Positions 1 to 64,000 of a stretch of DNA of 64,000 nucleotides are shown one piece after another. The notes under the pieces were generated by a model. That model was given only the letters and a program-made list of their open reading frames with translations. It ran no database searches and had not been told where the DNA came from. The number at the start of each line of letters is the position of its first letter. The stretch's first letter is position 1. The stretch is taken from contig NC_092346.1 in the NCBI RefSeq assembly GCF_963676685.1, positions 82,150,001-82,214,000 on the forward strand. Reading direction: 5' to 3'. The stretch comes from Mytilus edulis (lineage: Eukaryota). Both the position numbers and the translations under genes were made by a program.

Positions 1-628
1 AGTTATCTTGCTATGGACTATTCAAATGCTTTTGAACATTTTTCCAAAAAATGATGCTTAACTTATCAGTGTTAAACAGAAAGAAAGAAAGGTTTAAATA
101 GATGGCGACTTCTACATTGGTTTTGTAAATAATACATTTATAAATATTCCTTGGTAATTTACAGTATTTTATTTTTTATTTCAAGGAAGATTTTGAGTAG
201 CTCGAAGATTCTTTATGTGATCGATTGAAGATTTGTTTTTAGATTGGTTCTTTTTAAAATCACGCGACTGTCTTCTTTTATTTTGTCTTGGAATTGTCTG
301 TTCTTATTTGACATCATTTAAGATTGGCCTGTTATCATCATTTTACAGCAGCTTGCACAGTGTTTGTCTTTTTAATATTCAGATATCACGAACATTACTC
401 TTGCTCTTAAGACAAATATTCGATACATTTACAAAAACAGACCCTTCCTAACCTTTAATTAACATAAAAGTGAAAATATTCTAGAAATAACTTTAAATTA
501 TTGTACAAGTTATAAGTGAATTTTAGTCAAATTTTGTTTTGTACAAGCACTTTTTGTACAAATTGTAATCAAAACACAATTTATAATTCGTACCATTTTT
601 TTGGTACAAATTATAATTTTTTACGAAT

Positions 629-960
629 AAAAAGTCAAATCACAAAAATACCAAACGCCGAGGAAAATTCAAAATGGAAAGTCCCAAATCAAATTGCAAA
701 TCAAAAGCTCAAACACAACAAATGAATGGGCTACAACTCTCATATTCCTGACTTGGTACATGCATTTTCTTATGTAGAAAATGTTGGATTAAAATTGTTT
801 TCATATCTAACTAAACCTCTCACTTATAAGACATTATTCCATTATAATGACAACTATGTGTGAACAAAACAAGCAGACATAATAGGTAAAAAAGACAAAA
901 ATTGGGTTACAGCAGCCAACATTGTGTTATTATCTTTATCCCTATAAAACAATTAAATAT
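629..960 (+). repeat. High-copy interspersed repeat family
   Basis: aaaagtaaaatcacaaaaatactg...ggaaagtccctaatcaaatggcaa recurs at 5730-5843 and 44417-44620, and inverted at 44070-44275 and 49260-49437. Confidence 0.8.
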
Positions 961-2847
961 GGAACAAATAAACTTATCATAGATACCAAGATTGAAATTT
1001 TGTATTTGCGCCTGACGCGCGTTTCGTCTACAGAAGACTCAAAGAAACACAAGATGGCATATAGACAAAACACATTAGTGAAAATGAAAGACAAGAATAC
1101 AAGAATTTACCATAGCACAATAACACAAATAACGGGGTAACAAAATCACAAAAAGGCATACACATAAAACACAGTAGCAAATATAAAAACAAAATAATAC
1201 AAAAATTTACCAAAGCACAATGCCGCAATGACGGGAAGTATAAGTACAGAACCAGGCAAAGTAGATATCACAAAAAAAAAAACGACTAAAAAGTAAAAGT
1301 ATTTTTCATAAAGACAAATAAATGAATACTATAACAAAGTATTAAGATTATGAACATTGTCAGTACCCAGTATCTTTACTTCAAGACCACCGTGTATTTT
1401 TTGTGAAATTGATACGGAATAGTTAACAACAAGGTTTTGGTACATGCACTTTCCGATGTAACTTTTTAGAAAAAGGACGAGACGTTATTTGAAATACCCC
1501 TGGCTCATCAATATTCGACTCAGACTCTGGGGGGAGAGAAAAAGAACGGTGCTGACTTTTGTCAAATTATCTATTTTTTAATAATTAAGAATTATAGAAT
1601 TACAGAGTTTTTTATTCCATACTTTTACACAAACTTATAATTTTTTTCGAAATTGCAATTTTCTCTGTTTGTTTGTCTTGTTGGTACCTTAATTTGTCTT
1701 TTTTTAATAAATGTCCGAAATTTGAACATAAAAAAAACTACTGTGTCGGCTACGACATGTTATTAAATCTTGCGTTAAACTATTCTACTCTGTAACTTCT
1801 TATTATGCTGTTACATTTATGTTTAATTCAGAGGTCAGTAAGCATGCTTGTAGCTATTTAAACTTATCATCGGATGTTGTACTTACTATTATTTGCTGCA
1901 TACTATACTCCTTATTGAGACCTGTCTTTAGTAAACCTCTACATACATTGTAAACCTAATAAATTAATGGATTTGCCATAATTTTATGAAACCTCAATTT
2001 CTATGATACAAATGCATTTCTAGAATGACAAAACAAAACAAGCTATAGATAATTCTTTGAAAAAATGATTGTTTGATTCTACAAAAATGAAGTAAACTGT
2101 GAAATTGTTGATCGAGTTGTTTCTTCACACCAAAATACTTATATCATTTGATACTATTTGTAGTTGGATATATTAGAATGCAATCAACAACAGTTTTTGA
2201 AATAATTTTTATAAAATTCGCCGAATAAGTTAAGAACGCGAAGTCAATAAACACTCTAAAAATCAAAATCTACAGAAATCAGAGCAGAACAGTATAAATA
2301 TTCTTAGGTCAACATTACTTTGAGAGTTACAACCTAAGTGCCGCTAAAATTACATAAATTTTGAATTTTGAATTTTAAACCTTTGCCAAACCTAAATAAA
2401 TGAATACCAGCCAGATGTTACCTTCAAGGCGGGAATTTCACTACCAAAACAATTTGTAGTAAACTAGCAATGTAATATTATAATATACCGACATTTGTTA
2501 GTGCTTATGACAACTAGTAACTTCTATCTGGTATGCTCAAGAAGAATATTTTGATAAGCCGAATACATAATCATATAAAAGTATTACAATTTCAACCTCA
2601 AATGGACAGACACAATTGTCTTTACCTTTTGTCTGTGAGATGATTTACAAACTCACAGCACTGACTTCATTTCAAAACTGATTATTTACAATGAAAATGT
2701 ATCACCAATGATTCTTTTAATAGGTTGATGTAGACGTACGAACAAATAAAATGACAAAGATAACTATGTATACCCGCTTCAGTTAGGGTGGTGATAGGTT
2801 TGTATTAGATTTAAAAATAGAAAGGAGAGATACAAATGGTTGTCGTT

Positions 2848-3126
2848 TCAACATACCATATCTAGATAGACACAGCTTGTTCTGTTCTTGTTGTTCGGAA
2901 GAATACCGGACCATTCTGGTCTCGACCAGTATATTCTAAACCCTGCTTCAAACAGCTTTCTCAAGTGTTTTAGTGCTGACAAATACTTGATTCCAGACTT
3001 AGGATCTCCATAACTAATCCGAATAGATAGCTGTTGTATTTCATTGAGCATACCACTTTTTATCACCTGCTCCACAATTCTCTCAGTAAGGTTGCCAACA
3101 TCAATAATTAGTATACCCTGGCCATT
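2848..3126 (-). CDS. METTL24-like (Methyltransf_22-type) protein, terminal exon
   Basis: Acceptor ctcttgatag, phase 0. Reads NGQGILIIDVGNLTERIVEQVIKSGMLNEIQQLSIRIS...LKHLRKLFEAGFRIYW...TSCVYLDMVC*, resembling the METTL24 C-terminal pattern (ILKxDxE, GxLxxIxQLxxE, LxxxGFR, SCY). Confidence 0.7.
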   Translation of the reverse strand, partial: NGQGILIIDVGNLTERIVEQVIKSGMLNEIQQLSIRISYGDPKSGIKYLSALKHLRKLFEAGFRIYWSRPEWSGILPNNKNRTSCVYLDMVC

Positions 3127-3887
3127 CTATCAAGAGTGAAATAAGCATGTACATTTAACAGTTAAGCATATAAACATCCGATAAATACTGAACAGACAAA
3201 GGGATATAATATTTTTTGAAACATTTTGAAAAAAAACATCATTATTTTTTAAGTATGCCAATGTCTTTCTGTTTTCTAATGACGTTTCTATGTGTAAATC
3301 CCATTATATAAACTGCTTAATAAAGGAATTAGGTAATGAACGATTCACTAGGAAACTCAACATGAACCCGAATGGCAATCACAAAGGTGGAAATCCTGAA
3401 TAAACGTATGTATATTTCTTTTTACTTTTAAACAAACAAATAAAAACTGGATCGTCTTTCAATGTATTGAATACATAAATTACATAAGCGTCCTTACAAA
3501 CAAAGTTAAATTGTGGGCTTTTCCGAGTGCTCTAAGAAACGTCTTTCAAAATGATCAACATCCATCAGCGCTTAAGGTGGATCAGGACTATTCGACTGCG
3601 CACAATTTCACGCATGAATTACCATGCATAAGAAAAGTTTGTGTCGTAAATCTTCTTTTATTTTTTTAAATATTTTGATTGATTAAAAATGTTAAATTAT
3701 TGTACTTTTGCCACTAACAAATTATTATCGTTGATATGTGTATCTGTGGAAGACTCAAAATGACATTTCACCCAATTTCACCATTGTCCCGCCAAAATTT
3801 TGGGTTTAAGGCCAAACATTTTTTTTAGGTTTCGGCGACCTATGTTTTTTATTTGCTTATTCTTTGAAGCAATATTTCAGATTTTTG

Positions 3888-4615
3888 AAAGTTTGGTAAC
3901 TATGTTCAACGCATCTTTTCCATCCAAAATCAAATAAATGCTATCAAAGATACATATTAGTCTGTATCATATCTTGATTTACATCTAGAAATTGACATTG
4001 AGGGTCGGTTGAGAACTACTAATCAAGAAAAAAGATGATTCCTACTTCCGATTGTGAATTTTCCTTTTCTATGTTTCAAAATTCCAACAACACCTGAATA
4101 TAGAGTATATATCTACAGTTGAAACGAAATTCAATCGCTTGCATTTCCTATTACGATTCAAGAAAGCTTTTAAACCAAGAGTTCCAAGTGGGGAAGATAA
4201 AGATATCAATTCGAAAATGTTCGAACAGCGGTATACTACTGTTGCCTTTATTTACGCACGCCATTCCGAATGGGTTGGTATGAAAGATCTGTTTCACAGA
4301 TGAAGAATGATATGTTTCAATTGTCATTACTACAATCCTGACCTCTTTTCTACGAATGTAACCTATAGAACAAGACTTATCATTGGGTTTGTACTTGCAG
4401 CATGAACAGCACGATGGTGACACACGAAGAGCACATGTCATTGCCCTTACGGAGCATCTGAGATCACCACCAGTTTTTGGTGTTGTTCCTATGCTTAGTC
4501 TTTAGTTTTTTATTTTGTGTTTTGTAAACTGTTATTTGTCTTTTGGTAGTTTTTCTATTTTTAGCAATGACCTTGTCAGTTTGAGTGTCGTTTTTGTATC
4601 TTTCGCCTCTTTTAT
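3888..4615 (+). mobile_element. Degenerate Penelope-like retroelement 3' fragment
   Basis: Diverged copy of 51214-51949 (SYLDLHLEIDIEGRL...), with stops and frameshifts. Confidence 0.7.
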
Positions 4616-7600
4616 TGCATTTGGTTGTTAAAAAAAGGAGGGATTCGTTTAACTTTTGTTGTGTTGTATTCGTTCTATTTTTACAATGAGCATATGCGTT
4701 GTTTCTATCGACAACAGTCTTCTCTATTCATTTACTAGTACAATGTTTGCATTTCATATTCCAGATACCTTAGTTAACCTCGTTTTAGTTTTAGTTTGGG
4801 TCATGTTACATAATCTTTCGTTTCTTTCTTGTACTGTGGAATTCTACTATGTTCGTTTTTATTTAATTGATGTTTATGGCGTAGCAGTTAAGGTTGCAAA
4901 TTTTGATGTTTTTTGTCGTTGACACGTTCTAATTAATTTAAGCATATAACAAAACAATACAGTTCAACTTTGAAAGCTGTTCTATGGTCAGGAGAAGTGA
5001 TGAACACAAAATCTCCTGTCTTATATCACCATAGTGAAGAAAAAAACATTTCTTTTCGATCGCTTTTTCTACATATTAACACTACGTATTATCGTGTACA
5101 CATACCAATACCCAAAAATTTCAAAAAATTTCGGGGATAACAAAATCCTTATATACAGTCATATAAAACGAGATTCTTGAATTTAAATGTTAAGGAAATA
5201 ATTTAACCAATACATGTATATGTTCCGGACCATATAAATATTTGGACCATACGCGAATGGTGATCCGATGGTCCGACGATGCGCGTATTATTTTGTTTTT
5301 GTAGCCTAATAAGGATAGTATTCTCCATTATGATTTCACACAGAACATAAATCAGTGGTTTATGTATAACTCAAAGTTTATTATTTACCCTCAAATCAGG
5401 TTGTTTCTCTGTCTTTCATTAAAAGCTCCAGGGGATGAAATTGCCGATATAAGAGAAATCTAAAAAGTGTTTGCTAAGTACTTTCCTGTATTTAGTTCTT
5501 GTTATTTGGTTTGTGAAGATGACAAAAATGCTATACCAATTTGCTTTTCACTGCATAGCTCCATTCATCAAGCTTTGTGGGTTGACCTACTATTCTATTG
5601 TTACTCTTTTCTGATGCATATATTTCATTTGTTCCAATTTTTACGCTTAAATGAAGGAATAAACAAAAGATAATTATAAATAAAAGTCTAAAGATGTGTT
5701 CAACGGTACTAACATATGATCGTAATATACAAAGTAAAATCACAAAAATACTGAATTCAGAGTAAAATCAAATCGGAAAGTCCCTAATCACATGGCAAAA
5801 TCAAATGACAAAACACATCAAAAACGAATGGACAACAACTGTCTAAGAGAATTTTAGAAAATTGTGCTGTCAATCAAATAGCCTTCGTCATAGAGTTATT
5901 TTGATATCTTCGAATTTTTATCCACAGTAACTTACAAAAATACAAGTATATAATTTATTCGTATATATATTTAATTATTATAATAGTGTAACCCTCGCAT
6001 TAATAAATAATTTATTTTTGCATGTGGTGTAGTAAAATGTTGATGCACTCGTTCTATTGCTAGAACCCTTACCTTTTTAATCGATACATTCGGTAGATTT
6101 TCCAACTGGGGCTTTTAACATATTTAGATTTTTTTCTCGTATTAAGCAAGATCTATCTTCATAGTATAGTATGTAGTTTGTAATACTTCCTGTATATCAC
6201 ATTGAGTTCAAAGTGTTTGTATTTATTTATTGTTGTTTAAATAACGATCAGTGACAAGTATTTTATAAATAAACAAGACAAAACAAATTAGAATACAATA
6301 GACAGTTTCTGCAAAGCAACCAAGATAGAAGGCAGCAGAATTTAGACAACAACTGGAAAAATATACAAGACATGTTGTTTAGATACAGAATGTTGTCAAA
6401 CCTAATGAATTTGTTTTAAACTACTCAATTTTCCATCTAATGTGAATCCATAATTTGTATGGTTTATACATTTTATAGCTGATACTCTTCTTACTACAAA
6501 GATCGTCCCGAGAAAACGCAATAACTGTCAAATAAACCGTTTAGTAACCTACACTCATTTCAGATATCTTAGTTCACCTTTGACAGAGTTATTTCGGTAT
6601 CTTCGACTTATTATCCATAAGAACTTACAAAATACAATTATATAATTATGTATCAACACTTTTGATATGTGTTCTACTTATTACCTACGTCGAAGCGACT
6701 TATAGTACGTACTTCTTGGAACGTATTACTCAAATTGACGTACCAAATATAAAACGGAATGACTTTTCTTTTAAGTTTATGTTTTTTATAATAATATACA
6801 AAGCAGGTTTAATAATTGTAACACTTTTATGAAGACTTGTGATCAAATAACAGCCATGTATCAATGTACCTTGGTGTATGGCTGTGAACGTTGATCTTAT
6901 AAGTCATGTTGATACTCTGGATATTTTCATAATCATTTACTGTGCTACAAAAAATAATCAGTGTGTTATATCTTCGCATTGTTTTCAAATATCATATAAT
7001 GCATGTTATATTTCACACAAATAAAAATTACTAACAACTAGCAGTAGCATGCACTTCTCCCTTTTAAGAGATCAGAACATTTTCATAATAATTGAAATGA
7101 TTTTGTAATGCTCATACGTTGGATACTAAAAGTAGTACATTGCAAAAGAGTAAAAATCTTAAAGGATATTATTTATTCTCATAAGATATTGCGAACTCAA
7201 ATAGTAATTGATAAATCTTATAAAATAAAGCTATAATCCCATGACATAATCAAACACAAACAGGAGTGTAAGTGTTCCTGCTACCGTAGCTATATATTAG
7301 ATGACATTGGGAAATATAATTGGGAATGTGTCAATGCGACAACAATCCGACCATAGAGCAGACAACATCCGAGTGCCACCAATGGGTCTTCAGTGTAGCG
7401 AGAAACTTCCGCACCCGGAAGCGTCCTTCAGCTGGCCCCTTAAAAAATATGTATTTTTTACAGCTATATACTAGTATTATACTATATCTTGTGTGTAATA
7501 TGTTTACAATCGTTAACACATTCATTAATTGACTGACAGTTAGAAAAAGAATTTACATTATATACTACTTTGCACAAATTAATAATGAAGTAACCCCGCC

Positions 7601-9033
7601 ACATCTGATACTACATATACGGTGTACTCGTACTAATGCGAGTCTCACACTTTAGCAGGCATGAGCTATGGGATATATAACTTTCCCCTATTTTCAGTGT
7701 CAATAAATGATTTGCTAGATTTTATCGTCACTATATATCAACGCCCTATTTATTAGACCCCAAGTGGCCATTTACCCTGTGACATGATATAATAATCCAA
7801 TAATTACAGCTGAAAAAATCAGTTCACACTATTTGCTACATAATTGAGTATAGTGTTATAGTAAAGCATAGACCGATTTAAATGATCTTGTAAGCCTATT
7901 GTTTATATGTTCTCATATGACGTGTTATTTTTGAGTCTTTCTAAACTTCTTTTTCATAAAATATCTGATGGTTTTTCCAGAATATAAGAATGTTGTATGA
8001 TGTAAAAAAAAATCATCATTGTACCATAAAATTATAATAGCTCATTTGGGAAGTACGTTCAATTGACTTATGTTCAGTACAGCTGTTATTAATGTCATTC
8101 ATGCGACCCGTTAATCAATGGGATTTTGTCCTTGCATAGAACTCTTTTTTATATTTATAATTTATTTTTATTGGTTTGTCAAAAAAATGAAAAGCCTGAA
8201 TAATAATAGAATTTACGCTGTATTAAATATAAAAAAATTACCCTCAGTTGTAAAGGCGAAGTTCACTCATCTTTAGGAGACAACTATCATATATTCATTT
8301 AAGAACTTGAGAGTACTTTGAATGAAAAATTATGTAGTTTTCTTTGTATATCTTGTATCATTTAGGTATGTTATGAAGATTTGTTGTTCGGATTTAGCAT
8401 TCCTTTTGGTCATGAAAACGGAAGTATTGACATAAAATGAATCCGGAAAATATTTTTTCTTTTCCAAACAAATCCCGATGTCATAGATGTCCAGAAAAAC
8501 TATTAAACAGAAAATGCCCCCCCCCTCACCCCCCCCCCCCAAAAAAAAAAACCAAACAACAAAACAAAACGAACAGCCTTTATATTGGATGTGACCAGTA
8601 TTTTATGATCCATAAATTTGTTCAAAACATATGATCAAATCTCTTTCGGAAAAAGAAGAAATCCCAATTTTAGAGATAAGGGCATAACTCTTGATATACC
8701 GAAGCCATCGATATAGAACTTTACCTGTATTTATGGTTCGTCACGTTGTGATGCAATTTCAAAAGATATGGTTAAGTAGTACTCTAACTATCATCCAGAA
8801 ACCCTACTTGTGCCGGGTGGACTGAGAGACATGTGTATCACAATATATCTCTCCTCTCTTTTTGAGACAGGAGTTTAACAAGTGAAGATGAAAGAAAAAA
8901 AAGCTAAACTAAACATTTTCTGAAAATACTTAAATGTGTAAAAGGTCCATCCAATTTTACTGAAGTAAAATTTGTAAGACGTCACTGAAAATTATAGATG
9001 TATTGCCACGTAGGCCATTTGACATTTTCGGTG

Positions 9034-9152
9034 TATTGTCCTTTTTACGACAAAAACATTTATACGGTTCTAGCTAATCCTTGATAACTAATTTATTGTC
9101 CTTTTTACGACAAAAACATTTATACGGTTCTAGCTAATCCTTGAGAACTAAT
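9034..9152. repeat. 60-bp direct tandem duplication
   Basis: tattgtcctttttacgacaaaaacatttatacggttctagctaatccttga twice, period 60. Confidence 0.9.
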
Positions 9153-9285
9153 GAAAAACCTTTATCAGACTGTTTTTTTTTTATGTATTTTTCCATTGGC
9201 AAAAGAGGGCAACATATTTCATAAACATTACCTTATGAATGATAAATGATATTAAGTTAATAAAACATGGCTTTCCTTTTTATAC

Positions 9286-9411
9286 CTCATCACATGGATA
9301 ACTGTTTTAAAATTTGGTTTAAAGCATCCATCTGTACAAATGTTCCACCCGTTCTTCACTGATCCATGTCGACTTCGTTTTCCACAAAAAAATTGTATTG
9401 TTGTAGTTATT
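9286..9411 (-). CDS. METTL24-like internal exon (126 bp, phase 2-2)
   Basis: cattatag|A ... AG|gtataa. Reads ITTTIQFFCGKRSRHGSVKNGWNICTDGCFKPNFKTVIHVM, matching the family motif C-x(4)-R-x-G...GW-x-IC-x-D. Confidence 0.7.
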
Positions 9412-10620
9412 CTATAATGAATAGTTAAAAGCGTTTATAACAATAAACTGGAAAAGTGAGAGGAAACGATCAAACATATTATATAACTGTTGTTTGTTTG
9501 TCTTTTTGTTTCAGCTATGGCATTGTCAGGTTATTTTTTTGCTTATGAAATTGAATGTTCCTTTGGTATCTTTCGCTTTCCTCATATAAAAGTATTTGGT
9601 TCACAAAATAAAATTAATGTCACGGATAGATGTTCAATTGTATTTTTCGACTGATAATTTCAATTGATTTTGATATGACACGAAACATATTAGGTCGTGT
9701 AGTTATTATGACGCAATTAAAAATATCACTAATCTATATATAAATTGATTAATGAAATAATACAAAAAAATAAACTTTGCATTTATAGGCATTAGCTGTA
9801 ATTACCTTTGATATAAACAATCAATAACATTTTGGGGTAATGATGTCAAAATATGGTCAGGTGGAATGAAGAAAGTACCATCGAAAGTCCGGTATTGTTC
9901 AATCTGAAATGATTAAATATATTCTACGGTTTGAGCAAGTCACACAAGTATAAAAAACAACAATCAAAGTACGATTTACTAATAATCAAAATTTGCTAAG
10001 TTTTTTTCTTTCATACAATGGTTTGATACACCAGCATCATTGTTATTTGTATCCCCAAAAATATACATTTTTATGTCGTACTAATATGGAAAATAATGAT
10101 AACATTTCATTGATAAACCAATATCGTGATATTAAGTATCACAATTGACCCACAATCAAAGCAAAATGTATATCAATTAAATGTACAGTTATTTGCAAAG
10201 TGAAAATATGTCCCGGTCAAATTGATATGTCATCTTGCTGTTACAACGAGTGAATCGTTTTACTAATATGTATCGTTCCAAAAGTTAATACTTCAAAAAC
10301 CATTGATACAGCGAGTTTACTTTTTTGTGAGAATTATGTATGTTTACAAGAGAGAGGTGAAAGATAACAAAGGGACATTCAAACTCATAAGTGGAAAAAT
10401 ACTGACTACGCCATGGCAAAATAAAAAGATCAACAGACAAACAACAGTATACAAAACACAAAATAGAAAATCCAAAAGGGGATTATCTCACGCCCTCTGG
10501 CAGTGAGAGCAGTTCCTGCTACACATGTAGCACCCGACGTGTTGCTCAAGTATGTACACATCCGATTATAAGTCTAATTAGGTAGTCATAACAAGATTTA
10601 GAGCAGTGGTTTAAAGGGAG

Positions 10621-11228
10621 AAAGGAGTAGGTTCAGTAAGACCCCTTTTGGCCCCAAAATATAGCAGTTTTAGAAATTTGTGAAAAGGTAATCGTTAAGC
10701 AAATTTTTGGAAAGTAAAATGCTTCTGCTACATAAATATGAGCTGGTTTCTACAATACAATGCACAAATTTTGCGTTCTAGCATCATTAAGCCATGCTAA
10801 ATTACCTAAATCTTCACAATTTTAGCATTTTGGTTAATTTTTAGACAGTTTTCGTCTAAAATGAAAGTGGCCGCATTCTTGTTCATTCATAATATTGAAA
10901 TATAAGTTGTATTTCATGATAATACAAAACATAAATAAAGGTTGAGGATGAACACGGATGCGGCCACTTTCATTTTTGGCAAAAACCATCTGAAAAGTGA
11001 CGATTTTTGGCATATTTGATAGATTTTTCGTATTTCAGCTTGAATCGTTTTGCGTGTTTTGAACGTTTTTAATGACTAAATCAGTTAAAATCTTTCACAT
11101 AAACTAATCGAATCAATTGAAATAGACACTTAAGTATTTAAAGAGGCTTTAAAAAGTGTCCAAAAAACTTTCATTAGATGAACCTGGAATTTGAGGCCAA
11201 AATCGGCCCTTACTGGACCTACTCCTTT
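10621..11228. mobile_element. Non-autonomous TIR element (MITE), copy 1
   Basis: TIRs aaaggagtaggttcagtaag ... cttactggacctactccttt; second copy at 37443-38026. Confidence 0.85.
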
Positions 11229-11512
11229 GTAGTTAAACTTTTACTTGTTTCAGAATTTAAAACAATTTGAAATTTGTTTGATCTCTTGTGCAATTTGGGA
11301 AGTTAATAAAAAGCAGGAATCTTGTGGTGTTCAGATGTAACTTTCAGTCTGATTGTTTTAATCGTACACACTTTTTTTTCTCAATTTGTTCACTAAGATT
11401 AGAGTGCATCACCATAATTCTAACGCCGAAACAAAAACACCAGTGTTGGCTGTTTGTCGGTTAACACAAAACGCTTCTCGAAAGTAAACAATTTGTCATT
11501 TAGTCTGCAAAT

Positions 11513-11803
11513 GTTTGCACCTGTCCTAAGTCAGGAATCTGATGTACAGTAGTTGTCGTTTGTTTATGTAATATATACGTGTTTCTCGTTTCTCGTTTTG
11601 TTTATATAGATTAGACCGTTGGTTTTCCCGTTTGAATGGTTTTACACTAGTAATTTTGGGGCCCTTTATAGCTTGTTGTTCGGTGTGAGCTAAGGCTCCG
11701 TGTTGAAGGCCGTACTTTAACCTATAATGGTTTACTTTTTAAATTGTTATTTGTATGGAGAGTTGTCTCATTGGCACTCACACCACATCTTCCTATATCT
11801 ATT
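11513..11803 (+). repeat. High-copy interspersed repeat family
   Basis: cctgtcctaagtcaggaatctgat...ggagagttgtctcattggcact recurs at about 63255-63540; diverged copies at 57420-57797, 45375-45535 and 43157-43317 (-). Confidence 0.85.
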
Positions 11804-12745
11804 TGTATCATTTAGAACAATTTCGTTTCAAACTAAAAGTAGATTGTAGATACCATGGGGCAATAAAAAAATAACAAATCCAATTAAATACAACTACAGT
11901 AGGCCATTGAAAAAGGAAAAACGACGATAATACATTCAAAACAGTACACTGAAAACTAAATTTAAGCAACACAAACCAACCAACAACCATGGTGGACTTA
12001 TGTGCGGTAATAAATCATATTGATTGTTTTTAAAGATACAGGTCATGGTTTATCCTGTAAGTGAAAAAGGCAACATAGATCATACCTGAAATTCCAGTTC
12101 TCATAGTCAATAACACCCACTGGAATAACTCGCATGTGGAATTATTCCAAACACCAAAAGGTTTTTCTACCACGAAGAAGGCAAAAAATTGTAACATTTG
12201 AAAAATTTACATGATATAAAATGTAACTTTTTGAGCCCTAATTAACATTCTAGTGTTTTCAAATGTTACATATACATAGTGTGGTAGGCTTTTATAGACA
12301 CGTGCTTGATCGTTGGAATATCTGATACAGTGTTTCGGCACTGTCATGATTTAAATCATACATTTCGACTATAAATTTTCAAATCATTCATTATGCAACT
12401 AAATTAAAAGTAAGATTACATTTGCAATGGGCTGTTGATAACAGACAATTTCGACTAGTTTTGCTACATACCTAATCTATTCTATATTCGGCTTACAAAG
12501 CTGTTGGTTACAAGGGTATATTGGACACGGTATTCAAAACATAACCTATATCGTATTTTGAATCATATCGTCAGTATCTTTGCTGGTTAATTATCAGTCA
12601 ACACAATTGACAAAATATTGTAACTTGTGTTTCGGTAAGGGCATATTTGTATTTTCATTTCAAGTTAGATAGTTTTATCTAGTCTAAGTTTGCTAATCCC
12701 TCTGATAAAGTCTGTTTTATTTTGCTTTTATTGTTAAACCCTTAC

Positions 12746-12911
12746 CTCTTGATTTGTATACTTATTAACCTATCGGAATTTTGAGAGAGAGGAAACAACG
12801 ATACTTATCAAGAAAATTTCCATTATCAGAAGAGGAATATCTCACTGTTCTTATGCAGTTGAAATCATCTTTTGGCTTAAAGTCAACCAAGGCTGAGTCT
12901 GTTAAGTATTT
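12746..12911 (-). pseudogene. Probable METTL24-like exon carrying a frameshift
   Basis: Acceptor gtatttttcag and donor GAG|gtaagg. The phase-0 frame KYLTDSALVDFKPKDDFNCIRTVRY... stops before the donor. Removing one CT from the (CT)n run near 12784-12792 opens the frame and gives a phase-2 end matching the 9411 exon. Confidence 0.5.
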
Positions 12912-13138
12912 CTGAAAAATACAATTATCTTTGTCATACGAAGTTGTAATATCCGTTCCAGTAATTATAATTGAACAGCGAGTTGAAATATCGGTAACAG
13001 TAAGTAAAACTGTTTCATATGGAGACTTCAATGTCAGTTGTGTGACAGTTTGATAAGTTTAGAATACCTGGGTTGCATGGATGGTGTAGGAATGTTTGGG
13101 AGAATTAGTAAAGGTTGAATTGACAAAAAGGTATTTAC

Positions 13139-13559
13139 CTATAAAAAGTTTAGATGTCGTGTTTTTATCAAAAACACCAATTGAAAATTGTTGCTCGTCT
13201 AACGTGCAGTGTCATCCAAATGATTGGAATAAGACTTTTGGAAAAATGATAATAATTCCAAAGGATTCTAGTTTCTAGTAACCGGATATGTCATTGATAA
13301 TCGTTTTGTAATAGTTATTGTGCTCATCGCGTGATTGTTGATTGTTTTGTATCTGTAGTTCTTTTCTCATCGTATCATTGTTAATCATCCGTGTTATTGT
13401 TTTTTGTGTATAGTTCTTGTATTCGATATTTCATTGCTGATCGTTTTGTAGTACTCTGATAAAATTGACTATATCTAAAGAAGCATATCTTACAGTTTTT
13501 ATACAGTAAACATCTTCTTTTGAACTCACAACTCTTAGGGCTGAGTCTTTATTTTTTTC
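13139..13559 (-). pseudogene. Paralogous tandem copy of the 12911 exon, with in-frame stops
   Basis: Same acceptor gtatttttcag. EKNKDSALRVVSSKEDVYCIKTVRYASLDIVNF aligns to KYLTDSALVDFKPKDDFNCIRTVRYSSSDNGNF. Stop at 13431. Candidate donor ag|gtaaat near 13139. Confidence 0.45.
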
Positions 13560-14313
13560 CTGAAAAATACATTTACACTTATTGAAATATCCGTACCAGC
13601 AATTATTAGTGTACACATAGTTGATATTAATTATAAAATCATGATTTATATACGACACCATTATTAACCAAAGAAAACAGTAAATATATGTATCAATACA
13701 TATCTCAAATACCAGACATCATTCAAAAAAGACTAATCAGTGACACTCGAATTAAAAAAAAACAGTAAAAAGGCCAAATAAAGTTCGAAGTTGAAGAACA
13801 TTGAGAACCTAAAATTCCTAAATGTTTTGCCAAATACAGCAAAGGTAATCTATCCTAAAATAGAAATCTTTAGCATATCAATCAATGAATCCTATCAATC
13901 TATTCTGATTTTACTAAAGAAAACGTGAATGTAATACAAATTAAAAACCGAACCACGCTTGTATTATTCTACAATTCCAAAGTTTAAGTAACTTCAATAT
14001 TTATAACGGAACTGCGTATTTATGTATCCCAAATGAAAACTGAAACTAACACACCAAAGTGCGGTGACTAGACCACTCGACCACATTGGCTTCACAAAAA
14101 TAAAGCTTTCGTTGGCCGGGTGTTACCTTTCCTCGTCAAATTGAATCTAGCGTCGTAAAAAACAAATTATTTGAGAAAGCAAATTTACAGATCTAACATT
14201 GTTTGGCTGATGTTTAGACGAGTTGTATAAACAGAATGTACACAGCCATGTATCGCCATCACTGCTGGTGATCCGATGGATAAATCTGTTGTAGAGTTGT
14301 CACTGGTTCAGAC

Positions 14314-14353
14314 CATGGAAGTATTATATTGACGTCAATATAATACTTCCATG
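14314..14353. mobile_element. 40-bp perfect palindrome with 7-bp TSD (TTCAGAC)
   Basis: catggaagtattatattgac|gtcaatataatacttccatg. TTCAGAC at 14307-14313 and 14354-14360. Absent from the paralogous repeat copy near 21611-21640. Confidence 0.85.
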
Positions 14354-14824
14354 TTCAGACGTACTTATATATATATATATATTTATGAAGCCCAGGTGGT
14401 CGTGTGGTCTAGCTCGCCGGTTACAGTGCAGGCGATCTGGTGTCACGATATATCAGTAGCATAGGTTCGAATCCCGGCGAGGGAAGAACAAAAAATTTGC
14501 AAAAGCAAATTTACAGATCTAACATTGTTGGGTTGACGAGTTGTATATATATATCTAATTCGTTGTCAATTTATCCCTTTTTGTTCCCATTGTATAAAAA
14601 AAAAATCAACATGTGGTTCGTTTGATCTCAGTTTTTCATTTCTTAAAATCCGATTATGGCGTCGAATTTTCTTGCTTCCTCTGAATTTCCTATTGACGGC
14701 ATGAAAAAAGGCGACCATGCCTGATGACGTTCCATAGAAAGAACACATCGTTTTACAGATCATTCGAAAAGAAGGAATAAGTTCGCCTGCATATTGTTAG
14801 AAAAACATTAGATTAGAGAAACAG

Positions 14825-14980
14825 ATGCCACCACCAAATCTCGTGTAATACGATATGTATCAACTCTCGACAGTTAAATTTAAAATATTTAAAACGCTTG
14901 GCGAGTCTCGCGTTTTTAATTTGAAAATTTTACTGTCTCGAGTGGATAAATATCGCATCACACTCGACGCAGTGGTAGAA
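14825..14980. mobile_element. Imperfect ~155-bp hairpin, MITE-like
   Basis: acagttaaatttaaaatatttaaaacgc ... gcgtttttaatttgaaaattttactgt, with flanking complementary segments. Confidence 0.6.
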
Positions 14981-16039
14981 TATATATGTGTATATGTCTC
15001 TTGAGAAACTTAGTAAAATTTCAAAATTATCAGATTTTCTTCACATAAAAAAAACAAACAAAACTTTAAATAGAAACGACACAGTTGAGTATTTTGCAAA
15101 AAATAGATAATCGATGAATATAACAGTTTGCGAAAAAGAAAAAAAAAAATGAAATAATCTTGTTTTCAAAAAGCCTCTCAATTAAAATAAAACATGAATA
15201 AAATAAAATAAGAAAATGAAAAATAAATAAATAAAATTTAAAGTCATATGCAACGAGTGAGTGGTGAAAAATAATGTTTATCCAATTCTTAAACCAATGC
15301 ATGTATATATCATAAACTTTGTCCTCTGTGCACGATTTTCCCATTTTTTACGCAAATATATCGTATAATCGTAATTTTTTTTTCTCTCTGTCTGTTTTGA
15401 TTTAAAAAAAAATATGGCTGCTCATTAAATGCCGTGTTTTGAAACCGAAGTTTACCGATTGTCACCATATAGTAAACAAATAACAAAAAACATGGGTATT
15501 GAGCACGTGTTTAACATGTACAATCAGATAATTGTTTATTTTAATGACAGATCCATGCGTTTTGCGATTACCGGATTTTTACGAGGAGGGTTTCGTTCAG
15601 GTCACTATGCATACGGAAAATATGTCGGCGAATTGCTTCCTGGAAGGAAGCAATTAAAAATAAGTAAACTTCTTCTAAATGTTGACAAATTAAAGAATTT
15701 TCCTCAGAAAAAAGTATATGTACATAAGTTGTATAATGAAAACTATCCATTTAGTTATAAAAAACATATGCATAATTTTTTTAAATTTTAGGTTTCTTAT
15801 GACTTTAACTTTGACTTTTACGGAAATATGCAATCAAGAATGCAAATTGCTTTTCAATAGGTGTATTGTTTATCTGTGTTTTCCATATATTTCCATTTTG
15901 TACTTCCACTTTTATTTATATATATGAATAATACATAAATCAAACATTTTTTCGCAATAATTTAATATCAATTCAATCGATTCATTTAACAGACAACTAA
16001 TATGACTAATGATAAAACAATGGCATTCATTTATAAAAG

Positions 16040-16750
16040 TGTATTAATAATGCGTCAAGTAGTCAATCACGTTAATAAGTCCATGTTAGTATCTGTCTTT
16101 CAGCAGCTGGGGGCTGGTGTCTATAACTGTGTATCGTCGTCCTTTTCGTTAGCAGGCTGCCCCTGCTGCATACTGGATAATGGTACATTCTGATAGTGCT
16201 TGAGTAACTCGATGATCTTTTAGATATTGGGATGTGCATGGTGAAATCTCTTCTTAATTTTGTTGTGCGAACCTTCCAGGTGGTTGGTGATGCGGGTCCT
16301 TTGGTTAATTAGTGGTTCCATAAAAAGCGGTATATATCCTTCAACCTAAGACTCTCTGCATATAAGCACTAAATGATGTTGTCGCGGGTATGTTGTCAGT
16401 TGCACCAATGTCTTCTAAAGTTGTAAGCCAAACATCCTCAACAAGGAAGGGTGGAACGAGAGACAATACCGTGCCTTGTCGTATAGTCGAGTGATGTCTT
16501 CATTTGCTTTATAGTATAACCGTAGTCCTCATTTCTGTGCCTTCCGCGAAATACACTGGATAAAGTGAAAGAAGCAGCCTTTCACAGTTACCCCTGAAAA
16601 TAGTGTCCCTGTTGCGTTATTGGTTTCTGTCTCGTAATCGATGAATACTGTTTTAAAGTGTAACTGATGAAGTTCAGCGATGTAACGTTTACGCTGAAGA
16701 AGCGTGAGTAGATGATATCGTCTTAGTAGTAGAACATACACTAGTTTGAA
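16040..16750 (-). mobile_element. Mutator-like (MULE) transposase remnant
   Basis: FIDYETETNNA...VKGCFFHFIQCISRKAQK*GL, then LVPPFLVEDVW and RITNHLEGSHNKIKKRFHHAHPNI: the MULE DFE, GCxFH and RTNNxxEGWH motifs. Disrupted. Confidence 0.85.
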
Positions 16751-19619
16751 CATAGAAGTTATTATAAATTGAAAGAAGAAAGTGTTACCTTGAATGCAGA
16801 ATACTGTTCAAAGTGTGTTATTTGTAAAGCTTGGCTACTGACGAATTGCATTTATAAAATATTTTTTAGAATAATTGTTTTTTTATATACAATTTCAGAA
16901 CAAATAAAATTGAGAATGGAAATAGGGATTGTTTCAAAGAGACAAAAACCCGACCAAAGAGCAGAAAACAGCCGAAGGCCACCAATAGGTCTTCAACACA
17001 GCGAGAAAGTCCCGCACCCGAAGGCGGGCTTCAGCTGTATTCAAGAAAGACAGTAAATAAGGTGAAACAATGCATTCAAAATCATTATGTTTTATTACAT
17101 TACTTTTACATTTTTTTCCTCAAAATTGTGTACCAACAATTTAAAAATTTTGTCGATAACTTAATAAAAAAATAATAGTTCTTTTGAATTTATTTTTTTG
17201 CATGAACCCCCTGAGGGGTTCATGCTTATATATTGGCGAATTTTGGATGTGTCTCGATATCTCTAGGCCGGAAGTCAGAATAAAATTCTCGGAACGTCTC
17301 GAAAGTTTTCGGTCATTTATACAGGTCTTTACAGGTTGTTATCTACGTCTTTGATATGGTCCCTTGATGGCCCTTGACGACGCAATTATATTTGTTTTAA
17401 AACGACCACTGTACACTGTGTGTGTATCTCGGTCAATTATAACGTGGAATTGTCTGTTGTCTCGATAACATGTAAACTAATTATGTTTGAAGATTTAACC
17501 ACGGGATACTGTGTATTTCATCATAGACTTACGGGAGAAAACATTCTGATTAAAATATTAATATTAGATCGGAAAACAGAAAGATAATACTCTTATCAAA
17601 AGTATTTAATTCAATCGGAATCAAAGAAATATAAACAAAATATATACTGTATTTATGTTTCTGAAGAAACTAACAATGATTGAAATCAGAATATTTTCAG
17701 AGTTGCAATTAAGAAATAAATATTTTATATGACAAGATACTCTGCTTTGGTATTTTTAAATATTTATTTGTAAAGGAAACATAAAAATTAAATCTTTATT
17801 GCATCCTACAAAACATTTTTATAAACAATAATCATTATATTTCTACGTTAATATTTCATACAATTTTAGTATTTAGGTTTTGTGAGTAATTCTTATTTAT
17901 TTTTTGGTATTGTAATATATCAATAACGGAAAGTAAGATACATTTATTAAATATTTAAATTTTAAACGGTCGTGAATAAAAATACTTGTGTGTTTTATTT
18001 GTTATTCTCGTGGGATTTTGTCTATGTGTGTTACATTTTAGTGTTATGTCGTTGTTATCCTCTTATATTTAATGTTTTCCCCTCGGTTTTAGTTTGTTAC
18101 CCCGATTTTGTTATTTGTCCATGTATTTATGAGTTTTGAACAGCGGTATACTACTGTTGCCTTTATTCAATTTATAAAGCATGATTTTAAATCCTTGCAG
18201 CTCACAACAACCGTAAAAATAATTGACAATAATCACAACAAAACTTAATTACAACCATAATCTTGATTATTTTATACTGTTTAAGTATGGATTTAGAAGT
18301 CTTCGCTTATATTTTGTATAGTAATATATTCGCTCAGTGGAATGTTAGAATTTAAATAGATTCATTCGATAAATAAAATGTCCATCCGTAAATACTTGAC
18401 GTTCGTGTTTATTGATATTATATATATTCAAAAGAATTTGAAAAAAAACCACTAACAAGAACGTTAGTTAATTAAAAAAAAAATATTTTGTTTCAGTAGT
18501 TTAACCTAGCTTCATGCCACAGGTTTCACCGCATACAACATCTACCATGAGTAAAGACAGCTTCAAATACGAGTTGAGAATATAAAGGCATTCATGTAGG
18601 AAACAAAATATAGAGATATGATAGATAAAATAAATGCATCCAGAATTCCAGATTATAAAGCAAACTGAGCGCATAAACTTATATTGCGATGGTTTTGTGC
18701 ATAAGTCATCCGGTTAGTAGAAATTAGGATTTGCCAAAGGGTTTTAATCGGAAAAATTATGTACATTCCCAAGTAATAAATAAAATAGTCGAGCTATTTC
18801 TTGAAATAATTAGTCAAATAGAAGCTGTAAATATATACTTTCAACTGGCTTCTTCTATTCACAGTCAGTTATTTCAACTTAAAAGCAAACACAAATTCAG
18901 CAACAATATTTTGGTGACCTGGTAGACAGCGGTCTTAGGTTCATGTATTGCTTTTTTTTTTTTTTTTTTAAAGAAAGCAACTTATTTAAATATTTGTCGA
19001 ATTCAAAACATTTTCCTAGTTAATTTATAAACTATTTTTGCACTTTCTCTATGATGTAATAGTAGAATTAGGAATCTTTCATAAATTTTACAGGTAAAAT
19101 AAAGGTAACAAATATGAATCAACTTAAATTGTTAAAACAACAAAACACCCTTTATTTTTATAAACCTGCAATTAAATGTGGGCGAACAAGGATGACACCC
19201 ATAGTTATCTTACATTAAATTGCTGGTTCTTAAAACAAAAAGTGTTTTGTTGTTTTTTATTATTATTATAGTTTATTTCTGATATTTATTTTTTACCTGT
19301 TTATTTTTTACCTCTGAAGTTTTGTAAAGGATACAACATCCTACTATTAAATTAAGGAAATTTAATAATGGGCAAAATATCTTATACATTCACCAGAAAA
19401 AATGAATTGAATTTGAAAAATATTAATAACAAAATAAACAGACACAGAAATTATTTTGACAAAATATAAAAAAATTCTGAAAAAATAGAAGAAGTCAAAT
19501 AATGCAACTCTAGAATAAAATGAGTGCCATTTAAAGTTAATTTTCATTTATAACAAAAATTAAATTTTGACAGAATTATTGAATTCAATAATCGAGGTAG
19601 CTAGTTTTAAAGCAATTGT

Positions 19620-21069
19620 TATTGATAATTCCTGACTCTTTTGAGAGATGCTTGGCTTCTTACGCTCTAATATATTGATAAAGCCGACAATGTACCCCCT
19701 ACAACAACTTTAACCGATAACTTGATATATTTTAGGGTTGAAGGATATATGACGCTGACTCGTTCAATGGCTCCTAAATTCTCTCTTTAAATGGTCACTT
19801 CAACATTCTTGTACCTACATATGATATTTTGTGTCCATCGTATATTATGACCTTAATTTTGGTCTACTCTTTCCTATCATCTTAAAACAACAATGTACGA
19901 AACAATTTTTCTGATATGATATTTTCCTGAGCTCCTGCATCAAATGTAAAATCTACAGACTGTTAGTTAATATACATAGATTCCTTTAATTCCACACACT
20001 GTTGGATACTTCCAACACTTACAGTTCCAATAAAATGTTCATTTTCTCTGTCATAGAAATTGTTATCATACTGAATTGCATCTACTTTTTTCTGTTTTGA
20101 CATGCAATATTTAGCAAAGTGGTGATTTGTTTTGCATGCGCACATTCTTTGTCTAACGCTGGCTTTCCTTTTACAATGTGTTCTTCCACAATTTGTAAAA
20201 AGAGACCGTCGTACAGCATGCACAGGTCTTTGATTTTTGTGATTTTCATTTTGCTAAATCTAGTTTAGCTGACATGTTTTACAGCGTTTTTTCTGTAGAT
20301 TATAATGATTTTAGCTGCTGTGACCTTATCTGATGTGCATGACAAATGTATTTTGCTATTAATAATGTCAAATCTACTTCCCGTAGAAACCAGGCTTATA
20401 TACAAAACAATATGAATCCTTATTAAGCCTCCAGAATAATGTTCAACCTTACATGGTTTAGCTTTATTTTTTAAATCTTAGACGTAACTGTCTATGTGTT
20501 CAATCACTTGACGTTAATCAACAAACAATCAATCAATGTTTTCATGTTGTTCTTGGTTTCAGGTAGAGAAAAGATGACCAATATTCGTGAGATTCTTTCT
20601 CGGCACACAGTAATCTAATCCTTGAACTAAGCTTTCAGTACATCAATTGTTTGTTTTTCATCCAGCACAATGTCAAACGTATTGTAAACACGTTGTGCTT
20701 CAGAGCTTTCGACATGCAGAAAAGTAGCCACTTGCTCCTTCTCTGACTTTTCTTCGATTCCTCTTGCGGTTAGATAAAGGTCGAATTATTCAATCCATTC
20801 TTTATAGTTTACGGTTAAATTTCCTTCCAAATCAAGTGTTCCTGGAGGCTTTGGTTGCTCCATTATTCAAGTTTTACATCTGACAACATGTGGTGTACGT
20901 CAATAGGACAACATATTTGACTGACTAACAAGAAGCTGTCAGAGTGACAGCAAACCGGATTTTCCTGCAGAGGTCGAACAGTTGAGCAAGTATGGACACA
21001 ACATCTAAGCTTAAAATAGCTCTGAATTTGAATTGTGATTGATATTTGACACAGCATAGGTTTGGAACA
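19620..21069 (-). mobile_element. Degenerate Ty3/Gypsy element: candidate 5' LTR, PBS, gag, protease
   Basis: ATG at 20863 reads MEQPKPPGTLDLEGNLTVNYKEWIE*FDLYLTARGIEEKSEKEQVATFLHV, then YCVPRKN, a Zn-knuckle-like CACKTNHHFAKYC, and protease-like FTFDAGAQENII near 19920-19955. PBS-like TGTTGTCAGATGT follows ...CACA at 20889. Boundaries approximate. Confidence 0.8.
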
Positions 21070-21454
21070 CAAACTGAATGTGGTCATAGAACTGAAAAAA
21101 TTGAAATTGGGCATTTACTTAATATGGTCCAATATCTAAAATATGAATATGTTGTTAGAATCAGCATATCAAAGAACCCCAAGAATTCGTTTTTTTTTAA
21201 ATCAAACAAACGTGTCATTTAGACCTCAATGTGGTAGTATCTAATTAATATCGAAAATAAATACAGGTTTAGATTCAGCATTTCAAAGTACCCTATATAT
21301 ATTCAATCTATGTTGGAATCAAACACAGTTTAATTTTGGACCCCGATTTGGACCAACTTGAAATCTGGGCTCAAAATCAGAATTCTAAATATATGTTTAT
21401 TAATGGACAATATAAGCTTAGTTTTGAAAGGAGTTTGCTTCATCAAATATATAG

Positions 21455-21962
21455 CGTTCGAATCCCGGCGAGGGAAGAACAAAAAATTTGCGAAAGCAAA
21501 TTTACAGATCTAACATTGTTTGGTTGATGTTTAAATGAGTTGTATATACATAATGTACACAGCCATGTATCACCATCATGCTGGTGATCCGATTGATAAA
21601 TCTGTTGTAGAGTTGTCACTGATTCATACGTACTTATAATTATAATTATTTCTGTGACTGTATCTTACATTAATTTGTAGGATCCTTAACTATAGATAAT
21701 TTAGCTGATCTGTAAAAATAACATTGTCATGCCTTATATATCATGTAGTACGACGAATGATTAAAAACTGACGTGGAAATCTAACACCCGGCCACCGAAA
21801 GCTTTATTTTTATGAAGCCCAGGTGCTCGTGTGATCTAGCGCGCCGGTTACAGTGCAGGCGATTTGGTGTCACGATATCTCAGTAGTATGGACTCGAATT
21901 CCGGCGAGGGAAGAAAAAAAAATTTGCTTCGATCTAACATTGTTGGGTTGATGTTTAGACGA
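21455..21962 (+). repeat. Dispersed repeat with an internal tRNA-like segment and terminal redundancy
   Basis: tcgaatcccggcgagggaagaa...gatctaacattg occurs at both ends. Related pieces at 14160-14545 (+) and 14057-14157 (-). Confidence 0.75.
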
Positions 21963-24439
21963 CGTTCATCCTATATTGACTCTTAAAATTCAATAGTCTA
22001 TCTAAAAATGAGGGTACTTTTTATTTGGCCTTCCAAATACCGTTTCGATCCCTAACATCACTGAAGAGACATTTATTGTCGAAATCCGGATCTGCTGTAC
22101 TAAAAAAATATTGACACCGTATGTTAGTGGCATAACATCGTGGCCACAAGTTACTTTTTTTCTGTTTAGTATTAAATTTATATTAAGATCCATTTTGTTA
22201 CATCTTGTGATCAATTTTATTTGGCAATCGCCAATGGCAGTCAGCAGGGTTAAAGAACATCAGTTGTTCGACCTGTTAGTCAAATGCGTTTTGTTTAAAT
22301 ATACTTTTTCACTTTTTTGGTCTTTTGGAAAATGTTGTTTGTGCTGTTTTAGACCCTTCTACAACGAAATTTGTTTTCCATGCACACGTATAAAAATTGC
22401 GGTTTTTATCCAACGCAATCATAGGTTTGAACGTAGTTTTCAATTTAGACTCGTATATATATATATAGCATTCAGAAAAGTAGTTTAAACAGAATTTAAA
22501 AAACAGAATCCATATAACTAAATTACTGGTTCATGAAAATAAGTTTTGAGTTATTTCCCTTTGAACATCAAATGTTCAACTAATAAAGCAAAAATACTTC
22601 TCTAAACTTAGATATGATATAGTTCTCTACAATTAGATATGATGATGTGACACAATGTATATCTATTTTCAAATAAAGATCAAATATGATTAATAGATCC
22701 AAATATCTTATCTTTCCTTTGTCACAAACTAATATAGATCTGCAAGTTATCTATCTATGTAATGCAATGGAATATATCCTTTCATAACAATAGATTAGTA
22801 TCTCATTAAAGGAGTTCACTTCATCACATATATATATATATATATATAGCATTCAGAAAAGTAGTTTAAACAGAATAAGAAACATACCTACCACACATTT
22901 CTTCAAAAAATTTACAAAAGAAAAGAAAAGGCAAAATGTATAATAATAAACAGTAAATTTCAAACTATATTTATACAGTCCTAAATATACAGAGCTTGTC
23001 ATAAAAAACACTAGGGAAACACAAATGAATCTGTCACTCCAATTATATTTGTGATTGATAATTACCACATGCTTATCTTAAAAATCAAACTTTATATCTT
23101 TCATTTGTCACAAACTAATATCTGAAACTTATCTATCAATGACAAAAGATTTTTGTTATATGTATTTGATTTATTGCCCATATAAGTATACATAAGTATT
23201 TCAATAATTGAATTCTTGGGAAAGGTCTAATAACGCAACAACGGGAAAGGATAAAATCGTGAAAATTGAACTTGACCTTCATTTAGTCACAGGAAACAAC
23301 ATATCTTAATTTGAAAAAAATTCTTACACGCGTTTTCATGTTAATGAACGGACACTGTTACGCAGCCGCCCGCCGTATTCCCAAATCAATAACCAATTTT
23401 GCTTTCGAAAATCCGGTTAAAAATGCTTTAATGTCTCAGGGGGCTGTAATACTTCTTCTTATTTGTATAAGCTTCCTGTAGACAGGAACACCTCAAATAA
23501 TATTAGGGTATAAGTGTAATTTGGTGATTTAGAAATGTTTTGTGTCAAACAACCATGTACAGCACACTATGTAGATGGTTTTAGTATATTCATTTAATGA
23601 ATGTGACTTCAAAAGTTATATATACAGTTTTGGCTTTATTTTGTTTAATATTACAAACCTAGCTTATTTACATGTACATGTATGTGTATTATGTATGGCA
23701 ACAGCAATAGTATTATAAAAATAAGAGATACTCATAAGGGTTTGAATTACATAAAGAGTTTATGTTTTTTTTGTAAGTATGCATGTGTTGATAACTTAAA
23801 AAGCAGCTTTGGCTGATAATATATATTGGAATTGGTCTTGACTTCTTAAAATAGTGTTCAATGATTAACATTTAAAATATATCTCTTTCATTACCTACTG
23901 TTTAAGAATATGATTATACTCAATATGGCAAAAAATAAAATTATAATAAAATTATTCAAAATGTATATCGAATATTAAGATAATGTTGTGCCATATTTTA
24001 AAACATTTGACCTCTTTTAAAATACGCAGGATATCAAAAATAATACCTAGTTATTCATAGAAAGTTAAAAAAAAAAAAAAAAAAAAAATAAAACACCAAA
24101 CATTTATCCTCATATCAAATAGAGAATATTAATGGTTTAAACTTTCTCTGTTTCACTTGGCCATTTGAATCAATGAAACTCTTATTACTGATATTGCATC
24201 CTAATTTATAGTTCATTGATATTATCGTGCTTGTAAACGGGTGGTTTGCGATTCTTCATGAAAATATTCTCGAAATATAAAATTCTAGGTCCACATTCGT
24301 ATTCACTTTTTCATGAATACGTAATATTAGCTTTTATTTCAAAACTATTCATTAGTATATCTGTCACTATGTATAAATTCACATTAACATATCATTTGTT
24401 GTTTAATGCAACTCATAATTCTATTCTCTTGACATGAAG

Positions 24440-24870
24440 TTGGTATAATAGGTTTTATACTTTTTCCTCTATCTTGGTTACGAGTTCACTGCTTATGTTG
24501 AAAATTCCTTTGAAATAGTTACAATCCAGTAGCAAACGGGTTATTTCCATCTTGTTACAACAGAATGTATTCCTGTTAGTTGGGTCAATAATATCATATT
24601 TCCTTTTGTCATCTCTATATAGTATTTCTATTTATACTGAGCACTGGACATAATGTAACCATATGCACTATGTCTTAATTTTCTGTATGGCACAATTGAC
24701 ATAACGGTTCTGCTATAAAGTGTGTAAACTTGTGTTTTTCTGAATGTAATATACATGATCAAGTTGTCATTCTGGCCTTGATAATAGCTTTTCTTAGCTC
24801 AAGTCTTGGTTGGTTTTTCAAATTTCAGACTTGTACAGTTTGTCCAATTTCTAGGCTTTCTATGTTTATA
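24440..24870 (-). mobile_element. Non-LTR retrotransposon ORF2 C-terminal remnant
   Basis: PLCQLCHTEN*DIVHMVTLCPVL (C-x2-C...H...C zinc motif) and ITRLLLDC; broken frames. Confidence 0.6.
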
Positions 24871-24995
24871 TATTTTTGACTGGTTTTATTGATGGCTTCA
24901 GATTTTAATTTAGCGTTCCAAAATAGATTTATTTAAAATACATAATGCAAGCATAAAGATAAAGACAAGACATGACACTAACCCTTCTCACTTAC

Positions 24996-25130
24996 CTTTG
25001 TTATGGATTGAAACATCCTTTTTGTATTCGTATCATCGTTATTGGCAACGACGAAATCCCTCTTTAAAATCAAAGTCATCAATAATCCAACGATTAAACA
25101 TGACAGGAATATTTTCGTACCAGTCTTCAT
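24996..25130 (-). CDS. First coding exon with signal peptide/anchor, likely the start of the METTL24-like gene
   Basis: Acceptor aaatttcag|gaagATG. Reads MKTGTKIFLSCLIVGLLMTLILKRDFVVANNDDTNTKRMFQSITK. Consensus donor AAG|gtaagt, phase 0, compatible with the 13559 and 12911 exons. Confidence 0.65.
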
Positions 25131-25411
25131 CTTCCTGAAATTTCAAAGTAATATCTTATTATCAATATTTTTTTGTACTTTTGTGTTCATTTTCCTATGG
25201 TATTATCTGTTCATACTAGATTCCATTGGTATTTTGGATTTCAATATGGAATAACTAGGAATACAGATAAACAAATCAAATGGCATAGGGTTGAGGGCAT
25301 GTCTTTTAAAATTAAATCATCAACACTGACTTTTTGTGAGATTTGTATTTTATAGTTGTTGTCTCTAAAACGTTTCCTTGTACCGTATTGTTATTCTTAT
25401 TAACAATATCA

Positions 25412-25955
25412 CAAAAACCAGTTGTTGGCATGACATGGGTTATGTTCTTCTCATATATGTTATGATGGTATGATACTAAACCCCTCATGGGAAGGATTGT
25501 GCCTGATATTCATATGATGAAGACATAATCTTTCAATTTAATTGAAGTCTGAAGCTGGCATGTCAGTTACCTGCTAGTAGACTGATGTTATTTATGTATT
25601 ATTGTCATTTTGTTTATTTTCTTTGGTTACATCTTCTGACATCAGACTCCGACTTCTTTTGAACTGAATTTTAATGTGCGTATTGTTATTCGTTTACTTT
25701 TCTGCATTTGGTAAGCGGTATAGGGGGAGGGTTGAGATCTCATAAACATGTTTAACCCCGCCGCATTTTTGCGCCTGTCCCATGTCCGGAGCCTCTGGCC
25801 TTTGTTAGTCTTGTATTATTTTTAATTTTAATTTCTTGTATACAATTTGGAGTTTAGTATGGCGTTCATTATCACTGAACTAGTATATATATTTGTTTAG
25901 GGGCCAGCTGAAGGACGCCTCCGGGTGCGGGAATTTCTCGCTGCATTGAAAACCT
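25412..25955 (+). repeat. High-copy interspersed repeat family
   Basis: Core ggggccagctgaaggacgcctccgggtgcgggaat recurs at about 39750-39945 and 61046-61347 (+), and at 7310-7475, 16900-17040 and 62103-62440 (-). Confidence 0.85.
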
Positions 25956-26532
25956 TTCTTTTAAGTTTGTTTGGGGTTTGAGCGATCGCGATGAAGGTAA
26001 ATCAAGAAAAGCTTAAATATAAATCAAATGCATACAAATTTTTACATCCAGGGTGTTACACGAATTGAAAATAAAGGTTAAATATGCTTTAAGCAGTGAA
26101 GCCCAATTTCCGTCTTCCGAATGTACTATCTTGTATATCCATTTGATCTGTATAGACTGTATATATGCTTCAATATCATTTATCCCTCTTAATAATTATA
26201 ACAAAGAACTGATCAGTTTTGCTCAGTAATCGGAATACTGTTTAAAAGACGGCTATCAAACCACATGAGAACCGTTTAGAGAGCTTTCTCAACTTGTTCT
26301 AAATCTGTCGCATTTTCTGTATAGTTTGTATGCATTGCTCCTGTTAATAGTGTGTCCTACAATAAACATGAGGATTGTGACATAACGTTCTTATTAAATA
26401 TAGGAATGGATTCTTTAAAATATCGGATATGCCTTCTTGCTGTTATATAAGCATCGAACAATCGTTTAAATAAAATATAACAATGATGATGACCAATCTA
26501 GGTACTAAAGTATTTCATTACTTTTCCGTTAA

Positions 26533-27071
26533 GGAGTCTCGAAAAAAAATGAAATATTTGTTGAAATATTTTATTTATTACACTATTAGTTGTTACTTTA
26601 TAATATGGTACAAAAATTAACCCCAAAAAATCAATTCTTTTTGGCCCCAGATGACTTTTAAAATGTTTATATCATTGAAAAAGCTCCAAATTATCTCCTT
26701 TTGGTGAAAACATGCCATTGTTTTGCATAAAAATTGAAATAACTTTTTTGACGCATCGGTGACCTATATTTGTTATTATTTTTTTCTAATGAACTGTACT
26801 TAATCTAAACTACTTTAAAATTTAAGCGATTTCTGTAATTTAATTTTTTTTTTTATTTCGATTTTTGCCTTTTTCTTTTATTAGTTCAACAGAAAAAAAG
26901 TACCTTAACAGAAATGCATGCTTCTTTCAAAAGCAGATTGTCAGCTTAAATGAACGGTGACCCCATATTTTTATTCAATTTTCCTTTTAAGTATAGGATA
27001 AAGTTTATTTATAGAAAAAAATAGCGAAAACCTATATTTGAAAAAAAAATGATTTAGACCCGCGAGCCCCC
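26533..27071. mobile_element. Kolobok-like MITE
   Basis: TTAA at 26529-26532 and 27072-27075 flanks imperfect termini GGAGTCTCG...CGAGCCCCC. TTAA TSD with purine (GG) termini fits Kolobok. Confidence 0.6.
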
Positions 27072-27743
27072 TTAAATAAATTAACTGTAGTGAAGAGGCT
27101 TTTAAAGATAGTCCCAGCTTTTTCAATATCTGTTGAACCAGATATATAATAAATATAAACAAAACGACAATTTCACACAGGTCTCTTTAATTGTTTTTAC
27201 GATACAATACAATTTATTCGAATCAAAGATACAAAATTGTAATGGATGTGTAATTATCGTTTGGTCATAAAAAGTAAATTACATTTGACTTACTCATAGA
27301 AACGTATTTATTAACTGAACTCACAGCTCACAACAACTTCATTTTAACTCTAGTGGATAGTTGGCTCATTGGTAACCGTACCAAATCTCATTTTAACTCT
27401 AGCGGATAGTTGCCTCATTGGTAATTCCTATTGGTTATCTTACCACATCTAATTTTAATCATAAAAATTGCAAATTTATTTTGAGCGATAGGTTAAAAGA
27501 TTTGAAATAGAGCGAAATATATATTTCCTTTACATTGCGACTGGGCAAAAGGAGACAATCGTACATGTAAAACATTTGAATTTGGTTTGGTGTCCAGTTT
27601 TGTTAATTATCAGTAATTATCAATTACACGGAATACCAAAGGAAAAGGGTCATATACAAACATTTATATAATTGCCTTAACATAAAAATTTGAGACGTCA
27701 AATTTACAACTTTTCTAAGTTTTAAAGAATTCAATTTTCAAAA

Positions 27744-29002
27744 GTGTATATGTTACAGTGAATTTGTATAATCAGGGATTATGTAGAATCACTGAAATCA
27801 TTAGTAATTATATATAATCCCTGAATATGACCAGTGATTTTACATAATCACTGAACATTTTAATAATTATTCTACATATTCCCTAATATGATTTCAGGGA
27901 TTATCAATAATGTAAGGATCCTTTGTTAAAAAATAAATAGTATAGACAAATTATAATTTTTTCTTTCATATTCCTTGCCAGATGAAATAATTTTGCTTTT
28001 AAACACTGAGGATAATCTTAAATATATAACCAACACAGGGTTTCGAGATAAAGTTGAAGACTTCAAAATTAATAATAATCAACATTCCCTTTATAGCGAT
28101 AACTTTACATGTATTGTTTGTTGCTATTTGTAAATCAACAGAGCTTTTTATTTGTGGTACAGAAGATTATGGAACATCTGTTTTGTGGTGTTTTTTGTTG
28201 TTTTTTATTATTTTTTTTGTTAAATGAACAAGAAAATTCAAACTGAGAGAACTTACGCATCTAAATGTCATGATGATAAAACAAGCAGAACTAAGAATTG
28301 ATAAATAGAACAAAATTTTAGAGGAAGCTGGTATTTGCTGTAATATTTTCATAGCAATTCCACAGGGAAAAAAGAAAAGGGAAACCCAAAAAACATAATC
28401 ATAGGCAATTGTTCACAAAAAGTCTGAAAAAGAATATTGCCTGGCCACAAAACATGGTATTTTGCTTGAGTTCAAGGTTGCTCATTCCCTTTTTTTCGGG
28501 ATACCTTGAGATGGTTTTACTGAACACTTTATTTTTCTTAGGCGTGTCGAAAAATTAGATTCAATATGTGAAGGAAAAGGTTTTTTTTTTTATAAATGTG
28601 GATATTGTGATAGAAACAGATGTGAAGCATATTATTTTAATTTATTGGGTTTAACATTTTAATATATATATATATTGTGCCTAACATTTTTTTTTAAATG
28701 GGGTTATCATTTTGATATATTTTTCTTAACATTTCACAATTTATGTTTATATTGATGTTTTAATATGATTTTATAGAATAAATTATTTGGCTTTTATTCA
28801 TTTTCTTTATAAATAAAACTATTTCTTCATTTCAGTTATTATGTATAATCCCTAACATTTTTTCTAGTGATTCTACATAATCCCTGAAAATTTTAGTGAT
28901 TATATATAATCCCTAAACTAGCCAGTGATTCTACATAATCCCTGAAAATTTCAGGGATTCTACATAATCACTTATTATACGAATTCACTGTAACATATAC
29001 AC
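27744..29002. mobile_element. Foldback-like non-autonomous DNA element with subterminal repeats
   Basis: TIR gtgtatatgttacagtgaatt(t/c)gtataat at both ends; multiple tacataatc(c/a)ctgaa subrepeats at 27770-27905 and 28835-28975. Confidence 0.75.
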
Positions 29003-30149
29003 ACACAATCAATTTGTAAATAAGTGCAAAACAGGTTTATGCTTGTAAGAGTTTATTTTGTGTTTTCAATGCTCTTCAACTTCGTACTTTATTTGGCCTT
29101 TGGAACAACATTCCCTTAAAACAATTAGCTCCATAAGAAAAAATAGAAAGCCGCTGCTTCTGAAACGGGATGTGCTAGAAATCCACGTAGATGATGTACC
29201 TCCTTTGTGATTTTGCTACTCTAGGCTATGGTTCGTACTTATAGGTATACTAGGTATAATTTATAAATCGTCAGCGCTCAGCTATACATTACTTTTGTGT
29301 AAGTGTAGTTTTCTAATACCGTTAGAGTTATTTCCAAACGAAACTATAATAAAATTCTCTGATTCTTCTTTAGATACTTTTGTTTAGAACTTTAAAGTTC
29401 TAACGTTAGACGCCTCCGTTGAAAAAGATTTTGTTTCTATTTTAAAAAAAATCCGACGTTAACTGGTTCTGTTGGAAACAGCAAAACAGTTAAAAGTTTC
29501 TAGACTGATTGTTTCTGGTTTGTCCTTTTTGCTGCTTTGTTTTCAGTTTTTGGCACATAGTATGTTCTTCCAAAATGTATTTGTGATGTTTATGATGTCA
29601 AAATCCTAGTCGAATTTAAACTTTGCGATAATCTGATAATTTGTACATACCAAAGCAGTAACAAAATTAACAGTACCAATTTTACTGTACCAGATGGGCA
29701 TATCGACGATAAATATGTCGTCAGTTATGCTCAAAATATTTGAAAATCCAAAGTTTACTAAAAACATAAGGAGCAGATAAAACCAAAAAGGTCAAAACGT
29801 TTAGCAAAAGACGGGCAAGAGCTTTGCACGCGAGAGCTATATATAACAATTGGTTAACCTAATTTTGTAACAGCAAATTTTAATAACACAATATCCGTAT
29901 TTTCAAGCCAGTAGCGAATTACTGCGCAACTGGGCTGGTGATACCCACAAAGAACACAATTTCTTTTTTTTTTAAATGGCTAAAACACAATTTTGTCTCT
30001 TTAAAAATGGCCTTTCATAGTCTTTGACATCCCTATAGTCATAGGAATAATGACCCCCTTATATTATATACTTGTTTTACTTTGTGTGTAATTTAATGGT
30101 TCCTTCGTATCTTAATTTCAATGGTGTACCTGTTGGAATAACTTTGTTT

Positions 30150-30580
30150 ACCTCCTTCTTAACAATTTCAGCTTGCTTTATTTGTAGTTATTGTAGTTGT
30201 CCTTGAAAGGTATGTGTAATCAGTATGTCCTAATTCCTTAATTGAGTTATCTGTGCAAATCTTATTTTGTAGTTTCTAAAAACTCTAGTCATTACTTTCA
30301 TGTAGTGATCTATTTCTGAACTCTTGTGGCAATTTTCTCAGTTTTACTGAAATAAGCAATGAACCAAGCAGTTCTTCAAATTGTCATATAATGATTGCAG
30401 GCCTCTTATATATGTCTGGAGTTTATCGTAACTCTCTTCTTGTAAATCAGACATACACATATATCCTCGTATGCATTAATTATCTAGTTACTTTGACTTC
30501 AACAATTCTTTTGGAAATTCGGGTTATTCATGATGACTGGCCTGCAATTACGTTTGCGGCATCTAATTGCAATACAACCT
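30150..30580 (-). mobile_element. Possible highly decayed retroelement RT remnant
   Basis: Short peptide NVIAGQSS*ITRIS resembles the RPIxAGxxSxTxRLS motif of Penelope-like RTs; weak. Confidence 0.3.
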
Positions 30581-32349
30581 TCTAACGAATACAATATTAT
30601 AATTATATTTGTAACTTGTTTTACCAGATTACCATAAGGGCAACATTAAAAGATCGATGTAGCATAAAAAAAACCCCTGAATTTACATAGTAAGCGGGTA
30701 TGATGGGCAAACTGGTTAATAGTTTTGTTATCCTACATCTATTTTTTGGGTGAAAGAAATATATATAAAAGTTCGCTATCCTTATAAACGTGTTCGAACC
30801 TTTCGTGCAAATTAAAGGTTATAAATCGTACATGATAGTCCTTTGCGAAAAACTTAATCAAAGAAACCAGGCTTATAATAAGGTACGCCAGATGCGCATT
30901 TGGTTTATTTACAAATATGAAGTTTAAGAGCATTTAAAACGGAAAATTTCAAAATGTGAACTGTTTTTGATATATCATCTCGCTTCAGATTCTATCATTT
31001 TATATATCAAAGCTACAGGTTGATTTTATAACATAAAAAAAAACACAGTACGAAAAGATAAAATATATGGGTCAAGTGAAATACCTATCTAATCAATCAC
31101 AAAAACAGAGTAGGTGTGTTAGAATAGCTATTTTTTTTTACTAAAAGTACTTGACGATAGTCTTTTAAGTTGGATGATGAAAATGCATATCTTCGAAAAT
31201 ATATATTTATTTTGTGTGTGATAACTAGGGTTTATAATCTTCAACCACTGAAATGTTTTAGTCTGCCCTTCCACGAAATATTTAATTAGAATTTATTTTA
31301 ATGTTTAAGAATTTTCGAAAATTCCACCTGACAACCGATCAGAAAAAAGTTTTAAGTTGAATCAATGCAGACAAGATCATCTACATGCTCATTAGCTAGT
31401 AGATACGTTAGTCTTTTAAAATACAACTGACATATAAGGGTCGTAATGGTGCTATGTGCATGAATTTATCGGTTTTCAAGAGCAAAATTAAAAGGCAAAT
31501 TTGAATCTCAGTGAAACATAATACAGTTACTGATCAACGCAGATTGGTCTTGATTACTTTAAAAAATATGTTGAATAGAAAATTTGAAAATCATAAAAAA
31601 TCCCTGGGAACAGATGAATTTTATGTACAGTGCAGTCAGTACAGATTTTTCCATGGTCACTCTCAATAGTGAGCAGAATTACACAGCCCACTCATATAAA
31701 GGTTACCATAAATTTTCTATAAAATGGGTCCATATTTACCGGGTTAATTTGAAATTGAAATCTACCAGTCAGAGCTGTGACATAAACCAGTACGAATCAC
31801 GATAGGTCAAAAATGAACAATGATTTTATTCAAATAAGCGATATAAAATCAAATATAACAAAAACAAAATTCAAACTAGATGCAATTTCCCATACTGGTC
31901 ACATAGAAATTGCAGGTTCCACACTGACTGTAGTGTAAGTAAAAAAAATGGTGTAGCATTCTGCTATTTTCATTGGATATTGCGGTCACGTGTTTCAAAG
32001 ATTATTTTATGTATCCGAAGCCTTGTTTCTATTTTAAAGTATATTGACGCTATGTTTCTATTTATATGTATATTGACCGTCAATATAAAAAAAAATCTTG
32101 CTAAATTTAGATTTGTGACGTCATGACGACACACATAACAATCATAACGTTTATCAGAAGGAGACATCAAGAATTTTATGTTACATGCAGACGCTAAGAA
32201 TACAAGAAAGCTATCGTATCAAGCTATGAAGCTGTTCAAAGAATATTAATATTTTCAATAAAATGTTAAAATTCTTGCAAAATATAATTTAGAAATACAC
32301 AGAAAGAAAATTGAGCGCCATTTTCCTAATAAATCATTTACATAGAGAA

Positions 32350-32482
32350 TAATACATGGCAAAATCCGTATCATATGTCGTATCATCCCGAGACATCAAT
32401 ATCAGCCCAAGGGCCTTTAGGCCCGAGGGATGATATTGATCGAGTGTGATACGGCATGTGATACGGATTTTGCCATGTATTA
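32350..32482. mobile_element. ~133-bp hairpin MITE
   Basis: taatacatggcaaaatccgtatca ... tgatacggattttgccatgtatta, with a gggcc-ttta-ggccc centre. Confidence 0.75.
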
Positions 32483-33084
32483 TACGCTTTATCATATATT
32501 TCAACAGAAGAGTATTATATTATATGAACTGTTTTCTGATCCATAGCACTGGGTTACCTTCAGTTCTACTTTTGTCTTGTTTCAAAGGCCTTAAAAGAAC
32601 TGCTCAACTACTTATCCGAAGCACCTGGGTTACCTTACAATTTGTGTGCTGTTGTTTTAAAAATATTTTGTTTATTATTGTATTAATTTGTGTGTTTTGT
32701 ATTTTTCATAGTTGCATTTAGTGTGCCAAAAAATATGAAAACTTGACGTTCGTGACGTCACATACAATGTGAAAACTCGACGTTCGTGACGTCACATACC
32801 AAACAATGACGTCATTCAAAAAATTTACCTATTTTGAGGAAAAATTTTCTTAAGCAAAAAAAAAAAACCAAAACTGACTGTTATGTAAAAAAAAAAAAAA
32901 AAAAAAGTAGGGGTGTGATAAAGGGTATGCGATAAAGGGTAGGGGTGTGATAAAGGGTATGCGATAAAGGGTGCGCATCAAAGTTGCGCGATATGGATTA
33001 AACAGCAGGCTATTTATCACATATGCAAAACTACTGTATTTACTACTAAACATATGATAAATATGTATTATAATATATAAATGA

Positions 33085-33228
33085 AGGACTTTCACTCAGT
33101 CAATACGTTATATATGGACCTGTTAGATTATATTGACACTCGGACTTCGTTCTCGGTCAACATGATCAATATAGTCTGAACAGGTCCCTATATAACGTAT
33201 TGATATCGTCAAAGTCCATAATTGATAA
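33085..33228. mobile_element. Hairpin MITE, related copy at ~62750-62880
   Basis: tcaatacgttatatatggacctgtt ... aacaggtccctatataacgtattga. Confidence 0.7.
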
Positions 33229-33349
33229 GTATTAATTGTGATGCATCAGCATATGCACATCAATATTTAGTCAGGTATGCCCAAAGTCAATACAAACAGT
33301 AAAGTTGACACCATTCATTGCTGAGAAACACAAAGGAATACTGGGGACA

Positions 33350-36300
33350 CTGGTAAGCTATCGATAATGTCACGACAAGGTCCTAAACCATATGGCCGAG
33401 ATCCTTGATGTTTAGAGAAGGAAGAAGAGACCAGCAACAACAGAGGCAACGAATATCAGATTCGTTAGAAAGGGAGATACAGGTCATGTGCAACAAAAGT
33501 CACAACAGCACTTCACCTTGGACATGGACAGTGAATGGAACATGAGGGCTGATATTGGCAAAAAGCCCTGAATGTGTACAGAAACCCCTACGATCAGACA
33601 TTGTAGTTTGGTCAAAGAAGCCAAAGATGATAGTATCAGTAGAACTAGAGAGAGATGTGAACAGGCATACCAGCGGAAGAAAGAGAAGTACACAGAGCTG
33701 ATGACAACCTGAAGATAGAGAGGTTAGAAAGTGTGGCTGTTCCGAGTAGAAATAGGCTGCAGATAATTTACTGCACAGTCAGTTTACAGGCAATTGGAGT
33801 AGTTGAAAAAGGCACGGAAGACAGCAGTAAGACAGTTAGAGGAAGCAGCTGAAAAGGCACAGAAGACAGCAGTAAGTTATAGGAAGCAGCTGAAAAGGCA
33901 CGGAAGACAGCAGTAAGACAGTTAGAGGAAGTAGCTGAAAATGCACAGAAGACAGCAGTAAGACAGTTAGAGGAAGCAGCTGAAAGAGCACGGAAGACAG
34001 CAGTAAGACAGTTAGAGGAAGCAGCTGAAAAGGCACAGAAGACAGCAGTAAGACAATTAGAGGAAGCAGTTGAAAAGGCACGGAAGACAGAAGTAAGACA
34101 GTTAGAAGAAGCAGCTGAAAGGCACGGAAGACAGCAGTAAGACAGTTAGAGAAAGCAGCTGAAAGGGCACGGAAGACAGCAGTAAGACAGTTAGAGGAAG
34201 CAGCTGAAAAGGCACGGAAGACAGCAGTAAGACAGTTAGAGGAAGCAGCTGAAAAGGCACGGAAGACAGCAGTAAGACAGTTAGAGGAAGCAGCTGAAAG
34301 GGCACGGAAGACAGCAGTAAGACAATTAGAGGAAGCAGCTGAAAAGGCACGGAAGACAGCAGTAAGACAGTTAGAGGAAGCAGCTGAAAAGACATGGAAG
34401 ACAGCAGTAAGACAATTAGAGGAAGCAGTTGATAAGGCACGGAAGACAGAAGTAAGACAGTTAGAGGAAGCAGCTGAAAGGTACGGAAGACAGCAGTAAG
34501 ACAGTTAGAGGAAGCAGATAAAAAGGCACGGAAGACAACTGTAAGACAATTAGAGGAAGCAGTTGAAAAGGCACGGAAGACAGCAGTAAGACAGTTAGTG
34601 GAAGCAGCTGAAAAGGCACGAAAGACAGCAGTAAGACAGTAAGTGGGAGCAGCTAAAAAGGCACGGAAGACAGCAGTAAGACAGTTAGAGGAAACAGCTG
34701 AAAAGGCACGGAAGACAGCAGTAAGACAGTTAGAGGAAGCAGCTGAAAGGGCACGGAAGACAGCAGTAAGACAGTTAGAGAAGCAGCTGAAAAGGCACGG
34801 AAGACAGCAGTAAAACAGTTAGAGGAAGCAGCTGAAAAGGCACGGAAGACAGCAGTAAGACAGTTAGAGGAAGCAGCTGAAAAGGCACGGAAGACAGCAG
34901 TAAGACAGTTAGAGGAAGCAGCTGAAAAGACACGGAAGGTAGCAGTAAGACAATTAGAGGAAGCAGTTGATAAGGCACGGAAGACAGAAGTAAGACAGTT
35001 AGAGGAAGCAGCTGAAAGGTACGGAAGACAGCAGTAAGACAGTTAGAGGAAGCAGATAAAAAGGCACGGAAGACAACTGTAAGACAATTAGAGGAAGCAG
35101 TTGAAAAGGCACGGAAGACAGCAGTAAGACAGTTAGTGGAAGCAGCTGAAAAGGCACGAAAGACAACAGTAAGACAGTAAGTGGGAGCAGCTAAAAAGGC
35201 ACGGAAGACAGCAGTAAGACAGTTAGAGGAAACAGCTGAAAAGGCACGGAAGACAGCAGTAAGACAGTTAGAGGAAGCAGCTGAAAGGGCACGGAAGACA
35301 GCAGTAAGACAGTTAGAGGAAGCAGCTGAAAAGGCACGGAAGACAGCAGTAAGACAGTTAGAGGAAGCAGCTGAAAAGGCACGGAAGACAGCAGTAAGAC
35401 AGTTAGAGGAAGTAGCTGAAAAGACACGGAAGACAGCAGTAAGACAGTTAGTTGAAGCAGCTGAAAAGGCACGGAAGACAGCAGTAAGACAGTTAGAGGA
35501 AGCAGTTGATAAGGCACGGAAGACAGCAGTAAGACAGTAAGAGGGAGCAGCTAAAAAGACACGGAAGACAACTGTAAGACAATTACAGGAAGCAGTTGAA
35601 AAGGCACGGAAGACAGCAGTTAGACAGTTAGAGGAAGCAGCTGAAAAGGCACGGAAGACAGCAGTAAGACAATAAGAGGGAGCAGCTAAAAAGACACGGA
35701 AGACAACTGTAAGACAATTAGAGGAAGAGGTTGAAAAGGCACGGAAGACAGCAGTAAGACAGTTAGTGAAAGCATCTGAAAAGGCACGAAAGACAGCAGT
35801 AAGACAGTAAGTGGGAGCAGCTAAAAAGGCACGGAAGACAGCAGTAAGACAGTTAGAGGAAACAGCTGAAAAGGCACGGAAGACAGCAGTAAGACAGTTA
35901 GAGGAAGCAGCTGAAAGGTCACGGAAGACAGCAGTAAGACAGTTAGAGGAAGCAGCTGAAAGGGCACGGAAGACAGCAGTAAGACAGTTAGAGGAAGCAG
36001 CTGAAAAGGCACGGAAGACAGCAGTAAGACAGTTAGAAGGAGGAGCTGAAAGGGCACGGAAGACAGCAGTAAGACAGTTAGAGGAAGCAGCTGAAAAGGC
36101 ACGGAAGACAGCAGTAAGACAGTTAGAGGAAGCAGCTGAAAAGACACGGAAGACAGCAGTAAGACAATTAGAGGAAGCAGTTGATAAGGCACGGAGGACA
36201 GAAGTAAGACAGTTAGAGGAAGCAGCTGAAAGGTACGGAAGACAGCAGTAAGACAGTTAGAGGAAGCAGCTAAAAAGGCACGGAAGACAACTGTAAGACA

Positions 36301-37022
36301 ATTAGAGGAAGCAGTTGAAAAGGCACGGAAGACAGCAGTAAGACAGTTGTGGAAGCAGCTGAAAAGGCACGAAAGACAGCAGTAAGACAGTAAGTGGGAG
36401 CAGCTAAAAAGGCACGGAAGACAGCAGTAAGACAGTTAGAGGAAACAGCTGAAAAGGCACGGAAGACAGCAGTAAGACAGTTAGAGGAAGCAGCTGAAAG
36501 GCCACGGAAGACAGCAGTAAGACAGTTAGAGGAAGCAGCTGAAAAGGCACGGAAGACAGCAGTAAGACAGTTAGAGGAAGCAGCTGAAAAGGCACGGAAG
36601 ACAGCAGTAAGACAGTTAGAGGAAGCAGCTGAAAAGGCACGGAAGACAGCAGTAAGACAGTTAGAGGAAGCAGCTGAAAAGACACGGAAGACAGCAGTAA
36701 GACAGTTAGTTGAAGCAGCTGAAAAGGCACGGAAGACAGCAGTAAGACAGTTAGAGGAAGCAGCTGAAAAGGCACGGAAGACAGCAGTAAGACAGTAAGA
36801 GGGAGCAGCTAAAAAGACACGGAAGACAGCAGTAAGACAGTTAGAGGAAGCAGCTGAAAGGCACAGAAGACAGCAGTAAGACAGTTAGAGGAAGCAGCTG
36901 AAAAGGCACAGAAGACAGCAGTAAGACAATTTGAGGAAGTAGTTGAAAAGGCACGGAAGACAGCAGTAAGACAGTTAGAGGAAGCAGCTGAACGTTCATC
37001 TTGCTGATGATGGCATCGCCGA
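33350..37022 (+). mobile_element. HERO/R2-superfamily non-LTR retrotransposon 3' remnant (RLE endonuclease), interrupted by the 45-bp array
   Basis: From 33359: YR*CHDKVLNHMAEILD, IRFVRKG, WNMRADIG, LRSDIVVWS, IVSVEL, ERCEQAYQRKKEKY, KVWLFRVEIGCR*F. After the array: EAAERSSC**WHRR. These are the RHD, RPD, EL, RKxxKY and VEVGCRGF motifs of RLE domains. Confidence 0.85.
33803..36992 (+). repeat. 45-bp tandem array, about 71 units
   Basis: Unit gaggaagcagctgaaaaggcacggaagacagcagtaagacagtta; 34 of 45 bases are purines on the + strand. Confidence 0.98.
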
Positions 37023-37442
37023 TTAATTATTATGAGTATTGTAGTTCTTTTATCCATAATTTTGATACATAAAGTTTCGCCTTCGAAGATGGCCACAGAA
37101 AGCGAAACATATTGATGCAAATCCCGCGTCTCTATCTTTCTGTATAGTTATTCTTATATCAGATGCGATGAAGATATGAATGCTACAAATTTTGTTTACT
37201 AATGCCTTATGTTTCAATGTCATCATTTTCCATCGTCCTTGATTTCATTTTTCGAGTGTTCGCTCGTGTATATCCTGATTGTAGGATGTCCAACTGGTTT
37301 TACTACCGGTTGGAAGAAGACAAAAGGAGGACAATTTTGCTATAACCTAGTCAACTCTTTGGGTTTTGAAATGCATCATGATTAACACTAAGACTTTCAT
37401 GGACTTGTTTACACTTTTGCTCCAAGACATCAAAGAAAAATG

Positions 37443-38026
37443 AAAGGAGTAGGTCCGGTAAGGGCCGGTTTTGGCCTCAAAATTCAAGTTCATCTGACGA
37501 ATTATTATGGACACTTTTTAAACACTTAAATGTCTATTTCAATTGATTCAATTATATTTTGTGAAAGATTTCAACTGATTCACTCATTAAAAACGCTCCG
37601 ATTCAAGCTTGATTATGAAAAATCTATCAAATATGCCAAAAACTGTCACTTTGCATATGGTTTTTGTAAAAAATTAAAGTTGCCGCATCCGTGTTCATCC
37701 TCGAACTTTATATATGTTATGTATTATCATTAAACACAACTTACATTTCAATATCAAGAATGAACACGAATGCGACCACTTTCATTTAAGACGGAAACCG
37801 TCTAAAATTTAACTAAAATGCTGAAATTGTGAAGATTTCAGTAATTTAGCATTACTTAATGATGCAAGTACCCGATATATGTGCATTGTAATGCCAAAAT
37901 AAGCCTATATTTATGAAGCAGAGGCATTATACCTTCCAAAAAACAACTAAAAGTTTACATTTACACAATTTTGTAAAACTGCTATATTTTGGGGCCAAAA
38001 AGGGGTCTTACTGAACGTACTCCTTT
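37443..38026. mobile_element. Same MITE family, copy 2, opposite orientation
   Basis: aaaggagtaggtccggtaag ... cttactgaacgtactccttt; the interior is a diverged reverse complement of 10621-11228. Confidence 0.85.
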
Positions 38027-38666
38027 GAATCAATTTTGTAAACCATGATAGATTACCATTTGCTTTTTGTTACTACTTTCATAACCTTAATTATTAAAAT
38101 GAAACGTTTTGAAAATTCGTATTGGTGACAACCTCCTGAATTTTTTTCTAGATCTGCCCCTAAACATTCTAAAGCTTATGAGACACGTACTATCCACACT
38201 GATCTGTGTCCACACTTGTTCAAGTTACATTGTTTTATTTATAACTTGAAATAAAGAACATCAAACTATATCGCAATTATAATCTGCTATAATGTATGTT
38301 TAAGACCATCTTCCTTCGGCGTCATTCCGTTGTATTCACCAAAAAGGTTGAGTCTCTACTCGTTTAATTTATCCCTCGAGGCAGTATAAATGTCATTGAC
38401 GTTCACTGTAAAATATTTCATTTTTTCTAAATTTTCAGATTTTCAGATTTTAATCGTCAAGGCAGTTTTAAGTGTGACCAAAAGGTGATAACATTGATTT
38501 TTCAACTTCAATATAAATGCGTCGGATTTCATTTTTTATTAAGATAAAATGTAGTACTTGTTACCCAGAGATTTATATACCTATTGAGCTTACTAATACA
38601 TATAATGCGTTACCATTGGTGGCAATGCCTTCTGTTTTCTCCAGAGATCTTATTTTATTTATTTTT

Positions 38667-38833
38667 ATCATTTCAAAAAGTAAAACCCAACAGAGGGCGT
38701 TGTAATAGTCTTTACATGCAACCATCATTTCAAAAAGTAAAACCCAACAGAGAGCGTTGTAAGAATTATCTTTACATGCGACCATCATTTTAAAAAGTAA
38801 AACCCAACAGAGCGTTGTAAGAATTCTCTTTAC
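38667..38833. repeat. 57-60-bp tandem repeat, about 3 copies
   Basis: atcatttcaaaaagtaaaacccaacagag..cgttgtaa repeated. Confidence 0.9.
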
Positions 38834-39014
38834 AAAAAAAGTCAGAAGATAACTCTCTTGTCAGATTGACTGTCTATTCGTACAAGGAGACCTGGAATCA
38901 ATATACCAAAAACCTCATATAAAAAATATTTTATTTGAAACGTTTTTCCGATGTCATTCTTTGGAGTTTTTCGTTTTACTATATGCTAGTCAAGAGTGAT
39001 TAAATCAAAGTGTT

Positions 39015-39446
39015 AAGTACAACAGTGTGGTGTATTCAATACGATAGACCAGTAAAGTACAACAGTGTGGTGTATTCCATACGATAGACCAGTAAAGTAC
39101 AACAGTGTGGTGTATTCCATACGACAGACCAGTAAAGTACAACAGTGTGGTGTATTCCATACGACAGACCAGTAAAGTACAACAGTGTGGTGTATTCCAT
39201 ACGATAGACCAGTAAAGTACAACAGTGTGGTGTATTCCATACGACAGACCAGTAAAGTACAACAGTGTGGTGTATTCCATACGATAGACCAGTAAAGTAC
39301 AACAGTGTGGTGTATTCCATACGACAGCCCAGTAAAGTACAACAGTGTGGTGTATTCCATACGACAGACCAGTAAAGTACAAGAGTGTGGTGTATTCCAT
39401 ACAACAGACCAATAAAGTACAACAGTGTGGTGTATTCCATACGAGA
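39015..39446. repeat. 40-bp minisatellite, about 11 copies
   Basis: Unit aagtacaacagtgtggtgtattccatacga(c/t)agaccagta with a strict period of 40. Confidence 0.97.
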
Positions 39447-40581
39447 GAACAGGTTCCAAATTTATTCAGACTTAATTTTTTCAAAATATTGTGGGGTTGC
39501 CAAAAAAAATTATAATAGCTAATTATAATACAACCGGGGTTTTTAAGCAAACCTGGGGTAAGTTAAATTGGCGTTTCTCACGAATAAATTTGGTTCTATT
39601 ACATAAAACAACTGAAACCATTTGTTTTGGAGCATTTATTGTTCGTTTAATTTATCTTTTACCCGGATAATAAATAAAGGTCCGTCCTTGTGATGTGATA
39701 TGAGGTCTATTAGGTTTTTGAGTGTCCAATGAAAACATTCCTAGTTTAGTATGACATTCGGAGTTTAGTATGACGTCCATTATCACTGTACTATTATGCA
39801 TATTTTAGGGGCCAGCTGAAGGACACCTACGGGTGCGGGAATTCTCGCTACATTGAAGACCCATTGGTTGCCTTCGGCTGTTGTTTGCTCTATGGTCGGG
39901 TGGTTGTCGCTTTGACATATTCACCATTTCCTTTCTCAATTTTATTCATTTGAAGTTTGCATTTATAGTATTGGTTCCTTTTTCAGAAGGATATGACATA
40001 AAAAAATAAAACACGATTTTTTATTACTTCTTAATAAATAAAAAGGTAATGGACTCGCAAAAAAAGAATTGAAATATTGTAATGCAATTAAAATGTGACT
40101 TTGAGAAATATAAAACAAGATGTTGGTGTACGTCAATGAAACAGCAACCGAACAACGCAAATAGCTAAAAATCTTCTACAGGTAGGGACACAGTACTCCC
40201 GACTAAAATCCAAATTATATAAATATAACTTTTCTGTTAATAGTGACTGTACTTGAATTGAAACAATATTTGTGACTTCACAAAGTTGACATCAGACAGT
40301 TTTGACTGCTGAAGTTTAGCTCTTTTAATTAAGTAATATTATTATTTTAATATTGACTTTAAAAACTAATTTACCTCATGAATGTTATTCCAGAAAATAT
40401 ATCTGAGATTCTTTCACATTTAAAACGATGCCATGTCTTGTTTCATAACGGCCATAAGCACGTCGGTTTGACAACTACACCACGTTTAACATTACAATTT
40501 TATTTAATTATGACATCAACATACTAGTACATACTTCCTTTATTTCTATGGTACATTCAACCTATGCCAACATTTTGAAAC

Positions 40582-43500
40582 TAGTCGGACTATGTGCTCT
40601 ACGTCGTCGTGCCTTTATATATTTTCAAAATGCAAAATTTAGCAACCTGACATCTATGCGCACTAAATTGGTATATATACTAACACCAGATACATGATGT
40701 TAAGTTGAAACTAAAAAATAAATATAGCTCTAAGAAATAAGTTTTAAAGACCCTTACATTAGCTACTAGTATATACGAAATGAGAGACAGGCGGTCAAAT
40801 GGGAACGGGTAAAAAGAGTATGCTTCCGGCATATTGTTGTCGGACCGAAATAAATATCAAGCGTATAAATATGGTAATGTTCTATTTACAAGGCATATGT
40901 TTGAATACGCAGTTCATAGTGGAATGTATAATTGTGAAATCTCAAAAAAGTATATCAATTCCAACTCAAACGACAAAAAACACCAAGACATTAAAAAACC
41001 CGTATTTTCCATTTTTTTAAAATATCAATTCCTAATGAAAAAAGATATCATCAACACATTCAATTACCTACATTTTTACTATTTCGTGTATAAATGTTTT
41101 TAGAAATTGGACAAGATTAAATAAAATGAAAGATGGTAGAGTAAATAAAAAAGTGTTTATATGGGGAAACACATGTAAAAAAGTGTTTATATGGAGAAAC
41201 ACATGTAAAAAAGTGTTTATATGGGGAAACGCATGTTTTTTTTTTGTTTTTTTTTCCCATCGCATGCGGTAGCCCCGCTATCAGGTCGACCACGTACCTT
41301 CTCAGCCGCGGGTAAGCCATTTATATGGATAGTCGACCTTCGTATGGATAGAAACAAGTGCCTGTGATCTGTAAATACAAAATGTTAAACCAAATTAATG
41401 AATGTCAAATAAATACTACTACTGTAACAGTTCGCTGGCAACAGTTGTAAAAATCTCCATCCGTGCGGAACGCTGATCGATTAAATTCCTTTAGTTGTCT
41501 AAGTTGTCAAGTGATAAAGCAATACACATTCGCCTTCACAGGTTTGCTGACCGTGCATGATTCAGTTGACATTTGTAAATTGACTTTCACTAATATTATA
41601 TAACATCATATTTAGTATGACGTAGTATGAGCCTCCCGGTAGATGTGCGTATTATGAGAAATATAAATTTCAAATATACCTTTCAAATATCAGGGTTGCA
41701 CAGTCGTAAATTCGCTTTTATAATATACATTATAGCAGTTGGCAAGGAACTGTTCTAGGTCAGGTGTTATTTAATAAATGATATCATTGATATATTGGAT
41801 AATCGAGTGTTTGGCCAGTAGAAACATCCAAACGATCAGATGCGTAGTGTACAATAAAGAAGTATCATTTCCGTCATATAAAGAACAGAGAAGATTATGT
41901 TTTCAGTTGCATTGACATAGCACCAAAATATTTAAAAACTACCAATAAATATAAAAGTGACTTTCAAATTTCAACTTAAGTGTGAATGAATATAAATTCA
42001 TGTCTATCATAGTGTTAACGGGTGTCACATGTGAAGCTGGATCTGTTTACCTCTACAAGGTTATTGAGATAACCCCCAGTTTATTGGGTTGGGGTTTGTG
42101 TTGCTCAGCCTTTAGTTTATATGTTGGGTTTTGTGTGCTATAGTTTGTCTTGTAAGTCTTTTGGTCTGTTTTGTTCTTTTTTTGTTTGTTTTTTAGTCAT
42201 GGCGTTGTCGGTTTAATTTTTGACTTCTAAGTTTGAATGTCCCTTTTGGTATCTTTCGCCTCTCTTTAAATGTTTTCAACTAAAGTAAAACAGGATGTTG
42301 AATGAGTGACACTATTTTCAATTGTAATATTATGAAATAAAATTCACAGTTACTTGTAGAGAAAATTGAGAGAAGAATTAAGCGGCATGATATTAAAATC
42401 AGTGCGGACAATTTGATTTTGAAAACTCTAGGACCTGACTACGACATACTTGGTGAGGGCACCATTGTGCAAATCTTCTATCCATGTAAGCTAATAATTT
42501 TCCGTTATTTGTTTAACGTCAATTCGTATTTAATGATTTCAAATTCTAGATGTATTGCTTTTCGAACGTTAATACCAAACAGCATACTACAGTATGTAAT
42601 CGGATGAGATAGACTTTGTACAGTGAGTGATTTTGTTAATTTTTTACATAAAAATAAAGTAAATTAAAGTTTTTATTCTGGTTCATGGGTTTCCTTATCA
42701 GTTGTTGTCCATACACCATTATCGTCAGGGGCGGATCCAGGATTTTGCAAAGGTGGTGCGATTTTTTTTTTAATTCCCCGAGCGGAGCGAGGCGAAAAAG
42801 TTTTGGGACCATTTTTTGGCTAAAAAACATAAAATAAGTGTAAAATGCACGTTTTAAACGGTTCGTGACGTGGGGCATGTATATTTTATAGTTGCTGTTA
42901 AGTGTAAGGGTTAGACATTTTTGATGTTGTATTCTCCCCATAAATTGTCTATCATAAAATGATAGTATGGGTCAAAAGCTATGAACTGATATATTTCATG
43001 TGGGACTTGTCAGTAAAAAATAGACATGGAAAATTCTCGCTTGTTGTATGTTAAGTTAGCATAAATTCACAGATTTCCTGTTGTAAACAAGATACACGCC
43101 GCGCTATTCGGTGAATTTTACAACACGAGTGACACGAGTTAAAAAAGATAAACAATATAAAAAAGAAGATGTGGTGTGATTGCCAATGAGACAACTATCC
43201 ACAAAAGATCAAAATGACACAGACATTAACAAGTATAGGTCACCGTACGGCCTTCAACAATGAGCAAAGCCCATACCGCATAGTCAGCTATAATAGGCCC
43301 CGATAAGACAATGTAAAAGCAATTTTTATACAAATGTTTGGTTGATATGTTTTACCCAACAAAATTGTAAATTAACCATAGGCTACGAATGAGTCTGAAA
43401 TGACAACGAATTTATGAATGACGGTCGACAAATGGAGACATAAATCCCACACCCAGCAGGCAGGTTGCAGTCTGATCTTGATAACAGTATTCAATATATC

Positions 43501-46500
43501 AGTTCATGCAAACCCCCGTCCTAAAAAAAATACGCCCGTTTTTTTATTCATTATATTCATTTAATGCTTTATTATTCTGTTGGAAATTTTCGTTCAAAAA
43601 ATGGACAAGATTATTGTTTTCAATCCAAATACGGCCAGAATTTTTGTTTAAGGCAAAAAGTAGAGTAAGATTTGTTCTCTCAAATATCTCAGACTGCCTC
43701 CTCAAACAAATGGTTCGTACCTTGCACTTTAAATCTATCCAGAGCTTATACTGACTGGGGATAATTATTCAGTTATGTTATTTTAAGATAGGCGCGGGCG
43801 TTTGGGGTTAAACATAATTTCGTAGGTAAATAATATTAATGTGGAACTTTTTTTCATGAGAGTATAATAGAGTATAACTTTATGTTTGGTTGAATTGTGA
43901 AATAGAAGTCAATACGTTCTTGCTCACTCCTTTGTCGCCTTGAAGGTGTCATGATTTTTCATGCTCAGAATTGCAAATGTGTTCCTGTAAATTGAATTTC
44001 AAAATGACTGAGGGACGTTTTTTCGACGAACTGGTCAACTCAACCATACCGAATCACTCTACTGTGATGCGACTGTCATATAAGTGAGAGGTTTAGCGCT
44101 ATAAAACCAGGTCAAACCATCATTTTCTACATTTGAAAATGCCTGTACCAAGTCAGGAATATGACAGTTGTTGTCCATTCGTTTGATGTGTTTTATCATT
44201 TGAATTTGCCATTTGATTAGGGACTTTCCGTTTTGAATTTTCCTCGGATTTCAGTATTTTGTAATTTTACTTTTGACATAATCAGTAAATAATCAGTAAA
44301 TACTGAAAAAAAAGAATTGTCTCATAAAAATTAAATACACGGGAAATGGCAAAGTTCACGAAGTCTAGTCTAATTCTTTTTTCGCCAGTATTTACTGATT
44401 ATTTACTGATTATGTCAAAAGTAAAATTACAAAATACTGAAATCCGAGGAAAATTCAAAACGGAAAGTCCCTAATCAAATGGCAAATTCAAATGATAAAA
44501 CACATCAAACGAATGGACAACAACTGTCATATTCCTGACTTGGTACAGGCATTTTCAAATGTAGAAAATGATGGTTTGACCTGGTTTTATAGCGCTAAAC
44601 CTCTCACTTATATGACAGTCGCATCACAGTAGAGTGATTCGGTATGGTTGAGTTGACCAGTTCGTCGAAAAAACGTCCCTCAGTCATTTTGAAATTCAAT
44701 TTACAGGAACACATTTGCAATTCTGAGCATGAAAAATCATGACACCTTCAAGGCGACAAAGGAGTGAGCAAGAACGTATTGACTTCTATTTCACAATTCA
44801 ACCAAACATAAAGTTATACTCTATTATACTCTCATGAAAAAAAGTTCCACATTAATATTATTTACCTACGAAATTATGTTTAACCCCAAACGCCCGCGCC
44901 TATCTTAAAATAACATAACTGAATAATTATCCCCAGTCAGTATAAGCTCTGGATAGATTTAAAGTGCAAGGTACGAACCATTTGTTTGAGGAGGCAGTCT
45001 GAGATATTTGAGAGAACAAATCTTACTCTACTTTTTGCCTTAAACAAAAATTCTGGCCGTATTTGGATTGAAAACAATAATCTTGTCCATTTTTTGAACG
45101 AAAATTTCCAACAGAATAATAAAGCATTAAATGAATATAATGAATAAAAAAACGGGCGTATTTTTTTTAGGACGGGGGTTTGCATGAACTGATATATTGA
45201 ATACTGTTATCAAGATCAGACTGCAACCTGCCTGCTGGGTGTGGGATTTATGTCTCCATTTGTCGACCGTCATTCATAAATTCGTTGTCATTTCAGACTC
45301 ATTCGTAGCCTATGGTTAATTTACAATTTTGTTGGGTAAAACATATCAACCAAACATTTGTATAAAAATTGCTTTTACATTGTCTTATCGGGGCCTATTA
45401 TAGCTGACTATGCGGTATGGGCTTTGCTCATTGTTGAAGGCCGTACGGTGACCTATACTTGTTAATGTCTGTGTCATTTTGATCTTTTGTGGATAGTTGT
45501 CTCATTGGCAATCACACCACATCTTCTTTTTTATATTGTTTATCTTTTTTAACTCGTGTCACTCGTGTTGTAAAATTCACCGAATAGCGCGGCGTGTATC
45601 TTGTTTACAACAGGAAATCTGTGAATTTATGCTAACTTAACATACAACAAGCGAGAATTTTCCATGTCTATTTTTTACTGACAAGTCCCACATGAAATAT
45701 ATCAGTTCATAGCTTTTGACCCATACTATCATTTTATGATAGACAATTTATGGGGAGAATACAACATCAAAAATGTCTAACCCTTACACTTAACAGCAAC
45801 TATAAAATATACATGCCCCACGTCACGAACCGTTTAAAACGTGCATTTTACACTTATTCTATGTTTTTTAGCCAAAAAATGGTCCCAAAACTTTTTCGCC
45901 TCGCTCCGCTCGGGGAATTAAAAAAAAAATCGCACCCCCTTTGCAAAATCCTGGATCCGCCCCTGACGATAATGGTGTATGGACAACAACTGATAAGGAA
46001 ACCCATGAACCAGAATAAAAACTTTAATTTACTTTATTTTTATGTAAAAAATTAACAAAATCACTCACTGTACAAAGTCTATCTCATCCGATTACATACT
46101 GTAGTATGCTGTTTGGTATTAACGTTCGAAAAGCAATACATCTAGAATTTGAAATCATTAAATACGAATTGACGTGAAACAAATAACGGAAAATTATTAG
46201 CTTACATGGATAGAAGATTTGCACAATGGTGCCCTCACCAAGTATGTCGTAGTCAGGTCCTAGAGTTTTCAAAATCAAATTGTCCGCACTGATTTTAATA
46301 TCATGCCGCTTAATTCTTCTCTCAATTTTCTCTACAAGTAACTGTGAATTTTATTTCATAATATTACAATTGAAAATAGTGTCACTCATTCAACATCCTG
46401 TTTTACTTTAGTTGAAAACATTTAAAGAGAGGCGAAAGATACCAAAAGGGACATTCAAACTTAGAAGTCAAAAATTAAACCGACAACGCCATGACTAAAA

Positions 46501-48469
46501 AACAAACAAAAAAAGAACAAAACAGACCAAAAGACTTACAAGACAAACTATAGCACACAAAACCCAACATATAAACTAAAGGCTGAGCAACACAAACCCC
46601 AACCCAATAAACTGGGGGTTATCTCAATAACCTTGTAGAGGTAAACAGATCCAGCTTCACATGTGACACCCGTTAACACTATGATAGACATGAATTTATA
46701 TTCATTCACACTTAAGTTGAAATTTGAAAGTCACTTTTATATTTATTGGTAGTTTTTAAATATTTTGGTGCTATGTCAATGCAACTGAAAACATAATCTT
46801 CTCTGTTCTTTATATGACGGAAATGATACTTCTTTATTGTACACTACGCATCTGATCGTTTGGATGTTTCTACTGGCCAAACACTCGATTATCCAATATA
46901 TCAATGATATCATTTATTAAATAACACCTGACCTAGAACAGTTCCTTGCCAACTGCTATAATGTATATTATAAAAGCGAATTTACGACTGTGCAACCCTG
47001 ATATTTGAAAGGTATATTTGAAATTTATATTTCTCATAATACGCACATCTACCGGGAGGCTCATACTACGTCATACTAAATATGATGTTATATAATATTA
47101 GTGAAAGTCAATTTACAAATGTCAACTGAATGATGCACGGTCAGCAAACCTGTGAAGGCGAATGTGTATTGCTTTATCACTTGACAACTTAGACAACTAA
47201 AGGCATTTAATCGATCAGCGTTCCGCACGGATGGAGATTTTTACAACTGTTGCCAGCGAACTGTAGTAGTATTTATTTAACATTCATTAATTTGGTTTAA
47301 CATTTTGTATTTACAGATACCTAATAAAAGTTATATTTGGACGACTCATTTTAAGAGAAAATGGCCCACAATTAAAACCACTCCTATTTAGTCTTTCTGG
47401 TTTGGTGACTTTATATCTTCACCCAGTTGGCGATAGCTGTTGTGTCCCATTTTTAATGCGACAGTACAGTTAAAACATACTCTATTTTCAATATCAATAT
47501 TTTCGTAACGGCCAGTTTCAATTCTGATGGGCGTTACATCACATGTAAATTTTGGTAAAGCACTCCTGTATCTATTCGGTATATTAAAAATCAGATAACT
47601 TTCTACACCATATACATCTTTGAACATTCCATATGTACGTAATTTATTTTTATCATTTGACATAATTTTGTCATACCATCCTTTAATTTTTTCTAAAAGA
47701 TACATTTTCTGTATTCTTTATCAAATCCTTGTTTAAATAGCACCATTACACAATTATTTCATATTAAGTTCTTTAAACTTATTTTTTACACTAGAATGCC
47801 AATATTTTTACTTTTTACATGTGTTTCCCCATATAAACACTTTTTTACATGTGTTTCCCCATATAAACACTTTTTTACATGTGTTTCCCCATATAAACAC
47901 TTTTTTATTTACTCTACCATCTTTCATTTTATTTAATCTTGTCCAATTTCTAAAAACATATATACACGAAATAGTAAAAATGTAGGTAATTGAATGTGTT
48001 GATGATATCTTTTTTCATTAGGAATTGATATTTAAAAAAAATGGAAAATAAGGGCTTTGTAATGTCTTGGTGTGTTTTGTCGTTTGAGTTGGAATTGAGG
48101 TACTTTTTTGAGATTTCACAATCATACATTCCACTATGAGCTGCTTATTCAAACATATGCCTTGTAAATAGAACATTACCATATTTATACGCTCAATATT
48201 TATTTCGGTCCGACAACAAAATGCCGGGAGCATACTCTTTTTACCCGTTCCCATTTGACCGCCTGTCTCTCACTTCGTATATACTAGTAGCTAATGTAAG
48301 GGTCTATACAACTTATTTCTTAGAGCTATATTTATTTTTTAGCTTCAACTTAACATCATGTATCTGGTCTTAGTATATATACCAATAGTGCGCATAGATG
48401 TCAGGTTTCTAAATTTTGCATTTTGAAAATGTAAAAAGGCACGACGACGTAGAGCACATAGTCCGACTA
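40582..48469. repeat. Large inverted repeat: inner arms 41367-44305 / 44386-47318, outer arms ~40582-41231 / ~47810-48469, 80-bp spacer
   Basis: Mirror ORF pairs have coordinates summing to 88691 (43506/45185, 42636/46055, 42413/46278). Arm ends were read directly as reverse complements. Confidence 0.97.
47440..47800 (-). mobile_element. LINE ORF2 C-terminal fragment (L2/CR1-like, clade uncertain)
   Basis: KLRTYGMFKDVYGVESYL...RSALPKF...IRIETGRYENIDIENRVCFNC, a typical post-RT region preceding the zinc knuckle; truncated. Confidence 0.8.
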
Positions 48470-51213
48470 CTCCTTCTACAGTGTACAATTTCAAGGTGGA
48501 ACTTTTATAATGCAACAAGTGGTTTACGTATAGAGAATGCATATATATGCACAGAAATGTTTAATTTCATAATTTTTCAAGAATGACAGAATGTGGAACT
48601 GTGTCTTTTCAAAAGTATTTTTGAATACAGTTTGCAAGTTTTGTCCGCAACTACGCACACAACCTCTACTTTTACATCATACAGAGTATATACTAATATA
48701 TTAAAAAATTGTATTATTGATATAATTTGTATTATTTTATCTATCACTTTTACAACTAACGGAATATATTTTTGATTAGTAACCTGTTTTATATGGCTGC
48801 ATTTAAAATGTGTCTTTTAGACACAACTCTTTGCAGATTGTATTGTATCGTCCTGAACATGCCACTGCACGTTTTGCAAACTCAATTATATCAATCAATT
48901 CAAATTGTACTTGAAAATCACGGTTTACTTAATCAATTTTTGAAGACAGGGGAAATGAAAACAAAATAACAAACAACATACAAACCATTTACATATTTTT
49001 TCAATACCTCCGAGTAAAAATAATGCACACTCAATACTGTATTCAGTAACGTCATATTTTTTCTGCCAAATTCTATGCATATCGGTCAACTTTGACGCAA
49101 TTTATCTAAAATACAAGGACGATGACATGTGTCTCTGTACATGCACGGAATCGCTATAAAATCCTGGAAATTGTTAGTTTTTAGACTTTCTTGGTGTATA
49201 AGAGATCGTTATGAATTAGTGTCGTTTTCGCTACTATGATGTGTATGGAATTTTATGGAATTGTCATACTAGTGAGCGGTTATGATAGCTTTAACAACAG
49301 GTTTAATCTACCATTTTCTTCATAAGAATTTGCCTGTACCAAGTCGTTTGATGTATATATGAGCTTTTGATTTCGCCATTTGACTTTTCGCTTTCAATTT
49401 TCCTTTGAGTTATGTATTTTTTGTTATTTTACGTTTTAATAGGACTTACTTGGATCTTTTTATTAACTAATTTAATAAAATAATTGTTTTCCAGCTAAGT
49501 TTTGTTAAATATTATATACATTTTTGACTCCCTCTTCTCCATCTTTCTCCTTTCTCCTGTCCCTTCTCTCCTTTCTCTCGCCCCTCTCTCCCTGTCTCCC
49601 TTTATCCTGTCCGCGCCCTCATATATCTAGCAATCAGGCATAAATGTGAAAAGCTGAATTAGTGCACCATGCCCACAGCATGATTCTATATAATTCTACG
49701 ACATATTTTAATCAAAGGGTATTATATTTATATTCAAAGAAAGACCGAAATTATCCGAAAAATGTTTTTTTTTTTTTTTTTTTATAATTTACATGTACCT
49801 TACTTGTCACCGTACTATCACACATCATTGGGATTCGAACAAAATATGTTTAAATGAATTCCGCATTAGATTTTAAAATGATAAATTTTGATTTGGAAAT
49901 CTACCATTGACGTCATACACGAACGATATCACTTCATTTAAACTAATACAATAAACATATACAGCAGTATTTGTTAAGATCATCATAACTTTAAGTTGAT
50001 GATACCCCTCCCCCCCCTTTTCTCTCTCTCCCCACCCCATACACACGAAAAAGATTTAATTGACACTATATCATTGATTAAAAATGTTTTATAATATGCA
50101 TATATTCCTATTTCTATATAATATGCCTGATAATTTGTTTACAAGCCATTTGCAGCACCTGAGACCATCCCTAGTTTTTGGTGGGGTTCGTGTTGCTTAT
50201 TCTTTGGTTTTCTATGTTGTGTCATGTGTACTATTGTTTGTCTGTTTGTCTTTTTCATTTTTAGCCATTACGTTGTCAGTTTATTTTCGATTTATGAGTT
50301 TGACTGTCCATCTGGTATCTTTTGTCCCTCTTTTTTTTTTGCTGAAGCAGTTTTTTCAGTATGTTATATTGTGACTCAGTTCATACGACGGATGCAGTTT
50401 ACATGTTACAATTATCTGTTTTAGTATATCTTTTTTTATTTTAATCTCATCATGCTTTATTGAAAATTTGAACATTTGTTAGTTAGATACAGAAAGTAAT
50501 GGTATCGTCAAACATTGGATTGCAGATTTAATAACACTGGTAACTAAGAAATTGTTAGTATTCTAAATTCTGAAATATACATTTTTATATTACCATATAT
50601 CCATTGTTTCAATATTATTGTTCAATAAAGAGAAAACTACGTTTTAGAGGGAAAGAAAAAACAAAAAAGAAAATACTAAATAAGTAAAAGAAAAAAGAAA
50701 AAAAAGCAAATTATATATAAAAAAAATACCAAAACTGAATTTTGGATTTTTGGCAGTAGTATATTGGTCAAAACTAAAATGTGTCTGAAAATACATCATT
50801 TAGCACATTTGAGAAAGGATGGTTTTCTGTTGTAATTTTTTTACAAGAATAAACAGATAGTAATACACATACATGTGGTTGTTAGCACAAACATTTAAAC
50901 AAACAAACATATTACACCATATTACAAATTACTATATAAAACATATATGGTGGTGAGGAGAAGACTAAACACTGTATCATTACGTAAGTTGTTTTATTAT
51001 AAATTATTCCAGTAAAGGAAGCCAGGGGTCCCAACAGAGATTGGCAATGTGAAGAGGCCTAATTAACAAAAATAAATTCTTTTCTAGTATTCGATTTTCT
51101 TTAAGGCAATTGTTGAGACCTGTAAAATTTACTTGTTTTTCATATAATTTTTTTCTATAAATTAAAAAAAAATCTGTTTTTCCTCAGTTTTCAAAATAAA
51201 TTATAAATAATTC

Positions 51214-51949
51214 AAAAATTGGTGACTTTGTTGAACGCATCTATCCCATCGAACTAGAGATAAAGGATTCTACAGATACAGTTAAGTCAGCCTCATATCT
51301 TGACTTACATTTAGAAATTGACAATGAGGGTCGATTGAAAACAAAACTTTACGACAAAAGAGATGATTTCAGCTGTCCAATTGTGAACTTTCCATTTCTA
51401 AGTAGCAACATTCCAGCAGCACCTGCATACGGGGTATATATCTCCCAATTGATACGATATTCCCGTGCTTGCATTTACTATCATGCTTTTCTTGATAGAG
51501 GGTTGCTGCTCACAAGGAAGCTATGAAACGAAGAGTTCCAAATGGTGAAGTTGAAATCATCCCTTTGTAAATTTTACGGACGCCATCACGAGTTGATTGA
51601 CCGTTATGGAATAACCGTTTCACAAATGATATCGGATATGTTCCTTACGTCGTAACTACAATCCCCTTCCCTTTCATGAATGTGACCTACCGAATTACAC
51701 TATTTACCGGATTTGTTATCACATAAGCAACACGACGGGTGCCATATGTGGAGCAGCATCTGCTTACCCTTCCGGAGCACCTGAGATCACCCCTAGTTTT
51801 TGGTGGGGTTCGTGTTGTTTATTCTTTAGTTTTCTATGTTGTGTCAATTGTGTGTCTGGTTTTTTTTTTCATTTTTAGCCATGGCGTTGTCAGTTTATTT
51901 TAGATTTATGAGTTTGACTGTCCCTTTGGTATCTTTCGTCCCTCTTTTA
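51214..51949 (+). mobile_element. Penelope-like retroelement fragment (RT C-terminal/thumb region plus 3' tail)
   Basis: SASYLDLHLEIDNEGRLKTKLYDKRDDFSCPIVNFPFLSSNIPAAPAYGVYISQLIRYSRAC. The tail (gagcacctgagatcacccc...gtatctttcg) recurs alone at about 50150-50335, 42015-42267, 46424-46676 and 10350-10590. Confidence 0.8.
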
Positions 51950-52116
51950 TATCCATGTGTAACCGGAATTATTAATTGTGTTTGGGTATAAATGCAGTCA
52001 CCGAGTCTTATCCCACTATGTACACAGCTATCATGGTTAATTTAGCTTAATCTTACTATGTACAAAGCCATCACAGCTTATATAATTATTAGTCATAAGA
52101 TGTATTAAAAAATGAA

Positions 52117-52274
52117 TCAACTAAAGTTTGGATTAGATTTCCCATTCAAATCGTATTTGCTTGCTCGCTTTCTCGATGAATCACTACAACTGTATACAAC
52201 AATACACAATTGTAGAAATATAACTCCACACAAGGTTCCAACTACAATCCAGAAATTCTGCTTAGTGTAAAAAT
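52117..52274 (-). CDS. Laccase-like gene, terminal exon: transmembrane helix plus cytoplasmic tail
   Basis: Acceptor tttttttgcag|AT completes G+AT=Asp, matching the phase-1 donor. Reads DFYTKQNFWIVVGTLCGVIFLQLCIVVYSCSDSSRKRASKYDLNGKSNPNFS*. Intervening small exons are not excluded. Confidence 0.8.
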
Positions 52275-53433
52275 CTGCAAAAAAATATACATGTATAATA
52301 GTAATGTCATGATAAAAAAAAAATACAGCACGAATTCTTTTCGGTTTTGTGTAAATAGGATGGAAATGTAACCAAAATATTTTAGTTTGTCTTGTCACAC
52401 GGATACTAGTTAATAATTTTCAAGATGTTGCTGGAGTTTTTAATTTTGAATTTAAGCATTTAACTTCCGTTGTATTTTCCTCTCGATTTTCCTGGCTTTG
52501 ATTCACATATAATGCTGGGAGGACTGGTCGAAGACATGTTTAAAATTTGCAAGAACTAAGCTTCATTACCAAAGGAAGCGATTATTATATCTTAAATAAA
52601 CTCATCATAGATACCAGGACTACATTTTGTATATACGCCAGACGCGCGTTTCGTCTACAAAAGAATCATTATCGCTCGAATCCAAAAAGTTAAAAAGGCC
52701 AAATAAAGTACAAAGTTGAAGAGCATTAAGGATCAAAGTAAATGTTCCTAAATAAAATTCGAATTCATAATTTTTTCAGCTTGCATTTTATTTGTTTGAC
52801 CATTTCAGCTTCTACTATTTTATGAAATCATTCACTAATTCTTTTTTCAAAATTATGTGCTATTTTGTGCTTTCAATCTACACAGATACTATTTCTGAAT
52901 ACTCTATCGTACTATTTTGTTAATTCTAACAAATGTTGCTGGCTGTTGTCTTAGTTACGTTTACGTCTCGGAGACAACACGTATAGTCGGAATCTTTTTT
53001 TTTGTATTGTGTTTATACATATTAGGCTCTTACTTGATAAAAAAAAATGTAGCATATGGGATATTGAAAAATAACAATTAAATATCAGTATAGGAAAATA
53101 CATTTCCGTTTGATTAAAATGACTGAAAAAATTACCCTACAAATTCCTTAAAACCCCTTTTTCTGCCTAATCCGAATAATGTCAGTCGTTATATTCCACC
53201 GATCTCCGACTAATCTCCGATTACTACATCAACTCTCGATAGGATCAAGACTGCTAGAGAGATCAGAATTATACGAGTTACCTTCTGCCAATCAAAACAA
53301 AGAAAACAACAACAAAGATAATCTTCAATTGATTTAAGTTTCCAACAAAATAATAAATATTTCAACCAAAAGATCATACTGACCATTGCACACTTGATTT
53401 ATGAACAGTTTTAATTATAAAAAGAAGATTTAA

Positions 53434-54040
53434 GGGCATACGATACAGTTACAGGGGAGGTAATGACGTTGCTAACGTAAAATGTTATTTTCGCGACGTC
53501 AAACTATGACATATCGGGAAAAAATGCATTTTCGACTGATTTTTATCGTTCAAACTGATTTAATTTGAAAACGAGTGCATGGACCCCTATTTTATAAAAC
53601 GACATTTTGTTTCATTTTGCAGGGAGATTATGTGGACCAAATTTTATAAAACTGTAAATAGTGCAATTATTTTTAATTTTGATAAATATATAGCAAAAAA
53701 ATACGTTTTTTTTCTCAATTCATGACCATATGATAAAGGTGACTTATTTTTGAATAAAAAATGCATAAATTTTTAGGATACTTATAAAACACAGTAATTA
53801 CAAATTATTTAACAAAAAACAATTTGTGTTTATCGTTTAAAACAAAAAAGTTATGAATTTCTTTCGAAAGGGAAAATACGGCCAGAAATCCGAATTTTTA
53901 GCAAATATACAAATTTTCGACCTCATTTAACTCAAAAAGTAGCACATGAAGGTATATTTTTTATTACATATTTGATTTAATCAGGCAAAAATTAGCCTAT
54001 GTAGAAATTTTCATCAAACTGTAAATACGGAATCAAAACT
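53434..54040. mobile_element. Probable truncated TTAA-targeting MITE in the laccase intron
   Basis: Begins ttaa|gggcatacgatacag; no matching right TIR seen. Confidence 0.35.
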
Positions 54041-54827
54041 TAGGTAAACGTCTGTAAGAAAACAATCGAACGGTAAAAAAACATACAACTATAGAGGTCA
54101 AAATACGTTCAACAGGGAAAGGACTTTACAATATGTCAAGGTCTGCATCGCTCTAAGTTTAGACAAGCTGTATAGAAATTTCACAGAGACTATCCAAAGT
54201 GTCCTAAAAGGATAAACCTAATAAAATGAACTAAAGAAAATCTCTAACTGAAGACAGCCACATGAGCTCTCGATCTGTGGACAAAAATGTTTAAACAAAT
54301 CTGTTTCATTCAAAGCACGTGACTACATTATAGAATTAAAATAGATAACTGTCGCTTTACATCATTCGATGTTAGATTGAGTGAGAGATTTGTTTTTCAA
54401 CATGCACTGTCAGCATTCTGTGATGATATGTTTTTTTGCTAAACTTCTGTGTTTTGTTGTCTAATAAGCGGGTACATGTATTGAGATCTCACAAACATGT
54501 TTAACTCCGCCGCATTTCTGCGCCTGTCCCAAGTCAGGATGAATGATTACAAGGCTAGATTAATCGCGTCACATGTTCTTTTAAGGTATTTTGGAAAAAT
54601 CAAAATTTGACAAAGTGCTATACATGGTCGTGATAAAATTGCTTAACCTGCTCTGTTTAAACTCTTTCGGTTTTATACTTAAAACACGTTTGTTATGAGT
54701 TTAAAACTTTCATTGGCATTATAGTAATGTCCATATCAGAATAGATTTATCTATTTCAAGTGTACTTTTGATAACAGATTGCTATTGAATCATTGAATTA
54801 TACACCGGTCCATGAATATGAACTTAC

Positions 54828-56817
54828 CAGCATTAGTGGTTCCAGTTTCTTGATTGATAGGAAATTTTGATGTCATTGATGAAGGGGTTGTAGATGGTTG
54901 TGGTTCGTTGTCAGGATAACTATGACAATTAGGAAATCCCGTGGGTGGTGATGGGTGATGAGGAAACGATTCATTAATAAGCATGGCCATTCCATCATTC
55001 GCATGAAGTTCAATGTGACAATGTAAGAACCAAACGCCAGGATTATCTGCTTTAATACGGGTTATAACATAACCTCCACTTGGAACAATAATTGTATCCT
55101 TCCTTACTGGTTTTAGTAATTCCAATCCTGGCACATTTCCGTTAGCCCATGCTGGATTACTCCATGTAGCATTGTTGCACCAACTATTGGCACGATCAGT
55201 TCCTCCTCTACAATCGATGTCAGAATTTCCTTCTAGTTTTAATCCTGTTCTGTTATTATGGTTGGCATATCCCATTTTAAGGACATAGAACGTATGCCCG
55301 TGCATATGAACTGGATGCGCCCATCCTGTTCCTTGTCCCATATTTAGAAAAATCATTTGGACTGTATCACCATGGTTAATAGATAAAGAATGCGTACAAA
55401 AACAATGTTTCTGTTCGCCACAATCTGCTTCCTCACAAGGAAAGTTGGCATAATCAGGATCAGCCAAAACATTTTTTGTTGGAAATACGAACCTTCGTCC
55501 ATTGATAGTACTTGGAAAAGACTTAATTCCGGGAAAAGCAAAGTTTAAGAAATATTCCTTGAATTTTCCTTGATGAACAGGTGGAGCAGGGTCAGTATCA
55601 GATTTTAGTTTCAAACCATCAATAGGTAAACAATCGGTAAAATATTCTTCTGGGTAATATGGAAAGAAACAATTTATAACAACACATCGGTCGTCAGCTG
55701 TACACTGCCGAGGAACAGACGTTGGTTGTACATTTTGATTGGCGCCATGATAATGAAGTATAGCTTCCGCTGTCGTGTTGCGGTTTATTTCGAGAGTTTT
55801 GGCTCTAATGTAATAATTATCCACGGTTTGGTTTGCGGTAATGACGAAATCGTATCGTTCTCCGGCATTTATTATAAATGCATCTGCTATCTGTGGTTCA
55901 ATATCAAACCCGTCGGTGGCTATTATTGTTAACGGGTGGTTATCTACAGAAATAGACCAAGGAAATAACTGTCCTGCTGCTATCACCCGGAACCGGTACT
56001 GTTGGCCTTGTTCTACAGTGAACACCTCAAGTGGAGCCTCATTATGACTATTTTCATCAGTATAATATCTTCCGCGTCCATTAATAAGACCACTTTGCGC
56101 TTTTATATTACTAAAAAATTGCCCGTCAAGTGACTGAGAGCTTTGGAATTTTTTTCTGTTTTCATAAAATCCAAATACCATTTTTGCATCTTCCAAATCT
56201 GCGTCAAAGTCATGATTCCATTCCTGTATAGTCATTATATGTTCCTTCATTTCCAAACTTGTTCTCTCACGGACAATCAATGCGCCAATCAATCCCTTTG
56301 CTCTTTGAGCCCCAACATGAGAATGATACCAGTAAGTTCCTTTAAGTGATGCAACAAATCTGTAGACAAACGTTTGGCCAGGCGATATTGGGCACTGTGT
56401 TAAAAAGGGTACTCCGTCCATATACGGACTTCCCTTTTGAGTGATTCCATGCCAATGAATTGTAACCTCTTCCGATTTAAGGTGATTTGTTACGTGAACA
56501 ATGATTGTCTGGTTTTCGTATACAATAATAGGCGGACCCGGTAATGTACCATTCGCCACAACAACCAAACGAGAATCCTCCCATCCATCTGCTGTTATAA
56601 CATCATTTATAGGTATAGAGTTTGATTCATTTATATTAGTCACGTCATATTTATACAGCCTCCCTTCTGCTGAGTATACAGCGACTTTTTTATGCATCAT
56701 TGTCAAACGATGAGATATCAATAAAGATGTTTCACATGTTTCAGCTGACTTTTCACATTCATAGCTGATAGCACCATGAATTAAAAAGACTGCACAAATG
56801 GAGACAGACCTCAACAT
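54828..56817 (-). CDS. Laccase-like multicopper oxidase, main coding exon (signal peptide, three cupredoxin domains, S/T/P-rich stalk)
   Basis: ORF 54790..56868 contains HWHG, WYHSH, HPVHMHGH and HCHIELHANDGM. Acceptor ttgtatttttcag precedes 56827. ATG at 56817 starts a signal-peptide-like MLRSVSICAVFLIHGAIS. Donor CTG|gtaagt follows 54828 (phase 1). Confidence 0.95.
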
Positions 56818-57892
56818 TGCAGAATATCTGAAAAATACAAAGATAAGGTTAACACATATCACATCCATACAATGTGAGCTAGTTGTAAAAACAGTGCACT
56901 CAGAGAAGGCAACTGCACACCAAATTACTGAGCATCTGAGATCAACTCAAAATGTTTCATGTGGGCTTATTTTTCTACTAATTGGGATTGATTTCTGTTT
57001 TTCAACTTTTTATGTATTTAGCCATTTCGTTTTTGTTTCAGCATGGCTTTATATTTCCTCGTACAATCTATTGATATTCTGATTGTCATTTTGGTTCTGC
57101 ACGTTGGAAATAAATAAATAGTCCTCCCCTAATCGTTCGAACTAGATAAAAGTCCTCCTCTAATAATTTGAATGTCGAAAAATATTGATAAAATTTACAT
57201 TAATCAACAAATGAGCTAAGCGTATGAGTAAAACATCAGTGTTGTTTTAGACACAATTTTGCAAAAAAACTATAATTTGATAACTTCTTTTTGATACATA
57301 TTAACAACGGTCTTGCCAACACTAGCTGCTGTATCACATCAGGCCGGGCAGGAAAACAAAGATGTATTCCAGTATTTCGTTGTAACCCATGTAGTAGTTA
57401 AACTCTACATATTTGAATAAATGTTTATCCCCGACACATTTTATATTTGCTTGTCTCCAGTCAGGAGCCTGTTTTAATGGTTGGCGTTTGTTACTGTATT
57501 GTATATTTGTTTTTCGTTTGTTACTGTATATCATATTTGTTTTTCGTTTGTTGCTGTATATAATACTTATTTTTCGTTTGTTTTTTTTGTACAAAAATCA
57601 GGCCATTATTTTCTTCTCGTTTGAATTGTTATTGTTTGAATTACATTTTGAGATCTTAAGGGCTTGCTATGCGATATGGATTTTGATCATTGTTGAAGGC
57701 CTTACGGTGATCTTTAGCTGCTAACATCTAAGTCAATTTGGTGCCTGGTGCATAGTTGTCTCATTGTCAAACATACCACATCTTCTTATTTTATCTTTTA
57801 AATGTCTTAAGAGTCACTATCGACTTGTTCCCTCACATTAATAGGCGACTGTTACTTTTGTTTAAATGTTTATATTTGATTATGTTTCATTA

Positions 57893-59002
57893 CATTTTTG
57901 TCATTTCAGAACATGTCTTTTTGTCATTTTATATCATGTTTTTTTGTCATTTTAGTTCATGTTTTTTTGTCATTTTAGATCATGTTGTTGTCATTTTAGA
58001 TCATGTATTTTTTGTCATTTTAGATCATGTTTTTTTGACATTTTAGGTCATGTTTTTTTTTGTCATTTTAGGTCATGTTTTTTTTTTGGACATTTTAGAT
58101 CATGTTTTTTTTTGTCATTTTAGATCATGTTTTTTTTTTTTGTCATTTAAGGTCAAGTTTTTTTTGTAATTTTAGATCATGTTTATTTTGGTATTTCTAG
58201 ATCAAGTTTTTTTTTTGTCATTTTAGATCATGTTTTTTTTTGTCATTTTAGATCATGTTTCATTTTAGGTCATTTTTTTTGGTCATTTTAGATCATGTTT
58301 TATGTCATTTTAGGTCATGTTTTCTGTATTTTTTGGTCATTTTAGACCATGTTTTTTTGTCATTTTTGATTGAGTTTTTTTTGTTATTTCAGGTCATGTT
58401 TTTTTTGTCATTTTAGACCATGTTTTTTTGTCATTTTAGATCTTGTTTTGTTTCTTCATTACAGGTCATGTTTTGTTTGTAATTTTAGATCATTTTTTTT
58501 GTCATGTTAGATCATGTATGTTTTGTCATTTTAGATCATGTTTTATTTTTGTCATTTTAGATCATGTTTTTTTTTGTCATTTAAGATCATGATTTTTGTA
58601 ATTTTAGAACATGTTTTTTTGTCAATTTAGGTCATGTTTGTTTTTGTCATTTTAGATCATTTTTATTTTTGGTCATTTTAGGTCATGTTTTTTTTTGTCA
58701 TTTTAGATCATGTTTTTTTGTCATTTTAGATCATGTTTTTTTGTCATTTTAGATCATGGTTTTTTTTGAAATTTTAGGTCATGGTTTTTTTTTGTCATTT
58801 TAGATGATGGTTTTTTTGTCATTTTATGTCATGTTTTTTTGTCATTTTAGATCATGTATTGTTTGTCATTTTAGATCATGTTTTTTTGTCATTTTATGTC
58901 ATGTTTGTTTTTGTCATTTTAGATCATGTTTTTTGTCATTTTAGATCATGTTTTTTGTCATTTTAGATCATGTTTTTTGTCATTTTAGATCATGTTTTTT
59001 TG
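57893..59002. repeat. ~22-bp T-rich minisatellite, about 50 copies
   Basis: gtcattttagatcatg followed by a variable-length poly(T). Confidence 0.95.
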
Positions 59003-60267
59003 GAGAGAAAAGCATTATTGACTATCTCGTGAAGGTCAGTTTTTGTCGGTGAAGGAAACTGGATTGCACAGACCTTCGACATGAAAACTGGCAATTCTTG
59101 TCAATTAAGATTCGACCAAACACACCTGTCATGTGCGGGGTTCATATCCGCAGTATTGACAGCCTAGTGATACAGTAGATACACTTTCTAGACCACTCGG
59201 AATACGAGGCCCCAATGAAACTTGATTGATTTTTATTGACGGCTAGTGCATATTCATGTTGAGAACAAATTTGAATGAAAACAAAAAAGCATTGTTGCAA
59301 AGCTTCTTAAAGGTGAAGAGAAAGTGCATTTGTACTTATCAAACTGTCTTCAAATCGAACGTCTTACTGTCAGATTTCCTAGATGACAAAATGCCTACAT
59401 CCCAGTCACATAATGGTTCAAAAGACCGGTGGTATTATATTTGCGTGTATTGTTTGTTTAACTGAAATACAGATAAACAGATACTTTTCCTGTTGGTAGT
59501 GACTATACTAGTAGACCCGAGTGCGGCAGTCATTTTGCAATTGGTCTAATGGTTGATATGATATTTCTGCTTTTGCAAGTGATTAAGGACATATTATTGA
59601 TGCAAGATAAACATAAAGGTTTCTATTCTGTTGTGTTGGTTTAATGGGTACATTTTCGTCATATTGAAAAGATTAGACGTTTATTAATTTGGTCATAGAT
59701 TTGTCTATCTTTTTTTTTTCATTTTCTTTCTCGTTGGTATCTTTTAAAAATTACGTAATTATCACGAAACTACAAATTCAAACTGAAAAATTAAACAGCA
59801 ATGCATGGTAATAAAAGTTCGCTATAAACAAATTGAATTGTCTGGCATAATCCTCGACTGAATCAGTTATTATGTTAATGTTTCCAATATGTCACCCGCA
59901 ATGACATTTCAAGGTTATGGAGGGAATGCGTCATTGTGATGAAAACGCCGTTAACTATGAGAGTTACGACTTTTATATATATGATAATACATTCCTTATC
60001 TAAAGATGATAACCCAATTAAGAAACTGTCTAATTTTTTATGAGGCACTTAACAAATACATGCATGCATTACACAGTCAACAGAAAAATATAACATATAT
60101 AAAGTCATTTATACATTCAAATGTCATTAAAATATCTGCAGCGTATCAAACTAATCATAGAAACCAGAATTGAAATTTTGTACGTCAGCCGCGTGTTTCG
60201 TCGACAAAAGACTCATCAGTCACGCATTTATACGGAGCCTCTTAAATGCCAAAGATGAAATTAAAAA

Positions 60268-60600
60268 TATTTGTGCGCGCGACTTAAAATCTTGTGCGCA
60301 CAACTTTTTGAAACTTGAGCGCACAACTTTTAGGAACTTGTGCGCACAACTTTTTGAAACTTGTGCGCATAACTTTTGTAAACTTGTGCGCACAACTTTT
60401 TGAAACTTGTGCGCACAACTTTTTTAAACTTGTGCGCACAACTTTAAATCTTGTCACGGCGCACAACTTTTAATCTTATGCGCACAGCTTTTTATCTTGT
60501 GCGCACAATTTTTAATCTTGTGCGCACAACTTTTAATCTTATGCGCACAACTTTTAATCTTGTGCGCACAACTTTTGTAAACTTGAACGTACGACTTTTT
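60268..60600. repeat. 21-23-bp tandem array of palindromic monomers
   Basis: Core ttgtgcgcacaa, a 12-bp palindrome, in about 14-15 variable units. Confidence 0.92.
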
Positions 60601-60818
60601 AAACTGTCCACAAAACTGTCAGTCATTTATATCTATAAACTTGCTTGCATTTACAAGTTAATCAAAAAAGGATGGGCCTGATTTTTACGTATATTATTTT
60701 GGGAATAAATCATAAGGATATACATATACTGCATTTTCTGGCATTGTAGCTTATTCTAATATTTAAGCTGTTAGCCGAAGCACCATATGAGCTATTGTCA
60801 TCAATAAGCGCCAGTCGT

Positions 60819-61448
60819 TAGAGCCGTGGTGTAGTGGTTATCGCATCGGAATACTAACACAAAGGTTCCTGGTTCGATCCCCGTTCCGGGGACAGAATTT
60901 TGGGCTCTCCCTAGACACCATTTGCGAGTATGGTCTTGAGAAACGATGATAGTCCATCGGAAGGGTACGATAAATGTCTGAACCGTGTTAAGAGAGAACA
61001 ATATTTCTTGCACGTAAAAGATACCCATGTAGATTTCGAAAAAATGCAGATCTCATAAACATGTTTAACCCCGCCGCAATTTCGCGCCTGTCCCAAGTCA
61101 GGAGCCTCTGGCCTTTGTTAGTCTTGTATGATTTTTAATTTTAGTTTCTTGTGTATAATTCGGAGTTTAGTATGACGTCCATTATCACTGTACTAGTATA
61201 CATATTTTTAGGGGCCAACTGAAGGACACCTACGGGTACGGGAATTCTCGCTACATTGAAGACCCATTGGTGGCCTTCGGCTGTTGTCTGCTCTATGGTC
61301 GGGTTATTGTCGCTTTGACACATTCCCTATTTCCTTTCTCAATTTATTAGGTTTAAGGCAGCAAACGCACCCACAAAATGTAAAGGAATTAATATAAGTT
61401 GTAATAACTTGTTTCCCAATCCACTATAAATAAATATGTTCAAACTAG
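60819..61448 (+). mobile_element. tRNA-derived SINE (Meta-domain-like) with 11-bp TSD, interrupted by another repeat
   Basis: A box tggtgtagtgg, B box ggttcgatccc, core motif gcacgtaaaagataccc. GCGCCAGTCGT is duplicated at 60808-60818 and 61449-61459. Confidence 0.7.
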
Positions 61449-64000
61449 GCGCCAGTCGTCCGCCCGTCCCCAATTCACATTTTAATTGTTTTCCTCTGAA
61501 ACCACTGGGCCAATTCGGACCAAACTTGGTCGGGATGATACTTGTTATATAGCAGGGGGTTCGTGGTTTTTTTTTTTGTCAAGTGGTGGTCAATAGGTCT
61601 GTGGAGTATAAGATCTTGATATTAACTGAAAGTTTAAAAAAAAACCGTAAGAACCAGCAGTAGTAAGGCAGTCATATTGTCCGATTCATCAGAAAGCATG
61701 ATGTTTCAAGTTTGTATTAATGAAGGTCCGGGTTCCAAGGGGTCCGAGCAACTGGGGTCCATAGTTTAACATTAGCTTTAATTTGAAATTTGTTTTAAAG
61801 TATTGTTCCTATGAACCAACAGTAGCAATGCAGTCATATTTTGCATGACACAACAAAAGGATAGAAGATTCAATTTTGAACAAATGCAAAATATTTCCAC
61901 ACGAACCAGCAATGATGAGGCAGTCATGTTTTGTATGAAGCATGAATAGGACATACATATTCAAATTTATATAAATTGATGCCTAGTAATCTTTGGGACC
62001 AGCATATATGAGTGAAAAGCTTAGAATATTCCTTAATGTACAAAAGCTTTAAAAAATATTCTTTAGAACCACCATTGATAATGCAGTCAAATCTTGAATG
62101 ACTAAAATTAAGAATGGAAAGGGGAATATCACCAAAGAGACAACAACCCGACCAAAGAACAAACAACAGCCGAAGGCCACTGATGGGTCTCAAATGCAGC
62201 GAGAAAATCCCGCACCCGGAGGTGGTCCTCAGCAGGCCCCTAAATAAAATTGTGTTCTTGTTCAGTGAAAATGGACGCCACACTAAACTCCAAAACATAT
62301 AAATGAACTAAAATTAAAAAAAACATACAAGACTAACAAAGGCTAGAGGCTACTGACTTGGGACAAACGCAAACATGCGGCGAGGTTAATCATGTTTTGT
62401 GATATCTCAATCCTCCCCCTATACCTCTAGCCAATGTAGAATCTTGAACGAAGTATACAAGTAGTATATGAATATATGTTATGAATAAATTATATCTTTT
62501 CTGAGCTGCAAGCAGTGTCCGAAGATTAAAATAAGCTCTTATTGGAAAAAAGCTATTAAAATCCTCTATTTCTCTAGAATCAGCAATGACATGGCAGTTA
62601 TATTTTGCGTTAAGCTTCACTGACAGTGTCATTTCTTTTACTTTTTCCTTTGATGTTGTAAAATATTAATTGAAACTGATTTAATCATTTTTTTTATAAT
62701 GATCAACAGCCTTCAACCTCGACCTGAAATATTAATGCCATCAATTACTTATCAATTATGGACTTCTGACGAGGTCAATTCGTTGTTATATGGACCTGTT
62801 CGAAGCTATATCGACAAAGAACGTAGCCCGAAGTTTATATTTTGGTTTAGCAGGTCCATATAACAACGTTTTTGTCGAGATAATCTTTTTTTAGTCCTTA
62901 ATTTTAATATTACATGTTATATCTGTAAGAACATGGAAATAATGGCGGCTTTTTGTTCAAGGTTATTGGTTTTTTTTTATATTGTTTAACATCTCACAGC
63001 GGTATACTATTGTTGCCTTTATTTGTTCACCCCTTATTTTATTGATTTTGTATTTACATTATATCATAGATCAAATTTATTAGTTCAGTGTATGTTCACT
63101 AGTGTTAATATATCTTTTGAATGAGTTCAGCCATTTCAATTGATATTTTATAGTGTGTCTTTCTATGTTGTGATGTAACACTATTGTTTCAGATAAGGGT
63201 GAAGGTTGGTACCTATTAAAACGTGTAAACCCGCAGCATTTTTTTTTTTTTTGACCTGTCCTAATTCAGGAATCTGATTTCAGTAGTTGTCGCTTGTTGA
63301 TGTGGTTCATAAGTGTTTCTCGTTTCTCGTTTTTATATAGATTAGACCGTTGGTTTTCCCGTTTGAATGGTTTTACAAAATTTACTCTAGTCATTTTTTG
63401 GGGCCCTTTAAAGCTTGCTGTTCGGTGTGAGCCAAGGCTCCGTGTTGAAGACCGTACTTTGATGGGTTTACTTTTACAAATTGTGACTTGAATGGAGAGT
63501 TGTCTCATTGGCACTAATACCACATCTTGTTATATCTATTGTTAAGAACTGAAATTTAGAAATCAATGCGTGCATTTATTTTTGCGATTCCTTGATAACT
63601 ATCCAACATTTGCGGTTAATATTTTAGTTGTGATTTCAGTAAATGTTATATGAAATAGTTACTGATAAAATCAAAATACGAGTTTTTATCAATGTGACGA
63701 ACATCTTGTTGCATTATTCGCATTAATAAAATCGTTGCAATAATTTCTAAATTTGCAGTACTTTATCAGTATTTGCGTCCTGAACTTCGAGCATTCATCG
63801 TTAATATTTGGTTTGCTTGTCCTTTGGTACTGTCAATTGATGTTAGAGTACTATTGGAGGAATTGAATACCAGTACATTTCGGTTAATTTCTTCTGTTTA
63901 TGTGTGTGTGTGCGTGCGTTTTTTTGTTTTGTTTTTACATGAAACCCTTGAACAAACTATTTTCACTCTTCCGCAAATAATTTGCGTCTGTACCAAGTCA

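What the first reader, a model, noticed from the sequence alone, without database searches (positions are those of the whole stretch)
33350..37022. Satellite caught at birth inside a retrotransposon endonuclease ORF
Seen: the decayed RLE coding sequence runs into the array (...QAIGVV-KARKTAVRQLEEAAE) and resumes exactly after it (RSSC**WHRR). The 45-bp unit is therefore 15 codons of the element's C-terminal helix amplified about 71 times in place. Microhomology agtagttgaa / agcagctgaa marks the unit boundaries. Known: HERO-type elements end with an ...EAAE(R/K)xSxWLW motif. The units are homogeneous while the flanking element is riddled with stops, so expansion likely post-dates TE death (inference).
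Basis: partly seen in the sequence, partly recalled or inferred. Interest (0 to 1): 0.8.

Follow-up and report, generated by a model that had tools for sequence, protein, structure and literature searches.

The report
Minisatellite grown from dead retrotransposon codons
A 3.2-kb tandem repeat in a mussel-type genome grew in place from 15 codons of a dead retrotransposon's endonuclease gene; this is a clean example of a known way that repeats arise, not a new kind of element.

Summary
At 33807-36990 lie 71 head-to-tail units of 45 bp. They sit inside a decayed, truncated fragment (33346-37022) of a HERO-type non-LTR retrotransposon with a restriction-like endonuclease (RLE). At least 13 other copies in this 1.37-Gb mussel-type (Mytilus-like) assembly align through left flank, ONE unit and right flank without a break. 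The unit-to-unit junction occurs 61 times, all in this array.

In an AlphaFold model of a full-length relative, the amplified 15 codons fall wholly inside the last helix of the RLE domain. That model matches solved R2 endonuclease domains.

The sense frame is broken by eight frameshifted units and by stop-carrying units, so the array is non-coding. It holds three copies of a ~10-13-unit block, as unequal exchange would leave.

"Caught at birth" is overstated:
- Units are only ~91.5% alike.
- The junction was bridged by contigs from three organism labels, and edge-unit variants recur in three.
- It is one 3.2-kb locus, a minisatellite rather than a satellite.
- The left boundary carries a 1-bp frameshift.
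- The boundary microhomology is absent from other copies.

Repeats derived from transposable elements are well documented. This is a new member of a known kind, of modest interest.

The parts
33346..33806 (+). Left part of a decayed, 5'-truncated HERO-type LINE fragment. It holds the remnant of the zinc-knuckle/RHD region and the PD-(D/E)XK restriction-like endonuclease domain, about residues 905-1061 of a 1096-aa relative.
   Evidence: 74-80% DNA identity to more than 20 other copies in the assembly. tblastn of the full-length ORF L067 hits 33371-33859, residues 905-1076. Every frame has 8-10 stops, and the part aligned to the intact family ORF has 5 stops.
33798..33807 (+). Left boundary decamer AGTAGTTGAA, which resembles the unit end AGCAGCTGAA at 8 of 10 positions. 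An extra A here puts flank and array out of frame.
   Evidence: Read from the sequence. The equivalent decamers match at only 4/10 in other copies, by my hand count on the sequences printed. There is no 45-bp-offset self-similarity above background in a family copy.
33807..36990 (+). Array of 71 units of 45 bp, each 15 codons reading KARKTAVRQLEEAAE. The + strand is 75% purine.
   Evidence: It is unique in the assembly.
34297..34879 (+). Higher-order block, copy A (units 12-24).
   Evidence: Runs of 10 units differ by 4-6 bases and share 17-20 non-consensus sites with copies B and C. 34170-34620 matches 34709-35158 and 35922-36371 at 98%.
34880..35418 (+). Higher-order block, copy B (units 25-36).
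36049..36631 (+). Higher-order block, copy C (units 51-63).
36991..37022 (+). The element's reading frame resumes: the end of the last GAA codon, then RSSC**WHRR. Homology to the family stops at 37022, so about 235 bp of the element's 3' end (the last codons and the tail) are missing.
   Evidence: In other copies the last unit plus 30 bp aligns directly next to the single unit at 84-91%. The family continues GATGATCTGAGCTGG... where the window does not. No remainder lies elsewhere in the window.

Best explanation
A copy of a HERO-type, RLE-bearing non-LTR retrotransposon, already a fragment, lay at this site and decayed. A 45-bp stretch of it encodes the first 15 residues of the endonuclease domain's last helix. 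That stretch was duplicated in tandem, probably by replication slippage or a microhomology-mediated tandem duplication at a short TGAA/AG.AG.TGAA similarity. This first step is inferred.

Once two or more copies existed, unequal exchange and slippage between misaligned units expanded the array to 71 units. Growth included at least two duplications of blocks of about 12 units. This is shown by three near-identical blocks, and the edge units carry private variants.

The array is non-coding DNA with no sign of function. It is a single-locus minisatellite derived from a transposable-element coding sequence.
For: - The array is real and regular.
- In at least 13 other copies, left flank, one unit and right flank are contiguous. 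For example, family copy positions 157-689 align to window 33346-33852 and positions 634-720 to 36935-37022, overlapping by exactly the unit.
- Full-length relatives (1096 and 1207 aa; RVT_1 + zf-RVT + C-terminal domain) and 60 aligned proteins carry the helix once.
- The AlphaFold model has pLDDT 90.7. Its last helix spans residues 199-222, and the unit corresponds to residues 200-214.
- The fold matches R2 zinc-knuckle/RLE domains at E 3e-7, TM 0.6.
- The array is unique: the junction 30-mer matches 61 times here and nowhere else, and a 451-bp array probe finds only single units elsewhere.
- The sense frame is broken by 8 frameshifted units and by TAA-carrying units; the longest open run is 146 aa.
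- There are three copies of a 10-13-unit block, up to 98% alike.
- It is not an assembly artefact. Independent public runs give contigs bridging the left junction (492 bp with 0 differences; 503 and 318 bp with a 13-bp indel) and contigs matching units 3-8 with their private variants.
Against: - The event that made the first duplication is not observable.
- The boundary microhomology is seen only in this copy and could be a result of homogenisation rather than a cause.
- The copy lacks its 3' end, which is unusual for a target-primed insertion, so the locus has had at least one further rearrangement.
- The nearest other copies are only about 80% identical. The source subfamily is therefore not sampled, and I cannot show directly that the inserted copy had one unit.
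Confidence: 0.85

Rival explanations
1. The tandem duplication, or a short seed of it, already existed in the source element or arose during retrotransposition, for example by reverse-transcriptase template switching or slippage on the RNA. On this view the copy arrived with several units and only later expanded.
For: The source subfamily is unsampled, since the nearest copies are about 80% identical. The commonest unit is closer to family copies (35-40 of 42 aligned bases) than the flank is (74-80%), which would fit an early start of amplification.
Against: The junction search found no other locus with two adjacent units of this type in the 1.37-Gb assembly. None of the 60 aligned full-length proteins shows a repeated helix. 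A repeated terminal helix would probably harm the endonuclease domain (inference).
Confidence: 0.07
2. The array is, or was, a coding repeat. Either the sense strand gives a coiled-coil-like (KARKTAVRQLEEAAE)n protein taken over by the host, or the antisense strand gives a (QLLPLTVLLLSSVPF)n protein.
For: The period is a multiple of three. Sense open runs reach 146 aa and an antisense frame stays open for 493 aa.
Against: - Eight units shift the frame and several carry TAA in the sense frame.
- The antisense openness follows from a unit that has no stop in that frame.
- No protein in the 5.8-billion set resembles the repeat peptide (that search is length-limited and word-based).
- RNA runs hold only 0.04 of the sampled words.
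- No start, splice or exon context was found, and no non-repeat ORF of 110 aa or more lies in 24-46 kb.
Confidence: 0.02
3. The array length or structure is an assembly artefact, an over-expanded or mis-joined repeat.
For: Tandem repeats are prone to mis-assembly, and copy number was not verified with long reads.
Against: Independent runs from three organism labels (A, B, D) give contigs bridging the junction. Contigs from three labels (B, C, D) give the edge units with the same private variants, and the locus is held by runs from nine studies. The internal mosaic of 40 unit types and three block copies is not what a collapsed or expanded assembly of identical units looks like.
Confidence: 0.03

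Closest known systems
Tandem repeats (satellites or minisatellites) derived from transposable elements by tandem amplification of an element segment. Reviewed in PMC12628747 and PMC6947457; a double-insertion route is described in bioRxiv 10.1101/158386.
   Same: A short internal piece of a transposable element is amplified head-to-tail in place. Growth leaves higher-order blocks.
   Different: The review lists LTR, gag/pol of LTR elements, LINE untranslated regions, and DNA-transposon ends or centres as sources. Here the source is 15 codons of a LINE endonuclease ORF. The array is at one locus and only 3.2 kb, so it is a minisatellite and not an abundant satellite. It is not carried by a mobile element, unlike the Helitron/Helentron-borne repeats common in bivalves.
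HERO clade of RLE-bearing non-LTR retrotransposons (HEROFr, HEROTn, HERODr; PMC2790886, PMC3636483)
   Same: Full-length relatives in this genome have one ORF with reverse transcriptase, a CCHC knuckle and a C-terminal PD-(D/E)XK endonuclease. One is 47% identical over 959 aa to Takifugu BAC82598.1 and shares the tail ...EAAEKAS.WLW.
   Different: The window holds only a dead fragment of about 490 bp. The mussel full-length ORFs begin with a Cys/His motif (CxCG...IHQ....C), whereas PMC2790886 reports no motif upstream of the RT in HERO. Several loci hold full-length copies head-to-tail in tandem.
R2 retrotransposon protein, zinc-knuckle + RLE domain (PDB 9nl2, 9nl3, 9dou, 8gh6)
   Same: Same fold: Foldseek E 3e-7 to 7e-6, TM about 0.6 over about 235 residues. 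The acidic and lysine residues D122, E137 and K153 are invariant.
   Different: Sequence similarity is low: 14-19% in the structural alignment, and 63-86 bits for the whole protein against 892 bits to the fish HERO-type protein. Nothing here suggests a ribosomal-DNA target.

Membership tests
TE-derived tandem repeat (in-place amplification of an element segment) | Head-to-tail units of fixed period, far beyond chance | tested here: met
   71 units of 45 bp, TRF score 5329. 61 junction matches against 0 for the reversed control.
TE-derived tandem repeat (in-place amplification of an element segment) | The unit is homologous to a single-copy segment of the element, and both flanks continue the element in register | tested here: met
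   At least 13 copies align left flank + one unit + right flank contiguously.
TE-derived tandem repeat (in-place amplification of an element segment) | Other copies of the element lack the array | tested here: met
   Only single units (at most 51 bp) occur elsewhere, and no junction was found elsewhere. Full-length ORFs carry the helix once.
Satellite DNA in the strict sense | Abundant, long arrays, usually at several loci | tested here: not met
   One locus of 3.2 kb in a 1.37-Gb assembly.
HERO clade, RLE-bearing non-LTR retrotransposons | Single ORF: reverse transcriptase, then CCHC knuckle, then C-terminal PD-(D/E)XK endonuclease | tested here: met
   This holds for full-length relatives L067 (1096 aa) and L068 (1207 aa): Pfam RVT_1 and zf-RVT, CPLC...H....C and RPD/ELT/K motifs, and a fold match to R2 RLE. 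The window copy keeps only the last part.
HERO clade, RLE-bearing non-LTR retrotransposons | Groups with HERO reference elements rather than R2, NeSL, R4 or CRE in an RT phylogeny | tested here: inconclusive
   47% identity over 959 aa (892 bits) to BAC82598.1 of Takifugu, against 63-86 bits to solved R2 proteins. That BAC82598.1 is HEROFr (AB097130) is inferred from species and accession block. No tree with NeSL, R4 or CRE references was built, because no reference sequences were available in the tools.
HERO clade, RLE-bearing non-LTR retrotransposons | No target-site specificity | not tested
   Insertion sites of the copies were not compared.
R2 clade | Insertion at a fixed site of 28S ribosomal DNA, and close RT similarity to R2 | tested here: not met
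   Sequence similarity to R2 is weak compared with HERO-type proteins. Copies are spread over all chromosomes. The flanks were not checked for ribosomal DNA.

The most novel reading that the evidence does not exclude
The locus could be a datable series for how a repeat is born from coding DNA. Suppose outgroup mussels keep the same dead fragment with one unit while members of the Mytilus edulis complex carry arrays of different length and block structure. The steps would then be reconstructible at one locus: point changes creating a TGAA microhomology, a first duplication, unit slippage, and 12-unit block exchange. The 75% purine strand bias of these 15 codons might be what makes this helix-coding stretch expansion-prone.
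Probability: 0.15. Interest if true: 0.45.

Novelty: new member of a known kind. Interest (0 to 1): 0.3.

Why it matters
The case is clear because the ancestral single-copy state is preserved in dozens of paralogous copies and both boundaries are exact to the base. It adds the ORF of a LINE endonuclease to the listed sources of element-derived tandem repeats, and it could serve as a variable-number marker in mussels. It does not change how such repeats are thought to arise.

Tried and rejected
- Pfam on the intact 135-aa family ORF gave no family. The domain was identified instead through full-length relatives, an AlphaFold model and Foldseek.
- A megablast self-comparison of the array with a 96% filter printed nothing. 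I replaced it with a unit-type analysis.
- I looked for a pre-existing direct repeat spaced 45 bp apart in a family copy as the slippage substrate. It scored 11/20 matches, equal to the background median, so I rejected it.
I laid only 33300-34250. The right junction and copy number in other samples were therefore not checked.
- A search for proteins resembling the repeat peptide found none.
- The coding reading was rejected because of frameshifts and stops.
- Earlier scan notes hold nothing on this locus or on HERO elements.

Full report
**Observation.** Tandem Repeats Finder reports one array at 33807-36992 with period 45, 71.0 copies, 91% matches and score 5329. Cutting it unit by unit gives 71 units at 33807-36990: 63 of 45 bp, seven of 44 bp and one of 41 bp. 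There are 40 distinct unit types, the commonest occurs 17 times, and mean pairwise identity is 91.5%.

The left flank ends ...SLQAIGVV, the unit reads KARKTAVRQLEEAAE, and the sequence after the array reads RSSC**WHRR.

Two details differ from the finder's account. An extra A at the left boundary (five A at 33806-33810, four at unit junctions) puts flank and array out of frame. The right boundary is in frame.

**The flanks are one element, interrupted by the array.** The left flank (33330-33806) has 43 matches in the window's own assembly, which is 1.37 Gb in 2368 contigs. The best of these are 76-80% identical.

When left flank plus first unit, and last unit plus right flank, are aligned to these loci, both land on adjacent, overlapping positions. 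In L003, for example, the left query ends at 1458 and the right query covers 1498-1424. Those copies therefore carry left flank, exactly one unit and right flank with no break.

The reverse test gives the same answer. A family copy (L052, reverse strand) aligns with its positions 157-689 to window 33346-33852 and its positions 634-720 to window 36935-37022. The overlap is the unit. One such copy has an intact 135-aa ORF ending ...LQAMGIVGKARKTAVRQLGEAAERSSCWLWYRRDDLSWKPSADE.

Homology stops at 37022. The family runs on for about 235 bp that the window lacks, and no remainder lies elsewhere in the 64 kb. The window copy is thus a fragment cut at both ends.

It is also decayed. The part aligned to the intact ORF has five stops, and each frame of 33346-33806 has 8-10 stops.

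**What the element is.** The 135-aa ORF has no Pfam match. A protein search of the assembly finds the same domain at the end of long open frames. Two of these are ORFs of 1096 aa (L067) and 1207 aa (L068) with Pfam RVT_1 and a weak zf-RVT hit.

A word search with the last 237 residues returns 244 proteins from molluscs, lancelets and fishes. The best is 90% identical and comes from Mytilus trossulus, so the genome is mussel-type. An alignment of 60 of them gives the tail ...PVEVGCRGFxAQSxWRxLxxLGIxGxxRxxAxxxxxEAAERASxWLW, with invariant D122, E137 and K153. This confirms the motif the finder recalled.

One hit is BAC82598.1 of Takifugu rubripes. PMC2790886 gives HEROFr as AB097130, the only Takifugu element in its AB0971xx block, so this protein is probably HEROFr. 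That link is an inference. The mussel ORF is 47% identical to it over 959 aa at 892 bits, against 63-86 bits to solved R2 proteins.

An AlphaFold model of the last 236 residues is confident (pLDDT 90.7, pTM 0.85). Its best structural matches are the zinc-knuckle/RLE parts of R2 proteins (9nl2, 9nl3, 9dou, 8iby, 8gh6; E 3e-7 to 7e-6, TM about 0.6). Next come PD-(D/E)XK cap-snatching nucleases. "HERO-type RLE element" is therefore well supported, although I built no formal tree.

**The amplified piece is the start of the last helix.** In the model the final helix spans residues 199-222. The residues that align with the unit (QNRRAAIKKLGQAAE, 200-214) lie wholly inside it.

**The array is unique to this locus.** A 451-bp probe from the array matches only this locus, plus single units of at most 51 bp in other element copies. 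The 30-nt unit-to-unit junction, allowing 3 mismatches, matches 61 times. All matches lie at C3:82183841-82186964, which is this array, and the reversed control matches 0 times. No intact or decayed family member carries a second unit.

**How it grew.**
- Units 12-21, 27-36 and 51-63 form three copies of a block of about 10-13 units. These differ by 4-6 bases per ten units and share 17-20 non-consensus sites. At the DNA level, 34170-34620 matches 34709-35158 and 35922-36371 at 98%.
- Several units at the two ends carry private variants. Unit 2 has a 4-bp deletion and differs from the commonest unit at 6 positions, and unit 70 differs at 5.
- This pattern is what unequal exchange between misaligned units leaves behind.
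- The first duplication cannot be seen. The decamer at the left edge (AGTAGTTGAA) matches the unit end (AGCAGCTGAA) at 8/10 positions.
- In other copies the equivalent decamers match at only 4/10, by my hand count on the sequences. A family copy also shows no 45-bp-offset self-similarity above background.
- The microhomology is therefore specific to this copy. It may have arisen by point changes that then allowed slippage, or by later homogenisation.

**Relative age.**
- The flank is 74-80% identical to other copies.
- The commonest unit is 35-40 of 42 aligned bases identical to their single units.
- Units are 91.5% alike, and blocks are up to 98% alike.
- Expansion therefore went on long after the copy had diverged, and continued recently. 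An early start is not excluded.

**Not coding.** The sense frame is interrupted by eight frame-shifting units and by TAA-carrying units, and the longest open run is 146 aa. A 493-aa open run on the opposite strand follows from a unit with no stop in that frame. No protein in the large database resembles the repeat peptide, and RNA runs hold almost none of the words. The array's + strand is 75% purine.

**Not an artefact, and not newborn.**
- Seventeen public runs hold at least 78% of the sampled words of 33346-33900. They carry four coded organism labels plus gill and mollusc metagenomes; counting runs with smaller shares, nine studies hold the stretch or part of it.
- A 492-bp contig of run X1 matches 33345-33836 without a difference.
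- Contigs of X15 (503 bp) and X3 (318 bp) bridge the left junction and carry 13 extra bases at 33647/33648, an allelic indel.
- Contigs from organisms B, C and D match units 3-8, with their private variants, at 0-3 differences.
- Loose ends at 33849 come from the single-unit paralogues.
- No single-unit allele of this locus was seen, though contigs cannot prove its absence.
- The array edge thus predates the coalescence of these samples.

**Comparison with what is known.** Reviews list tandem repeats formed from LTRs, gag/pol of LTR elements, LINE untranslated regions and DNA-transposon parts, and expansion of short internal arrays, especially in bivalve Helitrons/Helentrons (PMC12628747; PMC6947457). 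This case uses a LINE endonuclease ORF as its source and stays at one locus. It is a new member of a known kind.

Noticed in passing
L067 (G000:C11:12309000-12318999) 2084-7461; also the pairs, e.g. C7:51250320/51253714/51257418, C2:105204999/105208892, C5:67985262/67989156, C6:76532388/76536283: Full-length HERO-type elements lie head-to-tail in tandem at unit-length spacing (3.4-3.9 kb) at eight or more loci. In L067 two copies are 100% identical over the 300 nt compared, 3696 bp apart. This could mean self-targeted insertion or recent tandem duplication. I did not find it described for HERO.
   Followed up: partly
L052 996-1837 (G000:C5), L053, L054: A short family of about 850 bp consists only of the knuckle/RLE end of the element plus its tail. 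The copies share a common 5' end and are 94-96% alike. One copy keeps an intact 135-aa endonuclease-only ORF. This may be a non-autonomous tail element mobilised by full-length relatives. No full-length parent more than 60% identical at protein level was seen.
   Followed up: partly
L067 861-1692: A 98-bp tandem repeat of at least 7 copies lies about 0.5 kb beyond the stop codon of the full-length element. It may be part of the element's 3' region or its insertion target.
   Followed up: no
window 33647-33648: Contigs from organisms B and D carry 13 extra bases (ACTGATCATTG + AA) in the dead endonuclease sequence, at the ELTVPWE motif, compared with the window. This is an allelic indel in the flank.
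   Followed up: partly
window 39015-39452 and 38667-38834: Two further tandem repeats lie 2 kb downstream: 40 bp x 10.9 copies at 95% matches, open on the minus strand for 181 aa, and 60 bp x 2.9 copies.
   Followed up: no
window 37092-37340: A different dispersed repeat family starts about 70 bp after the truncated end of the element. It has ten other copies in the assembly at 72-83% identity and may relate to the loss of the element's 3' end.
   Followed up: no
window 32732-32972: Upstream of the fragment lie a 34-bp direct repeat containing TGACGTCA motifs, two long A runs and a 32-bp x 2 perfect repeat. These are probably tails of other retroposed elements.
   Followed up: no

What the first reader, a model, noticed from the sequence alone, without database searches (positions are those of the whole stretch)
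40582..48469. ~7.9-kb genomic palindrome with 2.9-kb near-identical arms and an 80-bp spacer
Seen: the inner arms differ by only about six substitutions and one 6-bp indel that I could spot (near 41407, 41425, 41487, 41559, 42515, 42754, 42832). The arms contain ordinary intergenic DNA and repeat fragments, with no gene, transposase or flanking TSD. Known: long palindromes with short spacers are unstable (hairpins, cruciforms, breaks). Inference: a recent inverted duplication or one maintained by arm-to-arm conversion, and a possible long-dsRNA source about 3.6 kb downstream of the laccase stop, where read-through transcription could reach it.
Basis: partly seen in the sequence, partly recalled or inferred. 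Interest (0 to 1): 0.8.

Follow-up and report, generated by a model that had tools for sequence, protein, structure and literature searches.

The report
Old inverted duplication of transposon debris
A 7.9-kb stretch of mussel intergenic DNA made only of broken jumping-gene pieces is present twice, head to head, and looks like an old break-repair accident whose inner halves have been kept nearly identical by copying between them; it carries no gene and is a fairly ordinary structural feature.

Summary
The palindrome is in the sequence as described. It spans 40582-48469. The inner arms are 41367-44318 and 44372-47318 (99.5% alike), with a 53-nt loop. The outer arms are 40582-41236 and 47817-48469 (95.9% alike). 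Unequal blocks of 130 and 498 bp lie between the tiers.

The arms consist only of fragments of dispersed repeats. They have no Pfam domain, no target-site duplication and no second copy in the genome, so this is not a mobile element.

Repeat-family continuity shows two novel joints, at 40581|40582 and 44371|44372. The right arm sits in its native context. The loop is native sequence of the left arm, inside a truncated hAT-like element.

Contigs of three independent DNA runs, under three organism labels, carry the left joint. Their inner-arm contigs have 1.7-1.9 times the depth of the flank contig. This argues against an assembly fold-back, but no listed contig crosses the centre, so that joint remains unverified.

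Best reading: an old break-induced inverted duplication. Its inner 2.95 kb was homogenised by arm-to-arm conversion, which stopped at a later insertion/deletion in the left arm.

There is no sign of transcription in the one RNA-like run laid. The scan holds a sister note on this same window (s1-838135) and none on other DNA. Interest is low to moderate.

The parts
40582..41236 (+). Left outer arm. Holds a family A fragment (40583-40984), an unassigned piece, and the start of family B with three 30-bp tandem units (41146-41236). Its outer edge 40581|40582 is a novel joint inside family A.
   Evidence: Contigs of X1, X3 and X8 run across 40581|40582.
41237..41366 (+). Left-only 130-bp block. Its last 48 nt (41319-41366) are a very high-copy unit that ends exactly at the inner-arm boundary. 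It replaces 498 bp that the right arm still has.
   Evidence: Depth bin 41250-41449 is 35020 in X3, against about 100-260 in the four bins before it (40450-41249).
41367..44318 (+). Left inner arm. Family E (41394-41713), family C (41743-42725), and family D, a hAT-like TIR element that starts at 42726, carries a nested insert at about 43153-43324 and is truncated at the centre.
44319..44371 (+). Loop of 53 nt. It is family D sequence contiguous with the left arm only. 44371|44372 is the second novel joint.
   Evidence: All 8 D copies examined align straight through 44318|44319 and depart at about 44372. The joint is unique in the genome.
44372..47318 (-). Right inner arm, the reverse complement of 41367-44318. 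It keeps the family-D state GCG where the left arm has AAA.
47319..47816 (-). Right-only 498-bp block: 143 bp with no other copy found, plus the body of family B (47462-47816). B is intact here, which is the ancestral arrangement.
   Evidence: together: the two matches are adjacent in other B copies, e.g. on C9 at 4771096-4771535.
47817..48469 (-). Right outer arm. Its edge at 48469 is not a joint, because the family A copy continues into the flank.
   Evidence: Other A copies align without a break across 48469|48470.
48470..49622 (-). Continuation of the native family A copy outside the palindrome. It has no partner on the left side.
   Evidence: matches to query positions 1-1153. (no copy in 1-40581).

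Best explanation
This is a real, old inverted segmental duplication of about 3.8-3.9 kb of intergenic DNA that was already a mosaic of dead transposon pieces (families A, B, E, C and D, from outside to centre). A break inside the hAT-like element D, about 100 bp from its 3' end, was repaired so that a second copy of the neighbouring DNA was joined head to head. This is fold-back or sister-chromatid-fusion type repair. A 53-nt single-copy loop remains, the 3' end of D was lost, and there are two novel joints (40581|40582 and 44371|44372) with no visible microhomology. Later a high-copy element hit the left arm at 41366|41367, and 498 bp were replaced by 130 bp. Since then the arms have exchanged sequence by intrachromosomal gene conversion only on the inner side of that block. 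The inner 2.95 kb has therefore stayed about 99.7% alike, while the outer 0.65 kb drifted to 96%. Shown: the anatomy, the two joints, the native side of each, non-mobility, the two divergence tiers, and presence of the left joint in other samples. Inferred: the repair pathway, the order of events, and gene conversion.
For: (1) The arms, loop and sharp ends are established.
(2) The same unique order of repeat fragments in both arms shows one duplicated segment, not independent insertions.
(3) Family A runs uninterrupted across 48469|48470 to about 49622, as in other A copies, but starts abruptly at 40583 on the left. Family D runs uninterrupted across 44318|44319 in 8 of 8 copies examined and leaves at about 44372.
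(4) The centre joint occurs once in the 1.37-Gb assembly (36-mer with up to 3 mismatches; 30-mer with up to 2 mismatches), so the structure is not a repeated element.
(5) The 3' rest of D is absent from the whole window, as expected if the break lay there.
(6) Substitutions are 25 of 653 in the outer arms against 9 of 2946 in the inner arms (p = 2e-12). Within the inner arms, 3 of 193 sites next to the heterology differ against 3 of 2741 further in (p = 0.005). This is the edge effect expected of conversion.
(7) In one search, contigs of 693-695 nt in X1, X3 and X8 (three organism labels, three studies) run across 40581|40582. Inner-arm contigs have 84.2, 158.8 and 11.8 depth against 44.1, 91.6 and 6.1 for the flank contig. 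An X8 contig at 41397-41787 carries the three right-arm-specific states, which shows the arm differences are real variants.
(8) Fold-back inverted duplications with a single-copy spacer are a described outcome of break repair (abstracts of PMC3907307, PMC10622511 and PMC11724301).
Against: - No listed contig crosses 44371|44372. Only the longest pieces are listed, and the expected unitig is about 60 nt. The centre joint therefore rests on this assembly alone.
- The tool warns that contig depth is not a copy number.
- Described fold-back events show short inverted sequences at the spacer boundary. Here both joints read as blunt (0 nt). The only candidate is a weak 7-nt inverted match in the D family consensus, which is not statistically notable in AT-rich DNA.
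- The arm native at the outer end (right) is not the arm native at the loop (left). A simple one-step snap-back does not fit. Either two switches or ligations in one event, or a later deletion of the left arm's outer part, must be assumed.
- Gene conversion is inferred from divergence alone. No orthologous arms from another species were compared.
- An X1 contig joins the GCG state to the forward loop, a combination absent from the assembly. The centre is therefore polymorphic or differs between samples.
Confidence: 0.6

Rival explanations
1. Two separate events. An old inverted repeat (today's outer arms) once flanked a single-copy middle. Much later the middle itself was duplicated in inverted orientation, or overwritten once by a single long repair tract. 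On this view the inner arms are simply young and there is no ongoing conversion.
For: There are two sharply different divergence levels, with a block of non-homology exactly between them. Six clean substitutions in 2.9 kb are what a young duplication would show.
Against: A second duplication would have to end precisely at the inner edges of the older repeat on both sides. On the right arm, the order B / 143 bp / E / C / D is one continuous native mosaic. The rise of differences towards the heterology edge (3 of 193 against 3 of 2741) fits repeated conversion better than one event. A single long conversion tract is only a special case of the main reading.
Confidence: 0.15
2. Assembly artefact. 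The inner arms are one real copy written twice, through a fold-back chimeric long read, a flip-flop inversion between the outer repeats tangling the graph, or a misjoin of two loci inside the high-copy element D.
For: The centre joint was not seen in any independent data: one search lists none and one search is blank. The join lies inside a family with thousands of copies (11768 first-look candidates). An X1 contig shows a centre variant that the assembly lacks.
Against: The arms differ in a structured way, with a gradient and a 6-bp indel, and these differences recur in an independent sample (X8). The outer arms, with 3.8% divergence and a 130/498-bp indel, cannot be read chimeras. Both flanks are distinct and continuous, with no N in the window. 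Inner-arm contigs are 1.7-1.9x the flank contig in 3 of 3 DNA runs. No alternative haplotig of the locus exists in the 2368 contigs.
Confidence: 0.12
3. A foldback-type or long-TIR transposon: a mobile element whose long inverted ends carry 30-bp subrepeats.
For: Long inverted termini with three 30-bp tandem units in each arm (41146-41236, 47817-47907). The ends could be read as flanked by TA.
Against: The right 'end' is not an end, because family A continues across it. There is no target-site duplication beyond an uninformative TA. The centre joint is unique in the genome. No other locus in the scored matches joins A and B. No transposase is present.
Confidence: 0.03
4. A selected hairpin-RNA locus. 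Read-through from the multicopper oxidase gene, or an own promoter, transcribes the palindrome into long dsRNA that feeds small-RNA silencing of families C, D and E. Selection, not only conversion, would keep the arms alike.
For: The geometry allows it: the minus-strand gene ends at 52117, 3.6 kb upstream of 48469. The arms consist of transposon sequence. The structure seems to persist in three organism labels.
Against: X15 has zero depth on the outer arm and on 41450-41849 and covers only high-copy pieces. Only one RNA-like run out of the 3 holders marked RNA? was laid, and none is a small-RNA library. Nothing in the sequence marks a promoter.
Confidence: 0.05

Closest known systems
Fold-back (break-induced) inverted duplications, as sequenced in human patients and made experimentally in yeast (PMC3907307, PMC10622511, PMC11724301; abstracts read)
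   Same: Two inverted copies of a contiguous chromosomal segment. A short single-copy spacer is contiguous with one copy. Sequence beyond the break is lost. The segment is host DNA, not a mobile unit.
   Different: The arms are 3.9 kb and interstitial, whereas the described cases are large, often terminal, duplications followed by dicentric breakage. No short inverted sequence or microhomology is visible at the spacer boundary. The arm that is native at the loop is not the one that is native at the outer end, so an extra switch or a later deletion is needed.
Sex-chromosome palindromes kept over 99% alike by arm-to-arm gene conversion (abstracts or listing entries of PMC3723533, PMC8600007, PMC8981503 and bioRxiv 10.1101/800185)
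   Same: Arm identity is far higher than the age of the structure predicts. Differences concentrate at the edge of the homologous block.
   Different: The arms are 3 kb rather than 10 kb to over 1 Mb. They hold no genes and the chromosome is unremarkable. The spacer is 53 nt rather than kilobases. Conversion is inferred here and not shown by a between-species comparison.
Foldback transposons and long-TIR derivatives of DNA transposons (recalled, no call)
   Same: Long inverted termini containing short tandem subrepeats.
   Different: It is single-copy, has no target-site duplication, and one 'terminus' is the interior of another repeat copy.
Palindromic chimeras of long-read sequencing and assembly (recalled, no call)
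   Same: Near-identical inverted arms with a very short centre.
   Different: The arm divergence is structured and recurs in other samples. The outer tier is 96% alike with a transposon indel. The structure lies in the interior of a chromosome-scale contig, and arm depth is about 2x.

Membership tests
Fold-back / break-induced inverted duplication | Two inverted copies of one contiguous segment | tested here: met
   The same order of repeat fragments occurs in both arms.
Fold-back / break-induced inverted duplication | Single-copy spacer that is native sequence continuous with one arm | tested here: met
   The 53-nt loop is family D sequence continuous with the left arm in 8 of 8 D copies aligned.
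Fold-back / break-induced inverted duplication | Short inverted sequence or microhomology at the spacer/duplication boundary | tested here: not met
   Read, there are 0 nt of microhomology at 44371|44372 and at 40581|40582. Only a 7-nt inverted match exists in the D consensus, and the actual sequence at the joint does not retain it.
Fold-back / break-induced inverted duplication | Loss of sequence beyond the break | tested here: inconclusive
   The 3' end of D (about 100 bp) is absent from the whole window. No ancestral allele is available to measure a deletion.
Palindrome homogenised by arm-to-arm gene conversion | Arm identity higher than the age of the duplication allows | tested here: met
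   25 of 653 outer against 9 of 2946 inner differences, p = 2e-12. The left joint is shared by three organism labels.
Palindrome homogenised by arm-to-arm gene conversion | Concerted change: lineage-specific states present in both arms | not testable with these tools
   Only de Bruijn contigs were available. They collapse the arms and pop variants.
Foldback / long-TIR transposon | Several copies with the same termini, and target-site duplications | tested here: not met
   The centre joint is unique in the genome. No TSD. The right boundary lies inside a family A copy.
Assembly fold-back chimera or misjoin | Arms identical apart from random errors; one real copy, so arm depth equals flank depth | tested here: not met
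   The arm differences recur in X8. Inner-to-flank contig depth is 1.9, 1.7 and 1.9 in X1, X3 and X8 (the tool cautions that depth is per contig).
Assembly fold-back chimera or misjoin | Centre joint absent from independent reads | tested here: inconclusive
   No listed contig crosses 44371|44372, and 19699 further pieces were not shown. The JGI metagenome scan was blank.
Hairpin-RNA (endo-siRNA) locus | Transcript covering both arms, and small RNAs | tested here: inconclusive
   X15 has zero depth on locus-specific parts. It is one run, its RNA status is guessed, and no small-RNA data were used.

The most novel reading that the evidence does not exclude
A near-perfect 3-kb palindrome with only a 53-nt loop has persisted across several mussel taxa. 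It persists because it is used: read-through or local transcription would fold it into a long hairpin RNA that feeds small-RNA silencing of the hAT-like family D and families C and E. Arm-to-arm conversion, together with selection, would keep the stem intact. This would make it an invertebrate hpRNA-type transposon trap born from a break-repair accident.
Probability: 0.05. Interest if true: 0.6.

Novelty: new member of a known kind. Interest (0 to 1): 0.3.

Why it matters
The locus is a clean natural example with three useful properties. Its origin can be read from transposon continuity, which shows which side is native at each joint. A later transposon insertion/deletion marks the boundary between homogenised and freely diverging arm sequence. 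It also seems to have survived with a short loop in several mussel taxa. It could serve as a small test locus for conversion-tract limits and palindrome tolerance in a highly polymorphic invertebrate genome. It has no gene content and no evidence of function, so its wider importance is modest.

Tried and rejected
Transposon reading. I first took 40582 for the terminus of a repeat family, because several matches start at query base 2, and considered a TA-flanked long-TIR element. Searches showed that the same family runs on across the right boundary, so 40582 is a breakpoint and not an element end.

'Unique' core. After I noted 41367-41742 as unique. One search corrected this: 41394-41713 belongs to a small family with 10 other places at 80-89% identity.

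Microhomology at the centre. The D consensus suggested a short inverted repeat at the loop boundaries. One search showed that no other D copy has the window's letters at the joint. Reading the joint base by base gave 0 nt of microhomology, so I dropped that claim to 'weak'.

Concerted substitutions. Sites 44752, 44918 and 45136 differ from the assembly in all three DNA runs. In X3 their depth is 191-6034 (thousands at the first two), so at least there the contigs come from other D copies. No inference was drawn.

Independent copies of the locus. The JGI metagenome scan for the centre joint gave 0. Exact look-up of 7 arm ORFs gave 0 of 7 in the collection. A homologue search with the 101-aa ORF across the C|D joint found no candidate.

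Scan notes and literature. Searches of the scan's notes gave 0 findings by words and only other kinds of palindrome by genome. A paper search for 'Mytilus' plus 'inverted duplication' returned 0 papers, so I found nothing in print on such structures in mussels within that library. Paper supplements were not consulted.

(bacterial promoter/terminator scan) is meaningless for an animal genome and is not used.
Full report
OBSERVATION. The palindrome exists as described. The repeat finder and BLAST of the left half against the reverse complement of the right half give these figures:
- Inner arms 41367-44318 and 44372-47318: 2953 columns, 99.49%, 8 mismatches, 2 gap openings.
- Outer arms 40582-41236 and 47817-48469: 655 columns, 95.9%.
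- Between the tiers, 130 bp on the left (41237-41366) face 498 bp on the right (47319-47816).
- The loop is 53 nt (44319-44371).

Nothing pairs beyond 40582 or 48469. The window has no N. The only other inverted pair of 200 nt or more in the 64 kb is an 84% repeat pair 26 kb apart. In addition, a cluster beside the loop reads AAA on the left against GCG plus one base on the right.

WHAT THE ARMS ARE MADE OF. The window is C3:82150001-82214000 of a 1.37-Gb assembly in 2368 contigs. Earlier notes of the scan call it a mussel, and one holder run is labelled 'mollusc metagenome'. Searches of this genome resolve each arm into repeat pieces. From outside to centre they are:
- Family A: 40583-40984, about 70-87% to its relatives.
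- Family B: the start is in the outer arm with three 30-bp tandem units, and the body is at 47462-47816 on the right arm only, 82-92% to its relatives.
- A 143-bp stretch with no other copy found: 47319-47461.
- Family E: 41394-41713, with 10 other places at 80-89%.
- Family C: 41743-42725, 73-95%.
- Family D: from 42726, 88-95% over its longest matches, with 11768 first-look candidates and a nested piece at about 43153-43324.

D begins CAGGGGCGGATCCAGG, and other copies end with the complement of that motif. That such termini are typical of hAT elements is my recollection, not a test. Eight ORFs of 70 aa or more lie in the region. Five were scanned against Pfam and none reached a cut-off.

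WHICH JOINTS ARE NEW. Other copies of family A align without interruption across 48469|48470 and on to about 49622. In one copy on C5, for example, the match to the arm and the match to the flank abut at 94972050|94972051. The right 'end' of the palindrome is therefore just the point where the copy stops. On the left, family A begins abruptly at 40583, so 40581|40582 is a breakpoint.

At the centre, 8 of 8 D copies examined align straight through 44318|44319 and the loop. They then continue for roughly 100 bp to their own terminus, while the window turns into the right arm at 44372. The loop is therefore native to the left arm, and 44371|44372 is the second new joint.

That joint is unique in the genome. 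A 36-mer with up to 3 mismatches and a 30-mer with up to 2 mismatches each hit once. The missing 3' part of D is nowhere in the window. Read base by base, neither new joint shows microhomology. The D consensus has a 7-nt inverted match near the loop boundaries, but this is weak and is not what stands at the joint.

The left-only 130 bp end in a 48-nt very high-copy unit whose last base is 41366 (depth bin). The right arm keeps B intact. The left arm is therefore the altered one: a later insertion there was followed by loss of 498 bp.

IS IT REAL? One run search listed 24 runs. Fourteen of them, under organism labels A, B, C and 'mollusc metagenome', hold half or more of the sampled words. All are kept as contigs. 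I laid four of the 24 (X1, X3, X8, X15) on 40450-46440.

For the structure:
- Contigs of 695, 695 and 693 nt in X1, X3 and X8 run from the left flank across 40581|40582. The next contig (40587-40740) overlaps each of them.
- An X8 contig at 41397-41787 carries the 6-bp gap at 41421 and the right-arm letters at 41487 and 41559. The arm differences are therefore real variants and not assembly noise.
- Inner-arm contigs have about twice the depth of the flank contig: X1 84.2 against 44.1, X3 158.8 against 91.6, X8 11.8 against 6.1.

Against, or limiting:
- The tool states that contig depth is no copy number.
- De Bruijn contigs collapse the arms and pop variants, and the X8 outer-arm contig is a mosaic of left and right letters.
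- No listed contig crosses 44371|44372. Only the longest pieces are shown and 19699 are not.
- An X1 contig (44231-44365) joins the GCG state to the forward loop, a combination not in the assembly, so the bases beside the loop vary between samples.

Attempts to find other assemblies of the locus were blank. I put the chance of an assembly artefact of the inner arms at about 0.12.

HOW IT AROSE. The structure belongs with break-induced inverted duplications. In the fold-back model, a broken end pairs with itself and is filled in. This leaves a single-copy spacer at the loop (abstract of PMC3907307), and in yeast it uses Pol delta synthesis (abstract of PMC10622511). In yeast the other end can be captured by end joining (abstract of PMC11724301).

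Two variants fit the anatomy, and I cannot separate them:
(a) One complex event. The DNA between 40581 and the right arm, including the 3' end of D and the original loop, was replaced by an inverted copy of loop plus right arm up to 48469. Both joints would be blunt, for example fusion of unequally trimmed sister ends followed by capture of the 3.8-kb piece.
(b) A fold-back from the left arm produced a longer palindrome, and the left arm's outer part was later deleted at 40581|40582.

Variant (a) needs no extra event and explains why the rest of D is gone. Variant (b) fits the described pathway more closely. The lack of microhomology is a real departure from the described cases.

WHY TWO TIERS. 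Substitutions number 25 of 653 in the outer arms against 9 of 2946 in the inner arms (p = 2e-12). Inside the inner arms, 3 of 193 sites next to the heterology differ against 3 of 2741 further in (p = 0.005). The simplest account has three steps: one duplication, a later insertion/deletion in the left arm, and arm-to-arm conversion that cannot pass that block and seldom reaches its edge. Arm-to-arm conversion is well documented for large sex-chromosome palindromes (abstracts listed). Here it is an inference. The rival, a young second duplication or one long repair tract, is not excluded (0.15).

FUNCTION. None is indicated. A three-domain multicopper oxidase ORF lies on the minus strand (54790-56868), so read-through could geometrically reach 48469. 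However, the RNA-like run X15 has zero depth on the outer arm and on 41450-41849 and touches only high-copy pieces. That is one run with a guessed library type, so the hairpin-RNA idea is unsupported rather than refuted. On stability, the 53-nt loop and the mismatches beside it make hairpin attack less likely than for a perfect palindrome. In yeast, the Mre11 complex is constrained to loops under 9 nt (abstract of PMC8053094).

VERDICT. This is a new member of a known kind, a small palindromic segmental duplication of transposon debris. Interest is 0.3. The scan's own sister note on this window (s1-838135, two-tier divergence) agrees with my measurements. No like finding on other DNA turned up.

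Noticed in passing
window 39756-39953: A roughly 195-bp element with many 99-100% identical copies on at least eight chromosomes. It looks like a very young, probably still active short mobile element.
   Followed up: no
window 41319-41366: A 48-nt very high-copy unit that elsewhere occurs as closely spaced pairs in both orientations, e.g. on C13 around 69422686-69422823. It may be the same kind of thing as the transposon excision scars noted elsewhere in this genome (s1-832309). This was not tested.
   Followed up: partly
L007-L010 (C9:32267023-32270310, C5:94969782-94973069, C5:60714779-60718066, C3:2418570-2421857): Four copies of more than 3.28 kb that are 99.7% identical to each other. 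They contain diverged family A sequence plus pieces like family D and its nested insert. This points to a recently active composite element.
   Followed up: no
window 42726-44371 and L013-L020: Family D is a non-coding TIR element of about 1.55 kb (first 16 bases complementary to its end) with 11768 first-look candidates in the genome. This copy has a nested 150-170-bp insert at about 43153-43324.
   Followed up: partly
G000 C5:16708525-16716785 (L004-L006): Three family A-like copies lie within 8 kb in mixed orientation (-, +, +). This may be another local rearrangement cluster.
   Followed up: no
window 47388-47705 (minus strand): A 105-aa ORF inside family B. Its end has a C..C motif that reminded me of the C-terminus of LINE ORF2 proteins (recollection only). 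Pfam gave nothing above cut-off.
   Followed up: partly
window 10642-11047 and 37599-38004: A 406-nt inverted pair, 84% alike and 26.5 kb apart. These are probably two copies of one repeat family.
   Followed up: no
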